Below are positions 1 through 64,000 of a stretch of DNA of 64,000 nucleotides, piece by piece (within the stretch, counting starts at the first letter, position 1; each line of letters begins with the position of its first letter). The stretch is from Lama guanicoe (taxonomy: Eukaryota). The stretch spans positions 24,734 to 88,733 of the forward strand of contig MU053164.1 in NCBI GenBank assembly GCA_013239625.1. The letters run 5' to 3'. A program made the position numbers and the translations under genes. The notes beneath the pieces are model-generated. The model worked only from the letters and a program-made list of their open reading frames with translations. It was not told the origin of the DNA and did no database searches.

Positions 1-3000
1 TGGATGTATAAGTGGGACTACAATCATGAAGTAGGCGGGGAGCTGGAGCAAATAAGCAAATGCATCTGCCTCCTCCAGAGAGTTACTTCTTTACACTGTG
101 TTCTACTGGGTTACCATGATAATCATGTCAAACGAGAGAACTGCTCTTTCTCACTCCTCTCCTAGTCCAGCCAAAGAGTATTAATACCAACATTAGATTC
201 AGAGCAAAGTGGCTTTGAGGTTTGGTTTTGGTTTCTGAATGATCCAGGTAAATTGAGTGATTTCCCTAGTTTACTTTTGTAGGTGGAGAAGACACTGTTT
301 TGTTTAGTTATTAATCCTGCAAACATTTTAGTCCTCTGTGCCAGGCACAGTTCTAGAAACAGAGGATCAGAAATAAGACATGGACTCTACCTTACTGCAC
401 AGTGTAAAGTGCTCACTGGGAGCTCCATTCAGTTGGGGAAGCAAGGCTCACAGATACAAGACACATAAAGAATATGAAAGAGAATATGCAATTAAGTGCT
501 ACATAGCACATTTGCAGTACATTCAGTCCACAAGTAACACCTGTTATGAGTCAGATAAAGCTACTCTATCAAAATACAGACTTTAAAGAAATATATTTAT
601 ATAGTTTCTGTTTAGAGAAGAGAAAGATTGCTAAGCAATGTAGGTAATTGAGACATACAGTGAAAATATTCCTGTTCTCCGAGTCTTTGTAGCAACAGTG
701 TTTGTATTGTGACCAATTTCAACCAGAAAAATGGGAAAATAGCCAAAGATCATTTACTGTGAGGAAAAACTAGGTGAAAAGGACTGCCAAAGCTGCTGCT
801 TCTGCCCCAAATTGAACGCATAATCCAAAGCCTGCTTGCTTCCAGTCACCAGAAAACCATTGCTCTAGGTCTGACTTTGCAATAAGCAGTCTGGTGACTT
901 TCACAAATCACTTGATCTTTTTGTGCTAAAGTTTTTCTTTTGTCCAAAACCTAACTCTCTTGAGAGACTCAGATCCAATGCTGACTCCTCTGTGAAGCTT
1001 TTTCTGATCTCCTGTCTTCCTCCATGCCCTCCCGCTTCATCCCCTTTCACCACCTAATTGTCTCAAAGGATGCTTTCTGACTCCTAAATTCCCTTCATCT
1101 TTGAGTTGTACCTCTTTTCTATGGTACTTACCACTTTGACCTTATATCGTATCATTTTTTACATCAAGTTACACTATTTTCTATACGTCTAGATGCCAAT
1201 CAATGGTCCTGGTCAATTTAAAGGATTTTTTGTGTGTGTTTGGTTTTGCATCTTGCTTTGGTGACAGATGCCGAAGTTTTACAGGGTAAAAAGAGTGATT
1301 TAAAATGCCAGGCCTTTTAAGTACTATGTCGTATCATATTTCACTCATACTTGCACAAGTGGTGACAGCCCCAGGTGAAAAGGATTCATAATTGGAGTTT
1401 TTTATACAGTAGTAAATATAAAAATTGCTTCTCTTAGCAACTTAAAAATCTTTTAGCTCAACATTTGTTGACAGTATACATTGTATATATTCCATAGAAA
1501 GCTTTTATTTTAAGGATTAGACTCACTTTTGTTTGAAATTGGAAAGTGTACTAGATTTTAATGCTTTCAGGAATTAATGTCAAGATTAGAATTCCCAACA
1601 TAGGCTCGCTTGAAGCACTTGAAATAATATTAAGTTAGCCCTGTCTGAAATTACAGCATCTTTTTAGTATGTTATTTCTGTTTACCTACAATAAGTGAGT
1701 TTTAGTACAGTAAAATAAACAACTTTTTGGTTCTGTTTACTGACAGCCAACTCATTCTGCTTTACTAGTTTTCCCTTCTTCCTCAGCTTGTAAGTGTCGG
1801 GGCACCCAGGGCTCAGTACTTGACCCTGTTCTCCATCTATGCTAACTTGCTCCATGACCCAATCTCTGCCGTAGCTTTATCTCCCTTTTTCTAATTGTTA
1901 TTTCAAATTTACATGCCTAGGACCAAATTCCTTATCCCCATCCCTACCCAAGTTCCCCCCCAAATCAATCTGTCATCAAATCCTATTAAGTTCTACCTTG
2001 AAATGTATCTAGAATAGAACTCTTTCTTACCACCTCCACAGCTACCAAACCACCATCATTTCTATACTGAGTTACTGCATTTCAAAAAGCCTCTAATGAG
2101 CTTTTACTAAGGAACTTTAACTCATTCTTTCATAATGAAGTAGAGCTGTCCTTTCTGAAGAGATGTCATTTGCACCAGAGTATGTGAAGTTCTAAAACTT
2201 GGGTTTTTCTCAACTTGGGTTACATCATTGATATAATTTGCATGTATTTTTTTAAGTTCTCAGAGACGATGCTCATAAGATCCTGCTCTCTCCCGTAATG
2301 CCTTGACCTTATAATTCTTCCTATCATGCCCTGATGAGTGCTTTGTACTAAGTGAGTTCCCAGCAGATACTGTTGAGCAACTTCTGTGTCTGGGCTGTGA
2401 ATAAGTCATATGGTTTACTCCACTCTTTGGAGATAATATCTCTTTGTGTATGTATCTTGCTCTGTTAGGGTGACTGTTTATTAGTGTCCTTCTCTGTCCT
2501 TTAGTCTCTCTCCTCCCATATTGCTTCTGCCTTTACTTATTTAATGTTTGTGTTTTCCTTGCTCTTTAAATATTAGCGTCACTAATAAGATTGTTGTTCT
2601 CATTCTGTCACTTATGATGCCGGTTGCAATCAGTATTTTGATGATAATTTCAAAATTGTCCTTTGTATACTTGCTCACTCTGTTTATCTAACCATTTGTG
2701 CATGTATCCTTCAAGCCCTTATCCTACCTTAGTACATTTTGAACCTGTATTATCATTATCACTAGGCTCTGTTCTGTAATATCAAGTCAGAATTCAGACT
2801 ATGTAGTATGAGCTATGTGATGCATCATTTAATCATCAATGTTAATTTGGAAATGAAAATAATGGTACATATTGCATACAACCACGTTATGGTATAATCT
2901 CTACATACACTTTTCTTTGGTGATTTGAATGGGATTTGAATGTGATTTTTATCTAGATGATGCCTATTGAAATGTAACAGTAACTTTTTATATTTTATAC

Positions 3001-3572
3001 CATTAATAAGACAGATAATTCCTTTAGACTAGATTTCCTAAAAATGTGCTTTTTTTTAATGTTTGAAATGTTTGAGATAGTCATGAATATCTAAGGGACA
3101 GATTTGTATTGTTGAATAAGATAGAATTTTGATTTGATAATATTTTTTGTGGCTTCATTTCAGTAGTCATCTCTTTGTTCTAAATTATTTCTGGGCTAAT
3201 TTATTCCCTAAGATTTACTAGGGTTAGCTTTGCTCAGGCAATATAGAGATTTGTAACATGACATATCATCGTAACCAGGTAGGGTAAAATAGATGCCAAA
3301 ATTTGAATGCGAGGTTAAATGAGTTGGGCATACTCTTTAGACAGTGTACATGCCATGCATTGACAATATACGTCAAGAAGACTAATATGATAGAAGCAAG
3401 AAGTGAATAGTATGGATTGAAAAAGTAAGAGCAAGGAAGTAGAGAGTCCAATTAGGAGTTTATTACAAATCTAGACTCAGGAGATTTTATTTTTTAATTA
3501 GAATGTCATTAAACATAAGATGTGATTACATATGGGGGACAAAAGAGAGAAGAATAAAAAGTAGAAGAAGGG

Positions 3573-4190
3573 CCCTCATTCATTGCTCGTGGGATTGTAC
3601 AATGGTTACAACCACTGTGAAAAGCAGTTTGGTGGTTCCTCAGTGACTTAAACATAGAATTACCATATTATACAGCAGTTCCACTCCTGGGTCTACTCAG
3701 AAGATAAAAGCAGGTGTTCAAACAAGTGTGCACACATTTTTTATAGCAGCACTATTCACAATAGCCATGAAACAGCCCAAATGTCCATCACCTAATGAAT
3801 GGATATCCATACAATGGAATATTATTCACTAATAAAAAGGAATGAAGTACTGATTCATGCTACAATATGGATGAACCCTGAAAGCATTATGCAAAATGAA
3901 AGAAACCAGACATATAAGGCCACATATTTTATGGGCTGAAATATCCAGGGTAGGCAAATTCATAGAGACAGAAAGAGGTTAGTAGTTGCCAGAGACTGGG
4001 CAGAGTGGGGAGTGGGGAGTGATTGTTTAATAGGTTTAGGTTTTCCTTTGGGGATGATGAAAATATTAAGGAACTCTAGGTAGCAGTGATAGTTGCACAA
4101 CATTGTGAACATACTGAGTGCCACTGAATTTTAAAATGGTTAAAATGATAAATTTTATTTCATGTATGTTTTGCCATAATTTTTAAAAAT
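3573..4190 (+). mobile_element. Old L1 (L1MB-like) 3' end fragment
   Basis: Typical L1M 3' motifs (cattgct..gggattgtacaatgg, gcagcactattcacaatagcc, ggaatattattca, catgctacaatatggatgaacc) ending in an A-rich tail. Confidence 0.8.
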
Positions 4191-4599
4191 AACTTAAAAT
4201 TAAGCTAGTTTTTTTTTTTAAGTGATGCCAGAGTAAGAATCATGGACTTAAATGCTTTCAGGTCCCTGGGAGTTGTAGGATACAGAGGTTGCAAGTGAGG
4301 GAATGTGGCGAACCAGGCAATCAGAATGCAGGCCAAATAAAACATGACTGTGGGCTGTGGTTCTCAACCTCTGTTACAGAGTGAACTGAGCAGCAATGAT
4401 GTGATGTCAAGTAGATTCTTTATGGTAGAATCAGACTCAGCTGTTGTGTAAGAGTAGAGGGTAATTCTAACTTGTTTACCCCATGTGTTCACCATTCAGC
4501 ATGGTGCCTAGCCAACACACACAAATGCTCAGAAGGCATTTGTTGGATGAAAAATAAATTAAAAATAAGTAAATAAATAAAGACTGGGCAGTAAGTCTA

Positions 4600-5300
4600 T
4601 TGTATTCCTTTTCTCAGCCAAGTCGATCTCCATTTACCCTACCCCCAATTAATCAGTTTGCAAATTTTAATGATCTGTATTTTTAATATCTCTTGAATAT
4701 GTTTTTTCTCCTATATCCTCTATCCTTTTCTCACTGCCAACTCAGGCCCATGACATTTCTTGCCTGAGATTACTGCAACAAATTCCTAAAGGTCTCCCTT
4801 CCTCTAAGCTTGCCTTCATTTATTCTCTTCAACATATGGTAAACCACAGCGTCCTGCTTAAAATCCTGCAGTGCTTTCAGATGGAGTCTGAAGGTGGTGG
4901 GGAAAACACCTGTAATGTATTGCCCCTTCCTCGTCTGCTGCTCCTCATCTCAGACCTCTGTCATGCCAGCCGCTGGGAACTTCCCAGGGTTACTGATGCA
5001 TGCCCTCCTGTCTTTGACACGCTCTTCTTTTTCCATAGAATGCCCTTCAGCCTTTGTTGTCCTTCCATCCTTTAAGACTCTGATTCCTCCAAGAAACTTT
5101 CCTAACCAGTTCAGTCTCAGAGAGGGCCTCCTATTTTGGCTTTTATCTGTGCCCACAGCACCCTGCATTTCTTTTATGTCACTTACCTCACTGGTGTATC
5201 GTGATGTTTACTTGTCTGATTCCCTTGTCACATTGCTAACTCCCTGAGGCTAGAAACCACATCTATCTCCAGTGCCTGGCACATGGCAGCCACCCAGCAA
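4600..5300 (-). mobile_element. L2 LINE fragment(s)
   Basis: L2-like motifs (gattactgcaacaaattcctaaaggtctccct; ccagtgcctggcacatggcag); boundaries approximate. Confidence 0.5.
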
Positions 5301-6238
5301 AGGCAACCCTGATCACTATTACAAACAACTAACTTATTATATGGTGATCACATACTCAGTGTATTTTAAATGAGAATGCTTTAAGAGGTTCAAGGTAGGA
5401 TATAAGTGTTAGATATGTAAGAAATGCCAATCAAGAATTCAAATGAGAGAAATTTTTCGTGAAAGAGATGGCGTTTGGCATGAGCAGGGACCACGTGTTA
5501 GGCTTTGAGGCCATCAGGACCCTACCTAGTACTGGGGACTGGTACTACCCAGCCATCAGTAGCCGTTAGTTGATTCCCCCTTATAAACAGGCATTTCCAA
5601 GAAGTATTCTGAATTTTAGTCTATTTTCTTTTGTGATTTAAGATGAAGCAACACTACCTCTAAAACTGTACCTGACAGTGGACTCACTGTTACAGTGAGC
5701 TTCAGAAATAAATATCGAGGCACTAGTGTGGCCCAGCTTCGTGAAAGCTGTCATCTAGTTTTAGTGAAAAATGATTAAGGTCCTAAAACTGCTTTTTGCC
5801 TTTCAGAAATGGCTTCACACACGTATTTGAAAATGGAATGTTAATACATAAGAAGCAGGCAGCAGGTTGACTCTTAGACTCCCCTTGTACTTGTTAGTTC
5901 ATTTTAGGGCGCTCTTAAGTATNNNNNNNNNNNNNNNNNNNNNNNNNNNNNNNNNNNNNNNNNNNNNNNNNNNNNNNNNNNNNNNNNNNNNNNNNNNNNN
6001 NNNNNNNNNNNNNNNNNNNNNNNNNNNNNNNNNNNNNNNNNNNNNNNNNNNNNNNNNNNNNNNNNNNNNNNNNNNNNNNNNNNNNNNNNNNNNNNNNNNN
6101 NNNNNNNNNNNNNNNNNNNNNNNNNNNNNNNNNNNNNNNNNNNNNNNNNNNNNNNNNNNNNNNNNNNNNNNNNNNNNNNNNNNNNNNNNNNNNNNNNNNN
6201 NNNNNNNNNNNNNNNNNNNNNNNNNNNNNNNNNNNNNN

Positions 6239-6933
6239 GCCCAAGGCGAGGTGGCTTAACAGGCGTGGGTGCCGGCGCAGCAGGGCCTTTACGGCCCTAA
6301 AAGGCCCCTCGCAGGCGCTGGACCTTCTGCACCCGGTGCGCCGCAGCCGCCGCGCCCTGGCCTCCGCGGGCTCCTCGTCGGAGCGCTCCTCGGCTTCGGC
6401 CTCGGGCTGCTCTGGGCCAGCTTCGGCCTGTTCCGCCGGGCCTGAGGGCTCCGACGCCTTCCGGAAGGCTCTGGCTGGGAGTTCTGCCTCTTCCTGGAAG
6501 AGCAGAACGCGGAGCTTCCCGCGCGCCACCAGCAGCCCGCGGTCGGCCTCCCGCCGCGGCCCCGGGCCGGCGCGGCGCCCGGCGCTCCTGGGCAGCACCC
6601 GCGCGCGCGCCCACGCGCTCCGCCCCGGCCCGCAGCCGCGCCGGCGTGCTGCTCGCGGTGTGGTGGCTGCGACTCAGCGCGCCCGGGCCACTCTGGATGC
6701 GGCTCACGGGGCCGGCCAGGCCCCCCTGCCGCTCGCGCGGCGCCTCCAGCATGGTGGCCAGCTTCCCAGCAGGGTCACCGCGGCGACCGTGTGCACCGGG
6801 CCCTCGGGCCCAGGCCCTGGCTCCAGCGCACTCTCCCCGATGACACCCGACCGTCCCGCTTGCTCTCCGCGCAGCCGCCGGCTGCGCTCTGGGCTGGGGC
6901 TGCCTTTCCCGGCTCCTCCCCAGCTCCGGCCCT
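6239..6933 (-). pseudogene. CAVIN3: Processed pseudogene of caveolae-associated protein 3 (CAVIN3/PRKCDBP/SRBC); 3' end lies in the assembly gap
   Basis: Minus-strand frames give [66 protein letters not shown] and GRKGPAAPAPTPVKPPRLG, matching recalled CAVIN3. No intron at LLF(K/Q)|EE. Start ATG is ATC (6841-6839); about 3 frameshifts; in-frame TAG at 6299-6297. Confidence 0.9.
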
Positions 6934-7269
6934 GAAGAACATTTTTTAAGCAACTTAATTAACCTTTGGTCTATGCTAACCACAGCAAAAAGAAGTTTGC
7001 AAGGTTGTGAAGCAACTAAAATTCTCTGACAGTCTTGTTGAATATATAAATTGATACAACCACTCTAGAAAATTATCTGGTAGTTTTTTATAAGATTAAA
7101 CCTACACCTACTTTGTGACCCAACAATTTTGCCGTGAGGTGTTTATCCAAGAAAAATGAAAACGTAGGTCATAAAAAGACTAGTACAAAGCTGTGATTTT
7201 TGTAGAAATTTGTAGAAAGTCTACATTTGGTCACCTGACCAAAGGTCTGTGGCGTTTGACCTGCTGCAG

Positions 7270-7431
7270 GGAAAGCCCGTCTGCTAGTGCTGACACACGT
7301 GCGTTTCTGTCATCGGTCGTGTGCTCCAGTAGGACCCTGCTACTTGATGGCCGGGTAGAACTCAGAAGAGGCCTGCAGAGTCAGGAGCATCTTTTCCTAT
7401 TCAATGACCTGTTCGTTGTGGCCACAATCAA
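7270..7431 (+). CDS. ARHGAP20: ARHGAP20 exon (start of PH domain), [10 protein letters not shown]...[15 protein letters not shown]
   Basis: ctgcag|G acceptor, AA|gtgagt donor; matches human DSPSASVDT...[15 protein letters not shown]. Confidence 0.93.
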
Positions 7432-10400
7432 GTGAGTATGCTCTATACACTCTCCCCTGGTTGTCATTATAAAATTGCATTTCCACTGACAAAGGCAACC
7501 TTTCTGTTCTTTGCTTACTATGAGACTATCTGGACTCTGTTACTATAGCTAATATCTGAAGTGAGTTTTATGTTTGGTTTGGTTTGGTTTTGAAAAGAGT
7601 GTTTCAGTTACTTATTCATTCAATAGGTGTTCATTTAGACCCCACTCTGTGCCATGTTCTCTGTAAATACAGGGGATGCAAAGAAGACTGTGATGGACAT
7701 GATCCCTGCTTTTGTATTTTTTATGTGTAGACATTATCTTCATTGTTACTTTTAGCAGTTTATTCTTTAAACACTTTTTAGAATCCTAAACGTTACAGTT
7801 TGGACTCCAGACATTTTCTCCCAAGACACTGAGGTAAGCCTCAATTGCCCAAATGTCCTTTCCCTTTCCTTTTATACACTGTGGGCCTCTGAATTCTTAT
7901 ACATCAACAAGGACTCCTTTCTCTGAGTTGTTGTGCAGAGGTAGAAATGAATACTGTGCTTAGGACACGTGATGTTGTAGAACTCAGCCTGATTGGCCAA
8001 CCGTTTTACATCACACCAGTCATTGTTACTCCATAATCAAGATGCTGTTCAATTGGTTTGTAAAACATTCACTCCGCCTAATTCCAGTCACCCAGCACTC
8101 TGGACTGAGTGTGTAGTGTCAGCGTGGTAGCCTGGGTCAGGTCCAGCACACTTTGCTGCGATAACACAGAACAGTGAGAGCCGACTGGCCAGCATCCTGT
8201 TTACTGGAGGCCTAGTCCACAGCTCTGCAGGTCTGCATGGCAAGAGGAATCAGCTGCCCACTATCTGAAGTGATTTCTTGGGGTCAGTAGAGTCTCTCTC
8301 TCAGTCTCTGCTTCCTTGATGCTTTCATTCTAATGTGTGGGGGCAGACATTACAAATTGTACTTAGTGTTGAGAAGAAAATAGAGTGCTGGTTGAAGTGA
8401 AATATGGGATATATGTTAGGTAGGTGTAGTCAAGGGGGAAAAAAATCAATGAAGATATTCAGATATTAGGAAGATGGGCAGAGGAGACAGCAGGTACAAA
8501 GGTGGTGGGGAAAGCTTTGACCTTTGGAGGAGTTAAAAGAAAGCCTGTCACTGGAGCATGATAAGCAGGGGAAGTAGGCAAGGATCAGCTTATCAGGACC
8601 TTTGGGGGCTGCTTTAATTGTCTGTTGTCATACAACAAATTATCCCAAAACACAACAGCTTATGAGTATGAATGTCTTTGTACATTTTCTCTGAGCCAAG
8701 AATCTGAAAGTGGCTTAGCTGGTCGTTCTGGCTCAGAGGCTCTCATGAGGTTGCAGTCAAACTGTTGACCATGGTGACAGTCATGTCAGAGCTTAAATGG
8801 AGCTAGAGAATCCCCTTCCCATCTCACTCAGGGGGGCTGGCAGGCCTCAGGTCCTCAGCGGCTGTTGGCCCAGGGCTGTAGGTCTTCTCCAGGTAGGTCT
8901 CCTCAAAGTGAAAGATCCAAGAACGTGAGGAAGAGAGTACATAAGGGAAAGACCACCCAAAACAGAAGCTGCAGTCTTATAACCTGTTTTGGCAGTGGCA
9001 TACCATCATTTCCAGTGTCTGCTGCTGGCCACAGAGACCAACCTTGGTGCAGTTGGGAGGGAACTAAACAAGGGTATGAATATCAGAAAACAGGCATCAT
9101 TGGGGACGATTTTGGAGGCCGGGTACCACAAGGGCTATGATGGGAGTTTGGACTTTATTCCAAAGGGTTTTAATTAGTTCATATTTTAAAAATATTGTTC
9201 CGGCTATGACAGATAATGGATTAGAGGGTTGGCAAGAGTAGAAGCAGGGAGACTCAACAGGAGGTTATTGTCCTAGACCTGATAAGAGATAGTGAGGGCC
9301 TTAACTGGGGAAATGGCAGTTACATGAAGGATACCGACATATTTGGAATATACTGTAGAGGTAACCAAAAGAATTCACTTTTCACACAACACTAAATGCC
9401 AATGCAGTTAACATCCAGCCTAGAAAACAGTGGTTGCAACTTGCTCCATCCCCCATTCTTATTGTTTATGAAACATCCTAAAAGGTAAGAGTCGTTTAAC
9501 AAATCCAGTCTCATCAAAGAGATTGTTAGTCACTAGAGAATAGTAAACACTTTTTTCTACTATCCACATTCTCACACCTAAGTTACACAATGTCATAGAT
9601 AAGACATGGTTGGGGAGGAGATCCAGACAGTGGAGTGGGAGGACGGTGAGCTCACCTACCCCCAGGAACATATCAAAAGTACAGCTACATGTGGAGCAAT
9701 TCTCACTGAAAAGCTGGAGACTGGCAGAAAGACTTTTCTACAACCAAGGCTGCAAAGAAAGATCTGCAAGAAGTCAGGTAGAAAGGCAGGAGAAACAATC
9801 AGGTCGGGGCCCCCACCCCTAGGAGGGGACACAGAAGATGGGGGTATCATGGGCTTGCAAATCTTACCTGGGGAACGAGTGATTTGAAACATATATTGGG
9901 CATCCTAGCCAATACCAAGAAGACAAGTCCCTTTGAAAACCAGTAGGAGGGCTGTAAGAAACCGAGAGTCCACTCATGAAGAATGTGCACACACTCTTGC
10001 TTACTCCTCAAACCAAGTGGAGGAAGCAGATTAAAACTGCCCAGGGCTCTGACCCAGTGCACACCCCGGCATCGTCTCTGACTAGCTCAACTCCCAACCA
10101 GGGTGTTGCCAAGAAGAGTGTGCACTTGGAGGACACAGAACCAGCTTAGACACAGCACTGCAATTGAATGAGCCAAGGACATTTATCACTGGCACTCATG
10201 TAGGTGACAGATTGGGAGCTGTCTGGAGCTCTGACTGGTATACTGGGGACTGCCCCAGTGTGCACCCCAGCTGCACCAGGTAGCCATGCCAAATTCCTCT
10301 TCATCACTGCTCCCCTCTGTGGCAAAGGTGCCACTGCTGGGAGAAGGAAGAGTACACATTTAGAGGGAACAGAACTAGCTCAGACCTGACCCTCAGGGTT

Positions 10401-13400
10401 TCTGTTCCAACACCTTTGGACCTGACCCTGGCCCCAGTAGGGTGGTGATGGCCACTGAGCATAGGAGAAGCTCCAGCTCACACCTGGCTCAGGGTGTAGC
10501 CACTCCATCTCCAGCCCTACCTCTCACCAAGGTGATAGGTGGCAGCGTATCCTGGGAGAAGACATGACCCACACTCAGTTAAGATCCAGCTCTCCCACCA
10601 AAGCCACTCAGAATGTGCAGACTTGCATAGGTATGCTCCCATACAAGGACACCCTTTTAATGAGATAAGTAAGTGTTTCACCTAATTTCATAGAGACAGA
10701 GAAAGTTAGACAAAATAAAAAGACATAGGAGTTTGTTTCAAACAAAAAGCAAACAAAAAACCCTAAAAAACAACAAATGAAACAGATAAAGAACATACCA
10801 GATAAAGAGTTCAAAGCATTAGTAGTCAAAATGCTGCCTGAACTTGGGAAAAGAATAGATAAAAACAGTGAGAATTTTGACAAAGAACTAGAAAATACAA
10901 AAAGCACCAGTCAGAGCTTGAGAATACAGTAACGGAAATGAAAAACATACTAGAAGGAGCTAATAGCCAGGTAGGTGATACAGATGACTGTATAAGTGAT
11001 CTTGAAGACAGGATAATGGAAATCACCCAATGAAAAAAGAAAAACAAATTAAAAAATAAGGACAGTTAGAGGGGACTATAGGACAACATGAAGAGTACTA
11101 ATACTCATATTATAGGATCCTAGAAGGAGAAGGGAGAGAGAAAGGGGCCAAAAATGTATTTGAGGAAATTATGGCTGAAAACTTCTCAAACTGAAGAAGG
11201 AGACAGATAACCAGGTACAAGAAGCACATGGGATACTTCCAAAACAAAATGATACCAAAGAGACCCACATCGAGACATGTCACATTAAAATGGCAAAAGT
11301 TAAAGAGAGCATTCTAAAGGCAGCAAGAGAAAAACAGAGTCACATTAAGGGAACCCCCTTAAGGCTATCAGCTGATTTTTCTGGAGAAACTTTGCAGACC
11401 ACAATAGAGTGACATGATATATTTAAAGTGCTGAGAGATAAAAACCTACAATCTAGGACACTCTACCAGCAAAGTTGCCACTCAGAATTAAAGGAGAGAT
11501 AAAGAACTTCTCAGACAAGCAAACTTAGAGTTCATCAAAACTAACAACCCTAAAACTTGTTAGAGAGTCTTCTCTAAGTAGAAAAGACAAGGCTACAACA
11601 AGAAGTAACAAGTTAGTGGAATGTATGTGTGTATATGCATGACTGGGACATTGTGCTGTACACCAGAAATTGACACATTGTAACTGACTGTACTTCAATT
11701 TTTAAAAGGAAGTAACAAGTTACAGAACAGTAAAAATCATACTTGTAAAGGAAAATACATAGTAAAGGCTGTGGATAATGACTTAAGTAAGATAGTATGA
11801 AGATTAAAAGATAAAAATTGTAAAAATCAACTACAACTAAAACAAACAGTTAAGGGATAAACATGAAGTTGTAAAATATGACATCAAAAAAAGAAAATGT
11901 GGGGGAAGGAAGAAAAAATGTAGATCTTTAGAATGTGTTTGAATTTAAATGACTATCAGTTTAAAACAAGTAGATACAGATCAACATATATAAACCCCAT
12001 GGTAACCACAAATCAAAAGCCTACAACAGATACACAAAAGCTAAGAAAAAAAGGAACACAAGCATTCTGCTAAAGAAAATCATTAAACCACAAAAAAAGA
12101 GACAGAAGAACTACAAAAACAACCAGAAAGCAAGCAACAAAAATGGCAGTAAGAGTGCATACCTATCAATCACTCTTTAAATGTCAATGGAAAAAATGCT
12201 GACATCAAAAAATAGAGGGTGGCTGATTTGGATTAAAAAACAAGACCCTTCTATATGCTGCCCACAAGAGACTCACTCCAGAGCTAAAGACACAGACAGC
12301 CTTAAAGTGGGGAGGAGGGTGTGGAAAAAGATATTTCATGCAAATAGAAAAGACAAAGCTAGAGTAGCAATACTCATATCAGACAAAGTAGATTTTAAAA
12401 CAAAAGCTGAACAAAGATGAAGAAGGGAATTAACGATAAGGGAGTTAGTATAAGAAGAGGATATTACACTCATTAACATATGTGTACCCAATACAGAAGC
12501 ACCTAAGTATATAAAGTAGACATTAGCAGACATAAAGGGAGAAACTGACAGTAGGTGACTTTAAGACCACATTTACAATGGGCAGATCATCCAGACAGAA
12601 AATCAGTGCAGGTGCTTTATAAGAATGGCAATAACCAGGGCTTTTTATAGATACACAATGGTTATGAGCATAATAAATAAGCTTGAGTCCACTCTGCTCA
12701 AGTTCAGATTCTATCTCTGCTAGTTAAGCGGTTTGACTTTTGACAGATTACTTTAACTCCCTATGACATTTCCTTATCTATAAAGTGTTTGAAGATTAAA
12801 CCAAATAATATGTGTTAAGTGTTTACAACAATGAATGGCAAATGGTAAGTTCAATAGATGCTGACCATTAGAATGGAAGTCATTCTTAATGCTTTCAGAC
12901 AGCACCTTGTTATTTGTATAAGGAAATGGATACTTTTGGCACTTTATTGATCTAGGGAAGGATTTTTTCCAGATCAATAGACACATAAAGTGCCCACATG
13001 GTATCTGAATTATCTAATATAAAGAGAGGTCTGCATCAAAAGACACAAAATGTATGAAAACAGATATGGAAACACACTTTTCCTTCCAAAAGTTTCATAG
13101 TGTCAGTTTTATGTTACCTAAATAGCTGCCATCAAGAAATAAATTTTTAAAAGAAAAAAAAATCTTCAGTCTGTTTCATTTAAAAAAATCTAATGATTCA
13201 TAGCGATAAAAAATATTGAAATGAAATATAGAATGAAGCCATTGTGCCACGAAGCACTTTACTGTTACACTTAAGTGGTGTGCCCTACAGGAAGCGTAGA
13301 TGAGGCTTTGAATCTAGACTGTCCTTCGTGTATATAGTTCCTGCAAAATCCCCTTTCATTTTATAAATCCTGCAGAAGAGTTTTAGTTTTAAATATCCCA

Positions 13401-16400
13401 TGCGGAATTTTCAGGATACTTTCCTGTAAAGTATCTTGGATTTCGTTTTAGCTTCTGGTGTTTCCACAAATGGCTCTGAATGATAGGAAATACACAGGTT
13501 TCCAGAATATTCTCTTAATCCTTCCCTGTGCCTTCCATTTAAGTCTCGGGTTCATTATGAGCATTAAATCTGTGAACTAGGCTGAGATACAATGGTTTCA
13601 ATACCAAGGTTCTAAGGAGGTTTAGGTAGAAATTGTCAAAAAGCAATTTCATTGCCATCTTAAAGAAGATCAACTTCTGGGTCTCCAGGGATAAATATTA
13701 ATTGTATCAATTGCTTCTTAGTATTTTTTTTTTCAGTTTAGTGTAGAGTCTATTTTTAGGCTACAGTTTTTCAATTTTAGTCAAAATATATGGGGAAATG
13801 GTATGGACAAAATCTTAAGAAAGAAAATTTAAAATAATCTTTGCTTCTAAAGATTAGAAAATCTTATAACTGCCCAGTTGGAAATGCATTATAAATTTCT
13901 GTAATTAATTCCAGGTTATATATTTTAGTGTATCTATTGCTCTTAAGATGAAAATTTTATAAGTATTTTTTTAAATAATTTTTTTTTACTCTTTTGTTCA
14001 ACCACTAAAATATTTTTGGAAGTAAGCAAGTTATAAATAGTAAATGAATCAATTTTTTGTAACAGCAGCAAGTTTAAAATAAGGGGTTTTGATCCAAATG
14101 CAATGCTCAGTATAGAATAATAAAGTCACAAGGTTATAATTATTTCCTGTCACAAATGCAGACATTAGGACTAATACACCAAACGGCTCAAAGGCCTTTT
14201 TGGGCCAAGGTAGCCAACCGTGTTACCGTTCATCGTGCTAGGCACCGAAGATAAAAATAGTGAGTAACAGATTCTTTGCCCGTGATTAGTGAGAACTGTC
14301 CTCTTATCACAAGTGCAGAAGTTGTCATAAAATTTAACAAGCCGAATTACAAGAAGCCCCTGACTGGTTTTTATCTTTCTAGATACAACAACCTTAAGAT
14401 AAAAAATAAAATAAAGTTAAGTGACATGTGGACGGCAAGCTGCGTGGATGAAGTGGAAGAAGGCAACACCAGCACCGCAAGATCCTTTGTCCTGGGCTGG
14501 CCCACCGTGAGCTTTGCAGCCACTTTCAGGTGAGAGCCGCGGCTGGTCCATGGGCTGGCTGCTGCGAAATCCCATCAGCTATGGAATGACTAGGGTGGAA
14601 GAAAAAAAATTAATCAGATTTTGTTCCAGTTTTGTTCTTCCGATTTTTTAAAGGAAATACTTTCTTCTGATTGATCTGTTCTGAAGCCAGTAACTCATCT
14701 TTTGACACACCCCACTGGAGGCTCCCGTATGCCTTATATTTTTTCCCAAAGAGCTTTTTATTAAAATATGTGAAATATATTGGTAAATACTGAGAACTCT
14801 TGAAATCATTATCTTGGTTTGAGCAGTGATTGCTAAAGGGGCTACCGAAACATCTCAAGCACTGTGGAAGAGGAGGGGGTGGTCAGAGCTCTAGGACCCC
14901 CTCTCCAACATCCCCTTCCCTCGTGGTCAGGTATTGTTTTATACGCTGAGCTTTCAACTTGACTTTTCAAACCACTGAAGCAGACCTTTACTGAAACAAA
15001 TTTTATAATATTCTCCAATTAATTTTGAATAACTGGTTTATACTCCCAAATTTTCTAAAAAAAAATTAATTATAGAAATGAATTTAATGTCATGAAATAA
15101 TGTGGTTCCTGAATTGTGTATCATGTTCTGATTTAGCGTCTATAGAGATGTGACAGTCAAGAGCAAATATATGATACAAGGAGTGAAAGTCAGTTTCCTA
15201 AGACTCACTCCTTGGTGGGGATGGAGTTGGAGAATGTATGAATAGAGAATGTTTGTGCTCTCATCCTGAACATGCTCAGTTGGCACTTTTCACATCAAGG
15301 TGAGCCGACCAGGACTCTAACTTGTGATTTTGAACAACTGCATCCTCAAGTCCAGTGTAATGTTGAAAGAGCTTGAAAGAGCTGGTTTTCATCACATGCA
15401 CACAATGTTTTTCTTTCTGCTTCTTCTCTCCTCACTACCATCAAACTCCTCAGGCATCATCTTAAAGCTAGAGAACTAAAAATTTTTAAGCTACTAATTA
15501 TCTGATGAAGGAAGAGCATGCCATGAAGTTCTGTTATGCACCACTGGCTTACCAAAAGATTTCAAGAACTTATTTGGAAGAAAGCATGTGTTTATATCAT
15601 TCTCAGCATATCTTCTTTTCCATGACAGGTTTCTCTAGATATTATCATTTCCTATTGTTTAATCTCCTTGGAGTTTACAGCTGAAAGGAAGCGATTTCAA
15701 GTGAGGGCTGGGACTACATGACATCTTTAGTTGAGTAGTTTTTTCATGAAACTTTTTTTAAGAAGAAGAGAAAATGTAGAAACAAGTTATACAATACATT
15801 ATAATTCCTGGAAAAGTACAGCACTTTAACCAAATGGTTAAGTTAACATTACTAGTGATGTTGTGTGAATATCTGCCCCTTGAAGAGCAATTCACTCCTG
15901 CAGCACCTCTCCCCAAAACCATAACCTCAGTCTAATCATGAGAACAGAATCAAAGAAGCTCAAATTGAGGGATGCTCTGTAGGATTACCTAACCAGTAAG
16001 CCTCAAAACTGTCAAGGTCAAAAAAAAAAAATAGGAAAAGACATAGAAATAGTTACTAAGGAGACATGATAACTAAATGCAATGTGGTATCTTGGATGGA
16101 TCCTAGAACAGAAAAAAGGACATTAATGGGAAAACTGGTGAAATCTGAACAGTCACGATTCCCATAGAGGAATCGAAAGCTAGGAGTGAGGTATATAGAC
16201 TTTCTGTACTATCTTTGCAGTGTTTCTGAAGATTTTAAATTATTTCCAAATTAAAAGATTACTTTTGTTTAAAAAAAAAAGTAGTGTTGAAGAGTTCAGA
16301 CTCTAGTTTGGCAGAGTGAGGTCTCAACAAACAGACTGACCACTCTACAGATAACAATTGTAAACCCAAAGCAAAATACAAACAGCAACAAACTACCTGA

Positions 16401-19400
16401 AGGTCCTGAAAAGTAAGCAAAAATTAGCATATTTTGGAGAAGAAATGAACCTTGGAATGAGGCAGCAACTCTAGGTGAGTTTCCTGTTTTTAAGGCATTG
16501 GCTTGAGGGCAGGCTGCAGGCACATTGTGGTGCAGGAAAACCAAGCCGACAAAAAGCCGCAGTCTTTCTGGGCTCAAGAACCAAAGTACAGAGTCTGGGT
16601 CAGCCACCACCACAGGAACGTGAGGGGGAAATCTCAAAAAGGAGAGTATCAGAGAAGAGAAGCTCTAGAATTTTTGTTTAGACTGTGCCCCAGCCTCTGG
16701 CTGAAGGCTGAACCGCACATGCATGGCACAGACTTAAAGCAGTCTGGAACTAAGGCTGAAAAAATTGAACCGAGGTGCTGCTCAACACAGGTGAGAGAAA
16801 GTTTTCAGCTTGAGTCTAATAAAGTTAGTTGTTAAAACAAAAACATCAACAGTGTTTAGCAAATATAACAAAGCTCAGAGTCTCCAAAACAAAGCATTCC
16901 TAATGTCCAGAATGCAATCTAAAATTTCTTAACATATGAAAAACCTAGAGAGGAAAAGATAATAAATAAAAGCCAGCCCTAAGATAATTCATATGTTGGA
17001 ATTACCATAAAAGAACTTTAGGCGGCCCCGCCCCCGGCGCGGGCTCCCCCCCCAACCCTCCCCCGCCGGCCGGGAGGCTGGCGAGTAGCCAGTCGCTGCG
17101 CGCGCGGTGCTTTCTCGGCGCGCCTCGCACGGGCTCAGACGATGGACAGTCTTGGGCAGCAGCTGCGAAGGCTAGAGCCCAAGGAAGAGTGTGCCCAGGG
17201 GAGGTTCCCAGCTGCTTTCCCTCTGCCAAGTCGCCCTGCTTTTGCTTCTCAAGCCGCTCTCCAGGCCTCTGCTGTCTCCTACTCACAGCTGACCTGCCCG
17301 CTTTGAGCCGTTTTCTCCCAGTGGCAGAGATGGGCCCCTCGCCGGTCCTGTCAAAGGACAGTGACCAGCTTGGCCTCAGCCTGCTCTGACCCAGGCCTGC
17401 CGCTCTGGCTGTGCAATCCTGGGCAAGTTGCCGCTTCGCTCTGAGCTGCTTGCTGGGCGCAGGGCATCCCTACCCGAGGTGGTGGAGAGGACCCCGCTAA
17501 ATGGTGCCTAGAATAAGCTTGAGCAGGGTACGTGCTCAGTGAACGTAAAAACGCCACTCAGTGCTTGGCTTTGAAGTCCTGTAGCCAAATGAAGGATCAG
17601 TCTCAAGCGAAACTTATGCGAGCCCCACGGGCCTCCCTCTGACCTGTCGCTGAAGCACGCCCCTCGCCCCAGGCCCAGCATGCGCTTGTCGGTGCGGAGG
17701 GCACTGCTGGCAGCTGGCTTCGCCCTGGCCCCGGTGCTGGCGGTCCAGCTTGGGCAGCAGGTGCTGGAGTGCCGGGCGGTGCTGGGGGGCCCGCTGGGCC
17801 CCCGACGGACCATGCAGCCGGAGCAGGAGGACCTGGTGATGGTGGGCGCGGACCACGTGGAGTACCGCTACGGCGAGGCCGTGCTGCTTATCTTCGTGGG
17901 GGGCGTGCCCCGGAGCGGCACCACGCTGATGCGCGCCATGCTGGACACCAAGCACGGTGAGCCGGCCCGCGTCCTCTGCAACAAGGACCCCTTCACGCTC
18001 AAGTCGTCCGTCTACTTGTCGCTCCTGTTCCCCAACTCCAAATTCCTGCTGATGGTGCGGGACAGTCAGGCCTCCGTGCACTCCATGATCACCCGCAAGG
18101 TCACCATCGCCGGCTTCGACCTCAGCAGCTACTGCGACTGCCTCACCAAGAGGAACAAGGCCATCGAGGTGATGTAAGCCCAGTGCATGGAGGTGGGCAA
18201 GGACAAGTGCCTGCCCGTGTACTACGAGCGGCTGGGGCTGTACCCCCGGCGCTCCCTCAAGCGCATCCTCGACTTCCTCGGCATCGCCTGGAGTGACGCC
18301 GTCCTGCACCACGAGAACCTCATCGGCAAGCCCGGGGGCGTCTCCCTGTCCAAGACTGAGCGGTCCACAGACCAGGTCATCAAACCCGTGAGCCTGGAAG
18401 CTCTCTCCAAGTGGACCGGCCACATCCCCAGGGATGTGATTAGGGACATGGCCCAGGTCGCCCCCATGCTGGCTCGGCCCGGCTACGACCCCTATGCAAA
18501 CCCACCCAGCTACGGCAGTCCCGACCCCATTGTCGTCAACAACACACACAGGGTCTTGAAAGGGGACTGTAAAACACCAGCCAATCTGAAGGGCTATTTT
18601 CAGGTGAACCAGAACAGTACCTCCTCCCACATAGGAAACTCACGATTTCCGGATCTCTGCAAATGGCTTTGTTGCCGGAAGAGAAGAAACTGCATTCGAG
18701 TGGAAATCGGACCTCTAATCCAAGCATATTGCTTGCTGTTAATCGCCAAATCAGGACTGCTCGTGAGAAATGTATTTGCATATATTTGCAAAAAGCTGAA
18801 CATTGAAAACTTAACCTTAAAACACTCTATCTTAGGACACTCCGGGGTAGAGAAGCAACAGTGTGGAAGAGTTTGGCTTTTGAAACTTAAATATTTTATA
18901 TGTTTCCCCCTAGAGAACTTTTTCTTTTGAAGAAAGGGGTTTGCCATCCTCCTTAATTTGCAGGACCACCGTGGTGACTTTGTTTGCCAGGACAAGGCCC
19001 GCCACCTGTGCCTCTCCCGTTAACTCTTAACTTTTGAATTCAGAGAATCTATTTAAGAATTTAATATATGAGGCTTTCTTTGATTCCTCCTCAGTTCTAC
19101 TCAGTTTCACAGAGGAAAAAAATATATATTATTTGAATCAAAAGAAAAAAAAAAGAACTTTAAAGCAGCTCTTATGACTATGCTCAGTGGGTAAAGGGAG
19201 AAGCCAATTAAAATGAATGAAAAGATGGGAAAGCTAAGCAGAGAAATAGAAAATATTTGTAAAAGCCAAATGAAAAATCTAGATCTAAAGTTGTAATATC
19301 TTAAATTTTTAAAAATCCCCCCTGTAGCCTTAGTTGCAGAATGGAAATGAAAGAGAAATGAGTCAGTGAATTTGAAGGTACATTGATAGAAATTGTCCAA

Positions 19401-22400
19401 TCTGAGGAATAGAGAAAACAACGATTTTTTTTAATGCCTTGGTGCCTAGGAAGAAGCCTCTGCACCTGCTCCTTATAACCATTTCCTCCAGGGTCTTCTG
19501 TTTCCTTAGGCACCTCAACTGAATGGCACATAGTTCCCAGCTAACTCTCTGGAATGGTACTCTTAATCACCTCCCAAATTTGAAGGGATCTTCCCAGACT
19601 ATCTTCTCCTTTTTCTTTCTCTAAGATACACTGCTTGCTTCTCTCCTGGCTCTTGTCTTAGACGTTTATGAAACGCTGAAATAACCTTGATTTGGGAGTA
19701 TTTCTGGTTTTAGTTCTACAAAAATGCCTGAGATTAGGAATTACTAGGGAAGGAGAAGCCCTGAATTCTTGCATAGAGCAAGAGCTAGGGGAAAATGCAA
19801 GAAGATTACCAAAGTAATCTCAGTGAATTAATTTGTTTGTTCATAATTTGCTTATTTTAAAGTAAAGTATGCTATATATTCAAACAATGGAACACGAAGC
19901 AGCACTGAGGATGAATGAGCTAAAACCACATGCAGTAAAATGGATACGTCTCACAAACACAATGTTAAACAAAAGAAGTCGGGTATGAAACTTTGCATGC
20001 TATATGGTTATATTTATATAAAATGCCCAAATACACAAAACTGTTGTGTTGTATTAGAAGTCAGGATAGTAGGAACTTGTGCCTGAAAAGGAACACAAGG
20101 AAACCTTCCAAGGTGGTTTTCTGTTTCTTACTCTGGGAGCCTGTCAAACGGGGTGTGTTCAATTTGTGAAAATTCTTCAAGCTGGACAATTAAGCATTGT
20201 ACAAGTTCTCTCTGTGTATCTTATATGTCAATAACAAGTTCAAGGTTTACAATACTGACTGTTTAAAGGGACAGTTTTATTTAATTGCTTTGAAAAAGGT
20301 ACAAGTCTAAAGAAAAACCTAATTTTTTCAAAATAGATTTTTTTTGCCAAATAAATGCAGTATTTGACATAAATGAACTTAGAAAATCTTCTGTTCGGAA
20401 AAGGAGAAGGCATCAAAGGTTGTAAGGGACTAAGAAAGATGAAAATTTGTCAGTGGCAAAGAGATATAATGAACTTTCTGATGACCAATCCTGGGAGATT
20501 GCTCATGGAGAAAATTGTTAAACAACAGAGTTAGGAACAAGTTACAAATATTGTTAAGTGTATTTTTTCTGGAGCAAGAAAGTAATTGAGGTTTCCAACT
20601 TCTTGAAGATTAGAAATATGATTTTAAAAGCTACTGAGTAACAAGACTATGTAGAAATAAACTTTAAATTATTTTTAACTTTAAGAATTAAATACAGCAG
20701 TGACTTCAGAAAAATTATTAATCAATAGTAATTTAGTTGTAAATAAGTTGATCTTAATCAGAAGATTACAGTAATTAAGAATAAGTTTTCTATGAACCAA
20801 ATTACTGAATTATAATTCTGCCATATGTATAGAGAAATTAATGTTTCCTTTACTGACAGCAAACTGGTTTCTGAGCCAAGATATTTCCATCAGTATGCCA
20901 AATTTCTCCTTAATCTCTTTAATCTCAAATTAAGCATATTTTCTGTTTGCATGACACTTAAAGCTACAAAAACACTCTTGAGATAATTAGCCCAGTTTTA
21001 CAGATGTGGAAACCGAAGCTTAGAGATGTTAAGTGATTTGCCCATGATAATACGTCTTGCATATATTTTTGAAGCCAGGTGTTGGAATTCCAAATCAAGT
21101 ACTTTTTCCACTATAAGGATATTACTTGTAACAGAGCCATAAAGTAAGAAAGTGGATCTTTCTTGGATCCTTCCAAGAGGTTTTAGTTAAAAACTAAAAC
21201 CTGACTGTGTAGTTTTTCCTAACGGGGATTTTCAGTTCTGGGTTCTCCAGAACACAGTTTTGCCCAGGGTTGCAGCAGTACCGTGCACCCCCGTCAGCAA
21301 CAATGGGCTGCTGATATTTTGTCTGGATTGATGCTCTTAATTTGTTAGGATAAGTGTTCTATGCGGTTTAATTGTTCTCTCCCATTTTCTTTCATTGCAG
21401 TTCTCCAGAACAAAAGGGCAAATGGCTCTCTCTCCTTCAGAGGTATTTTTTCAGTATACATATTTTTAATCTTTCCGGTGTAGTTAAATGATTAAATTCT
21501 TCTCTGCAGGGATGTGCCCCAAACTATTCCTCTTTCCCTTAGTAGAAATTGTTCGTTTGTCCTCAGAATAATCTGAGGTTTAGACTGTATGCCAAACTAT
21601 GTGCTGTAAATAATGTTCTCTCATTACATGTACTTCTTACTTTCTAGGAAGGAGAACATTGAGGTCTGGATCATGTTAGACAGAATTTAGTTAATAATCT
21701 CTCCCATCATTTTCTTTGTCTCCAACATGTCACTTGCAACTCACAGTTTCCTCAAAGCGTGTATTAAGTTTCCACACATGGAGGGTTTTCTGCTGAGCAC
21801 CTCAGAATTCAATTATTATTCCTACCTCTGAGCATACAGACTAAAATGGTCAACTTAGATCCATCTCTGATTCCTGTGGAACTTCCCCCTTCCTCCCTGC
21901 TGCCCCTTTCCAAGCAGTGGAGATAACCAAGATGCACACTCCCTTGGAGAGCTCAGTGAGAAGGGAAAGGCCACTGCTTTGGTTTGATCTAATAAAGTGT
22001 TATAAATGCTTCTGTGCCGATGAGCCAGGTTCTGGGTGTGCCCAGGGAAGGCAGGGAAGCTGCCTTAACATCACCCAGAGGTGCCTTAACCTGACTCTGC
22101 TTCTCAAGCCTTGCTTGGAATGGACCTTCTCTGTTCTTTTTTGTGCCCATGCCTAATGTCCTGAGAATTTTTAAAGTGATCTTCCAACCCATAATGTAAT
22201 CTGACTTTGCTGAGTCTTTCCATCTGTCTTTTAAAAAACAGCATATTGAAAAATATTAGCAAAAATAGATTGATTTCAAAATAAGCCGTTAGCAAAATCC
22301 ATCTGACTCCATGTTGTTTTGGGTTGTTGTTGCATTTGATTAGATACATCAATCTAGAGAAAGAGAAGGACTACCCGAAGAGCATTCTGCTCCGAGTCGT

Positions 22401-25400
22401 CACCAAGGATGTTGGGAATTGCACCTGTGTAAGTGTTTCTAAGCCAGAAAAAATTAAGTTCCAGGTCCCTACATAAGGCAGAGTGCCATGGATAAAAGAG
22501 AGACAGGCAGGTAGACAGAAAGACAGACAGACTGTGTACAGTCTACGGAAGGTAGGCATTTAGAAATACCATGTGGGGAAGTGCATTTTCCTGGGTGTAT
22601 GTATATCTTTGTATGAGTGACAAGTAACCCTAGAGAAAATGAAACAAGAGAAATTCTTGTTAACTACAGTGTTGAACATTGATGCTTGGAAGGATATTGC
22701 CTGTCAGGTGTCTCTTGCCTTCCTCTGGCATCCGTGCTTCTCTGGGTCCATCCAAAAGCCGCTGCAGAGGCTTGATGTAAAGCCATTTCCATAAGGAGAT
22801 ATTTCCTATTAGTATTAAGGAACTTTTTTCCAACTTGTCACTACTTAAGTAGAGATAAGGAGAGAGTGGTTTCTGAAAGTTCTCCATTCTTTGAGTTTTT
22901 AGGGATTGAATCCCTCAGGTTATTAATAAATGGATGAGCTGGGAGAGATGGTATTTTTAATGGATCAGCATGTTTCTTCCTCATAGTTATTATCATGCTG
23001 GTCAAGAAAAAATTCAGTCTATTTAGCCCTAGTCATTATGTGGAATGTGATGACTGAAATACAGCAAAGTGCCGCGATGTTATCAACGATGAGCAAAACG
23101 GAAACATGAATATTTCTGTGATACTGTGGATTGTCACACGTCACAGGAGCTCCAGACCACACAGAGTAGTTCTGTGTGTGGACAGATATGTAGTACGAAA
23201 CAGTTATATTTTGGGCAAAAGTTATGCAAAGTTCTGATACGAGTGCCAGATGTCACTGCTTGAGGGAAATACTCAAATTTTTCTCTTCTTTCACTTCTCT
23301 TCTAAAACCAGTTTTTTCTCAAGGACACACTTTCCATACACTGCAGCTGTTTAAAAAAATTTCAAGGTGTTTTTCCATGAAAATCCTGAGTGTAACCAGC
23401 TGCCATAACCCCTGAACGAAGGCCAGCAGGAAAACGGTGGTGTTTTTTCTGCCCCTTGCTTTGCTACAGAAGGTCTGTGCAGCCTCACACCATAAAAACT
23501 TGAGTGGTTGAGTTACCAGTGGATTTCACTTAGCTTTATATTTTATCATATTGTTTGTGGTCGGGTTGGGTGCTCTGTCCTATCACTAGACCCTGGTGAA
23601 GTCCACGATGGTGTGACACACTGTCCTTTGCTCTCTGAAGTTGTTTCAGGGCAACACTCTCCTTTTGGGCAGCCCTGCTGCCAGAAAGAGTGATTCCCCC
23701 AAGCAGGAGTGCGTGTCCGAGAGTGTTCTTTCTCCTTGGCCTTCAGTTATGTGCCACCTGCTAGTGACTTCTGCTATATGGAAAAAACAGCCACATTTTC
23801 AGTTTTGCCTCTTTATTTTATGTACTAGCCAAAGAAAACTTATCTGCTAAAATTCATTTGTTTTGTCTACCAGAGAGGCATGCAGGGAAAAATACACATC
23901 CTATAATTACTGTTTTGAGCAGATGTCTCTAATATTAAGAAAAATCATCGTCTTAGAAACCAGATAGATTGCGAGTGATTATTAGTATTACAGGATAGAT
24001 GCTTCACTTTACAAAAGGTTTTATATTGAGTGTTTCTTTATATGAAATGGAGAGGTTTTTCAGACTTTAAAGGAAAAAAGCAGAAGCCTTTCATGATAGT
24101 TATCTCAAGTTTGCAAAAACATCTCTGCCATTCTGGTAGAAGGTGAACACTGAGCCCTCCCTGCTGGGTTCTGAGATACTTCTGCATAAACCTTGGAGCT
24201 GCAAGGAACACAATTTGAAATCAGTTAACAAATTTAAGCAATTTGTCATGTCAAGTAATTGGCTCATAGAGAAGAAATGCTCTATAACAGACGGATGAGT
24301 GATGAGTTATCAGTGGCTTTCACTTAGCTTCATATTTATACATCATTTTGTTTCCATTTATGCTGCCTTATCTGTGCCATTTAAGCCCTGTCGGGGACAC
24401 AGCCCTAATTACTGATTTATCTGATCATTGTAACATGTAGAACCTACCTATAGTAAATACTTATTTTTTATAGCATAGCATTGTCTTATATTTAAGTAAT
24501 GTCTTGGACTTCAGTGAACTTTATAGACATTTCAGAATCTTGTTATTCTCTTTGTTGTGAACTGTACTTTTAAATAGTCATTTCTCACTGTGGCTTAGCA
24601 CAGAGCTGTTACAGATACCCTGTTCAATGGCAAAGCTGGTAACAGGCCTGAGCTTTCTGAAATGTTCAGTCTCTTTGCTAGACTCATTGGCTTTAAGGCC
24701 TCTCCAGATTTCAGAAATGAAAATCTCAGTAGCCGCAGTGCCTGACATAGAGAAAGTGCTCAATAAACAGTGGGGCTTTTTAATGCTAAACTTGAAATGT
24801 CTTTTGTGACCAGTTCTAGTTCTGATTTTACCTAAACTGACTTTTTACCATGCAAAGAAATAAAAACCCACACTGTGAAAACAGTACACAAGAAGAAATA
24901 GGAATTAATCAAGCTCAGTCCCCTCTTTACTGACATGTTGCATTATGGAAGTGATCATGGGCTGCATGATCAGCCTCACTGATTTTTTTTCTTTTGGTTG
25001 GGAGGGTGATTCATGTAATCTCTCTGAAATATTTTATTCCTTTTCTGTCTGGCTTAAGGTCTTATATTCTTTGAGCCACATATTCTTTATTTTAAGAGAA
25101 AGAGATGCTGTATTAAAAGGCATCATATATAATAGAATGAAAATAAATTATAATCAAGGGTTTGTGTTCTCCTTAGGCCATGTGCTTTACTCTATAAACA
25201 CTTTAAACTAAGATTTGCCTGTAGATAATCATTTGTTCACCTGTTTTAAAATTCTCTATTTATAGCTGTGTTTTTCTATTTCTTTTTTTTCCTACAGTCT
25301 AAAACTATAACAGTAACAAATACAGATACTGCAAATGACGTTATCAACGCTTCCCTACCAATGCTAGGAATAACTGTAAGTTACTCTGCTAGACATTCTT

Positions 25401-28400
25401 AATTAAAAACAAACTTTGATATTTTAGATTCATGTAAATATTATCCCTTCCATCATAAGACAGCTGATTACTAGAGATACTAAAGTTCTGCTTTGTCCCC
25501 AAAAATGTAGAAAATAGGGACAGTAGATTTTTTTATTCTTTTTGAGGGTTTTGTTTGTTTGTTGTATAAGATTCTTAATAACCTCCTTCCCCATTCCCCA
25601 CTTGTCATTGTATGACTATTCTTTCCCTGTTTCCTCTCTTAGTTCATCTTTGTTATCTGTTATTCTCTTTATTATCCCAAAATTCAATTCATTCTTGGAT
25701 GCTGAATTCTGAAGGATTTACTCTATGGAATTTTTACATAAAGAATATATAGCTAGAAACCATATTCACTGGCTACAGGTTCAGAGGATAAGAAGGATGG
25801 TGCCTCTGATGAACTGGTAAATTAAAACATAAGCTTTGAATTAGATCATGGATTTGAAGACCTTTAGTACACACACCACAATTTGTTAGTGGAGAAGATT
25901 GGAATGTTTGAGGATGAGGAAGGGAAAGAGCATTGGGGAGTCCCATCTCCTCCTTACCAGTGTATAAACACCACGCAGTGGGTCCTTGTATTAAAGTGAG
26001 TGACTTTCAAAAGGATGGATGCTAGAGGAAACACTTGGACAATACCATTTCTTGCGTGAGATTCTCTATAAATATGAAGACACAGTGTTACTATGACATG
26101 ACATGACATATATTTAAGATATGTCATAGTTTTAAGTATTTTGATTTGCTTGTACACATTGCTATTGTTAAACCCTTAAGAAAGAACTAAAATTTAGAAT
26201 AAGATACCTGATATATTTTAGTTCAATTTAGAAATATATTTAAGGTATAATTAAATATATATGCACTGAGTAAAGCAGGCCCCTCTGCATAGATTTCTGA
26301 GCCTATAGAATTATACATTGGAAGAGAGTGAGTAGCTTGAGGGAAGGAAGGGAGGTTAATTAATGACATGACTCATTTTCTTATTTATTCTTTTCTTTTG
26401 GATAAGTGATCAGTCTCATCACACCAAAAGTATTTCTATTCAGTGTGGAATTAGGAATTGAGTCTCTCTGGTTATACTGCTCTAAGGAATTATTAATGTG
26501 TATGCTACCCTACATGAAAAGAAAGGATTTTTACTAGATTGCTCTTCCTGTTTGCAATAAAAATGTTTGACTAGAGGATAGGAAAGAAAGTGACAAAGTA
26601 GGGGAGGGGACTTGGCAGGATAGTCTCCTAGCCTGTTCCCTTCATTATAAGGTCAGAGTCATGATTCTTAATCAGAAGATAAAGGCAAGAATATTAAATA
26701 TTGCCATTCTGTTCTGACTTCATTTTAAACATTTTTGCTTTATCCTCTTCTAGAGGATACAGCAAAGTCCGTATAATTTGGTATTATTTCTTTCAAATGG
26801 GATTTTTAGTATTACTGGGTTGTAATTCTGCTAGTGAACAGTTTCATTGTTTCCCATAACTGGGCCTGTTCTCTAGACAGAATTCTTGTCCTTTCTGTCC
26901 CCAGGACTGGACTTGCCCAAAATAAAGCCAGCGTACACTGTGCCAACTACCTGTCTCCTCAGAGCCCCTTGGTCAGTCTTTTCTTTCCACTCAGGAGCAG
27001 CTGAGTTAATAATCAGCCTCTGAGATTTTACTTTTTCATCACAGACACAGCAGTGTTGTGGTTTTCTGTATAACAAGGTTGTCTTTACAGGGGCACATTG
27101 GAGATTAATTCTAGTGCAGAGACCTAACAGAAGTCAGGACTCTAAATAAGATCAATTAACCTTTTAGTAAACCAGGAAGGTTTTTGGTTTTTTGGGGGTT
27201 TTTTTTTGTTTTTTACTTTACAAAAGGGCGTGTATGTGATTTCCCATTCTGTGGGCTACCCATAATACTGAGAGCCTGATTCCACTGAAGTTCATGGATC
27301 CCTCATCATCACTAGGGGAAAAGGGCAAGATTTCTGAATCCTCTGTTAGGGGTTAGAGGAGAGATGGGTTGTAGGAATCAGCATTGCCACCTTCAAAAAC
27401 CATATCACCCCCTTGAACCATGAAAGCATTTATAGTGGCCCTATGTTTTTGCAAAACATAGAAATGACAAAAAATATGTCTTTGTTCAGTTACCAAGTGT
27501 GAGAGAATGATTGTTAATTCTTTTATCTCCAAGGGCTCTGAGAAAGAGTACAAGTGTTGGGTAAATTCTGGCAAAGAGGAGGCACCATACCCACTTATTG
27601 GTAAGTTTCTGTGAAAATGTAAGATGGATTGTGTTTTAATTATAGTTCTAAGTGTCTCAGAGAATTGGTAATATGGTCCTAAATTTAAATACTATTAAAT
27701 AATAAATCCCATGTAATATTCATTTAACAAATATATATATCAAGTATGTCTTATGTGCAGATAAATGATAGCTCTTCATTCAAGCAACCAGTGGTGTAGA
27801 GGGGAAGAGAAATGTAAATTTTCCTTTCATTTTTTTTTCACTTTACAAATAGACCTATTTTTGTCACACCTTTTAAAAATTTCTTTCTAAGAGAAAGCAA
27901 GATGTGCTGGAATTCCATTTTCCCTGTATATTTATTTTTCATATTTAGTTCTTGAATCTCCTTTCCTTTTCCTACTGTTTGCCTCTATAGAAAACCTTCT
28001 GTGATCCAGTCATGCCTCTTAATCTATCAGTGAGTACTGAACACCTGCCCTGTACCCAGATCTTTGCTAGGCATCAAAAAAGAAAATGAAACTAAACCAT
28101 TTAGATTCCTAAAAATCTTTATTGACTTATTTAGCAATAGGTACTACCCTACCAACTAACTACTTTGCTATTTCTCTAGCCAAATTTCCCAGCACCTGTT
28201 TTGAGGAATTACTGGAAAATAGGTCACATCTTACCTTATTTAAATCATTTAGCTACAAAAATATTTCTTGATCAGTGAAGTCCTTCAGTATAGTTAATGG
28301 AAATAGGGAAATTAAAATAAGGGACAGCATCTAAAGCAAATCTTGAGATGATGACATTGATGATGATGACGATTTCTGTTAATGATTTTTAAATGCTTGC

Positions 28401-31400
28401 TATCTGCCTAGCATTATGCAAAGCATATCACATGAGTTATCTCATGTAATCCTTTCATTTACCTGTGAGATCACTACAGTGTAATTCAGGTTTCAAGTAA
28501 TCTGAATAATCTAAATCCAAACTTTTCTATGAAATGTATATTCTCAAGCTTTAAAGCAAGCCATCATGCACATAGCTGAGGACAAAAAATTCCCTACATT
28601 TCCAGTTTATTTCTTTTCTTTTTTTTTAACATTTTTTATTGACTTATAATCATTTTACAATGTTGTGTCAAATTCCAGTGTTCAGCACAATTTTTCAGTC
28701 ATTCATGGACATATACACACTCATTGTCACATTTTTTTTTCTGTGAGTTATCATAACATTTTGTGTATATTTCCCTGTGCTATACAGTGTAATCTTGTTT
28801 ATCTATTCTACAATTTTGAAATCCCAGTCTATCCCTTCCCACCCTCCACCCCCCTGGTAACCACAAGTCTGTATTCTCTGTCTGTGAGTCTATTTCTGTC
28901 CTGTATTTATGCTTTGTTTTTGTTTGTTTGTTTTTGTTTTTTAGATTCCACATATGAGCGATTTCATATGGTATTTTTCTTTCTCTTTCTGGCTTACTTC
29001 ACTTAGAATGACATTCTCCAGGAGCATCCATGTTGCTGCAAATGGCATTATGTTGTCAGCTTTTATGGCTGAGTAGTATTCCATTGTATAAATATACCAC
29101 ATCTTCTTTATCCAGTCACCTGTTGTTGGACACCAGTTTATTTCTTAATGTTGTCATTTGTGTAAAAGTCAATGAGCAACAATTAAAGCTGTGATGAAAA
29201 GTCAAATAAGTACTTAAAATAGTTGTTTTAATAAAATATATTAATTTAATTAAAACTATGTAGATAATAACTGTCAGGCTTAAAACAACATGAAGCTTCA
29301 TTTCTAACTCACTAAAAAAATATAGGATATGGGACATGGTTGTTACTTAGCAGCAGTTCTCCATTGTATATTTTACTGCACCTTGCAAATTTCAGTTGTG
29401 GATTAGCTACTGGCTATTTTGGTAAATCAATTTTGTTTTATTGCTGTTGTAGAAGTCTTTTTTTATTTTTCTGCCTTAGTCCCTGAAAGTTGCTGTAGTA
29501 CTTAATATCAATGAAACATTGACACTATATGCCTATGCAAGATGAAAAGGAAAAGTTCACTGAATTAGATTCAGTGATAAGTCTGGAATGGAAGAGACCT
29601 TACTCTCTGTACTTAAAAAGTAAACAAATCTACAGCACAATGGTACTTAAGAATTGAGAAAATGAAATTACTCAGCGTACTAAAGATCAAAAACTTATAT
29701 AGCAGTCAGATGTCCAGGGTTTAGTTTTTCTAGTTTGAAAACTCCTTTTTGAATCTTGTTTTTGTGTCTCTCATACCCCGTAGTCTTCCTTCTAACTGTT
29801 GTCTGTGAATAACGGCCTCAGAGTGGCATGGTGGGAGGGAAAGCATAAGTCAGACAAGCCAGCCCTTGAGTAACTCTAATTGTGTCTATAACTAATAAAC
29901 AGTATAAAATGTCTTCTTTCAGGTAGATATCTTATATTGAATAATAGTAATAATAGTGATCTTTGAAATATATAGTTATTTGCCCTTTGTATTTAAATAC
30001 TATTAACCACTAAATTTTACTTATTTGATCCTTATAATACTGTGTGATGGGTAGGATAAATATTTTAAATCATGAATTTAAGGCTGAGAGAGGTCAAGGA
30101 TTTGCTGAAGATTTGCAGAGATAGGTAGTGTCAAAGGAGAAACTAGAATGCCTTTCAGTATTCTCAGATGTGAACATAGGAAAAGTCAACATGATGCAAC
30201 TCACAAACTAACCTGTGCATTCCCAAACAAGATATTCTTTAAAGACTTTTTTCTCTTTGTTTCTTCTCTCTACCAACCCCCCCAAAAAAAACTACTTTGG
30301 TGGGGCCACCTGCATTACACAGTGGTCTCCAACTGTAAGAGTGTGCATGGTGATCACTCAGTCAACAAAAGGATTCTTTATACCAAAAGTCCCAGGAGCA
30401 AATTGCAGGACATTCCAGTCTGTAGCACACATGCTCATACTGACACAGTGTCAGTCAGCCTAAAGTCTACATTTAGATTTTTCTCTGTGTAGGACATGAA
30501 TTCCCCTATGGGATTGAAATGAGTCACCTTCGAGACATGGCACTCCTGATGCAGAGGTCAAAGGACTCCCCCACACCTTCCAACCTCCAAGAGCCCTTCC
30601 TCATGGAACAGCTGCCCCAAGAGAAGCAGTGCCACTTCATCTTGAATCCCAGCCGGCTGGCTGTGGCCCAACAACTGGGTGGTGAGTTTTCTCTCTCTTT
30701 CATGAGAGCCTTTTTTTAGCAAAACTTTTCATTCCTGAAAACAAAGTTTTCAAAGTTCTTTGCCTGTATACTTCCAGCCAGATGAGGTTTTTTTTTCTTT
30801 TGAGTTTTCTAAGTGTTTTGAAAGGAAAGATGGAGCTTTAGAAGATGGGTTTATAAATCAGCGGTAGGGGTGACTGACGGGTAATCAGCAGCTGGTTGTG
30901 GTATGGTCTGTTCTTTCTTTCTTCACTGTCCTTCCCCCTTTAGCCTTATGCCCACTGCAGAGTCAAATGCACCAGGCAGGGCAGCAGGTTCTTCAATGCC
31001 TTCTTTGTACTGTAATGCGTTGCATTGTGTGTTCCCCCTAAATGATCACATTATTAAAAGAAGGCCGTCAGTGATGGGTGTCAGGAGATGCTGGTGCCTT
31101 ACCTGGATCCTGGTACTGATAATCATGTGAAGATGAAGGTAATTTCCATAGAAATCTCTCCTTAGTCTGCTAAGCTAATCTGAATTCCCTGGGAACATAG
31201 CCATCTGTTACCCTCCCCATAATGAAGACTCCAGAGTGATTAAAAAGTGGTGTTCAACGTAGGAGGACCATCATTAATTACCCTAACCCGTGTTTGAGCT
31301 TTACACCCTCAGTCTGAAAGTAAGATTGTATAGAAATAAAAGCAAATGTATCATACCAAAAAGTGTGAGGTGGGGGTGGGGGGATAGCCAAAAATCGATG

Positions 31401-34400
31401 CTGAATTTTTTGAGCTACTTTTGTAAACCTGAACGAACTGGGATACACCATGGACAGTGGCCACTGTTTTATGCTCATCCCCCCACACATGCATGTCCAG
31501 CCCTGTCTCTTTCGGTTGATGACCTAGCCTCAAACTTTATACTTTATTGAAATCACTGGTCAGGACTCCTTCATCTTGCCAACACCAGCTATAAAAACTT
31601 ACCCTGCATTTGCACCAGTCTTCCTCTTTCCCACAGAGTTAAAGTGAGTTTTTGAACTCTAAGGCTGTTTACCCACATCTTTGGGGTGTCATGGAGATAT
31701 TACAGTTTTCCATCCCCTGAAATGTGAGCTCCATGAAGGCAGAGAGTTGAGTCTGTTTTGTTCGCTGCTATGTTTTCAGCACCTGAAACAGTGTCTGCAT
31801 ATATAAATTGAACTCAATAAATATTTGCTGAATGAATTGTTTTATTGACAGATCTGTTGCTGGTACTCATTGAAGACACAAAGGGAATGTCACCTTTATA
31901 ACTAAGCTGAGGAAAATGGTGTTTTACTCTTCTATCTTTCTACCCATGTTGTTCAAAATGATTTCTCTGGGTCCCTTGTCAGTAAAATAAATTTATTTTA
32001 ACTGATTTGACCAAAATAATCAGGGGTCAAGAATCCTAAGAATTTTACCCATCTTTGTCAACAGCTTGCTTAATTAAATTGTAGGCATCATCTGTGTGTT
32101 AGTCCTCTGTTTCTCTCTGTTGGAAGTAGGATGATATTGGTTGCAGCTGTAAGATGACTCACGCTAAGGGAATGGAGTGACTACAGACCCATGGTGGCAA
32201 CCTACCTGTGAAAATAAAAATTTAACAAGTGAACCAGTTTTGTATTTTTTTAATATCCAAGATTTTGATGAACAGCTGCTTTGGAAACCACTGACTTAGA
32301 CCAGGGCTCAATAGACTTTTTCTGTAAAGGGCCAGGTAGTAAAACTTGCAGATCAAGAGACAGAATTGATGGTATTACACAGGTACTTAAATAACAAGAG
32401 GAAAAACAAATTTTCACAAGTTTTTTACCGATGACATTCGATATGTAGTAATAGAGTACAATTTTGTGTAGTACAGATCTGCTAATGAGAGGAATTGAAT
32501 TGTTTTGGAGGAATAATATTTCACTTAATTGAAGTGCAATGTTAGTATTCCAATTATCACCATTGAATGGAAAGTGTTCTGATCTGTAATGAGGTTTTAT
32601 GTATTTCATCATCTTTGAGAATACCTTTTCACACAAGTAGGTACTGCCAAATACTGACATACCATGCTACAAGCATACAATTTTAATTGAGCATATTTCT
32701 CTCTTCAGAGACATTTGTAGAATTTTGTTAGATTCTTCTTTTGATATTTGCCTTTTGGCGTGTCATTTCATTGCAGATTAATCACTTCCAATTGAAAGTT
32801 AGGTAGAAGTTAAAGGCTTTTGAAACATGAAATTCCCCTTTGCACAGGTCAATTGCACAGTTAAAGGATTTTCAAATATAGAAGTATCCTTTGCATTTAC
32901 ATTGAGGTAGGTAAATACTGCTAGACATGTAGTTTGAGCTCAAAAAATATATCCACTACAATTTTTTTATGAGAATGGAGATCTTGCTTCTTGTTTTGAC
33001 TTTAGACAGCAAGAAAAGTGTGAAAGTTGTTTGACATTACTTGTTCACTAAATGTCATTAAATGTCAAAGTAATGTTTTTGTTTTCTTTAGATAAATACC
33101 CAGCAGTGGAATTGCTGTGTCATATGGTTGTACTATTTTTACTTTTTGGAGAAACCCCCATGCTGTTTCCCATAGTGGCTGCCCCAAGTTGCGTTCCCAC
33201 CGATAGTGCGTGAGGGTCCCGTTTCTCCACACCCTCACCAACACTTGTCATTTGTGTCCTGTTGATAATAGCCATTCTCACAGGTGTGAGTTTCTATCTC
33301 ATTGTGGTTTTGATTTGCATTTCCCTGAGAATTAGTGATGTTGAGCATCTTATCACGTGCCTGGTTGCCAACTTTATATGTTTCTTGGAAAAAGTCTCTT
33401 CAAATCCTCTGCCTATTTTTAATTGGGTTGTTTGTTTTTTTGCTGTTGAGTTATATGAGTTCATTATGTATTTTAGATGTTAACCCCTTATCAGATATGT
33501 GATTTGCAAATACTTTCTCCCGTCACCTTATTGAAGTAGGTTGATTTTTCATTTTGTTCATGGGTTCCTTTGCTGTGCAGAAGCTTTTTAGTTTGATGTA
33601 CTCCTTCATTTTTTCTTTTGTTGTTTTCCATTTTTGGTGTCAAATGCAAAAAATAAAATCATTGCTAAGACCAGTGTCAAGTAATTTACCCCCATGTTTC
33701 CTTCTAGGAGTCTTATGATTTCAGGTCTTATATTCACATCTGATCCATTTTGAATAAATTTTTGTGTATGGTGTGGTCCAGTTTCATTTTTCACTTACTG
33801 CTCTCCAATTTTTCCACTAGAACAAATCGTAATAAAATTTATATGGAATCACAAAAGACCTAGAATTGCCAAATCATTACTGAAGAAAAAGAAGGAGGCT
33901 GGAGGAATAACCCTCCCAGGCTTCAGACAATACTACAGAGCTACAGTAATTGAAACAGCATGGTATTTGTACATGAACAGACATCAGGATCAGTGGAACA
34001 GAACAGAGAGCCCAGAAATGAACCCATGTCACTTTTGAAGAGACTGTTCTTTCCCCATTGTGTATTCCGGGGGGTATCCCAGCAGCCCTGCCCCTCAGGC
34101 CAGTGCCTTAAAATTAGGAAATGAGTCTCTTTAACATGAAGTCAGTGATTTGGAAAGAACTGCCTCTGCCCTGAGCCCTGGGGTGGGTAGTGTGCACACA
34201 AGGGCTTTAAGAACTATTCCCCAGTCCACCATGGCCCACAGATCTCCTGGGCATGAGCTCTCTTGGCCTTCAAAGTGAGATGTTTTCGGGGTTTGTCTCA
34301 CAGGTGCCAGACCTTAAAAGTTGCGGTGACCTATGTGGGGTTCAAACCTTTCACTCCTTCTGGAGAAGGTCCGGGTTTTGAGGAGATTTTAAGTTCCCTC

Positions 34401-37400
34401 CCAACTGTGGGTTGTTGCACTAGGGGTGGGGTTTATGGTGAGATTGTCTGAGCCTTTTCTAGCCACTTCCCTCTCATTTTCCCAATGTGACGGTCTCTCT
34501 GCCAGTTTTTAGGTTTTTTTCCAGAGAAAATTGTCACATAGGTAGCTGTAGATACGGTGTGTGCATGGGAGGAGGTGAGTTCAGGGTCTCCCTATGTCAC
34601 CATCTTGCTAAAATCTCTCACTAAAGGGCTTTTTGTTGTGATTATTCTTTAACAATCTATGAGGACAAACTTCTGAGAATTATACTTTTTTAATATTCAG
34701 CTCCCTAACTGAAGTGTGGAGAAATACCGGCTTGGACCTTGTCCAGGCTGTCTGGGACACTAGGCCTTCCTGAACTCCACCGGCCCTGCATTTACATTTC
34801 CCTTACAGTTTTTATAGCAATTGCATGTCTTTTCACCAGTCTTTGACATTTGGAAAGTAAGAGCTGTGCATTAAAGTTCTGCAAGAAAGTAAACTTTAAT
34901 GAGATTCTTTTCTCTCAGTCCCAGAGGGAACATGAGCTCTAAAATTGAATGTTGTACATAGTAAAAGACATGGCTGCAGCTGAAAGTATTCATAATCAAG
35001 TTCAGGACTCAGTTTCTGCTTTATCCTCTGTCTGCANNNNNNNNNNNNNNNNNNNNNNNNNNNNNNNNNNNNNNNNNNNNNNNNNNNNNNNNNNNNNNNN
35101 NNNNNNNNNNNNNNNNNNNNNNNNNNNNNNNNNNNNNNNNNNNNNNNNNNNNNNNNNNNNNNNNNNNNNNNNNNNNNNNNNNNNNNNNNNNNNNNNNNNN
35201 NNNNNNNNNNNNNNNNNNNNNNNNNNNNNNNNNNNNNNNNNNNNNNNNNNNNNNNNNNNNNNNNNNNNNNNNNNNNNNNNNNNNNNNNNNNNNNNNNNNN
35301 NNNNNNNNNNNNNNNNNNNNNNNNNNNNNNNNNNNNNNNNNNNNNNNNNNNNNNNNNNNNNNNNNNNNNNNNNNNNNNNNNNNNNNNNNNNNNNNNNNNN
35401 NNNNNNNNNNNNNNNNNNNNNNNNNNNNNNNNNNNNNNNNNNNNNNNNNNNNNNNNNNNNNNNNNNNNNNNNNNNNNNNNNNNNNNNNNNNNNNNNNNNN
35501 NNNNNNNNNNNNNNNNNNNNNNNNNNNNNNNNNNNNNNNNNNNNNNNNNNNNNNNNNNNNNNNNNNNNNNNNNNNNNNNNNNNNNNNNNNNNNNNNNNNN
35601 NNNNNNNNNNNNNNNNNNNNNNNNNNNNNNNNNNNNNNNNNNNNNNNNNNNNNNNNNNNNNNNNNNNNNNNNNNNNNNNNNNNNNNNNNNNNNNNNNNNN
35701 NNNNNNNNNNNNNNNNNNNNNNNNNNNNNNNNNNNNNNNNNNNNNNNNNNNNNNNNNNNNNNNNNNNNNNNNNNNNNNNNNNNNNNNNNNNNNNNNNNNN
35801 NNNNNNNNNNNNNNNNNNNNNNNNNNNNNNNNNNNNNNNNNNNNNNNNNNNNNNNNNNNNNNNNNNNNNNNNNNNNNNNNNNNNNNNGAGATCATCCCCT
35901 TCTTGCCCCATGATCAGAGAGAGCTGAGGGGTAAAGCACCATCTCTGGCAGCATGGTTGGGTGTCAGGGTCTCACAGCCAGAACGTGATGACCAGTTTCA
36001 TGCACTGTCCCTGGTGAAAAATGTAGTCAGACTACGTGGGCACCACCTGGGGGCCTGTTCGCCTCAAGAGCTTTTTCGCATCTGCCCCACGCAATGCAGG
36101 CTTCGGGGATCAGCCAGAGGTTTGGGCAGAATTCATGCCCATTATTTGGGTTGGGGCTCCCACTAGTCTGTCTGCTCCTTCCTGGGGTTCCCCCTTCACC
36201 CTCCAGCTGCTGTGGTCATCTCCAACTCCATTCTCTATAGTTTTTTCAAACCAACAAGAGGACAGGTCTCTCTCCAAATTTTAGTCACCCCTGCCACCCT
36301 GGGTCCTGTGCTCATGGAATAAGCTGTAAAAATGGGAACCTCACCCAGCGCCATGCCATTCCCTTCTTCCAGGTGTCAAACTGTTACCTCCACTCTGTGC
36401 CTTCCTTTGGTCACTCTTCAGTGTCTCCAGGTTGGCTCTTACATATTTAAGTGTTGTCTGGAGTTTATAGCTGTTACCTGTGTGTATTTGTTTAGGCCAG
36501 CAGGTGTAGGTGGCAGAAAGGTCAAAAAGGACCCTAAACAGCTGTCTTTTTAGGTATCAGATCCTGTGCAGATTCATCCATTTTTGTCTTAAAATTAGAT
36601 GCAGATGGCATCAGAACTGTTTTAGAACTGTGATCTCACAAAACCATGATTCACTACTGAACTTTCTTCTGCCTGTTTTGTTCCTGCTGTCTTTTATCAC
36701 CTAAATGTCTGCTCAGTTCAATTACTTTCGAGAATGGTTTATTGAGTACTTACTAGACATGAGGGATGATGCTGGATCCTCTACCTGTTGAAATCGTGTT
36801 GATTCAAAATTCACATCCAATGCAGGTGCCTGCAGGACCGCTCCCTCTCTCCCAAAGGGGAGAGAGATGTGCTTCATGGTTTTTCTGAATGCCTCTGGTG
36901 CCTTGTTCCTCCCTTAGGACATTTTATTTATTAATATACTTGCTCTCCCCCCACCACCCATCACCAGTCTTGTCCCCCCATAAGATTATAAACTTTACCG
37001 TGGCAAGGGCAAGTCTCACTCATGTTTTCATCCATCCATGCTGCCTTGAACATACTTTTTAAAGTCAGGAACCAAAAAGATACATGAAAAGTCTGCAGTT
37101 GGAGAGAAAGGGGGGGAATGCAGAGCGTTAGCTTCCTGCCTCTGTGCTCAACAGCAGAGTGGGGCATCAGGTAGTAGAGCGCTCTTGTTCTCAGAGAGCA
37201 CCTTCATAGCAAAGCCTCCTCCCCTTCCCCCAGGTCTTCTTCCTCTTCTTTTCCTCCTCCTCCTCCTCATCCTTCTCCCCTCCCCCTTCTCCTTCTCTCT
37301 CCTTTCCCTCCTCCTTCTTCCTTTCTTTTTGTCATTATTGAGTTGTGGTCTAATTTGATCTTCAGCTTTTTTGTTCACTTAGTCTCCTCTTTAAAATGGC

Positions 37401-40400
37401 CTGTGTGTTGGTATGAAATGCTTTGTGCTGTAAGTTCAGTAAAGGGGGAGCCCCTTTTTCACCTTTGAAAATTTGGTTCCAGAATTCAAGCACATAGACC
37501 AGTGACATCCCCAAAATGGGGGGGGGAATAACCCAAGTGTTTGATGTTTCCTTACCTTATAAAATGCTGAGCCGTGATGCTGAGCATACTATAAAATAGG
37601 AACTATAGAAATAAGATTACATGAATTAAATTAGGTTTACTAATAATCTCACTTCTTCCTTAGATTCAGGTCAGAAGACATTTAAAAGAAGATCTGTCAT
37701 TAACTGGGCCTTCTGGCGGGGCTCGAGCACCCACCTGGACAACCAGCCCGTGTCACCAACATCTCCAAAGCTGGGACAGCTCTTCAGAGTGTCTTTGCCA
37801 GATATCTGTGAGAACGACAATCTACCCAAACCTCTCTTGGTAAGTCTCATTTTGGTCTGTAACACTTAACAGGAAAGGAGAGCTCTGGAGGGAAACTCTA
37901 CCCCAAATGGAAAAATTGTGAACACTCATGGCTTTGGCTGAGAACCTTTATTATTACTTCAAAGAATACAAATCTTGACTAAACTATTGCAGCATCGTAA
38001 GGCAGACGTGATGGGGAGAGATGGTCTCGTCTGCTGGTGGCAGGAAAGAGCAGCGTGAACCTGCTCAGATAAACTAGAGTCTGTCTGCTTTGTGGATGGA
38101 GAATGCACTTTATCCCACACATTCCTCTCACATCCTTTCTTGAACCCTGTGTTGTTCAGAACATGACTCTTTCAGTCACCTTAGCAGCAGGGACTAAAAC
38201 TCACACTTCTTATTAGTATTCTAAGTGTTTAGGCATGCAGATACATCCTCTGGCATTTAGTTACCTTTTGTATGTAGAACAGATCAGGTGAAAGCCACTG
38301 AGTGTGTATGGTCTTCAGTGAAGATAGTAAATGAACCCTGTCAAGCAGCAGTTATTGAGTGTCCAGTACCCTTCAGGCACCGTCCTGGATGCCTGGCACT
38401 TCATGCTCTGCTGTATGTCTGTAAGTACCAGACACAGTCTAGTCACTTTATTGCTGGTCCTTCACAACAGAGTTAGAAGGTAGTTATCACCATCGTCACT
38501 GTCACCATCACCATCACCATCTCCATCATTCCTACTTTACAAATTAAAGCCCCACTCCCCCCAAAAAACCCTCAAGTTTACTGAAAGTCACACACAGCAA
38601 GTCTGAGCTATAACTAGGACTCAGGTCCTGTGGGTTGCACGTCTCCGACACCCACTCTCTTCCTCCTCGGCAAGTGTAGGACATGCAGCTGGAAAGGAAG
38701 CAAAATAAAAGATCGGAATGGAATGGGACAGAGAAAGCTTCCGGGAAGTGATAATTTTGGAGGCTGATTTTAAAAGAAGGCAACACAGGAAGTAGGATGA
38801 AATGTAAAGTCGCATGAAAAGAAAGACAAGCAAGTGGAGGATGAGTTTGGCAATCACATTTCCATGTCTGGGGATAAGATTTCATGTTAAGAGAACAGTG
38901 GGCAAAGAATAGTGAGACAGGAGGGAGACAAGGTAACAGGTACCTTGAAGTGACTACTGGATCGCTGAAAAAGGACAGTCGCATGAAAGCAAGAGTTGAA
39001 ATGTAGCAAGAACAAATGGGAGAAAATAGATTTTGAGACACACACACACACACACACTAACTGGCTTTAATCCGCTGGCAGCCCGTCCAGCCCCAGCCCT
39101 TCAGTGCCTCCTGCCGGGCCGCCCCGGCCCCTGGCAGCCGGGGAGGGCAGCTGTGTGTTCTCTGGCTCCTTCTGCGTCAAGTGCCATTTTGATTATTGTT
39201 TCCTTTGCTTCCCCATAGGATATGCTTTTCTTCCTTAATCAGAAAGGACCCCTCACAAAAGGGATCTTCAGACAGTCGGCCAACATGAAATCCTGCAGAG
39301 AGCTGAAAGAGAAACTGAATTCCGCAGTTGAAGTACAGCTAGACTGTGAATCGGCTTTCGTGATAGCCTCTGTCTTAAAGGTGGGAACGCACACCTTTGG
39401 TCCCCCCAGTAGTGGAGCTCTGGGGGAAGACAGCTGGTCTCCCTCATTATAACGCTATCCCCATCTGCGAAGAACCATCATAGTTAGATTCTCACAGCCA
39501 ATTAGCTATGTGGTAAAAGTATTTGTAGCAGAAATACTTGTGGCAAAGATGTCTATGCAAATAGGTTTACTTTTAAATTATTTTAGAGCCTCAGCTATAG
39601 TTAGCTGGCCTTCCCTTGTCCCTCACTAACATTTGGCCATAGGACATACAGCGACATTTCAGTAATGACCCCCTGCTACGACTGTGACTGTGCTTGGCAT
39701 TGAGTGTATGCAGTGAAAGGCGAGGGTCTGGTCTGGTCCTGCCCTGAAGGAGCTCGTAGGTTCATGGAAGACATGCTTACCTCATCAACTGACTGCAGCA
39801 CCGAGGCCCAAGGCTTCCATGAAGTCACAGAAACACGACATGTACATCACAAGTTGTGTATCACCTTTGGTAAAGCACATATGTAAGGCTGCTATTTGAT
39901 TTTCCAGAAAGAATTAAAATTACTCCATTGCACACCTGTCTCCATGTTGTAAGCAGGAACTTGCAAGAGGGTGGTCAGCCATGGGTGCAGCGCTTAGACA
40001 TGGAATTGGGTTTTCTCTGCCTGAAGTTTCCTAAGGTGGAGATCAGACTTCACAAGCTTGGCTTGTTAGGACCATGCCAAAAGCAACAGAGAGTGCTGGC
40101 CTAGAAAGGAAAGGAACATAGGACCAGGACCAAAGTGTGTTTACTTTTAAGCTTTTTTGTAAACAAATGTCAAACAACAAACTCCCTTGGTCAGATCCTA
40201 CTTGTGTCATAGTCTGGTTTCACCACACCCGGCCCCACAAGTGCTCTCAGCAGGAGTCTTGAAGGCCGGGAAGGATAATGTACCAGGGACATGTTATTTA
40301 ATATACATTATGGATGAGGGTGCTGCCCCAGGCTCCCAGAGCCCAACCATAGCCTGGAATGCCTTCTCCCCTCTGATGAAGAATACAGGGAGAAACTCCA

Positions 40401-43400
40401 GACACCTCTGGGTGGAATTAGTCACCAATGCCACTGGAATCTAAAGTTCTAAATTACCAGGGACTTTGTTTTATTTACTACCCTGTTCCTGGCACCTCAA
40501 GCAGTGCCTGGCACAGATGAGTAAATATGTATAGAATGACTGGATGACTGACTACCACATTGTGAATCTCACAGATACCTTCGTGCATTTCTTTTAACTA
40601 GTGATTTGAGAGAGAGAGAGAAAAAAAAGATTAGGATGGTTTGCCACACTCTGCCATGTTACACTAGTTTGCTAAGATATATACAAACAGGAGGTTTCAG
40701 TCCAAACAGTTTGTCCTTTATCTTTTCCACTGTAGTCCAGACCCCATCGTCCCTCTGGTTTTTTGTTAGGAAAAAAATTCAAAGCATATTTTTCTGTGTA
40801 TGCACATCACTGGAGGGCTGGCACAGAGCTCTGTGTGTTCCAAAGAAGGGAGGACTGAACTTTCCAATAAAGTGCCTTCTTTCTAATTTCTCTAATACAA
40901 ATTAGTAGAATAACAATTTAAAAAAAATTTTCCCTCTATGTAAGGATTTTCTACGATGTATTCCGGGAAGCATCTTTTCATCAGATCTCTATGATCATTG
41001 GGTCTGTGTAATGGACGAAGGAAATGATGAGGAGAAAATAAATGCAGTTCAAAGGTAATTACTCCAATTTGGTCATTCCTCAAAAATACTTTAAAAAAAC
41101 TTATATTTTATAAGCTTGTCTGTTAATGTAATAATAACTGTCAAAGTCATATCCATAGGGGCCAGTTTAAAAATAGATTTATGCTAGCAACTGTCATTGT
41201 TATTGGTTTTTTTCCTAATCTTATTAATATGGAATACTCGACCATTGTACACCTTCTGTATATTCTAATCTGATAGGCACTGAAACCCATTAGACTAATA
41301 GCTAATACTGTAGACACAATCTACAATTTATGACCTTAATTTTGGTAAATATTTAACTAACCAGGCAATTCCTTATACACTTCATTTAGCAGCTGAATTC
41401 ATACAGAGAAAATTCCTTCCCCTCAAGGAACTCACAGTCTAGTAGAAATAGACAGATAAAACCCAGAATTCCAGGGCGGTGCAGTCAGTGCTGTGACAGG
41501 GGTATGTGGAGAAGGGGACGTGAGGACAGTCCAGAGAGACAGTCAACTCGTTGAAAGTGTCAAGGGAAAAGGGAGTTGCAAAGCCTCAGCCTGATCACAG
41601 AGAATGCATTGTCTGTCCTCATGGAAAGGGAAGTTGAGGGCAGAACCCAGCACCCCCATTCCTGAGTATTTCCCACATCATAAGAGAATAGGAAAGAAGT
41701 GTCCATTAATGAAAAGCAATACTTGCGTTTCTGTGAAACCCAAGAATCCCAGTATCATTTATTTGCAAATGCTTGTTTAGTGCAATGTTATCTTGAGCAA
41801 CTTTCAAATGTAAATCATTATCTACACGCAGCTACTGATGGTGTAAGTGTTGAAGACACCAGACTCAGAGCCATGTACAAAATGCTGTCTCTGCTTTCAT
41901 GACAGCTTGTTGGGAACTGTTCAGAGACAGGGAACCTGAGATTCTGTATTGTTGTTGCTCACTGTCTAAAACTTTATATTCTAGAAGCTATTAAAGGATG
42001 ATTTTTAAAAGGCCAAAATTATGGCTCTCATATAAATATACACACATGAAAGAAATTTTATTTAAAACATGAATTAATAAAGAGAACTACTAAGACGTTA
42101 CTGCCACCGGTTCAGCGAAGATGGTTAACTACGACAAGTTATAATAATTGAATCAGAAATGCTGAAATGATTTTATAAATAGATTTGAAAACAACTGGCT
42201 TTTTCTGCTGGGACATGAGGCAGTGCAAATAAATCACGTGTCTCTTCACCAGAGAGAATTTTCAGGTCTATGGACAAGTATTATGTGTGTTGCTGTCAAT
42301 GTGCTACAGTTTACAGAGGTGTAAAATAACTCAAAGGCTCAGGGCCCCCACAGAATCTGACACCCCAAAAGAGCACGCTAGGCAAGGCCTCACTGTCCAA
42401 TGAAAACATTCAGTAATCTTTTGGCCCATTGCAATCTGTCATAATGTGTCCCTAGAAAACCATCCTCATTGTCAGTCTGTGCTGCTGAAGAAGCGCCTCT
42501 CTGGTATTTATGCAACAAGAGCCAGATTACCTGATGTTCTTCCCCAGGTTGTGATACAGGAAAACGGGGCGCGAGAGGAGGGCTGTGTCCCAGGTCTCAC
42601 TTGAGTCCCTGGGATGCGCCCCACCAAGTGAGGGTCATTGGCTTCACGCGGGAAAGAATTCAAGAGCAAGCCCTAGTTGGGTAAAAGTAGATTTGTTTAG
42701 AGAGATGTACACTCTGTAGACAGAGTGCAGGCCGTCTCAGAACGCAGGAGAAGGGCAGAGGGGAGCAGGGTTGGGTGTTTAGTTTAAAGGAGAAGTAGAC
42801 ACACAGTCCATAGACAGAGTGCCGGGCATCTGGGAAGGTGAGGGAGCAAGAGAGTCCACGAGGCACGGTGTTGCGAGTTTTTATACGCTAACAAGTGAGA
42901 GGATTACTCCAACTGCTTTGAGGAAGGGGCGGGGATCCCCAGGAATTGGGCCACCACCCTCTCCTTGACTTTCATGGTCAGCCTCGGAGCTGTCATGGCA
43001 CCTGTGGGTGTGCCGTTCATGGTGCTAGTACATTACAATGTGTGTGAGGGAGCTCAGGGTCCGCTGGAGGTCAGATCCCCTTCCATCCTGGTCCTCAAGG
43101 TCCATCGGAAGTTGACTTTTCCTCCACCTTGGTGCTAACTGCTGTGTCATTCCTTTAATGGCTGTGTCCTGCCCCCTTCCCTCCTGTCTCAGTTGCAGAT
43201 TCTTGTTGGATAAAAGCAACAAGCATGAATGGTAGTAAAAAAAAAAAGAGGTAGTAAATGATGGTGAAGGATAATTTAAAAATCCCTTATCAAGTACAAA
43301 ATTGGAACAGTAGGAAATATACTGTTATAAGCTTGACTGATGTGTGAAAGTGGTACCACTGAGATAAAGAGACATGGGACAGAATTGACCTTAGAAGCTG

Positions 43401-46400
43401 GTGGAGCAGAGTGTAAGCTCTCAGGATGAAACTGGGTATCTTTGTGGCTGAGGCTTGAAAGGTTCTCACCCAGAGACAGAATACACAAAATAAATGAATA
43501 ACACCCCTGAGTCTTACTCTCCCCCTCTGTAAGACAGTCCTCGCTCCGCACGTACCGTATAAGCTGACACTCCTGCATCTCTGAACTGTGTTTCTGTCTG
43601 CATAGTTCCCCATGAAAAGTGAAGAAAGGTTGCCCTGTCTACAAGTTTTCCACAAAATGTCTTGATTAAAGAGCACTTTTGTCTGTCTTTAGGCTATTAG
43701 ACCAGCTCCCAAGAGCCAACGTTATTCTGCTAAAGCATCTTTTTGGGTTATTGCACAAGATTGAACAACACAATTCATCGAATCAGATGAATGCATTTAA
43801 CTTAGCGGTGTGCATCGCTCCAAGCGTCCTTTGGCCTCCTGCTTCCTCCAGCCCTGAACTAGAAAGTGAATTTACAAAAAAGGTAATGAAGTTTTTCATT
43901 TTTCTGCCCTGGGGGACTGAGTCCCCATTTTGAACCTAAAGTCTGGGGTATTAATTCTGAAAGACATGTTCTTAAGTACATCTTCTTATAAGTCTGAGTT
44001 CATCGACAGTTCTGTCCTCTCCTGGTAGACTGCAGAAAGGTGATTTCTTAAGTAAAGAAAGTGACAGTAATTGGGTTACTTCTGTTTTCCCTTTAAGGGG
44101 GCAAACAGCTATGACTGACTGAAACCATAGAGGAATAAGAGCAGATGATAAGATTTTAAAAAGAAACAAAATACTTTGAAATTAAACAGGTGCAGGTGGA
44201 AATCTCAGCCCTCCCCACTTGCCAGATGTACAATCTAGGGCAGAATTAGTTACACTGATCCACAGTTTCCTCACCTAACACAGTGGAGGTGGGGATGGTA
44301 CCTCGCTCAGTCAGTACTTACTTGAAATCACACTCCTGCAGTACCTGGTGGTTAGTACAGGGACGGGGTACTGATTCCTCTTCCTCCCAATGTTCTGCCT
44401 GTTCCTTTGCCTCAGCTATTGGGGCAAGAAGACTATGGAAATGTTCCAGTTTATCTCAGTGGAGGCACAGCTCTCCCCAGTGAGCTCTTCTCCAAGCATC
44501 TCCAGTTCTGGCTCCTCAGGGAGGGAAGTGCATGGGAAGAGGCTGGTCAGGCAAAATGTATGCTTTTCTCTCCAGCTGTCTCTCTCCTTCACAGTAAATC
44601 CACAGAGGATGCCCACCTCCCACACTTACGACACCTGCCTTTTACATAAGAAACATATTTTATAAGTCTTTATCTAATGATGCTTCATGAATTTTAATAA
44701 GAAAGTATATTTCTTCATCCCAAATGCCCTGTACAGAGAATACTTAAAATTACCCTAATTTGAAAGACAGGACCGTTAGTATAAAAATGTTAGCATTAAG
44801 CCAAGGCCACAAATAATAACTTTAAGCCACTGGTTAAAATCAATTTCTATACTCAAACCACTCTTGAAAGTATCATGTTTTTTTTAGGGGAAACAGTTCT
44901 GTTTAGTTTTCAAGGAGAAAAGAACTTTGAATTTCTCTCAGGATTCTTTCACTTTTTTTTTTTTTCGGTTTGAACCAGGATTCATACAGGAAGTGTGATT
45001 TATAGGTGCGCTATGTGAAAAGTAGCCCTTCATTTTTGCTCCTTTTTTGTACAGGTTTCTCTGCTTATACAATTTCTGATTGAAAACTGCTGTAGAATAT
45101 TTGGAGAAGAAATCACTTCCCTTCTGGAAGAGGTTTCAGTGACATGTGATACAAAAGAGAATGCCTCAGGTACTGTGAATAATGGGGTTGTTTTTGTGTG
45201 TGAGAAATAGCCACACACGTGAAGGTCAGCGAGGGCACCGGTTACCCTCAGCCCAGAGCAGCTCGGGCGAAGGGGCCTCTCGCCTGGGTCAGGGGCNNNN
45301 NNNNNNNNNNNNNNNNNNNNNNNNAGGTTCCCAAAAGACATTGTTAGTGGCAGAATTTTAACTTTTTTTTTTAAATAAACCTTACAAGGATATACAGTAG
45401 AACAATTAACAGACTTACAATATAATATATTGTTATAACATATTATATTGNNNNNNNNNNNNNNNNNNNNNNNNNNNNNNNNNNNNNNNNNNNNNNNNNN
45501 NNNNNNNNNNNNNNNNNNNNNNNNNNNNNNNNNNNNNNNNNNNNNNNNNNNNNNNNNNNNNNNNNNNNNNNNNNNNNNNNNNNNNNNNNNNNNNNNNNNN
45601 NNNNNNNNNNNNNNNNNNNNNNNNNNNNNNNNNNNNNNNNNNNNNNNNNNNNNNNNNNNNNNNNNNNNNNNAAACAGCTAGCGGGGCAGGGCAGGGTGTG
45701 TGGGGCTTGAAGACATTCAGCCTTCCAGAATATGAATGCCTGCACCACCAATTCTTGGTTATCTTTGAACAATTATTCTGTGCCACCATAACATAAGTAT
45801 CTTCTCCTCTCCTGTNNNNNNNNNNNNNNNNNNNNNNNNNNNNNNNNNNNNNNNNNNNNNNNNNNNNNNNNNNNNNNNNNNNNNNNNNNNNNNNNNNNNN
45901 NNNNNNNNNNNNNNNNNNNNNNNNNNNNNNNNNNNNNNNNNNNNNNNNNNNNNNNNNNNNNNNNNNNNNNNNNNNNNNNNNNNNNNNNNNNNNNNNNNNN
46001 NNNNNNNNNNNNNNNNNNNNNNNNNNNNNNNNNNNNNNNNNNNNNNNNNNNNNNNNNNNNNNNNNNNNNNNNNNNNNNNNNNNNNNNNNNNNNNNNNNNN
46101 NNNNNNNNNNNNNNNNNNNNNNNNNNNNNNNNNNNNNNNNNNNNNNNNNNNNNNNNNNNNNNNNNNNNNNNNNNNNNNNNNNNNNNNNNNNNNNNNNNNN
46201 NNNNNNNNGTTTTTTTTAAGGCAGCATGTATTTGAGGCAAGTGCAAATGTTAATCATGGTTTGATTTTTTTGGCAGATATCTCCTGCTTCCAGCTGAATG
46301 ACTCCTCCTATGACAGCCTGGAAAGTGAGCTGAATGAAGAAGTCGATGCTCCATGCAGTGACTTAGTAAAGAAACTCAGTCCAGGCAGCAGAAGCATGGA

Positions 46401-47880
46401 CTCCGTGTTAACCCACATTGACTCTGACCTCGAGCAGCCTGAGGCAGAAGGCGTTTTAACCTTGAGTGAGTTTGACTTAGACCATCCTAAAGATGAAGAT
46501 GTCCATGTGGAACAGCCCGGTGAGCCCGCGCCAGTGGCCATGGCAGCAGTGCACAGAAAGGCCTCACTGCAGGACCAGGCCAGTGCCCCCTCTGACACAA
46601 GCACCCCCAGCTACCTGTCCGCAGCTACAGAAGATGCTCCAAAAACCCCGATGCAACAGCGACACTGCTCGGAGCCCAGCATCGGCTACCTGGGTTCAAA
46701 GCTTTCCTTTCTTATGGCGTTTTATCAGAAAAGGATACGCAGGTCCAGCTATGATGCGATTCTCCTGAAAAAAGATGAGAACCATCTGAGTCAGAATCCA
46801 CCCCTCCAGGAAGAGGGTAAGACAGGTTTTAAAACGAGTTTAGTCACAGATACTGATGTCAAGAAAAATGCCACTGATAAAAATCATAAGGAGAAAAGCT
46901 TTTGTGATAGCGAAGGAAATCATGTAAAGCTTTTTCCTAAATCCAAGCCAGGGACCATTTCTTACAGCCGCCTGTCCTCACACGATCGTCCCAGGAACCA
47001 GCCCTTCACTGCGGACATGGCTGGGTACTCCCCACCACGCACAGCAGAGCCCTTCAAGGGCTCAAGGAGGCAGCGGCGCTGCTCAGAGCCCAGCACTGAT
47101 GACCAGCACTGCAAACTGACCTATCTCAGGGGACTTTATTCAAAAAAGCAGCAGCACAACGCGAGCTGTGACACCAGTCTCTTGCCCGGAGAGGAGGATA
47201 ATCTCAAGAGGCACAAGTCTTTGCAGATGGAGGGGCAAAAGCTTATCAGTCAGAGCTTGGTCATGGGGATCGAGGTTGGCAAGAGTGGTGCCGCAAACCA
47301 GAACACTGAGAAGGTCTTCCCCTCAACATTAAACATTTGCCCGAGGAGTAGCTGTTCCAGCTTGTCCTCCCCGGACACGTCCCCATCTGGCTCGCCAGTG
47401 AGCTCCCAAGACAGCGCTTTTCCTCAGATTTCTGAACAGTCGGTGTTTACACCCACTGAAACATCCTCTCCAGTAGATTGCACTTTTCAAGCTCAAGGAA
47501 AACAGGAAGAGCTTTCTTCTGACTTTAGCAGTTCCAGCCTCATTTCTGGAATTCCCAGTCCCTCATCAGGGCAGGCCAGCAGCCACCTGGCTCATACAAA
47601 AAAGGACAGCCTAGAGGGGCATACACAAATGCGTTCTATAACTCTTCACCCCAGCACATGGTTGAGAAATGGTATAGCCAGTTTGAAAAATTGGTCCCTC
47701 AAAAAGAAGGCAAGGGTACCGAGACCAGAAAACAATAAAACAGGTTCTCTAAAAGGACCCATGGAGCCACCTCCATTTGCTTCTGGCATTCCAGAAGCCA
47801 GCACACTGCAAGAGAGACAGACAGACATTCCCCAAAGGGCAACTGAAGGACTTGGAGCTGTGCAAACAGCCCAGTGCTGA
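7270..47880 (+). CDS. ARHGAP20: Rho GTPase-activating protein 20 (PH-RA-RhoGAP); 5'-partial spliced CDS, 13 exons in the window, C-terminus shortened by 81 aa
   Basis: Exons 7270-7431, 14383-14529, 21401-21442, 22344-22428, 25298-25375, 27534-27600, 30493-30681, 37664-37839, 39219-39380, 40945-41054, 43693-43882, 45055-45169, 46277-47880. All are AG/GT bounded and phase-compatible, joining into one open frame (3127 nt) collinear with recalled human ARHGAP20. Orthologue versus paralogue cannot be settled from this window. Confidence 0.93.
8612..9130 (-). mobile_element. MaLR (MLT1-type) solo LTR
   Basis: caacaaattatcccaaaac, gtggcttagctgg..ctggctcagaggctctcatgaggttgcagtc, ttttggaggccgggtaccaca. 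Confidence 0.7.
9605..12610 (+). mobile_element. L1 5' portion: 5' UTR, degenerate ORF1 and start of ORF2 endonuclease; 3'-truncated
   Basis: L1 5' start motif (gagctcacctacccccagg..ctacatgtggagcaattctcact), A-rich ORF1 relic, and the peptide [16 protein letters not shown]...[14 protein letters not shown] (12181-12420). Confidence 0.88.
11616..11708 (+). mobile_element. 93-bp 5'-truncated L1 3' end nested in the older L1
   Basis: tgtgctgtacaccagaaattgacacattgtaactgactgtacttcaa L1 terminus, flanked by 14-bp TSD GAAGTAACAAGTTA (11602-11615 and 11709-11722). Confidence 0.85.
14383..14529 (+). CDS. ARHGAP20: ARHGAP20 exon (PH domain), [20 protein letters not shown]...[11 protein letters not shown]
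   Basis: ctttctag|A acceptor, AG|gtgaga donor; strong peptide match. Confidence 0.93.
15790..16280 (+). mobile_element. L1MC-like 3' end fragment
   Basis: ctcaaaactgtcaaggtca, gagacatgataactaaatgcaatgtggtatcttggatggatcctagaacagaaaaaaggacatta, poly-A tail. Confidence 0.7.
16290..19430 (+). mobile_element. Old L1 5'/ORF1 fragment split by the TPST2 retrocopy (16290-17020 and 19163-19430)
   Basis: atgttggaattaccataaaagaacttta|aagcagctcttatgactatgctc is continuous across the insertion and resembles L1M ORF1. Confidence 0.6.
17021..19150 (+). pseudogene. TPST2: Processed pseudogene of tyrosylprotein sulfotransferase 2
   Basis: Intronless MRLSVRR...[12 protein letters not shown]...[10 protein letters not shown] (17680-18645). 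Premature TAA at 18175-18177, a 56-codon in-frame deletion, and the native stop changed to CGA. A-rich tail about 19140-19150; 12-bp TSD AAAAGAACTTTA at 17009-17020 and 19151-19162. Confidence 0.96.
21401..21442 (+). CDS. ARHGAP20: ARHGAP20 42-nt exon, [14 protein letters not shown]
   Basis: ttcattgcag|T acceptor, AG|gtattt donor; matches human [14 protein letters not shown]. Confidence 0.9.
22344..22428 (+). CDS. ARHGAP20: ARHGAP20 exon, [28 protein letters not shown]
   Basis: gattag|A acceptor, TGT|gtaagt donor; peptide match. Confidence 0.92.
25298..25375 (+). CDS. ARHGAP20: ARHGAP20 exon (RA domain), [26 protein letters not shown]
   Basis: Long polypyrimidine tract with cctacag|T acceptor, ACT|gtaagt donor. 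Confidence 0.92.
27534..27600 (+). CDS. ARHGAP20: ARHGAP20 exon (RA domain), [23 protein letters not shown]
   Basis: ctccaag|G acceptor, G|gtaagt donor; matches human [15 protein letters not shown]. Confidence 0.92.
28616..29132 (-). mobile_element. Young 5'-truncated L1 (3' end)
   Basis: Poly-T start, L1 3' UTR/ORF2-end motifs (gcatccatgttgctgcaaatggcatta, gagtagtattccattgt), and 14-bp TSD CCAGTTTATTTCTT (28602-28615 and 29133-29146). Confidence 0.92.
30493..30681 (+). CDS. ARHGAP20: ARHGAP20 exon (end of RA domain), [14 protein letters not shown]...[18 protein letters not shown]
   Basis: gtgtag|GA acceptor, G|gtgagt donor; peptide match. Confidence 0.93.
32302..33070 (-). mobile_element. 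hAT (Charlie1-like) DNA transposon fragment with transposase C-terminal relic
   Basis: Minus-strand peptide [26 protein letters not shown] (hAT dimerisation motif); end resembles the Charlie1/MER58 terminus (cagggctc..actttttctgtaaagggccagg). Confidence 0.8.
33080..34608 (-). mobile_element. Rearranged L1 fragments: ORF2 3' part (-), inverted ORF2 piece (+, about 33820-34025) and an L1 5' end (-)
   Basis: ataaatacccagcagtggaattgctg and gcagaagctttttagtttgatgta (minus); tttatatggaatcacaaaagacctagaattgcc (plus); ggaggtgagttcagggtctccctatgtcaccatcttg is the reverse complement of an L1 5' start. Confidence 0.75.
37215..37330. repeat. Polypyrimidine (CCT/CT-rich) low-complexity tract
   Basis: Directly visible C/T-rich run including cctcctcctcctcctc. 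Confidence 0.85.
37664..37839 (+). CDS. ARHGAP20: ARHGAP20 exon, [21 protein letters not shown]...[12 protein letters not shown]
   Basis: ccttag|AT acceptor, TTG|gtaagt donor; peptide match. Confidence 0.93.
39039..39057. repeat. (AC)n microsatellite
   Basis: Directly visible dinucleotide run. Confidence 0.85.
39219..39380 (+). CDS. ARHGAP20: ARHGAP20 exon (RhoGAP domain with intact arginine finger GIFR, AGA at 39270-39272)
   Basis: ccccatag|G acceptor, AAG|gtggga donor; [22 protein letters not shown]...VIASVLK. Confidence 0.95.
40945..41054 (+). CDS. ARHGAP20: ARHGAP20 exon (RhoGAP), [19 protein letters not shown]...EEKINAVQR
   Basis: gtaag|GAT acceptor, AG|gtaatt donor; K-DFLR RhoGAP motif across the junction. 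Confidence 0.93.
42552..43191 (-). mobile_element. ERV1-class solo LTR (640 bp)
   Basis: TG...CA termini (TGATAC...GTCTCA), 4-bp TSD GTTG at 42548-42551 and 43192-43195, and ERV1 LTR-like motif gggaaagaattcaagagcaagcc. Confidence 0.85.
43693..43882 (+). CDS. ARHGAP20: ARHGAP20 exon (RhoGAP), LLDQLPRAN...[19 protein letters not shown]...EFTKK
   Basis: ctttag|G acceptor, AAG|gtaatg donor; RhoGAP NxMxxxNLAxxxxP motif. Confidence 0.95.
45055..45169 (+). CDS. ARHGAP20: ARHGAP20 exon (end of RhoGAP), [24 protein letters not shown]...ENAS
   Basis: ttttgtacag|G acceptor, G|gtactg donor. Confidence 0.93.
46277..47880 (+). CDS. ARHGAP20: ARHGAP20 terminal coding exon (Ser-rich tail), ending early at ...VQTAQC-TGA
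   Basis: ttggcag|AT acceptor; lies within ORF 46261-47880; matches human [16 protein letters not shown]...[16 protein letters not shown]. Confidence 0.93.
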
Positions 47881-48633
47881 TGCTGAGGACACGCATTCAA
47901 CCAAAGACATTTAACCACAATCAGAATCTAATATCTGCAAGGACAGAAACCGGGCTAATAACATAAAGATAATAATTATTATGACCCCTGTGTATAGAAT
48001 AACCAAGACAGGTAGCATCAAGGTTATCACTGCTGATACTTAGGACAAAAAAAGAATCCTCTTTATTGAGACTATTTGGCAAAAAGTTGAGACTAAAAGA
48101 TTTTATCACCTGTTTGGGAGGACAGACATTCCCCAAAGGGCAGCTGAAGGACTTGGAGCTGTGCAAACAGCCCAGTGCTGCAGTCCTTACCCCAGCCAGG
48201 ACTCGGAGAAGGATGGTAGCTCTCCATCCAGCCTGGCGGGAGATGGACTTGAGCTTTGTATGAAGTCCCCTGAGGAAGGAGAGAAGGATGAGCAGTGTTC
48301 TGGTACTCTGCCTCTAGAAGGATCCTCACCCAGCTCTTTGACAGTGGATGACATGTCCAGCCCAGACTCAGGGCCAACAGTGGTTTCTGATGCTGAGGAC
48401 ACGCATGTAACCAAAGACATTTAACCACAATCAGAATCTAATATTTGCAAGGACAGAAACCGGGCTACTAATAACATAAAGATAATAATTACTATGACCC
48501 CTGTGTATAGAATAACCGAGACAGGTAGCATCGGGGTTATCACTGCTGATACTTAGGACAAAAAAAGAATCCTCTTTATTGAGACTATTTGGCAAAAAGT
48601 TGAGACTAAAAGATTTTATCACCTGTTTGGGAG
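47820..48633 (+). repeat. Tandem duplication of the ARHGAP20 stop-codon region (copy 1 47820-48120, copy 2 48121-48633)
   Basis: Both copies start gacagacattccccaaagggc and end atcacctgtttgggag. Copy 1 lacks the segment equivalent to 48181-48389; the copies also differ by 8 substitutions and a 3-nt indel. Confidence 0.95.
48179..48424 (+). pseudogene. ARHGAP20: Stranded ancestral ARHGAP20 C-terminal coding segment (CSPYPSQDSEK...DAEDTHVTKDI-stop), now downstream of the stop codon
   Basis: ORF 48161-48424 aligns to the recalled human C-terminus CSSSPFQDSE...SPDSGPTVVCDIEDRYLTKDI. Confidence 0.85.
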
Positions 48634-49458
48634 GCTTTTCCTTATTAGAGCATGGATTGATCCTGTCATGCATTTTAAGAGATCCGAGCAGAGGGCTAAA
48701 GAAGCATCATCTTCTCTAGAGGAAACATGCCTTAGATGACACTAAGAAGGCAAGGATATCAAAAGTGAAGAATAAAAACCATGGACAGAGTGGGAAGTCT
48801 GCAAAGAAACCATCCGCATTCCATGAAATGTTTTTAATAAGTAAGCAAGAAAAATACCACCAATCAAAGCATTAAGAAGGAAAGCATGTCAGATGATCAA
48901 GGAAATCACGTCAGACTTTTCCCTGAAACCAAGCGAGTGGCCAGTTCTGAGACATCTCATAGTCAATCACGTGCCCTCACAGAATCATTCCAGGTACCAG
49001 CCCATTAAGGCAGCTAGAGTGGAAAAAACTCGAGGGATTCGAGCCACAAGTACCAAGACATCATAGTTTTTGTTGGTCAATTTGTTTTTCCATGGGTGTT
49101 TCACTGCTCTACAGAGGCCCCCGGACATAGCTATGGGGAGAAAGAAGGAAATGGGTGCTCATTTCAGTGTTCTTTCCGGAGATGCCTGAGCCAGGAACAT
49201 TCTCCAGAAGTGCACTTTTCCCTCCTAGGAGGTGCCCTCCTGACAGCATTCGCTGTCTGGGTGAGGAGGAAGAGTCTGCAACAACAGTCATTCCTGTGTT
49301 ACATGGTCATCGTTGCCAACAGGTGATCAAAGCAGGACCCCACTTTGCGGAAATGTTTTTCTGCAGCCTTGTCTCTAGGATTAATCAGCCAAAAAAAATT
49401 GCTGATAAATTCTCCCTTTTCCGATGACCAATTCACAGCTAAGAGAGCAGTTTATAGA

Positions 49459-50034
49459 GCTGGCAGGTTATAAAGAGTCACAGAAAAGAAGAGCCACCAC
49501 AGTGGCACTCAGGCCTTCTTTCAGACAGTCCTCGACACTGGATTTTCTCACCTCCAGAACTTTTTACATCTTTTTCTCCCAAAATGATTCATGGTCTATA
49601 CCCCACTGGAATAAACCAATGGGGTATACACCACGGTGCGTGCCCCACTGGAACACACCAGTGGGGTATACACCATGGTGCGTGCCCCACTGGAATACAC
49701 CAAAGTGGTATACACCGAATGGGGTATAAACCATGGTGTATACCACATTGGTTTATTCCAGTGGAGCACACACAGTGGTGTAGACCCCATTGGTTTATTC
49801 CAGTGGGGCACACACCGTGGTGTTTACCCCATTGGTGTATTCCAGTGGGGCACACACCGTGGTGTTTACCCCATTGGTGTATTCCAGTGGGGTATAGACC
49901 ATGAATCATTTTGGGACAAAAAGATGTAAAAACTTCTGGAGGTGAGAAAATCCAGCATCGAATACTGTCTGAAAGAAGGCCTGACAGCCACTGTGGTGGC
50001 TCTTCTGTTCTGTGATTCTTTACAACCTGCCAGC
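49459..50034. repeat. 576-bp palindrome (inverted duplication) with an internal 42-bp minisatellite
   Basis: 49459-49600 is the reverse complement of 49893-50034 (11 mismatches in 142 bp, no indels). Repeat units start at 49601, 49643, 49685; inverted units end at 49892, 49850, 49808, 49766. Confidence 0.95.
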
Positions 50035-51104
50035 CCCTCTCTCTGAAAGGTTACACCTCTCCTGGATTACCTCCATTTATGATTGGGCCTTGCCAGACAG
50101 TACCATGTGACAATCAGGGATGGCTGTGCACCTTCCTTCATTTTAAACACTTACTTATTAGTAATTGCTTAGAACCCATTTGACCTCTTTAATTCAAATT
50201 CCAATAGCCCTTTCTCCCACAAACTTGTTTATTTCAAATCACCTTTCTTAGCCACCCAGAAACTTTCATGCCATATATGCGTCCCCTGTTGTCCTAAAGA
50301 TTGTATTTTTTGTTATAAAAAAAATATTTTTTCTGTAAACTAGAAGAAGTCCTTTCAGTATTAGCTTAGGTGCTACCTACCTCTCGGGGACATGGCCCTT
50401 TTTGTCCTAAGCAGTATAATAAGCCGTTAGAATTCTGTGTCCAAAGAGCTCCTTTATGACACTGGCCATCCTAGTCACAGATGTGAAGTAGATTTCACCT
50501 TATCACCAACCACTCCTATATTGAGACTCCTCCAAGTATCCCTATGCATCTCACGTGATATGATAGATGAGAGCAGCAGGGTTCCCCTCACCTTGTGGGC
50601 CCACTACTGTCAGAACTGCAATGTGTGAATGAAGCTCTATTGCTTGGAGCGTCTTTTCCAGAAACAAACTTCTTCTCTACTTAACAAAATAATAGTTCTA
50701 GCCATGTTTTGTTTTTCTTTTGTATTGGCGGGAGAAAATCATACGCCCAGTTTGAAGCAGAGAAAAGAATAGATACGCTTCTTTAATAACCATTTCTACT
50801 CTGTGTTCCCTTAGACACTCCTTACATATTTAATGTGAATACTTAATATTGCTTTAAAGTATTATATTGTATGATTTGAAGACAGACTACATGTCATTTT
50901 ATTACACTCTTGTCAGTCTATAAAATATTAGACTGATGCTTTATGTAAGATGCTTTTGAGTTTGTATAATATATCTTGACAAATTTTACTACCTTATGTT
51001 ATGTAAGAAATGTGTATTTTTGTACTTGCAGAAACTGCTAACTTTTAAAGTTGTTTGATTTTTCAAGGCACTGATAATAGATATGTATGAAGTCCATGCT
51101 ATAT

Positions 51105-51110
51105 ATTAAA
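51105..51110 (+). promoter_or_regulatory. Candidate ARHGAP20 polyadenylation signal (ATTAAA)
   Basis: ATTAAA at the end of an AU-rich, UTR-like tract with TG-rich sequence downstream. Alternative AATAAA hexamers occur at 48771 and 49610. Confidence 0.35.
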
Positions 51111-54100
51111 TGAAACACCATTCTTCAAAAGTTAACAATCCCACCAGAGTTATTACTCTGCCCTTTGTGTAACTGTTTTAGCTAATAAGCTCAATTTCTG
51201 CTTAACGTTGGGAATTTCATAAAATGTAATTAATGCTGAATTGGAACTTTGAACTTNNNNNNNNNNNNNNNNNNNNNNNNNNNNNNNNNNNNNNNNNNNN
51301 NNNNNNNNNNNNNNNNNNNNNNNNNNNNNNNNNNNNNNNNNNNNNNNNNNNNNNNNNNNNNNNNNNNNNNNNNNNNNNNNNNNNNNNNNNNNNNNNNNNN
51401 NNNNNNNNNNNNNNNNNNNNNNNNNNNNNNNNNNNNNNNNNNNNNNNNNNNNNNNNNNNNNNNNNNNNNNNNNNNNNNNNNNNNNNNNNNNNNNNNNNNN
51501 NNNNNNNNNNNNNNNNNNNNNNNNNNNNNNNNNNNNNNNNNNNNNNNNNNNNNNNNNNNNNNNNNNNNNNNNNNNNNNNNNNNNNNNNNNNNNNNNNNNN
51601 NNNNNNNNNNNNNNNNNNNNNNNNNNNNNNNNNNNNNNNNNNNNNNNNNNNNNNNNNNNNNNNNNNNNNNNNNNNNNNNNNNNNNNNNNNNNNNNNNNNN
51701 NNNNNNNNNNNNNNNNNNNNNNNNNNNNNNNNNNNNNNNNNNNNNNNNNNNNNNNNNNNNNNNNNNNNNNNNNNNNNNNNNNNNNNNNNNNNNNNNNNNN
51801 NNNNNNNNNNNNNNNNNNNNNNNNNNNNNNNNNNNNNNNNNNNNNNNNNNNNNNNNNNNNNNNNNNNNNNNNNNNNNNNNNNNNNNNNNNNNNNNNNNNN
51901 NNNNNNNNNNNNNNNNNNNNNNNNNNNNNNNNNNNNNNNNNNNNNNNNNNNNNNNNNNNNNNNNNNNNNNNNNNNNNNNNNNNNNNNNNNNNNNNNNNNN
52001 NNNNNNNNNNNNNNNNNNNNNNNNNNNNNNNNNNNNNNNNNNNNNAAAAAAAATCTATTCTGGTTATGAGGATATCTCATAAGCTAACTTTCCTGCTGAA
52101 AGGAAGAGTACTCTTGAGTTCTGGGTTTTCTACACCAAGCATGAGTCTCCCTTATTTCTGAGCCATTTCTTGGTATAAATCCTTTGTGTGTGTGTGTGTA
52201 TGTTCATGTGTGTGTTTAAGTAAACTCCTTAAGCTTCAGTTCTGCATGATGTCAGTGTGTGATAGAATTTGTAGAAGGCTCTAGGGTGTGATTTGGAAAA
52301 TTTTGTTTCCGAATCCTCAAAAAATATACACAGGATGGTATTAGATATATATTGTTACTTAATTTGTACAGCATGTGTGCTCATTGTGTAGTGCCAGAGT
52401 GCACATACGTACGTAGGAAGATAGTTCAAAGTGCTTCTCTAATATATTTTAATTTGTTAAGGCAAAGTAAATACGTTTTCTGGAGTTTGGCCTTATATGA
52501 CAATGTGAGATGCAGGTTTGGGAGATGTTGAGGTTTAAATGCTAGTTGTTTTATCTAGGTTTGATTTTTAGATTACAGCAACTTGGAATTCAGTTTAGAA
52601 CTCCTCACAGCCTCTTGATCTGCTGTGAGGAGTGAATAAATTAGCTAAAAACCTATACTTGTGAGGCAGGCCCATTACTTTGAGCAAGTAAAATAGATAT
52701 TTTAAAGAAATACTCCATCTTTCCCAGGTCACAGAGATGGTGATTATTACAGCCTAAAATTTTTAGAGGGAAAGGAAACATTCTATCTTTGCCCCAAGAA
52801 TGAGATGACTAAGAAGCAGAGAATCTTCAAAATACATGAACACAGAGAAGCTTACTGCTTGAAGGCACAGCAAATGAATAGAGGGGGAGGAAAGCCAGAG
52901 ATGAGCTAATTCAAGCAATAAATTGAATCACAAGGAGTTTAGAGAAAATTGAGAAAAGGGAAAGAGTGTGGCCAGAGGGAGATAGAAGTGTTACAAATGA
53001 TATAAATGCTAGTCAGACAGTGTAATTTTTATTGCCAGGTACTGTTCTAGACCCTAGGATACAAGGTAAAAAAGGATAGCTTGTTTCTGTCCTCAAGTAC
53101 TTTAAAATAACTTGGGAAAATTAGGCTGCAGAGAAGAAGGGGAGCAGTGAACACCCACTGGGCACTTAACTGTTGCCTCCATGCACTGGTGATCTGCACA
53201 TTGTTTTATTTCATTTAATGTTCACTATATCCTATGTGGTGGGTACCTTCAGAACCTCACTCTGACTCCAGGCTCTTTTTTTCACCCTTTCATCTTAAAA
53301 TAGTTTCCATAATAAAGCAGACACAAGGCGTGTACATGAGGACCTATCCAAACCTTACTAATTTATTGTGTCTCAGTTAAATATCTCTAAGAAAATCCCC
53401 TCTCCCCTCCAAGTGTCTTCCAACAGGGACACCTGCCGATGCCACACAAGCACTCAGAGCTGTGGCAGTGGACAGAGCAGCAATTGGAACTGTAAGAGGG
53501 GGACAAGCAAACAGAGCCCCCCTCAGCTGGGCTGGGTCTGAGGGATGCTCTGACCTATGGCTCTACCTATCCTGGCGTCCAACACAGGCCAGAGGTGATA
53601 GACAAAGTCAGAGGAGCTGATTTCAGTCAAGGCAGCTCTCTGCACCCTGTCGCACTAGATCAACCAGTGGTTGGTCTGGTGTCATGTAGACAAAACAACT
53701 ATTTGATGAGTGAGTCTTTCACTTCCCACAGCTCAAGTCAGCATGAGTCTAGGGTGGTGCCTGCCAAGTAGTGGGCAAATTGTGGCCCCAAACATGTTGC
53801 TGTTTGCCATGCTGGAGGCGGCCCCACATTCCCACTGCCCTCAGAGGGGTTTGGTTTGGAGCTGGGGGCAACAGAAGGAAGCTAAGACTGGGAAACTGAC
53901 AACTAGGATGGGGCTAACCTGAAAAGGTCTCAGGGGTTTCCCAAGTTTAGTTACCCTCTTGTCCAGAGTGGGGTTGGCAGAGACCTTGGCCTCACCCCAG
54001 CGTGTGCCTGTGTGTGCCTGACCAGGCTGTAACAAAGGCTTTCTCGGAATCTGAGGTTAAGAAAGATGAAGGGCAGGGGCCGCCTGTCTGTCTGCAATGG

Positions 54101-55497
54101 TCATATTACATAATAATAGCTTTCTCTGATCTTTCTTCTGCCTGTTCGTGGTTTCTCTACTTCCCTTCAACTTTGTAACGTGACACCCAGCTGCTGGCTT
54201 CTTACCTCTGCTACCTGCCCCCACCTCCCAAATCTCAGATTCACACAGAGAACAGAGACCCCTCCTGTTTTGAAGCCTGGAGGATCACACCAGTTCCCTT
54301 ACAATCCCTCTGTTTGCTGGACTCATTGTTTAGTGATGCTGTAGCCAGTTGAGGGCCATTCATCCTGCCTCCATGTCTCCCTTTCCCAGTTTAGTCTAAG
54401 GTTACTGTGCTGGAAAAATCTGAGCAAAGTCGTAATGTGAGAATGTATCCCTAGTCCCTGAAGTTCAGGTTTTCTGTGGCTTTAAATATCACCTTGGGTT
54501 TTTGGGTTTTTTTTTTTAACTAATTTTTCTTTGTATGAACTTTCCTAACACTTAAGTATAGCTAAGGTTAAAAGTATATGATATAATTAAGAAGAAGGTG
54601 ATTACATCTTATCCGTAAATGAAATATTTTGATGATGACCTACCATTCTATTACATAGGAAGAATTTGTAAAATATATGTATTTTCAAGGAAGAGTTAGC
54701 CTTGCTTTTCTAAATTTATGTGTTTTTTTCTGTGAGATTGGGTTCTGAGAGCCAGCCTTTCAGTTGAATACTTTGATACACATGGTCTAATCTTTTTTTC
54801 AAAGATTAGCTTCATGTAGCTTTAATATTTATATAGTTTCTTTGTCTAGAAGTATTACTTTAATTGAACTAAGCTCTGAATACATGAGGAAAAGAAGAGG
54901 ATCGCAGTGCCAGGAAAGTGCTGCCTGGTTGGGCACTGGACTAGGATTCAGAGAATGACTACTCACCGAGGGGTCCTGAGAAGTCAGTCCCCATGGGCTT
55001 TGAAGTGGGTTTAATAATAATACCACATCTGGTTGGGTTGTTGAGAAAACTGAACTGCATGAGGGATGTGAAAGTGCTTGGAAGCCCCAAATCACTGTAT
55101 ATTTCTATTATGTCCTGCTATTTTTGCAGCAGAAAAAATTGGATTATTTGTCTTATTATTGAGTTGAAAGAGTTTATTATGCATCCTGTATACAAAGCCT
55201 TTATTAGACATATTATCTGCAGTTGTTCTGTCCCTGACTGTGGCTTGTCTTTTCATTTTTTTAATAATGCTTTTTGAAAAGCATATGCTTTTTTTTTTAG
55301 AAAGTTCAATTTATTGTTTCTTCCTGTTTTGTAGCCTATACTTTTGATGAGTTATTTAGAAATAATTACCAAATCCAAGGTTATGAGGATTTACTCTTAT
55401 GTCTTCTTTCAAGAGTTCAAGAGTTTCATTTATTGCAGTTAGATATATTATCCATTTTGTTAATTTTTATATATGTTATGAAGTAAGGATCTAAGTC

Positions 55498-55700
55498 AGA
55501 GGTTGGCAGACTTTCTCTGTACGGGGCCATCGGGCTTTGTGGGCTGGACAGCATCTGTCCCAGCTCCTCACCTGTGCTGTTGTAGCATGAAGCAGTCATG
55601 GACAGTATGCAAACAGATATGACTGTGTTTCAAAAAAGTTTATTTGCAAAAGGAGGCAGCAGACTGGATTTACTTTATGGGGGTAGTTTGTTGATCTGTG
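55498..55700 (+). mobile_element. MER58-like hAT MITE
   Basis: cagaggttggcagactttctctgtacggggcc ... gtagtttgttgatctgtg, imperfect TIRs. Confidence 0.65.
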
Positions 55701-56276
55701 GTCTAAATATTACTTTTTGCAGGTAGATATCCAATTGCCCCAGCTCCATTTGCTGGAAAAGATTATCTTTTCCCTATTGAATTGCCTTAATTTCTTTGTT
55801 GAAAATCTATTGACCATAATGAAGCACTATTTCTGGACTCTCTGCTGTGTTCCATTGAGTGGCATGTCTATCCTTTTGCCAGTACTACACTTTCTTGATA
55901 ACTGTAGCTTTGTAGTAAGTTTTAAAATCAAGAAGTACAAATTTCAGCATTATTTTGACCATTCTAAATTGTCTGCATTTCCATATAGATTTTAGGGTCG
56001 ATCTATCAATTTCTGCAAAAACAAAACAAAACAAAAAAACAAAACTGATCTAAGATTTTCTCAGAGATTAGTGAATGCCTCCGCCCACCTTCAGACCACA
56101 GGACGGGCTGGCACTCCAGAGAGACCCCCAAGCTGCAGCCTATCCCTCTGTCTCTGTTAGACTGATCTCCAAATTGTATTTTCATTGTTTAGAGTTTGGG
56201 CCTGTGAAATTAGAACTCATAAGTAGGTTCAAGAATTTCTTCCAGGACAAATTTGAGGTCCTCTGAACTTCTGTGC

Positions 56277-56307
56277 CCCTAAACCTAACCCTAACCCTAA
56301 ACCTAAC
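56277..56307. repeat. Short interstitial telomere-like array, (CCCTAA/ACCTAA)x5
   Basis: ccctaaacctaaccctaaccctaaacctaac read directly. Confidence 0.75.
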
Positions 56308-57829
56308 TTAGTGAGTCTATAGATCGATTTGAGAGAATTTCCATTTTAACAATATGGGTTCTTCCAATTGATAAAATTGGAAACTATATCAATTTATTTA
56401 GATCTCCTTTAATTACTTTCTGTTAAGAAAACAATAGCAATAAACCACATTATCACCTCAATAGAAAAATACATTTGACAAATCTAATATTCATTTATGA
56501 TGAAACCTGTCAAAAACCTTGGAATAGAAGAGAAATTCATTAGCTGGATAAAAGCCCTCTTTAAAAAATCCTGTCTTCTGAAGCAGCATGGAGATTTTTA
56601 GAAACAAGGAGCCAGGGGCCCACTCCCTAAAAGAATGAATCAGAGCCTCTGGCCAGGATCCCACCTTGGCTAGTGGTCTCTAGTCAGGAAACACGGACAG
56701 CGAAGCGCACAAGGAAGGACTGGGACACCCCGGAAGCGGGGGGGTGTGGGCAAAGGTCCGCAAGGCTCAGTCTTGTTTGGTTACTGCCAGCAGGGACTCT
56801 TCCTGCAGGGTCAGGAGCTGTGGACTCAGTGACTCAGGGGTCCTAGATACATGTCCTTTTGTAACAGGCACAACTGTTCTGCTGTACATTGATTGCTAAC
56901 ATTTTAAAGGCATGGTAGGTAGAGTCCACACATCTGAGGGAGGGGTCACCCCCCCACTTCTTATTTATGTCCATTTAAGCTCTAAGCATTTTGGCCTACG
57001 TTATCACATCCCAATCCTCACAGCTCTTCCAAGTCAGCAGGTCAGGCTGCATTACGTATTTTCAAAAGAGACATCTTTTAATGCTTAGAGAAAGAAAATG
57101 TGTTGCCCCTGGGCCCGCAGTCTGGGGGTCATGCTGAGACTGGCCCCAGGCTCTGAGGCAGGGAGGTAAATGGACCTTGCAGTTTCTTCATTCTCAGTTT
57201 GTCAGGGGAGGGAAGTACAAGGGGATTTAGAGGACAAAGCTTGCCCAAAGTGTGTGCCTTTGCTGGGGCATCCTGGAGAACTGGGGTAACTGGATGAAGT
57301 CAGAGCCACAACTGGAAAGCAGATCACCCAGTTCTAGACCCAGCCCTGCTGTGGTCCAGTGTGGTCCTGGGCGAGTCCCTTCCCCTTCTCCCACCCCAGA
57401 CCTCCTTGTCCTTAATGCAGGAAGAACTGCGTGGCTGACCTCTAAGGTGTAGGCTGGCACCAGGATGCAGATTCTTTCTGTTCATCTTCATTCTGCTTGG
57501 TTTCTATGGATTATGCTTTTGGAAAATGAATCAATTTGATTTCTTATTGTAAATACTTCATTTTCCTTTATATAATTGCCAGTGAATATGAAGGACTTTA
57601 TTTTCCATGCCAAGCCACAGTGCCTGTTACTTGACCCCCCCAAAGTGGCAACTTTAACCTCCCGATGACTGCTGTTAGAGACAAATGCAGAGGGTGGGGG
57701 AGGCACCAAGCCAGACAGTATCAGGACATCATCTCAATCCTCACCTAGGCTTTGAATCATCTTTGAATCATCTTTTGAGTGGGTTTCCAATGGTCTAAGT
57801 CAGCCCATGGACTCAACACCCCATCATAA

Positions 57830-58020
57830 TAATGTTCATTAAGCATTTATTATGTGCCAGGCACTATTCTCCATGCTTTTCATACATTTGTTAATTTAAT
57901 CCTTATAACAACTCTATTAAGTTATTGTTATTCTCATTTCAAACCAGTGAATATGAAGGCACAGACAGGGTAGGTAACTTGTCCCAGACCACACAGCAAG
58001 TGGTAGGAGCCCAGAGCTAG
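57830..58020 (-). mobile_element. MIR SINE
   Basis: gcatttattatgtgccaggcactattct..tttaatccttataacaactctat..gaaggcacagacagggtaggtaacttgtcccagaccacacagc (MIR core). Confidence 0.7.
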
Positions 58021-59377
58021 ACAAGGCCCATGGTTACCAGTAAGAAACTGGAGAGGAAGCAAAGAGCATTAAGATGCAGATGTCTCCACGGACAGTGCTC
58101 CATCCCATGCCTGGTAAAATGGGGGTGACAGAGCCAGGTAGGTTCAGAAAATCTGAGAGCAATGAAGATATGGCAACAACTGAAGTGGAAATGTCTGAGT
58201 GGGGTGTGCAGGCAGGCAGGGGTCGGTGAGATCAGCAAGTGCCCATGCCCAGCAGAGCAGGCAGGCACCTGTGTGTGCAAGGGCAGCCCTGAAGGAAACG
58301 GCGAGTTATCCAGCCTGAGGAACCCCTTGTACAGGGACAGGAGAAAGTCAGAGGAACCACGAGCTGACTGAGAGTGTTTCCACCAGGCAGGGGAACCAAG
58401 ACTTAGAGCAAAGGTTAGTTACAAAAAGATCGTTACTTTTTTTGCACGTGGGATTTTGTGGATTGAAATTTGTACCCTTTATTTTAAATAGGATTTTAAA
58501 ACATGAAATATGGATCCCATTTTCAAGTTACTCCCAATCTAGGCAGGAAACAACTGTACCATAAGGGCCAGAGCCCTGGGTGTGCAAGGTCACAAGGCCT
58601 GACCTCAAGACCAGTTCCCCTACTTTCCAAAGTGATCTAAGCTTTGGGGTCCTTCATCTGTAAAATGGACACATGGCAGTAACTCACCAGGTACTGGGTA
58701 TATTAAGTGAAAGGCATGTGAAGGACAGCAGGAAACTCTGTTTGCATTGGGGCAGGCTCTGACACCTTGTAAGTGGATTTTTCTTTCTCTTTTTAGAAAA
58801 TTAAATAAAATAATGCCAATAAAGCTCTTGTTGCAAAGTAGAACTTTAATAAATGTTAATTGCCTTCTCTTAAAAAAAAAACCCCCACCTTTTGCCCTTG
58901 ATAGCAGACACTATAAATGCACCCACTCAAATCCCCTTCATTGGGTCTGTGAGTCCTCTTCAGTTTCTGTGTGCTTTGCTTTTAAAGGCTTGCATCTGTG
59001 ATCTTCAGAAGGCTGCTCCGGGCTGCTAGAGCCATTTCCTCTCCAAACTACTCACCTCTGCAAAGCAGGAGGTGCCCGGGAGTTGATGTCCACCACTCTT
59101 CACACTCACATATGCACTTGCACTCACACAGGCAGCCAGCAGCTAGTGACTGACTTGTGCAGGAGATGCACACTCTGAGATGTAACGTACATGCCAGAGC
59201 TACCCCAAAGATCGGACTGAGGTTGGAATCGCTTCAAAACTCACCCTTGCTTGACTCCTTCCCCTCCCCTGTTCTCCTACCCCTCCCACCTCCTGCACTT
59301 TTCTCTCCTAATAAGTCACTTGCACACAAACCCCCACCTGAGGCCCGCTTCTAGGGAACCAGACTAAGACACTCAGG

Positions 59378-59710
59378 GCTATGGACTGAATGTCTGTGTC
59401 CCCCCACATATAGGATTTATTTGTTGAAACTGTAACCCCCCGGGGAACTGTATTAGGAGATGAAGCCTTTGGGAAATGCTCAGGTCATGAGGGTGGAGCC
59501 CTCATGAGTGGGGTCAGTGCCCCTATAACAGGGATCCCAGAGCACCCCCTCGCCCCTCCCACCGGGTAAGGACACTGCAAGAAGACAGCCATCTGTGAAC
59601 CAGGAGGCAGATCATCTTGAACTTCCCAGCCTCCAGAACTGTGAGAGGTAAATGTTTGTTGTTTACAGTACCCAACCTCTGGTAGGTTGGTTGTCTAAGC
59701 TATGCTGCCT
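59378..59710 (+). mobile_element. MaLR (MLT1A/B-like) LTR
   Basis: gctatggactgaatgtctgtgtccccc, gtcatgagggtggagccctcatgag, ttcccagcctccagaactgtgagag. Confidence 0.75.
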
Positions 59711-60849
59711 GAACATCATGGAAGTCTGCTGAATCCCTCATGGTGCAGCGGAGCTGAGTTCTGCACCCCAGCTGTCGAGTGGCATGGGGGAGGTGGCAGG
59801 TGGAGATGCCTACCGCTGGGCAAGACAGAGTAGGGGGAGGAGAGACCAGGACCAAGGAGAAGGTTTGCTGACAGAAATCCCTCCCTCTCTCTCCATGCCT
59901 CCTGACACCAAATTTTAAACCCCTTCATGGGAACTGTGGGGGAGCCATTCCTGGTTTTTGTAGAGAGAAGTGATGTGGTTCACCATTTGTATCAGAAAGT
60001 TGGCTTTGGGGGTAACATGATGACTCTATTGGAAATACCAGAGGCAAAAGAAAGGAAGGCCTGTTGAAAGACTATTGCAGCAATACTGAAGACAAATGAC
60101 AAAGGGTAGCCGCAGTAGGGATAAGCAGTACTGAACTGTGATGAGATTAATGAGAAGGGGCAGAATAAACAGAACCTGGAGATCCATCACATGCCTGTAG
60201 ACCAGGGATAAGCGGGTTGGACCATGCCTGTGCTGCTGGGTATATGAAGGAGGGGAAGAGGATAATGAGCAAGTTTGGGACAGAAGATAATTCATGGATG
60301 TGTTGTATTAACTTGATAGTGAGATATCCAGCTGTGTCAGCTACTGCCACAAAAATGCTGTGTAACAAGCCACCCCAGACTCAGTTACTTAAATCAATTG
60401 TCATTTCTTCTTCTTCATGTTTGCAGGTTAAATGGCTGTCAGCTGATCTAGACTGAGCTGTTCCATGTTTGTCTTATCCTTGGACCAGTGCTCTATCCAA
60501 GGTATATTCTCATGGCAATGACAGAAGCCTATGAGGGCAAGCGGAAATACATAAGCACGTGTCAAGTCTCTGTTTGTCCTACATCTGCTAACAGCCATTA
60601 GCTAAAAGAAGTTTCATAGTTGAGCCCAAAATCAAGGGGCAAGAGGAAGGGAGAAAGGAGAAACTAACCACCAAACAATAATCAAATCCAGCCATGAGCA
60701 AACTGTAATCTGTAGGTCAAGTCCAGGCTATTGCCTGTTTTTATAAACAAAGTTTTATTGCAATGCAGTCATGCCCATTTGTTTCTGTTGCCTCTGGGTG
60801 CTTTCACGCTACAGGGGCAGAGCTGAGTAGTGCAACAGAGAGACTTGGG

Positions 60850-61251
60850 TTGTTCTAGAAGTGTACATAAACGGAATCATACTGTCTGGATTCTTTCATT
60901 CAGCATGATTGTTTTGCGGTCATCCATGTTGTATTAGTGGTTTTTCCTCTTTAATTGTTGGGTAGCATTCTATTGTATGGTTATAGTATAATTTGTTCAT
61001 CCATTCACCTGTTAATGGACATTGGGGCTGCTTCCACTTTTTGGCTATCACAAGTAAAGCTCTGTGAGCATGCAGACAGAACACTTGGTGTGGACATGCG
61101 CTTTCATGTCTCTCTCAAAGTAGAATGACTGGATCATATTTTATTACATTTTTCTCCTTCATCCCTAATCTTTACTCTTGCTCTCCCTTAAGCACCCACT
61201 CTGATACATTCCTTTAACCATGAACATATCCTCTTAAAATGCTCAGAGCTG

Positions 61252-61286
<35 letters not shown>

Positions 61287-62470
61287 GGTGGCAGGGATGG
61301 TTAACTTACGTACACAGTACTAGGCTGTAAATCTAGTTCTGTTTCTTACTTGTTTCACTTGACCTTACTCTTTGAGCTCCACTCTGCATCCTCTGCAATT
61401 AAAAGCTTGTTGCTTCTAACTGCTGTGCAGCATTCATGGTGTGTCCCCACCACTTTACTTATCCCTCCCTTTGCTGGCCTGACTGCTTCCTCACTGCCTG
61501 ACCAACCAGTTACCTGCCTGGGCTCCACCAGTGCTCCAGCCCCCACCTCCCCACATCCTGGCCCACACTGGGTACCTACCCAATTTGCAAATCTTTGCCA
61601 TTCTGATGGGTGTCAAGTAATACCGTGTTTCAGTGTATGTTTATCTTATTACTAATGAGACTGAGTATCTTTTCAAATACCCATTGGCTCTTAGGACCTC
61701 TCTTTCTGGGAATTACCATTTAATATTCTTTGCTTGTCAAACTTTGTTCTTCCTGGCTTGTCCTTACTGATAGGCAGGAGCTCTTTTTTCTGGTTTGTTT
61801 GAATCAAGACATAACTTTCATAAAGTGAAGTGCACAGATCTTTAGTGTGGAACGTGACTAGTTCTTACATATGTTTACATCAGTGTAACCACTGCCCAGA
61901 TCAAGACTTAGAGCAGTCCTAGCCTTCACAAAGGCTCCCTGTGGTCCCCTGGTCAAGTATCTCTTAAGGTAGCAGCTATTCTGACCTCTATCACCTTAGG
62001 TCAGTTTTCCTGTCCCAAAATTTCATATCAATGGAATTAAACAATATGTACTTTTTTCTCTGAATAGTGTCTGTAAGACCCGTCTATGTTGTTTGCAGCA
62101 TTAAGTCAGTCTTCTTTATTGCTGCATGATATTCCACCGTGTGCCTACGCCACAATTATTCACCCTTTTGCTTGATGATGGACATTGGGTTGTTTCCAGT
62201 CTGGGGTTATTATATATGAATAAAGCTTCTATAAACATTCTTGAACATGCCTTATGTTGGGTATAAGCACTCAGTGCAGTTGAGGGTGGAATTGTTGCAT
62301 CATGGGGATTTTTGCAGGTTTAGCTTTAATGGACACTTGCAAACATTTTCTAAAGTGTTCATACCAATTTACACTCCTACCAGTAGTGTGGGAAAATTCC
62401 AGTTGCTCCTCATCCCTGACAATACTTGATATTTTCAGTTTTTTTTAATTGTAGCCATTCTGGTGGGTTT
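60850..62470 (-). mobile_element. Cluster of old L1M(E/C) 3' fragments
   Basis: Repeated antisense L1 motifs (ccattcacctgttaatggacattggggctgcttcc; gatggacattgggttgtttccagt; ccaatttacactcctaccag). Confidence 0.65.
61255..61284. repeat. (TG)n microsatellite
   Basis: Directly visible run of about 15 units. Confidence 0.9.
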
Positions 62471-62869
62471 TGTAAGAGATCTATGTATTCTAAGAGATTC
62501 ACTTCTCTAGGATTTTTTATACTGTATTGTAAAGGTAATTTCACCCACCTGTTATCTTAGTCTATCGTGTACGTATCTGTCTCCACACCTGTAAGTGGGA
62601 ATAACACTATGTACCTTCAAAACCTGGCAAAAAATGGGTGCTCAGTTCATGTCACTGTACATTTCTGTCTCCACCATCAGATTGGTGCTCTCCCAGGGCA
62701 GGGACTGAATCTTAACTTGTGTAGCAACCAGGGCCCAGCTCTGTGCCAGCAAGGAGAGGTTTTTCAATACAGTTTGTTGACTGAGTAAATGACAGCGCCT
62801 CCCAGACGCAATCTCCAGGCTGCAATTCAAGGATCTGAGGGAGGGAACGAGGGGCTGAGGCAGTGAAGC

Positions 62870-63470
62870 GGGAGAAAGCACTTCCCTGCGGGGGGCCAGC
62901 AGGGTCCGGTGGTGGGGGAGAGCCTCCTCCCCCAGGCCTCTGGCGCGGGACCTCGGGAGTGGGGATGCGGGTAGGTGGGACCCGGCCAGGAGGCGGTAGC
63001 TTTTCCTCCTGAGCACTCGCTGCCCTGGTGGGCCGTGCGGAGCTGGCCAGCTGCTTTCTGTCCCTCTGCCACTCCCTTTATCCCCCCAAACGCTCTGCCC
63101 AGAGGAGGAGCAGATGGAGCAGCAGGAGGAGCAGGCCGAGCCGGAGAAGGAGGTCGCTAGCGTCGCGCCCGCGCGGCCGCCCGAGCCTCCCTTGGGCTCC
63201 CACTGCCCTGGTTCGGCCCGGCCGGACCCGGCCTCGCCGGCGCCGGCAGCCGGACGGGGGCGCCGCGGCCCCTCGCCGCCCGGGCGCTCGGCCACCCGGC
63301 TGCCGCGGCCGCCGCCCCTTCTGCCCGCAGAGCGGCCGCAGCCAGGCTGGGCAGCCCCGGGGCGCCCCGCCGCGGGCATCGCCCTCCCCGGGCAAACAGC
63401 CCTTCTCAGCCAGGGGTTCGCCACGCCCCCACGGAGCACTTCCAGGCTCGCAATTAGGGTCTAGTCCACC
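62870..63470. promoter_or_regulatory. CpG island with an exon-like acidic/Pro-rich ORF (63114-63464); gene not recognised
   Basis: Sharp GC/CpG-rich block; pyrimidine tract with cccag acceptor-like site at 63101-63102. Confidence 0.6.
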
Positions 63471-64000
63471 CCTCCGTTTACGCACTAGGGCAGAAGGGGA
63501 AGCAACTGGTCAAAGTGGCGTGGTGGACTAGGGACAGAGTCAGCCCTAGGCTCTAACCCCAAACCCCGGTCCTCCCTTGCCTCTGCCCTGTGTCCAACAC
63601 AGGCATTTCACTCAATTATGCCTCCCAAGTCCCTCTGGACTCCCCAGGCTCCCCTGGCTCTGCATGCTCTGAGTCAAAGACAGGTCCTGTGTACCACTGG
63701 GGCTGGAAGCCCCCATCATAGGCCTCCTGCCTTCCCTCTTGTCCCCCTAACATCCCATCCCCCATCCAGCAGCCAAAGTGATCTCTTAGAACATGAATCT
63801 GACCACCACAATGCCCTGTTTAAAAGTGACATCTTTCAGCACACTGGGAACACAGGTGAGAGCCAGGCCCACAGCCCCAGGCCCCTGCCTTTACTCCTCT
63901 CCTCCCACTAAGCTCAGCCTCTGGTCTGAGCTCCAACCTGCCAAGTTCATTTCCACCCCAGAGTCTTTGCACTTGCTGTTCCCTCTTCCCCAAACACTTT

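What the first reader, a model, noticed from the sequence alone, without database searches (positions are those of the whole stretch)
6239..6933. Dead CAVIN3 retrocopy that gained GC instead of decaying: signature of GC-biased gene conversion
Seen: the copy is clearly non-coding (start lost, about 3 frameshifts, a stop, one RQGGLA repeat missing), yet it is extremely CpG-dense. Against recalled human and bovine CAVIN3, most replacements imply A/T to G/C changes: ETL>EAP, GSV>GPV, LGA>PGA, TTSNTLAQLLAK>[15 protein letters not shown]>DRG, KLH>KLR, FQK>FRK, PVES>PAEA. Established: methylated pseudogenes drift to AT through CpG deamination, as the nearby TPST2 copy appears to do (R>C, GR>SQ). Inference: this is a germline-unmethylated island and a long-lived recombination hotspot under gBGC. 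Both T>C and A>G occur on the sense strand, which argues against ADAR hyper-editing of the source mRNA.
Basis: partly seen in the sequence, partly recalled or inferred. Interest (0 to 1): 0.7.

Follow-up and report, generated by a model that had tools for sequence, protein, structure and literature searches.

The report
Dead CAVIN3 retrocopy driven GC-rich
A broken, intron-less copy of the CAVIN3 gene inside another gene's intron in a camelid has changed almost only from A/T to G/C over millions of years, the footprint expected where meiotic recombination keeps favouring G/C alleles, so it is a clear natural example of a known process.

Summary
Confirmed. 6239-6933 (-) is a dead CAVIN3 retrocopy in an ARHGAP20 intron of a camelid. 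Against the dromedary parent protein, 39 of 196 codons differ: 32 A/T>G/C changes, 3 G/C>A/T, 3 G<>C, 0 A<>T, 2 ambiguous. The bias is strand-symmetric, includes transversions (12/142 vs 3/459 GC-neutral) and peaks centrally. An orthologous dromedary gene model shares 18 of these changes (18:0) and both lineages kept gaining; a sibling dromedary copy elsewhere shows no bias. Fourteen DNA runs hold 88-98% of its words, so assembly error and one-off RNA editing are very unlikely. Best reading: long-lived GC-biased gene conversion (gBGC) at a germline-unmethylated CpG island brought in by the insertion (about 0.72). Methylation and recombination are inferred, not measured. No parental DNA was obtained, so synonymous sites are untested. 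Corrections: the camel parent already reads EAL; the TPST2 copy is balanced (12:10), not AT-drifting. The scan noted the same pattern before on other DNA (POP7, ARHGDIA, SRSF2, PHETA1 copies; unchecked notes). New here: the sibling control and branch-by-branch timing.

The parts
6842..6933 (-). 5' UTR of the CAVIN3 mRNA retained in the retrocopy
   Evidence: Translations of this stretch resemble the N-terminal extensions of CAVIN3 models P0035 and P0074 (judged by eye); GC 0.75
6239..6841 (-). Dead CAVIN3 coding sequence without the intron; start lost, 3 frameshifts, 1 stop, 12-nt and 21-nt deletions; 32 W>S vs 3 S>W replacements
6500..6699 (.). Peak of A/T>G/C change: 19 of 48 weak sites at codon positions 1-2 converted, against 14 of 85 in the rest of the copy
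   Evidence: Fisher p = 0.006 (peak limits chosen after seeing the bins)
6934..6949 (-). 5' junction: TT/AAAAAA motif of the kind cut by L1 endonuclease (recalled consensus), likely start of the target-site duplication; no second copy visible in the window
5923..6238 (.). Assembly gap of 316 N that probably hides the end of the coding sequence, the 3' UTR, the poly(A) tail and the 3' target-site copy
   Evidence: content inferred from the dromedary model P0001, which runs on to the end of the coding region
7271..7432 (+). Nearest exon of the host gene ARHGAP20 or a close paralogue (name from my recall of the protein; the references fetched are unnamed); the retrocopy is antisense to it
   Evidence: exons in order from 7271 to about 48420
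17680..18620 (+). TPST2 retrocopy coding part, used as a same-window control (12 W>S : 10 S>W)

Best explanation
L1 machinery inserted a near full-length CAVIN3 cDNA, including its CpG-rich 5' part, antisense into an ARHGAP20 intron in an ancestral camelid (intron loss and junction shown; L1 inferred). The copy lost its coding function (shown). Its CpG-dense core stayed unmethylated in the germ line (inferred from retained CpGs) and became a site of repeated meiotic breaks and repair (inferred). Heteroduplex repair there favoured G/C alleles, so new A/T>G/C variants were fixed far above the neutral rate and G/C>A/T variants were held back. The process ran on several successive branches, before and after the split from the dromedary lineage, which fits a stable promoter-type, PRDM9-independent hotspot better than a short-lived PRDM9 one (inferred). 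I put gBGC of any kind at about 0.8 and this CpG-island form at about 0.72.
For: 32 W>S, 3 S>W, 3 S>S, 0 W>W, 2 ambiguous in 39 replaced of 196 codons; 33 of 133 weak sites vs 4 of 259 strong sites changed class, GC* 0.94 (bootstrap 0.87-0.99; CpG sites not masked). W>S transversions 12/142 vs GC-conservative 3/459, p = 5e-6; S>W transitions only 1/243 vs W>S transitions 20/132, p = 5e-9; A>G 12/82 vs T>C 8/50 (p = 0.81) and A>C 6/87 vs T>G 6/55 (p = 0.54), so no strand asymmetry. Branch tallies on in-frame codons: stem shared with the sibling copy 4 W>S: 1 S>W; shared with dromedary 18:0; window only 6:1; dromedary only 4:1 (plus 1 S>S, 2 ambiguous); sibling only 1:1 (plus 2 W>W, 1 S>S, 1 ambiguous). 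Controls in the window: TPST2 copy 12:10 (p = 0.0025 against this copy); 11 internal host exons 14:12 in 346 codons. Known process: dog CpG islands show raised W>S rates and stable hotspots (PMC4350167, passages); such hotspots are active in 39 of 52 mammals (PMC11161765, section 8); retrocopy-associated intronic islands are nearly unmethylated in human sperm (PMC4122923, passages).
Against: No methylation, recombination or polymorphism data were obtained, and no parental DNA: only amino-acid-changing sites could be scored, by nearest-codon parsimony. The 300 nt of flank on the visible side are AT-rich (0.31-0.34) with no sign of GC gain, so the hotspot must be narrow. Spill-over into the nearest host exon is not significant (3:0 vs 14:12, p = 0.25). 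W>S transitions are enriched where they create a CpG (14/61 vs 6/71, p = 0.028; transversions 7/75 vs 5/67, n.s.), which selection for CpG would also give. The sibling copy started with the same CpG-rich sequence and did not gain GC, so CpG-island sequence alone is not sufficient. CpG decay is not significantly lower than in the TPST2 copy (1 of 75 vs 6 of 90, p = 0.13). P0001 and P0079 are automatic gene models and may hold errors; their gaps may be invented introns.
Confidence: 0.72

Rival explanations
1. gBGC driven by PRDM9-directed hotspots: a series of PRDM9 alleles that bind GC-rich motifs hit this copy repeatedly, whatever its methylation.
For: Same substitution signature; the narrow central peak fits a motif-centred hotspot; the bias is strongest on one branch (18:0) and weaker later in dromedary.
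Against: The bias appears on four branches spanning more than the split from the dromedary lineage (11-25 million years if this is the Old World/New World split, PMC4884201 passages), whereas PRDM9-type episodes are mostly limited to one branch (PMC12290510, passages). PRDM9 status in camelids was not found in print.
Confidence: 0.09
2. Selection for a GC/CpG-rich regulatory element: the copy became an intronic promoter or imprinted island acting on ARHGAP20, as PPP1R26P1 does in human RB1.
For: Same layout as the RB1 case: antisense, intronic, dead reading frame, island kept while other copies fare differently (PMC2791201 passages; PMC3839921 discussion). CpG-creating transitions are enriched.
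Against: 11 of 32 W>S changes create no CpG, and their rate (11/138) still far exceeds the GC-conservative rate (3/459). A quarter of weak sites changed and four further deletions or frameshifts were tolerated, which is not how a constrained element usually evolves. No consensus splice donor was found on the host strand between the copy and the next exon with a strict pattern. The two explanations can both hold.
Confidence: 0.1
3. A local mutational bias towards G/C (error-prone repair or replication at a GC-rich structure) with no fixation bias.
For: Polymorphism frequencies were not available, so mutation and fixation bias are not separated directly.
Against: S>W transitions are depleted (1/243) relative to GC-conservative transversions (3/459), which a raised W>S mutation rate alone does not predict. 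The sibling copy, with the same starting sequence, shows no bias.
Confidence: 0.06
4. A one-off event at insertion (ADAR hyper-editing or reverse-transcription errors), or a sequencing or assembly artefact beside a gap.
Against: 14 of 24 listed runs, from 7 studies and 4 organism labels, hold 0.88-0.98 of the 31-letter words of 6243-7450; one is flagged as a possible source of this DNA. An independent dromedary model shares 18 W>S changes that the sibling lacks or does not cover, plus 3 W>S stem changes. T>C, T>G and A>C changes, and changes private to each lineage, cannot come from one round of A-to-I editing.
Confidence: 0.02

Closest known systems
PRDM9-independent ('default') recombination hotspots at germline-hypomethylated CpG islands with gBGC: dog (Berglund et al., PMC4350167, passages read) and 52 placental mammals (Joseph et al. 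2024, PMC11161765, passages and section 8 read)
   Same: High equilibrium GC, raised W>S and lowered S>W rates, on a CpG island, stable over long times.
   Different: Those hotspots are mostly old islands conserved in place; this island arrived by retroposition in dead sequence. Camelid names do not occur in the text or four supplementary text files of PMC11161765 (figures not searchable). Recombination and methylation are not measured here.
PPP1R26P1 (KIAA0649 retrocopy) CpG85 in RB1 intron 2 (PMC2791201 passages; PMC3839921 passages and discussion) and other retrocopy-derived intronic islands (PMC4122923 passages)
   Same: Dead retrocopy, antisense in an intron, CpG island kept, with a fate that differs between copies of the same gene.
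   Different: There the island is kept and is an imprinted promoter; the passages I read do not invoke gene conversion (term absent from PMC3839921 and PMC4122923). Here a net W>S gain is shown and no promoter or imprint is.
Episodic exon-scale gBGC in coding sequence (PMC12290510, passages)
   Same: A cluster of W>S changes within a few hundred bases, many changing amino acids.
   Different: Most such episodes hit one branch; this one spans several, in sequence free of protein constraint.

Membership tests
L1-mediated processed pseudogene | Intron removed relative to the parent gene | tested here: met
   LLF-QEE is contiguous at 6505-6488, where intron-read-through CAVIN3 products diverge after LLFK (P0002, P0004)
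L1-mediated processed pseudogene | Reading frame disabled | tested here: met
   Start lost, 3 frameshifts, 1 stop
L1-mediated processed pseudogene | Poly(A) tail and target-site duplication | tested here: inconclusive
   5' junction has a TT/AAAAAA motif; the 3' end lies in the N gap and no second copy of the junction is visible
gBGC tract | W>S excess over S>W per available site | tested here: met
   33/133 vs 4/259; GC* 0.94, amino-acid-changing sites only
gBGC tract | GC-conservative changes not similarly raised | tested here: met
   3/459 vs 12/142 W>S transversions
gBGC tract | Strand symmetry | tested here: met
   A>G vs T>C p = 0.81; A>C vs T>G p = 0.54; small counts
gBGC tract | Same bias at synonymous and non-coding sites | not tested
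   No parental or orthologous DNA was obtained
gBGC tract | Fixation bias: derived G/C alleles at higher frequency in populations | not tested
   No population reads could be laid on the copy
PRDM9-independent CpG-island hotspot | Lies on a CpG island | tested here: met
   695 nt, GC 0.77, CpG o/e 0.89
PRDM9-independent CpG-island hotspot | Unmethylated in the germ line | tested here: inconclusive
   Indirect only: 1 CpG transition in 75 amino-acid-changing opportunities; not significantly below the TPST2 copy
PRDM9-independent CpG-island hotspot | Persistence across lineages | tested here: met
   W>S excess on stem, shared and both terminal branches; terminal counts are small
PRDM9-independent CpG-island hotspot | Meiotic breaks or crossovers mapped there, independent of PRDM9 | not testable with these tools
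   Needs DMC1 or linkage maps
Imprinted intronic retrocopy promoter (RB1 type) | Parent-of-origin methylation and an alternative host transcript | not testable with these tools
   Only a strict splice-donor scan was run, with no hit

The most novel reading that the evidence does not exclude
In camelids, retrocopies that carry a gene's 5' CpG island can found new PRDM9-independent recombination hotspots that last more than ten million years, and whether they do depends on the landing site. This copy and its sibling form a natural transplant experiment: same starting island, one hot and one cold. The sibling may even be a second-hand copy that froze an early stage of this one, since the changes they share are already 4:1 towards G/C.
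Probability: 0.35. Interest if true: 0.7.

Novelty: new variant of a known kind. Interest (0 to 1): 0.48.

Why it matters
Whether CpG islands attract recombination or recombination builds CpG islands is hard to separate, because old islands mix selection with gene conversion (the two options are set out in PMC4350167). A dead, datable retrocopy with a known starting sequence and a sibling at another locus removes protein selection and gives a direct test. It also shows how strong the effect can be: about a quarter of scorable A/T sites converted, about 40% at the centre. A practical point: two of the three proteins named dromedary 'CAVIN3' in the search results (P0001, P0079) are gene models on dead copies.

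Tried and rejected
No whole genome is held for this window. Cluster member lists could not be obtained, so no second camelid parent protein or other camelid copy was seen. GC gain in the nearest host exon: 3 W>S: 0 S>W in 44 scored of 54 codons, not different from other exons; the last exon gives 66:37 but against one unnamed reference and unpolarised. The stop-free frame across the copy on the plus strand is expected by chance: 37% of 2000 base shuffles have a fully open frame. No strict splice donor on the host strand. Literature searches for a retrocopy-seeded gBGC hotspot or for camelid gBGC/PRDM9 (search listings only) showed no such report by title or abstract start; most subscription papers and bioRxiv supplements are outside the library. 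Look-ups of earlier findings near the locus, in relatives and by the parent protein gave nothing. Three codons were dropped before the count (two beside deletions, one variable among mammals). In one search, 12 differing TPST2 codons were skipped as variable or beside an indel.

Full report
What is there. The stretch 6239-6933 on the minus strand is an intron-less copy of CAVIN3. A frameshift-aware alignment to CAVIN3 proteins gives about 90 nt of 5' UTR and 213 codons of reading frame (peccary numbering) before an N gap at 5923-6238. The start codon reads ATC, there are frameshifts at 6766, 6584 and 6331, a stop at 6299, a 21-nt loss of one RQGGLA repeat and a 12-nt deletion near 6805. The copy has GC 0.77 and CpG o/e 0.89, while the next 300 nt of flank have GC 0.31-0.34. 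It lies antisense in an intron of a gene whose exons run in order from 7271 to about 48420 and match an unnamed 1190-residue protein; I recognise this as ARHGAP20 or a close paralogue from recall, not from a call. The 5' junction carries a TT/AAAAAA motif typical of L1 insertion (recalled consensus); the 3' end is in the gap.

Which animal, and which relatives. The best protein hit, P0001, is named dromedary CAVIN3 but is a gene model on the orthologous dead copy: it begins in the flank just outside the insertion, reads the same off-frame UTR, has the same 21-nt loss and the same last frameshift, and 196 of 223 aligned codons are identical to the window. A second search gave the real dromedary parent, P0021, and a third dromedary model, P0079, on a different contig. 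P0079 is a sibling dead copy: it shares five replacements and the last frameshift with this copy but keeps the 21-nt repeat and most parental residues. The window is therefore camelid. It is probably a New World camelid, since four organism labels hold 0.88-0.98 of its words and it differs from the dromedary copy, but that is inference. The Old World/New World split is dated at 11-25 million years, and dromedary/Bactrian at 5-8 (PMC4884201, passages).

The substitution pattern. No parental DNA was obtained, so I scored amino-acid-changing sites only, taking for each differing codon the nearest codon of the parent residue (dromedary P0021, with peccary P0033 over a stretch that P0021 mis-models; three codons dropped). 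Of 196 codons, 39 differ: 32 W>S changes, 3 S>W, 3 S>S, 0 W>W and 2 ambiguous. With no mutational bias at all, 34% of W/S changes would be W>S; the observed 32 of 35 has P = 3e-12. At codon positions 1-2, 33 of 133 weak sites but 4 of 259 strong sites changed class, giving an equilibrium GC of 0.94 (0.87-0.99) and B of 3.2-3.7 by the formula of PMC11161765 with an assumed mutational equilibrium of 0.35-0.40. The changes are on the copy's branch: at 30 of 31 W>S codons the parent residue is present in at least 90% of 23 mammals. W>S transversions run at 12/142 against 3/459 for GC-conservative ones, S>W transitions are only 1/243, and the two strands behave alike. Conversion peaks at 6500-6699 (19 of 48 weak sites vs 14 of 85 elsewhere) and falls to 0 of 6 and 0 of 8 in the outermost bins.

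Timing and controls. On in-frame codons, the stem shared with the sibling has 4 W>S: 1 S>W, the branch shared with dromedary 18:0, the window lineage 6:1 (one more W>S lies after the last frameshift), and the dromedary lineage 4:1 with three other changes. The sibling's own six in-frame changes include only one W>S. A tally by eye that includes the shifted frame gives 23 W>S of 26 changes for this copy against 4 of 11 for the sibling (p = 0.003). The TPST2 copy 11 kb away gives 12:10 in 275 codons (p = 0.0025 against this copy; parents were non-camelid, so some changes may belong to the camel parent), and 11 internal host exons give 14:12. The bias is thus local to this copy, depends on the locus, and recurred on successive branches.

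Artefact and editing. Fourteen of 24 listed runs, from seven studies, hold 0.88-0.98 of the sampled words of 6243-7450; one is flagged as a possible source. A-to-I editing of the source RNA cannot give the T>C, T>G and A>C changes or the lineage-specific ones.

Mechanism. Raised W>S, lowered S>W, baseline GC-conservative rates, strand symmetry and a narrow peak are what gBGC predicts. Persistence over several branches on a CpG island fits the PRDM9-independent hotspots described in dogs and many other mammals (PMC4350167 passages; PMC11161765 section 8). Retrotransposition is known to create CpG islands, inserted CpG-rich markers were hypomethylated in mouse testis (PMC4509998 passages), and retrocopy-associated intronic islands are nearly unmethylated in human sperm (PMC4122923 passages). 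Shown here: the copy, its death, the bias, its timing and its dependence on locus. Inferred: germline hypomethylation, recombination, independence from PRDM9.

What speaks against, or is open. The visible flank shows no GC gain. The nearest host exon shows 3:0, which is not significant. CpG-creating transitions are enriched (14/61 vs 6/71, p = 0.028), which gBGC allows but selection for an island also predicts. The layout matches the imprinted PPP1R26P1 island in RB1, so a regulatory role cannot be excluded; a strict scan found no splice donor towards the next host exon. CpG loss is not significantly lower than in the TPST2 copy. The sibling shows that island sequence alone is not enough. The dromedary comparisons rest on automatic gene models.

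Novelty. Each ingredient is known. In six searches (listings only) I saw no paper describing a retrocopy that founded a long-lived gBGC hotspot, nor camelid data; camelid names are absent from the text and four supplementary text files of PMC11161765, and figures, subscription papers and bioRxiv supplements could not be seen. Earlier notes of this scan report the same pattern for POP7, ARHGDIA, SRSF2 and PHETA1 retrocopies on other DNA, one stated to be camelid. They are unchecked, I read them after forming and recording my reading, and they are not counted as support, but they suggest a recurring class rather than a one-off. I rate it a new variant of a known kind, interest 0.48.

Noticed in passing
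P0001, P0079: Two database proteins named dromedary caveolae-associated protein 3 are gene models on dead retrocopies; only P0021 is the parent, and it is mis-modelled over about 18 residues.
   Followed up: yes
window 17010-19160 (+): TPST2 retrocopy with a long 5' leader, a 168-nt in-frame deletion at 17947, a stop at 18175 and an A-rich tail near 19140; still CpG-rich (o/e 0.66; 0.98 in 17010-17170) and not AT-drifting overall.
   Followed up: partly
window 47820-48634: The host's last exon is interrupted by near-identical duplicated blocks (60, 105 and 167 nt, 89-98% identical) that put a stop at 47880 while the true C-terminus follows at 48125-48421; a local duplication or a mis-assembly.
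   Followed up: partly
window 7271-7432 and 37663-37857: Two host exons each lack one codon relative to the reference protein, and the gene is only about 68-93% identical to it per exon, so it may be a fast-evolving paralogue.
   Followed up: partly
window 49459-50034: A 42-nt tandem array arranged as a 258-nt inverted repeat (91% complementary, 60-nt spacer) just downstream of the host's last exon.
   Followed up: no
window 62840-63460: A third CpG island (GC 0.75, o/e 0.72), probably the promoter or first exon of a neighbouring gene; not identified.
   Followed up: no
window 9600-12620: Truncated L1-like element on the plus strand in the same host intron region (recognised by eye).
   Followed up: no

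What the first reader, a model, noticed from the sequence alone, without database searches (positions are those of the whole stretch)
47820..48633. Tandem duplication plus microhomology deletion truncates ARHGAP20 and leaves its old C-terminus in the 3' UTR
Seen: a 513-bp unit covering the end of the CDS and the proximal UTR is duplicated head-to-tail with a 1-nt G junction overlap. The upstream, in-frame copy lost 209 bp between two CTG triplets (gtgCTG / tttCTG), creating an immediate TGA at 47878-47880. The downstream copy still holds an uninterrupted frame for the ancestral last 81 aa ending TKDI-stop. Eight substitutions and a 3-nt indel between the copies suggest a real event of some age. 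Inference: the new stop is in the last exon and should escape NMD, so a shortened protein is expected. Unequal recombination within the shared first 60 bp would restore the full-length protein, making the truncation potentially reversible.
Basis: partly seen in the sequence, partly recalled or inferred. Interest (0 to 1): 0.72.

Follow-up and report, generated by a model that had tools for sequence, protein, structure and literature searches.

The report
Shortened camelid ARHGAP20 gene copy
One of many extra ARHGAP20 gene copies in South American camelids has lost its last 81 amino acids through a small deletion, and a duplicate of the lost tail appears to sit behind the new stop; the short form also occurs at three alpaca loci while full-length copies remain, so it is a gene-family variant rather than loss of the gene.

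Summary
The gene is not the single ARHGAP20. It is one paralogue of a camelid-specific expansion. The truncation is real in the family: three alpaca RefSeq loci end at the same residue and carry copy 1's Ala>Thr change, and one of them matches this gene at 505 of 508 upstream residues. All 8 Camelus proteins that reach the tail are full-length. The duplication itself has no independent support. The window is a gapped assembly, and its last exon is a mosaic of two paralogue types, so stacking of two paralogue tails remains possible (about 0.28). The short protein keeps the PH, RA and RhoGAP domains and loses a weakly conserved tail. Copy 2's open frame is expected by chance (about 0.7). One lead: a full-length alpaca sister locus has a tail that looks like copy 1 refilled from copy 2, so reversal may already have happened (about 0.2). 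Interest is moderate.

The parts
7270..45169 (+). Twelve coding exons of an ARHGAP20-like paralogue (PH, RA and RhoGAP domains); the first coding exon(s) were not found in the window
   Evidence: tblastn; all introns AG/GT and frame open; 505/508 residues identical to alpaca XP_072807795; Pfam run on the sister proteins; first-exon search negative
46277..47880 (+). Last coding exon, ending at the new TGA; 46277-47590 matches the full-length alpaca sister locus, the end matches the truncated loci
47820..48121 (+). Copy 1 of the unit (in frame, 209-bp and 3-bp deletions)
47877..47879 (+). Deletion junction; CTG microhomology, preceded by a CAGTG that is present at both breakpoints
47878..47880 (+). 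New stop codon TGA
   Evidence: the same end in alpaca P0003, P0123, P0124/127/133
48121..48121 (+). Tandem junction, one shared G, no N
48121..48634 (+). Copy 2, complete unit, now in the predicted 3' UTR
   Evidence: first AATAAA downstream of the stop is at 48771
48179..48424 (+). Stranded frame for the ancestral last 81 residues plus stop

Best explanation
This is a South American camelid ARHGAP20-like paralogue from a camelid-specific multi-locus family. After the split from Camelus, 513 bp around the stop codon of one subfamily member was duplicated head to tail with a 1-nt overlap (inferred: template switch or end joining). The upstream copy then lost 209 bp between short repeats (inferred: microhomology-mediated end joining or slippage), which put a TGA directly after Cys. 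The truncated terminal exon spread to several loci by segmental duplication and interlocus exchange. The product would keep PH, RA and RhoGAP and lack 81 weakly conserved residues. The stop is in the last exon, so the mRNA should escape junction-dependent decay (established rule; expression not shown). The loss is probably tolerated because many full-length paralogues remain, and copy 2 is a passive relic. Shown: anatomy, open gene, same truncation at three alpaca loci, incongruent trees. Inferred: that the tandem copy exists in real DNA, the repair pathways, the order of events, expression and neutrality.
For: Same stop and same copy-1 Thr in 5 of 38 camelid proteins, on 3 alpaca contigs of 38.0, 26.8 and 28.3 Mb. 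Window exons 7-12 are 320/320 identical to one of them. 8 of 8 Camelus proteins that reach the tail are full-length. Camelid copies form one clade, 100/100. The three truncated loci differ by 14-18 residues in exons 1-12 but only 5-10 of 533 in the last exon, which fits a later spread of that exon. The junction is a direct join without N and is the only such stack in 64 kb. None of the 38 camelid proteins uses copy 2's exact tail as coding sequence. The full-length sister locus shares copy 1's Val>Ser change and matches copy 2 elsewhere. Tail conservation is 0.70-0.73 against 0.93 for the GAP region in 103 orthologues, and the tail has no Pfam match.
Against: No read, contig or second assembly shows the 48120/48121 junction: searches of JGI metagenomes and of protein collections found nothing, though camelid DNA is not expected there. 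The window's last exon groups with the full-length locus (100/98; forcing it with its upstream partner is rejected, p-AU 7e-30), and the switch lies across N gaps, so the window may be chimeric. Window body plus copy 2 would make one coherent full-length haplotype. Zero amino-acid differences in 70 codons between copy 2 and the full-length locus is unlikely if both evolved apart since the duplication (P 0.02-0.05 at the point estimate, up to 0.28 at the low bound). The last four residues are fairly conserved (TKDI in 58 of 115 non-camelid proteins), so neutrality is not certain.
Confidence: 0.66

Rival explanations
1. Stacking artefact: the deletion is real in some paralogues, but there is no tandem duplication. 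The assembly placed the tail of a truncated paralogue (copy 1) in front of the tail of a full-length paralogue (copy 2).
For: Gapped assembly with three N runs just before the exon. The gene is a three-part mosaic: exons 1-12 differ from T1 at 3/508 and from F at 10/508; last-exon parts A+B differ from T1 at 27/438 and from F at 3/438; the end is T-like. Copy divergence of 2.7% is in the range of paralogue divergence. Copy 2 equals the F tail in 78 of 81 residues.
Against: The join has no N and a 1-nt overlap. The unit starts 22 bp before the first difference and ends 100 bp after the last, which is not the symmetric shape of a graph bubble (from; the assembler reasoning is inference). No other stack occurs in 64 kb. 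Annotated alpaca loci are themselves mosaics of each other, so mosaicism alone does not show an error.
Confidence: 0.28
2. The truncation is adaptive: removing the tail changes the localisation or partner binding of an active RhoGAP, and selection drove its spread to three or more loci.
For: The frame stays open for 1041 codons and the GAP arginine motif is kept. The truncated exon is homogeneous across three loci. The last residues are conserved in mammals.
Against: Spread by conversion needs no selection. No function of the tail appeared in the passages seen from PMC13419509 or in a PDZ search listing. The tail has no domain. There are no expression data.
Confidence: 0.12
3. Splicing skips the rest of copy 1 and joins the frame to copy 2, so a full-length protein is still made.
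For: Copy 2's frame is open from 48044, and the junction creates a moderate acceptor-like site at 48120 (6.4 bits).
Against: There is no AG|GT or AG|GC in the shared 60 nt. All 6 GT sites in 47681-47878 score 1.8 bits or less, against 5.8-10.0 for the true donors. No in-frame pair passes 2 bits (matrix from only 12 introns, only the last 200 nt scanned for donors). RefSeq models at three loci stop at the TGA.
Confidence: 0.04

Closest known systems
ARHGAP20 (RA-RhoGAP), Rap1-regulated RhoA GAP
   Same: PH, RA and RhoGAP domains and exon order; 75% identity to whale and 72% to cattle over the last exon; described as a RhoA-specific GAP downstream of Rap1 (PMC13419509; abstract start and passages seen).
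   Different: Multi-copy in camelids; this copy lacks the last 81 residues and carries a duplicate of them downstream.
Alpaca ARHGAP20-like RefSeq loci XP_072807795, XP_072808430, XP_072805011-013 (truncated) and XP_072804375-378 (full length)
   Same: The first three end at the same residue with the same Thr; the window matches XP_072807795 upstream and XP_072804375 in most of the last exon.
   Different: They are automatic annotations. No description of the truncation or the expansion turned up in four searches (listings only). Their DNA could not be seen, so copy 2 is unconfirmed there.
Human NOTCH2NL paralogues
   Same: Lineage-specific segmental duplicates reshaped by interlocus gene conversion, with a small deletion in the terminal exon that changes the C-terminus (PMC13261667; passages seen).
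   Different: NOTCH2NL are partial genes with a shown effect of the 4-bp deletion on protein stability. Here the gene is near complete, the lost tail is kept in cis, and no effect is shown.
Human ARHGAP11B and SRGAP2C
   Same: Lineage-specific, C-terminally shortened RhoGAP-family duplicates (PMC8156310; passages seen).
   Different: Those lose part or all of the GAP domain. This one keeps it intact and gains no new residues.

Membership tests
ARHGAP20 family | RHG20-type PH, RA and RhoGAP domains in order | tested here: met
   Pfam on sister proteins P0123 and P0132; the window is 505/508 identical to P0123 over these exons. The window's own spliced protein was not scanned.
ARHGAP20 family | Catalytic arginine in the GIFR motif | tested here: met
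   Motif present, Arg codon at 39270; its role as the arginine finger is recalled.
Single-copy ARHGAP20 orthologue | One locus per genome | tested here: not met
   38 camelid proteins in 5 clusters; alpaca members lie on 6 contig lengths; one camelid clade with subfamilies.
Real tandem duplication | Head-to-tail copies with a defined junction | tested here: met
Real tandem duplication | Junction seen in independent reads or a second assembly | tested here: inconclusive
   No read-level result was obtained. Collection searches were negative but hold little or no camelid DNA.
Microhomology-mediated deletion | Short identical words at both breakpoints, one retained | tested here: met
   CTG, plus an adjacent CAGTG with a 4-nt offset. 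A 3-nt match alone is weak evidence for a pathway.
Segmental-duplicate family under interlocus conversion | Different parts of the gene give different trees | tested here: met
   For the window this could be assembly chimerism; shared-site patterns among the annotated alpaca loci also conflict.
Last-exon stop that escapes NMD | Stable transcript and short protein | not testable with these tools
   The stop is in the last coding exon; no expression data were obtained.
Selected (functional) stranded frame | Frame kept open longer than drift allows | tested here: not met
   Chance of staying open is 0.50-0.86 over the divergence interval.

The most novel reading that the evidence does not exclude
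The 3' UTR copy has already served as a backup. The full-length alpaca locus XP_072804375-378 would descend from the truncated state and have regained its C-terminus by gap-filling conversion from copy 2. Its tail has copy 2's Ala and 70 codons with no amino-acid difference from copy 2, followed by copy 1's Ser within the 11 codons that survive right of the deletion, where all 3 differences cluster ((11/81)^3 = 0.0025, post hoc). The window's contig would be the unrepaired state of that locus, and the family would switch between short and long RhoGAP forms by local conversion.
Probability: 0.2. Interest if true: 0.65.

Novelty: new member of a known kind. Interest (0 to 1): 0.4.

Why it matters
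As it stands, it flags an expansion of a normally single-copy RhoGAP in camelids, with a truncated terminal exon that has spread among alpaca loci. I found no paper on this in four searches. It gives a natural with/without-tail pair for testing what the ARHGAP20 tail does. If the revertant reading holds, it would be a clean natural case of a coding tail lost, kept in the gene's own 3' UTR, and then restored. If the duplication is an artefact, it is a warning about gapped camelid assemblies in this family.

Tried and rejected
No whole genome is held for this window. The run search listed 24 runs; 20 held part of the stretch and none held half of its words (best 0.48). No read-level result was obtained, so these runs are not used as evidence. 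The junction motif had 0 matches in JGI metagenomes and the tail had no confirmed relative among 337 candidate stretches; both are uninformative. The junction-spanning frame had no hit in the 90% collection (6 candidates). In the 50% library it had 16 hits, none starting before query residue 26, so none crossed the junction. A search with the end of the exon at near lengths gave 20 hits, none named as camelid. Rejected: chance; loss of the only ARHGAP20; pseudogene by frameshift or bad splice sites within the window; selection on copy 2's frame; splice rescue. A class I PDZ motif was considered and is unlikely, since position -2 is Lys (rule recalled; listing shows no such report). Ruan et al. 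2008 (PMC5241158) is not held and was not seen. ARHGAP20 does not occur in the text or the 2 held supplements of PMC7331169. Passages of PMC6598621 gave nothing on this family. Supplements of other camelid genome papers and subscription papers were not seen and may list the expansion. The earlier-findings index had no look-alike. Warthog and hippo rows were dropped from the last-exon tree after a failed cut, and the set was reduced from 20 to 15 rows.
Full report
Observation. Aligning 47820-48121 with 48121-48634 gives a 513-bp unit with one shared G, a 209-bp and a 3-bp gap in copy 1, and 8 substitutions in 299 aligned bases. The long frame ends AVQTAQC* with TGA at 47878-47880. Copy 2 reads open to TKDI*, 81 residues beyond the new stop. 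The deletion lies between two CTG words, each preceded by CAGTG, directly at the left breakpoint and with 4 nt between at the right. It is the only long direct repeat in a self-BLAST of the window. The window has six N runs, three in the intron before this exon and none at either junction.

Which gene. The last exon's best protein matches are camelid: alpaca 94%, wild camel 91%, whales about 75% (120 of 228 hits listed). Five camelid clusters hold 38 proteins, all read. Of these, 30 end in KDI, 5 end at QTAQC and 3 are fragments without the exon end. Grouping accessions suggests roughly 12-16 alpaca loci; this count is my inference. The window holds 12 further coding exons at 7270-45169 with AG/GT introns and an open frame of 1041 codons, including the GAP arginine motif. 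The first coding exon was not found in the window. So this is an apparently intact paralogue from a South American camelid, not the species' only ARHGAP20.

The truncation is real in the family. Alpaca RefSeq proteins on contigs of 38.0, 26.8 and 28.3 Mb (T3 XP_072808430, T1 XP_072807795, T2 XP_072805011-013) end [14 protein letters not shown], the same stop with the Thr that only copy 1 encodes. The window matches T1 at 505 of 508 upstream residues and 320 of 320 in exons 7-12. It differs from T1 at 28 last-exon residues, so these are different sequences; I cannot exclude the same species or animal. All 8 Camelus proteins that reach the tail are full-length. T1-T3 differ by 14-18 residues over exons 1-12 (453-508 compared) but only 5-10 of 533 in the last exon, which suggests that the truncated exon spread after the loci arose (inference).

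The duplication is less secure. No read-level result was obtained, and collection searches were uninformative. The window is a mosaic. In 46277-47590 it agrees with the full-length alpaca locus F (XP_072804375-378) at 23 sites where F differs from all three T loci. It sides with T at 3 sites there, all private to F. The last-exon tree joins the window with F (100/98), and holding it with T1 is rejected (p-AU 7e-30). The switch lies across N gaps. Window body plus copy 2 would form one coherent full-length haplotype, which is what stacking of two paralogue tails would produce. Against stacking: a direct join with a 1-nt overlap, asymmetric margins (22 and 100 bp beyond the outermost differences), no second stack in 64 kb, no camelid protein ending in copy 2's exact tail, and mosaic patterns among the annotated loci themselves. 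I put a real duplication at about 0.7.

The F tail. F equals copy 2 in 78 of 81 tail residues. The three differences (T>M, V>S, T>I) all fall in the 11 codons that survive right of the deletion, and the Ser is what copy 1's TC change encodes (F's codon is not seen). There are three readings. (B) F was never deleted and the order was duplication, GT>TC, deletion; but zero differences in 70 codons then has P 0.02-0.05 (0.0005-0.28 over the interval). (R) F is a revertant, with copy 1 refilled from copy 2. (A) There is no duplication, and F took its last codons from a deleted paralogue by conversion that stopped at the breakpoint. My rough weights are 0.45, 0.2-0.25 and 0.3. The alpaca DNA behind F would separate them.

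Age. At 1.4e-9 per site per year (7e-9 per 5-year generation, PMC7331169, passages seen), 8 of 299 gives about 10 Myr, interval 4-19. That is older than the 2-3 Myr Lama-Vicugna split given in the same paper and fits the absence in Camelus. Two changes are at CpG and conversion blurs clocks, so this is loose. Under stacking it would date paralogues instead.

Likely effect. The short protein keeps PH, RA and RhoGAP (on sister proteins) and gains no new residues. The lost tail has no Pfam match, and its mean conservation is 0.70-0.73 in 103 orthologues against 0.93 for the GAP region. Its last residues are better kept (TKDI in 58 of 115). A stop in the last exon should escape junction-dependent decay (established rule). 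The first AATAAA is at 48771, so copy 2 would be transcribed as UTR. I found no splice route back to the tail (small matrix). Copy 2's frame would stay open by chance with probability 0.50-0.86, so it shows no selection. Tolerated loss under redundancy is the most likely reading; expression and function are untested.

Comparison and novelty. It works like other lineage-specific duplicates whose terminal exon is altered and shuffled by interlocus conversion, such as NOTCH2NL (PMC13261667, passages) and the shortened RhoGAP duplicates ARHGAP11B and SRGAP2C (PMC8156310, passages). It differs in keeping the GAP domain and in apparently retaining the lost tail in cis. Searches for ARHGAP20 with camel, alpaca, camelid or duplication terms gave no relevant paper (listings only; subscription papers and most supplements unseen). 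One earlier scan note on the neighbouring palindrome also calls the gene a camelid ARHGAP20-like copy; it is not independent support.

Verdict. Observation confirmed; interpretation partly supported; a new member of a known kind; interest 0.4. The revertant reading (0.2) would merit about 0.65.

Noticed in passing
alpaca proteins P0003, P0006-7, P0123-P0154: ARHGAP20-like genes look strongly expanded in alpaca (roughly 12-16 loci on 6 contig lengths, up to about 9 on one 23.6-Mb contig) against at least 2 types in Camelus; no paper found.
   Followed up: partly
window 48846-49003: Older, decayed copy of part of the last coding exon (46860-47004) inside the 3' UTR: 105/158 identical, score 112 against a shuffled maximum of 32; 113 of 120 proteins hit it, whales and sloth better than camelids. 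The exon has been partly duplicated into its own UTR before.
   Followed up: partly
window 49459-50034: 576-bp near-palindrome with 258-nt arms (91%) and a 42-bp tandem core; already noted in the scan.
   Followed up: no
window 17593-18927, + strand, intronic: Intronless, disrupted sulfotransferase sequence (Pfam Sulfotransfer_3); looks like a processed TPST2-type pseudogene (gene name recalled).
   Followed up: partly
window 6239-6950, - strand: GC-rich segment next to an N run with a PTRF/SDPR (cavin) match just below cut-off (E 1.8e-6); probably a cavin retrocopy or fragment 300 bp before the first exon found.
   Followed up: partly
window 48120 and 48125: The tandem junction puts a pyrimidine tract before two AGs (6.4 and 3.2 bits). 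The weak one at 48125 is in phase with the exon-12 donor at 45169, which would give a GAP-plus-tail isoform that skips the long last exon. Speculative.
   Followed up: no
window 62600-63900: CpG-rich segment about 15 kb past the stop with no Pfam match in the one frame tested; may mark a neighbouring promoter or the edge of the duplicated block.
   Followed up: no
alpaca T1-T3, residues matching window 47126-47590: This part of the truncated loci is as close to the B/C subfamily (9-13 of 155 differences) as to camel A (12-13), and further from window/F (16-18), suggesting conversion between subfamilies.
   Followed up: partly

What the first reader, a model, noticed from the sequence alone, without database searches (positions are those of the whole stretch)
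49459..50034. 576-bp palindrome in the probable ARHGAP20 3' UTR: a built-in long dsRNA hairpin
Seen: the outer arms (49459-49600 and 49893-50034) are reverse complements with 11 mismatches in 142 bp and no indels. Pairing continues in the same register through three 42-bp repeat units, giving a potential stem of about 250 bp. Six of the mismatches form three tandem doublets. I do not recognise the arms as a SINE pair or a known MITE, and I see no TSD. Inference: if the UTR extends to the ATTAAA at 51105, the mRNA carries a long hairpin. Long dsRNA stems are established substrates for ADAR editing, Staufen binding, Dicer/endo-siRNA production and MDA5/PKR sensing. In DNA the element could extrude a cruciform. 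About 8% arm divergence with a preserved register argues for a real, old structure rather than an assembly fold-back.
Basis: partly seen in the sequence, partly recalled or inferred. Interest (0 to 1): 0.8.

Follow-up and report, generated by a model that had tools for sequence, protein, structure and literature searches.

The report
Long DNA palindrome behind camelid ARHGAP20-like gene
A real 576-base near-palindrome with a minisatellite core lies about 1.6 kb behind the stop codon of a camelid ARHGAP20-like gene copy; it would fold into a long double-stranded RNA if transcribed, but its origin and transcription could not be tested here.

Summary
Arms 49459-49716 and 49777-50034 are 258 nt long and 91% complementary, with no indels and a 60-nt centre. 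The outer 142 nt are unique and the inner parts are inverted arrays of a 42-bp unit. As RNA it folds at -468.7 kcal/mol (z = -40). The helix persists inside a 3.25-kb candidate UTR (228 of 258 positions).

The gene is an ARHGAP20 family member. Its nearest relatives are camelid "ARHGAP20-like" paralogues (94% alpaca, 91% wild camel; all other mammals 75% or less), so it is probably not the canonical gene. Its reading frame ends early at a 301-bp local rearrangement, and an alpaca gene model ends at the same point.

Origin is unresolved. I found no target-site duplication above chance and no second copy in the window. No genome or repeat library was available. I favour a local inverted duplication seeded by the hairpin-prone minisatellite (0.45) over a foldback or MITE-type transposon (0.35).

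Arm differences show no bias toward keeping the + strand RNA paired (3 G:U against 7 A:C). Interest is modest.

The parts
49459..49600 (+). Left unique arm (142 nt)
   Evidence: reverse complement of 49893-50034 with 11 mismatches and no indels; GC 0.44.
49601..49716 (+). Left array of the 42-bp unit (2.8 copies). Each unit holds its own 9-bp inverted repeat. Arm-specific variants are ...GGTATACACC... and ...GGTGCGTG.
   Evidence: TRF period 42, 89% matches; unit listing.
49717..49776 (.). Centre of the palindrome (60 nt), made of degenerate units. Alternative registers pair here (I2, I3).
49777..49892 (+). Right array in register with the left one. The whole right array is 49730-49892 (3.9 copies, inverted orientation). 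Arm-specific variants are ...GGTAAACACC... and ...GGTGTGTG (read as reverse complement).
49893..50034 (+). Right unique arm (142 nt)
45769..47880 (+). Last coding exon of the ARHGAP20-like gene (partly masked by N). The frame ends at TGA 47878-47880.
47880..48180 (+). 301-bp local rearrangement. It consists of a copy of the end of the CDS plus the start of the 3' UTR (47877-48121, matching 48387-48634), followed by a second copy of 47820-47879 (48121-48180). It creates the early stop.
   Evidence: alpaca model P0078 has the same protein end.
48122..48424 (+). Ancestral-looking C-terminal coding segment, now out of reach of the frame (stop 48422-48424).
   Evidence: it aligns with the C-termini of P0079-P0082, Bos and Kogia.
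48771..48776 (+). AATAAA upstream of the palindrome. If it is used, neither arm is in the mRNA.
49610..49615 (+). AATAAA inside the first unit of the left array. If it is used, only the left arm is transcribed.
51105..51110 (+). ATTAAA 1,071 nt after the palindrome. If it is used, both arms are in the 3' UTR.

Best explanation
This is a real, lineage-restricted DNA palindrome: a long inverted repeat with a minisatellite core. It lies in the 3' region of a fast-evolving, C-terminally truncated camelid ARHGAP20-like paralogue.

Most likely origin (inferred): a local inverted duplication. A hairpin-prone 42-bp minisatellite, in which each unit carries its own 9-bp inverted repeat, stalled replication or folded back at a break. 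Synthesis then copied the array and 142 nt of adjoining unique sequence in reverse, in a fold-back or template-switch event. Afterwards each arm's array was homogenised or expanded on its own.

It is probably a neutral structural by-product. It acts as RNA only in transcripts that read past the AATAAA at 48771 and 49610. In those it would form a stem of about 258 bp, 91% paired, with a longest perfect run of 37 bp. From general knowledge of inverted-repeat SINE pairs in 3' UTRs, such a stem would be a substrate for ADAR editing and dsRNA-binding proteins.

Shown: the structure, its stability, the gene context, and the absence of a TSD. Inferred: the origin, any transcription, and any RNA effect.
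For: Structure.

No TSD: I scanned 61 x 61 boundary pairs at lengths 2-12. The only result was one asymmetric AGGTTATA/AGGTTACA pair (7 of 8). My own arithmetic expects about 1.4 such hits by chance. Symmetric boundaries show only dinucleotide matches.

Local rearrangements close by:
- A 301-bp duplication-insertion sits 1.3 kb upstream. The alpaca model P0078 ends at the same point.
- A degenerate copy of a coding-exon fragment lies at 48844-48972.
- The gene belongs to a family duplicated in camelids.

Units are self-complementary and pair in several registers (I2-I10).

Arm-specific variants recur at the same unit positions: T against A and C against T. The arrays therefore evolved in place after the arms diverged.

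The arm differences are transversion-rich. There are 10 transitions against 13 transversions (P = 0.019 if 2/3 transitions are expected, 0.081 if 0.6). They include 3 tandem doublets among 11 mismatches (P about 0.03). That fits error-prone synthesis or patchy repair better than plain neutral drift.

The fold-back mechanism is documented in PMC3907307 and PMC7467729 (search listing and abstract starts only).
Against: Copy number in the host genome could not be measured, because no genome is held. A 64-kb window is too small to exclude a dispersed family.

Long terminal inverted repeats with internal tandem sub-repeats are the hallmark of foldback transposons.

No empty site, orthologue or paralogue DNA could be compared, so it is not shown that one arm pre-existed.

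The statistical oddities of the mismatches are mild (P 0.02-0.08) and rest on 23 sites, some of them repeated unit variants.
Confidence: 0.45

Rival explanations
1. It is a non-autonomous DNA transposon of the foldback or MITE type. The element would be made almost entirely of two long terminal inverted repeats (unique ends plus internal tandem sub-repeats), inserted behind the gene, and one copy of a dispersed family.
For: The architecture matches foldback-like elements. There are long inverted arms, and their inner parts are tandem repeats. The size (576 bp) and lack of coding capacity fit a MITE. The palindrome has sharp ends with unrelated flanks. Comparators with 'long internally-repetitive TIRs' are Galileo and Tetris (PMC3573991, PMC4079207; abstracts seen).
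Against: No TSD above chance at any boundary within +/-30 nt. No second copy or fragment in the 64-kb window. The translated arm has no relative among predicted proteins: one search gave 7 candidates and none scored; all 10 hits fall on the repeat part, at 23-49% identity. From recall, DNA transposons are thought to be long inactive in most placental mammals, while the arms differ by only 8-9%. None of this excludes a family, because the host genome and a repeat library were not available.
Confidence: 0.35
2. Whatever its origin, it is a selected RNA element. It would be a built-in long hairpin in the 3' UTR, kept to recruit ADAR, Staufen or Dicer or to control export and stability of the mRNA.
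For: The stem is very stable and dominates the fold of a 3.25-kb candidate UTR. The only + strand hexamer after the palindrome within the unmasked stretch is ATTAAA at 51105. Inverted-repeat elements in 3' UTRs are known ADAR1 and MDA5 substrates (PMC13251931, PMC8922249; abstract starts seen).
Against: Mismatches show no excess of wobble-compatible changes on the + strand: 3 G:U against 7 A:C. The minus strand would keep more pairs. 13 of 23 differences are transversions that break pairing on both strands. Two AATAAA lie before or inside the left arm. The host gene copy is truncated and diverging fast. No Rfam family matches: the best is mir-559 at 36 bits against a gathering score of 95, and all 14 matches are sub-threshold miRNA hairpins.
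Confidence: 0.1
3. It is an assembly artefact: a fold-back chimera of a long read or a mis-join.
For: Palindromic chimeras do occur in long-read data. I could not lay independent reads on the locus.
Against: The arms differ by 23 substitutions and no indel, the opposite of long-read error. Arm-specific variants are repeated consistently across units. The two arrays differ by about one unit. The element lies in the interior of a contig with ordinary flanks.
Confidence: 0.05

Closest known systems
Foldback-type DNA transposons (Drosophila FB, Galileo, Tetris)
   Same: They have long inverted arms whose inner parts are tandem sub-repeats and whose outer ends are unique, little or no sequence between the arms, and no coding capacity in short copies (comparators from abstracts).
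   Different: No target-site duplication. No evidence of other copies. To my recollection these families are described in insects and other non-mammals, not in placental mammals. No sequence homology could be tested.
Fold-back / template-switch inverted duplications (PMC3907307, PMC7467729)
   Same: Inverted duplication with a short spacer, seeded by short inverted repeats or hairpins. Here the 42-bp units supply such hairpins.
   Different: The described cases are large (kilobases to megabases), recent, disease- or yeast-assay-associated, and usually terminal. This one is 258 bp per arm, interstitial and old (8-9% arm divergence).
Inverted-repeat SINE pairs (IR-Alu) in 3' UTRs
   Same: If transcribed, an intramolecular dsRNA of about 250-300 bp in a 3' UTR. 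This is the known class of ADAR1 substrates and potential MDA5 ligands (abstracts).
   Different: It is not made of two independently inserted SINEs. The arms are adjacent (60-nt loop), better paired (91%) and single-origin. Transcription is not shown.
Palindromic AT-rich repeats (PATRRs) of human 11q23/22q11 (recalled, no call)
   Same: Non-transposon genomic palindromes of several hundred bp that can extrude cruciforms.
   Different: PATRRs are AT-rich and nearly perfect with almost no spacer. This element has GC 0.48, 9% mismatches and a 60-nt centre.

Membership tests
MITE / non-autonomous class II transposon | Terminal inverted repeats | tested here: met
   258-nt arms, 91% complementary. 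This is trivially met by any palindrome.
MITE / non-autonomous class II transposon | Target-site duplication flanking the element | tested here: not met
   scanning 61 x 61 boundaries at lengths 2-12 gave only one asymmetric 7-of-8 match, at chance level. Symmetric boundaries show only dinucleotides.
MITE / non-autonomous class II transposon | Many dispersed copies in the genome | not testable with these tools
   No genome is held. There were 0 further copies in the 64-kb window. Prokaryote, viral and metagenome scans gave 0, 0 and 0 matches, plus one chance 20-mer hit; these are uninformative for a mammal.
MITE / non-autonomous class II transposon | Termini homologous to a known transposase-encoding family | not testable with these tools
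   No Dfam/Repbase library is available. The termini (GCTGGCAGGTTATAAAG...) match no terminus I can recall, but recall is not a test.
Foldback elements | Long TIRs built of internal tandem sub-repeats with unique outer ends | tested here: met
Foldback elements | TSD and multiple genomic copies | tested here: inconclusive
   The TSD was not found. Copy number is not testable.
3' UTR inverted-repeat dsRNA (IR-SINE-like) | Both arms lie in one mature transcript | not testable with these tools
Hexamers at 48771 and 49610 could end the mRNA earlier.
3' UTR inverted-repeat dsRNA (IR-SINE-like) | Stable long intramolecular helix in the context of the UTR | tested here: met
   (228 of 258 left-arm positions pair in register within 47881-51130).
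miRNA precursor / curated RNA family | Match at or above the Rfam gathering score | tested here: not met
   14 matches with E up to 1, all miRNA families. The best is 36 bits against a gathering score of 95.
PATRR-type palindrome | AT-rich, nearly perfect palindrome without spacer | tested here: not met
   GC 0.48, 23 mismatches in 258, 60-nt centre. The definition of the family is recalled.
ARHGAP20 (canonical orthologue) | Closest to the ARHGAP20 orthologues rather than to lineage-specific paralogues; full C-terminus | tested here: not met
   the best hits are 'ARHGAP20-like' of Vicugna pacos (94%) and Camelus ferus (91%). The model named ARHGAP20 in C. ferus is at 88%; the frame ends about 82 aa early, as in alpaca P0078.

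The most novel reading that the evidence does not exclude
The element is one copy of a foldback-type DNA transposon family that was mobile in camelids within roughly the last 20-35 million years. This rough age assumes the arms started identical, no conversion, and recalled neutral rates of 1.2-2.2e-9 per site per year. That would be a class of element, and a period of DNA-transposon activity, not expected in placental mammals outside a few lineages. It would also have placed a ready-made 258-bp dsRNA module in the 3' region of an expanding ARHGAP20-like gene family.
Probability: 0.1. Interest if true: 0.6.

Novelty: new member of a known kind. Interest (0 to 1): 0.3.

Why it matters
Long, closely spaced palindromes are rare and unstable in mammalian genomes. 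One that has survived long enough to collect 8-9% arm divergence is a natural test case for two questions: how such structures arise (fold-back synthesis against transposition), and how they are tolerated.

If read-through transcripts exist, it would be a cleaner dsRNA source than the usual inverted SINE pairs, because it has a single origin, a 60-nt loop and 91% pairing. It also sits in an animal whose genome here shows almost no young SINEs. That could make it useful for studying ADAR editing or dsRNA sensing in camelids.

As it stands it is one locus in a truncated, fast-evolving paralogue with no evidence of expression or selection, so the practical weight is small.

Tried and rejected
- Whole-genome copy count: no genome is held for this window.
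- Read evidence: the look-up of sequencing runs listed 24 runs. 14 DNA-like runs under five coded organism labels hold 0.42-0.52 of the sampled words of 46209-51256. Six RNA or RNA-guessed runs hold 0.07-0.16. These small shares were never laid, and could come from paralogues or from the coding exon.
- Collection scans for other copies with five short patterns from the element:
  - Metagenome contigs gave 0 matches and 1 match. That match, L001, is a bare 20-mer with no extension.
  - Genome contigs gave 0 and 0.
  - Viral contigs gave 0.
  - These collections are microbial, so the blanks carry almost no weight.
- Protein route to other copies: the 148-aa frame across the palindrome found nothing. 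The 152-aa minus-strand frame found 10 weak hits, all on the repeat part. The four I read are unrelated tandem-repeat peptides.
- Rfam gave only sub-threshold miRNA-like hairpin noise.
- Earlier findings of this scan: nothing by sequence or place. Word searches gave nothing or only prokaryotic items.
- Literature on ARHGAP20 in camelids: searches 'ARHGAP20'+'camel' (3 papers) and 'ARHGAP20'+'alpaca' (1 paper) returned only off-topic listings.
- An extension of the palindrome into the AGAGAG/CTCTCT flanks was considered and rejected as low-complexity chance pairing.
- A TA-flanked inner element (49473-50020) nested in a short palindromic target was considered and rejected, because the 12-nt complementary flanks are better explained as part of the arms.

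Full report
**1. The observation**

The sequence at 49459-50034 is a near-palindrome. The repeat finder gives arms 49459-49716 and 49777-50034. They are 258 nt long, 91% complementary and ungapped, with 60 nt between them.

The three tandem doublets sit at 49507-8, 49530-1 and 49536-7.

TRF finds a 42-bp unit at 2.8 copies on the left (49601-49716) and 3.9 copies on the right (49730-49892). The arrays are therefore unequal by about one unit, and the centre is made of degenerate units.

Each unit holds its own short inverted repeat (CCCCAYTGG ... CCARTGGGG). This is why many alternative registers pair (I2-I10). The register does not continue beyond 49459/50034.

| Fold | MFE (kcal/mol) | Shuffles | z | Shuffles as good |
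|---|---|---|---|---|
| RNA | -468.7 | -177.4 +/- 7.2 | -40.5 | 0 of 100 |
| DNA | -279.4 | -77.7 +/- 4.7 | -42.7 | 0 of 100 |

Inside a 3,250-nt candidate UTR (47881-51130), 228 of the 258 left-arm positions still pair in the palindrome register. The longest perfect run is 37 bp, at 49577-49613.

**2. Is it an artefact?**

Probably not.
- The arms differ by substitutions only.
- The same unit positions carry arm-specific variants in every unit: left GGTATACACC and GGTGCGTG, right GGTAAACACC and GGTGTGTG.
- The two arrays differ in unit number.

This is what a real sequence that has evolved in place looks like, not what a read fold-back looks like. I could not add independent read evidence.

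**3. Gene context**

The ORF 45769-47880 belongs to the ARHGAP20 family. Named ARHGAP20 proteins of many mammals, birds and reptiles match it.

| Hit | Identity |
|---|---|
| 'ARHGAP20-like', Vicugna pacos (P0078) | 94% |
| 'ARHGAP20-like', Camelus ferus (P0079) | 91% |
| model named ARHGAP20, C. ferus (P0080) | 88% |
| two further alpaca 'like' proteins, seen on contigs of other lengths (P0081, P0082) | 85-86% |
| every non-camelid mammal | 75% or less |

So the window comes from a camelid, and the gene is one of several paralogues, probably not the canonical one. Its exons run from about 7.2 kb to 48.4 kb of the window.

The frame ends at TGA 47878-47880. A 301-bp rearrangement has placed a copy of the end of the CDS and the start of the 3' UTR, followed by a second copy of 47820-47879, in front of the last roughly 82 codons.

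The alpaca model P0078 ends at exactly the same residues (...AVQTAQC). P0079-P0082, Bos and Kogia continue through the segment still readable at 48122-48421. The truncation is therefore real and shared.

The palindrome begins 1,579 nt after the working stop and 1,035 nt after the ancestral one. On the + strand, the only AATAAA/ATTAAA in the unmasked part of 47801-52100 are at 48771, 49610 (inside the left array) and 51105. A masked run starts at 51257. Whether the mRNA reaches 51105 is unknown.

**4. What is it? Transposon or local event**

I scanned every pair of boundaries within about 30 nt of the ends for direct repeats of 2-12 nt.
- The only result is an asymmetric AGGTTATA/AGGTTACA pair. 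By my arithmetic that is about what chance gives over 3,721 boundary pairs.
- At symmetric boundaries only dinucleotides match.

No other copy or fragment exists in the 64 kb. The window has almost no interspersed repeats at all: 12 non-self HSPs, all of them local duplications.

The host genome is not held and no repeat library was available. The scans I could run are microbial or viral collections and were blank, apart from one chance 20-mer.

As a proxy I translated the open frame across the element and searched the large protein collections, which include gene calls on assemblies of public runs.
- Nothing matched the unique arm.
- In one search, all 10 hits fall on the repeat part, at 23-49% identity.
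- The four I read are unrelated tandem-repeat peptides.

These blanks are weak evidence.

The architecture is that of foldback elements such as Galileo and Tetris: unique ends and internally repetitive long inverted arms (abstracts). Three things argue against a transposon. There is no TSD. The event is young relative to the presumed extinction of DNA transposons in most placentals (recalled). And the surroundings show other small local duplications: the 301-bp event and a degenerate exon-fragment copy at 48844-48972.

A hairpin-prone minisatellite is a plausible seed for a fold-back or template-switch inverted duplication. This mechanism is documented in PMC3907307 and PMC7467729 (abstract starts only).

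The mismatch spectrum is mildly odd for plain drift.
- There are 10 transitions against 13 transversions: P = 0.019 against 2:1, and 0.081 against 0.6.
- There are three doublets among 11 mismatches: P about 0.03.

That would fit error-prone synthesis at formation or patchy repair. The numbers are small, however, and some array sites are the same variant counted in several units.

I put the local inverted duplication at 0.45, the transposon at 0.35 and the artefact at 0.05.

**5. Does it work as RNA?**

The structure would certainly form if both arms were in one transcript. From general knowledge of inverted SINE pairs in 3' UTRs, and from abstracts on ADAR1 and MDA5 substrates (PMC13251931, PMC8922249), such a stem would be edited and bound by dsRNA-binding proteins.

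Nothing here shows selection for it.
- Among the 10 transition differences, only 3 leave a G:U pair on the + strand. Seven leave A:C, and the minus strand would keep those seven (P = 0.17).
- 13 differences are transversions that break the pair on either strand.
- No curated RNA family matches. The best is 36 bits against a gathering score of 95.

I give a selected RNA function 0.1.

**6. Age (inference)**

The unique arms differ at 11 of 142 sites (7.7%). Assume the arms began identical, no conversion occurred, and recalled mammalian neutral rates of 1.2-2.2e-9 per site per year apply. The event is then roughly 20-35 million years old. That is near or before the split of the two living camelid tribes (date recalled), so orthologous loci in both tribes and in the paralogues are the places to look.

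**7. Verdict**

This is a real and unusually long, closely spaced palindrome of unresolved origin, behind a truncated camelid ARHGAP20-like paralogue. Its RNA reading is possible but untested and has no support from the substitution pattern. Its gene label needs the qualifier 'like'.

This is a new member of a known kind: long inverted repeats and palindromes with a minisatellite core. Interest is 0.3.

Noticed in passing
window 47820-48634: A 301-bp local duplication-insertion in the last coding exon creates a TGA at 47878-47880 and cuts off about 82 C-terminal residues. Those residues are still readable at 48122-48421. The alpaca model P0078 ends at the same residue, so the truncation is shared and is not an error of this assembly.
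   Followed up: yes
window 7200-48424 (gene), proteins P0078-P0082: Camelids carry several ARHGAP20-like paralogues. There are three distinct alpaca proteins seen on contigs of different lengths and two Camelus ferus proteins, at 85-94% identity to this exon, while all other mammals are at 75% or less. Colugo and Miniopterus also list 'ARHGAP20-like' proteins. Two literature searches found no paper on this.
   Followed up: partly
window 48844-48972: A degenerate copy of a fragment of the last coding exon lies in the 3' region. It reads ...KKNTTNQSIKKESMSDDQGNHVRLFPETK..., against coding ...[29 protein letters not shown].... The tblastn identity is 47-52% to camel and cattle proteins.
   Followed up: partly
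whole window: Self-comparison of the 64 kb gives only 12 non-self HSPs at E up to 1e-3, all of them local duplications or the palindrome. There are therefore no young interspersed SINE or LINE families here, which is unusual for a placental mammal. Six runs of N (2,598 bases) are masked and could hide some.
   Followed up: no
window 49458-49904 (+) and 49589-50050 (-): All three frames stay open through the 42-bp arrays, and mirror-image ORFs of 148 and 153 aa cross the palindrome on the two strands. They match only unrelated tandem-repeat peptides and are best read as by-products of the repeat.
   Followed up: yes
window 49610-49615 and right-arm units: The AATAAA at 49610 exists because of an arm-specific A (against C on the other arm). 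The same AATAAA-bearing unit variant occurs in two right-arm units, but those are read on the minus strand.
   Followed up: no

Follow-up and report, generated by a model that had tools for sequence, protein, structure and literature searches.

The question raised by this locus is how a palindrome of more than half a kilobase came to lie downstream of the coding sequence of an ARHGAP20-like gene of Lama guanicoe and, once there, whether its pairing potential is a selected device or is simply tolerated. The window (the whole stretch of 64,000 nt that was analysed) is mammal-like in composition, with a GC content of 40% and a CpG observed/expected ratio of 0.28. The palindrome, at 49459-50034 of the window, is a further case of already known kinds of structure; it is real, it is old, and it is in the 3′ region of the gene.

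Architecture of the palindrome and its gene

The 576 nt of the palindrome comprise two arms of 258 nt each (49459-49716 and 49777-50034) that are 91% complementary and a spacer of 60 nt. On the + strand, the outer, low-copy part of the left arm (49459-49600), which is probably original UTR sequence, is followed by a left block of 42-bp satellite units (49601-49716), in which TRF finds 2.8 period-42 copies with 89% matches. The right block (49730-49892, + strand), whose units are in inverted orientation, has 3.9 copies with 92% matches, and leads into the outer part of the right arm (49893-50034, + strand), apparently an inverted copy of the left arm whose outer edge would mark where it was joined to the old right flank. 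Between them is the centre (49717-49776, with no strand assigned), which is the spacer of the main pairing register and contains an additional unit of the right-hand set as well as the flip in unit orientation, around ACCATGGT (49730-49737). The TRF counts correspond to approximately three units on the left and four on the right, and since the assembly is a gapped draft with N gaps near the palindrome, the number of units may be collapsed.

The initial annotation described the outer arms (49459-49600 and 49893-50034) as having 11 mismatches in 142 positions, with no indels and with three tandem mismatch doublets, and a position-by-position script count reproduces this (the doublets are at 49507/8, 49530/1 and 49536/7). 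It also had pairing continuing through the 42-bp units to give a stem of about 250 bp, with which the measured arm length agrees; the inner, repeat-made part of the arms has 12 mismatches in 116 positions, bringing the overall figure to 23 in 258. Each 42-bp unit carries inverted 9-mers, CCCCACTGG...CCAGTGGGG, together with a quasi-palindrome of the type CACC(A/G)(C/T)GGTG, and with two quasi-palindromic modules in a unit many pairing registers are available, one alternative (I2) having a spacer of 18 nt. Short inverted homology able to prime a fold-back is present at the centre. As RNA, the 576 nt have a predicted fold of -468.7 kcal/mol, compared with -177.4 +/- 7.2 when the sequence is shuffled (100 shuffles, not one of them matching it; z = -40.5), and in the MFE fold the centre is occupied by small hairpins. 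Each structural point of the initial annotation is borne out by the sequence.

By its sequence matches, the gene is an ARHGAP20-like paralog of camelid type, truncated by a duplication at its stop codon. The best match to the translation of the last exon (46300-47877) is a Vicugna pacos ARHGAP20-like protein, at 94%, and ARHGAP20 proteins of many mammals also match. The five best protein matches are all from camelids (Vicugna pacos at 94%, Camelus ferus at 91% and 89%, and two more from Vicugna at 86%), and those that follow are at 74% or less. With the best-match protein as query, tblastn finds 13 exon matches on the + strand, in colinear order from 14333 to 47877, from which it follows that the whole gene is inside the window, and the identity first suggested for it stands. 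The last coding exon is at 46273-47880 on the + strand (ORF 45769-47880), with residues 478-1012 of the best-match protein, P0001, aligning to 46273-47877 at 94%. No relevant literature on ARHGAP20 in camels was found, judged by title.

The reading frame ends prematurely at 47878-47880, after ...GAVQTAQC, because the sequence around the stop codon has undergone imperfect tandem duplication, of about 513 bp (47820-48634, + strand), which is visible as three sets of direct repeats: 47820-47879 with 48121-48180 (98%), 47877-47981 with 48387-48491 (89%) and 47955-48121 with 48468-48634 (98%). P0001, as annotated in Vicugna pacos, has the same ...GAVQTAQC end, and other family members extend about 100 residues beyond it, to ...TKDI. 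The ancestral C-terminal coding piece (48181-48424, with the ancestral stop at 48422-48424) is now in the UTR, and residues 1084-1185 of a second protein, P0003, match 48119-48421. In another copy of the region, on contig C6043, window sequence from 48121 onward maps to 8867 onward and window 47877-48121 maps to 9136-9387, which fits a single copy. Comparison of the coding exon with C6043 over 477 codons gives a dN/dS of 0.70 with no stops, and on this measure the gene is evolving under weak constraint. The palindrome begins 1.6 kb past the present stop codon and 1.1 kb ahead of an ATTAAA (51105-51110, + strand) considered below.

Copies of the region and the history of the arms

In the 2.05-Gb genome, the 142-nt arm has 9 matches, and a 34-mer from it, with up to 3 mismatches permitted, has 8 in five contigs (two each in C254, C6043 and C7076, and one each in C9286 and C33722), the reversed control having none; being searches of a draft assembly, these give lower bounds. 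A metagenome scan with the same 34-mer gave 0 matches. Four of the five contigs share sequence of the ARHGAP20 region with the window, C33722 is a fragment of 268 bp, and the immediate flanks of the palindrome are likewise low-copy. An inverted SINE pair was set aside on the count of 9 for the arm. A dispersed MITE was rejected since the contigs with arm matches are copies of the ARHGAP20 region and there is no target-site duplication at the palindrome (it is flanked by the octamers TTTATAGA on the left and CCCTCTCT on the right), the low copy number also being pertinent. The initial annotation, in recognising neither type of element and seeing no target-site duplication, was right on both counts, and the arm matches found elsewhere are confined to region copies and the one small fragment.

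The copies differ in what they retain. On C6043, the sequence follows that of the window colinearly, beginning in the last exon and taking in the flanks on either side of the palindrome (89-94%). In C7076, the palindrome stands between a match to 42053-46800 (98-99.5%) and one to 50345-51256 (92.6%); relative to the window this contig has a deletion of 2.66 kb (46801-49457), with 46800 joined directly to 49458 in gap-free sequence, so that one edge of the deletion is 1 nt outside the left edge of the palindrome. It is also a mosaic, window-like in its left part (at 98-99.5% up to 46800) and C6043-like in its right part. The junction could come from a real deletion broken at the base of the palindrome, from recombination between paralogs, or from chimerism in the assembly. 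What C9286 shares with the window is a single arm, the right flank and, at 91.8%, the stretch 52047-54406. Its arm (76-81%) is far more diverged than this more distal flank.

Beside the right arm and right flank of C9286 is an array of 42-bp units in a single orientation, for which TRF finds 47 period-42 copies in 6025-8000 and 238 in 8001-18000, together with higher-order periodicity at 250 and 293 bp. Matches to the satellite reach 35797, at the start of an N gap, so that the array measures ~30 kb or more, and beyond the gap (35847-36130) the sequence does not match the window. Six more contigs were examined and all six are almost wholly 42-bp repeat. The core of the palindrome is accordingly the same 42-bp satellite that forms long head-to-tail arrays elsewhere in the genome. 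The main text of an alpaca satellite survey (PMC13751797), which deals with units of 1.8-8.5 kb, has no mention of 42 bp, palindromes, inverted repeats or ARHGAP20. With deletions and differences in array size beside the palindrome, the region is structurally unstable, which matters for assembly and annotation of camelid ARHGAP20-like genes.

Given a draft assembly with N gaps close by, several leftover contigs that break at the palindrome (C41990 stops within the left arm) and the mosaic appearance of C7076 on either side of 46800, the palindrome might be suspected of being an assembly artefact, either a fold-back chimera or a mis-joined repeat. However, 23 mismatches in 258 positions with no indels is not what would be expected of such an artefact, C6043 and C7076 have arm-specific substitutions in common, and the sampled words from 48700-51250 are contained in 14 DNA-type runs at a share of 0.50-0.60 (a weak point, as the share alone is no proof of presence). 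An artefact is scarcely credible. The early argument that an arm divergence of 8% betokens a real, old structure rather than an assembly fold-back is in fact reinforced by the left- and right-specific substitutions in two other copies.

The arms of these copies allow their relationships to be followed. The left arms of C6043 and C7076 are 97.2% identical and their right arms 95.2%, compared with 91-93% for left versus right within a copy, and the changes common to the two contigs in an arm-specific manner mean that the arms have been independent since before the two copies split. No homogenisation of the arms is visible in the alignment of C6043, C7076 and the window. With the other copies as outgroup, about 6-7 of the 11 outer mismatches can be assigned to change on the left arm (6 clearly; 49537 is ambiguous). 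One doublet, GACACTGG in one arm versus GATGCTGG in its partner, with GACGCTGG in the other arms, resembles CpG decay on opposite strands.

Were the hairpin a selected regulatory device, with the UTR duplex kept for the sake of endo-siRNAs or of edited dsRNA that tunes ARHGAP20-like paralogs, the retention of hairpin potential by two copies or more (z = -40 for the palindrome of the window, -36 for that of C6043) would be explained, and since arms of different paralogs are 90-94% alike, small RNAs from one could act in trans on another. The substitution pattern is at odds with this. Arm identity within a copy is 91.6%, in the window and C6043 alike, versus 89.5-93.7% between copies, i.e. the within-copy divergence of 8.4% equals the 6-10% between copies, and with arm divergence equal to paralog divergence nothing suggests that pairing is under selection. 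Only 1 of 143 positions has both arms of one copy sharing a state unlike that of the other copy, in the sense RNA G-U wobbles account for just 3 of the 23 arm mismatches, and unit numbers vary freely among copies. Selection for the hairpin is therefore considered improbable. Its potential persists in C6043 because the palindrome is young enough, and the present palindrome looks like a tolerated by-product and not a selected device.

A processed retrocopy and the order of events

A stretch of the 36-Mb scaffold C55230 (L015 4950-6010) matches window 50058-51137 at 81.6% over 1097 columns (blastn). The homology ends about 27 nt past the ATTAAA and is followed by a degenerate A-rich tail, the whole being bracketed by ATAAAAAGCTTA and ATAAAAATCTTA, a candidate target-site duplication of 12 nt. 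No other part of the gene is near it on C55230, and the stretch (L015 ~4868-6010) is best interpreted as an old, 5′-truncated processed retrocopy. That its homology stops at 51137 and gives way to an A-rich tail points to a poly(A) site once used there, and its counterpart in the window (50058-51137, + strand) would be distal 3′ UTR. (C7800, for a time a candidate for a second retrocopy, is another region copy after an N gap and runs past 51137.)

Of particular relevance is the 5′ end of the retrocopy. Directly after the candidate target-site duplication it has AAATGATTCATGG plus TATACCCCACTGG, and 26 of these 28 nt are identical to the junction of the left arm and first unit; there follows approximately one unit, of C6043 type, and then, about 40 nt on, the right flank from ~50037. 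Nothing in the retrocopy corresponds to the outermost ~128 nt of the right arm. The comparison with the palindrome involves one old copy and short alignments, the 28-nt match and a weaker stretch of ~17 nt. The 5′ piece folds no better than its shuffles (z = 0.15), so that what is claimed is restricted to absence of the right arm, and an earlier notion that the retrocopy keeps an inverted repeat of 14-17 nt was dropped on the same result. Splicing, brought to mind by the acceptor-like CAG at the arm end, was discarded as the cause of the missing right arm, as about 10-12 nt of the junction are a misfit. A deletion within the retrocopy after its formation may nevertheless be the source of the absence.

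Fold-back duplication is the best reading of a retrocopy in which the end of the left arm nearest the centre, roughly one unit and the right flank are present and the right arm is missing. On the sequence comparisons we put at about 60% the probability that the palindrome is locus-specific and arose when UTR sequence was duplicated locally in inverted form by fold-back, with the quasi-palindromic unit as the seed, rather than being a transposon. The ancestral UTR would have had the order left-arm sequence, approximately one 42-bp quasi-palindromic unit, present right flank. A break or stalled fork immediately 3′ of the unit would have allowed the free 3′ end to fold back on the short inverted repeats of the unit, the folded end then priming reverse-complement copying of the unit or units and ~130 nt of the left arm, after which the newly made end would have been joined to the right flank. 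Such a route yields an inverted duplicate with an arbitrary outer edge and no target-site duplication. The 42-bp unit would also have been amplified in tandem, to 3+4 units here and to ~30 kb or more in another region copy, and the palindrome would have been inherited by later paralogous copies, with its arms drifting apart at the neutral rate.

There is precedent for the type of event proposed. Fold-back-primed templated inverted duplications at breaks in yeast, involving microhomology and end-joining capture of the other end, are described in PMC11724301, and PMC10622511 provides a further precedent for them. As depicted in these two sources and in PMC10766186, fold-back duplications resemble the palindrome in that the duplicate abuts its template, an inverted microhomology acts as seed, the outer junction is arbitrary and there is no target-site duplication. 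There are also differences. The events of PMC11724301 are mostly of 5-34 bp, and others reported are very large chromosomal palindromes, whereas here the extent is ~130-260 nt and the product is fixed in the germ line, its mechanism being read from sequence alone.

Kimura-type distances (K2P) were used for the ordering of events. They are greatest for the retrocopy versus the window (0.179) and versus C6043 (0.150), followed by arm versus arm (0.082), window versus C6043 flanks (0.065-0.077) and C6043 versus C7076 (0.030).

Foldback-type elements and tandem-repeat MITEs have unique outer inverted ends and inner tandem sub-repeats in mirrored orientation. The architecture of the palindrome recalls such elements, and the edge of the C7076 deletion, at 1 nt from the left edge of the palindrome, is as might be found with a discrete unit, which together bring into consideration a non-autonomous foldback or MITE-like transposon that inserted in the UTR before the paralogs arose, the satellite then being its internal repeats. 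What the palindrome lacks by comparison with these transposons is a target-site duplication, independent insertion sites and any coding partner seen. The eight 34-mer matches, coming from four ARHGAP20-region contigs and the one 268-bp contig, provide no independent insertion site among the five contigs. Moreover, the retrocopy has inner palindrome sequence joined to the right flank and not an empty site, and the right arm in C9286 continues into the same right flank. Insertion of a transposon is quite unlikely in the light of these features, and fold-back duplication remains the preferred origin. Two observations weigh against the fold-back model: the position of the C7076 deletion edge, which the model does not predict and which may be a sign of mobility or of a break at the base of the palindrome, and the unusual divergence of the C9286 arm.

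If the fold-back origin is correct, the locus offers a germ-line case of palindrome formation in which a before state, in a dated retrocopy, and an after state can be compared. A satellite would, in addition, be traceable to a short motif within the UTR of a gene.

The palindrome at the RNA level

For any effect in the mRNA, both arms need to be in the transcript. Downstream of the stop codon, as far as the N gap at 51257 (scan of 47881-51256), the + strand has three canonical poly(A) signals: AATAAA at 48771-48776, a possible upstream signal before the palindrome; AATAAA at 49610-49615, within the first left unit, in its loop; and the ATTAAA at 51105-51110, for which the retrocopy suggests cleavage at ~51137. 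The second of these is specific to the window copy, with C6043, C7076 and the retrocopy having TCTATT/TTTATT in its place, and a GT-rich stretch is found about 20-35 nt after it; it could terminate transcripts ahead of the second arm. The ATTAAA and the sequence around it have been retained in every copy (at 92-93% over 50345-51137 in C6043 and C7076). Extension of the UTR to near 51105, which the initial annotation had raised as a condition for the hairpin, is thus backed for the ancestral transcript, in which ~51137 was probably a poly(A) site in use, though not specifically for the window paralog. Sampled words of 48700-51250 are present in 4 RNA-labelled runs at a share of 0.06-0.08, a figure that is no evidence of expression.

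We infer that both arms are transcribed in the window copy. It is possible, if on the unlikely side, that the palindrome is real and yet outside the mature mRNA of this copy, either with transcripts ending at AATAAA 48771 or 49610 or with a paralog that is barely expressed. The two AATAAA ahead of the right arm would be compatible with this, that at 49610 especially in view of the GT-rich stretch trailing it, as would the truncating duplication at the stop codon, the weak constraint on the coding sequence and the fact that the retrocopy testifies to the ancestral gene and not to the window paralog. Against it are the similarity of the ATTAAA region among the copies, the lack of any stop within the 477 compared codons of the reading frame, and inclusion in the Vicugna pacos annotation of a protein with the identical truncated end.

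An mRNA of the window copy that reaches ATTAAA 51105 would bear an imperfect duplex of ~258 bp, and a dsRNA role for the palindrome is plausible. By analogy with inverted repeats in other 3′ UTRs, the duplex would be bound by ADAR and partly edited, and could feed Dicer in oocytes; a part for Staufen or MDA5, both brought up in the initial annotation, would be hypothetical. The best experimental guide is provided by the MosIR transgenic mice (PMC3245926), in which a long hairpin is likewise downstream of the coding region: mice with the long 3′-UTR hairpin mRNA are reported there to be viable and to mount no interferon response, with editing slight and with RNAi robust in oocytes alone. The MosIR hairpin is engineered and perfect to near-perfect, whereas the palindrome is natural, 9% mismatched and has several pairing registers. 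Among natural structures the nearest class is that of IRAlus-type pairs, where two inverted copies of ~250-300 nt in a 3′ UTR form a long imperfect duplex, and for inverted SINE pairs in 3′ UTRs ADAR editing and effects on nuclear retention or translation are reported (PMC4378195, PMC11263572, PMC3458544). In IRAlus the arms are SINEs and derive from two insertions; those of the palindrome are low-copy UTR sequence plus a 42-bp satellite, and would derive from one local event. Provided that the fold-back origin is true, the palindrome would be a natural, non-SINE counterpart of the engineered 3′-UTR hairpins for considering how long dsRNA is routed in mammals.

A more speculative extension, to which we attach little likelihood, is that the 42-bp motif seeded both a camelid UTR hairpin and a new satellite, the latter expanding to tens of kilobases in a sister copy, and that the mRNA with the hairpin serves as a natural hairpin-RNA locus, with small RNAs from the hairpin, or the edited duplex, exerting control of dose in trans on paralog UTRs that are 90-94% similar, inside a gene family that is young. 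In Rfam, none of the 13 matches at E <= 1 reaches its gathering threshold, the best, to mir-559, having 36 bits versus a threshold of 95; in kind, these sub-threshold matches are hairpin-shaped and miRNA-like.

A tandem duplication and the end of the reading frame

At window positions 47820-48634, a segment of about 513 bp in the ARHGAP20-like gene is imperfectly duplicated in tandem, and its first copy has lost about 206 bp. The duplication has led to a premature stop codon (47878-47880), with the consequence that a former C-terminal coding segment, extending to 48424, is left within the UTR. The truncated C-terminus of the window's open reading frame is the same in the Vicugna pacos ARHGAP20-like protein P0001. 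On contig C6043 of the same genome, which bears another copy of the gene region, the duplicated region is present as a single copy, as judged by mapping to the window.

Copies across the genome

Several diverged copies (K2P 0.03-0.08) represent the 3′ portion of the ARHGAP20-like gene, on C254, C6043, C7076, C9286, C7800 and several contigs of less than 1 kb, and this multiplicity fits with camelid annotations, which list several ARHGAP20-like proteins. Portions of the window recur at 99.7-100% identity in some leftover contigs, and the assembly near the copies is fragmented and possibly chimeric. On C7076, exon position 46800 is fused directly to 49458, 1 nt from the left edge of the palindrome, at 29110-29124 (4711-4725 of the extracted stretch, L013), a deletion of 2.66 kb relative to the window in sequence that is there gap-free; N gaps lie within that copy's palindrome and directly beyond it. 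In C9286 8001-18000 (L014), the 42-bp satellite has higher-order periods of 250, 293 and 375 bp, and the near-identity (97-98%) of the higher-order copies in a 704-bp block (L014 5675-6378) suggests recent local amplification. On C55230 (about 18639067-18640240; L015 about 4868-6041), the distal 3′ UTR of ARHGAP20 is present as a 5′-truncated processed retrocopy; it ends in a degenerate A-rich tail and has a candidate target-site duplication of 12 nt, 11/12 identical.

A probable processed pseudogene and GC-rich stretches

Two adjacent open frames interrupted by a stop, at 17593-18930 on the plus strand, resemble, from a 16-residue motif, an intronless sequence that is presumably of tyrosylprotein-sulfotransferase type. 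Given the interrupting stop and the location inside the ARHGAP20-like gene, this sequence is probably a processed pseudogene. GC-rich stretches resembling CpG islands lie at 6300-7000, 17000-17900 and 62600-63500, and both of their strands give long open frames. The first of them is directly upstream of the first exon match (7235-7432) of the long ARHGAP20 form.
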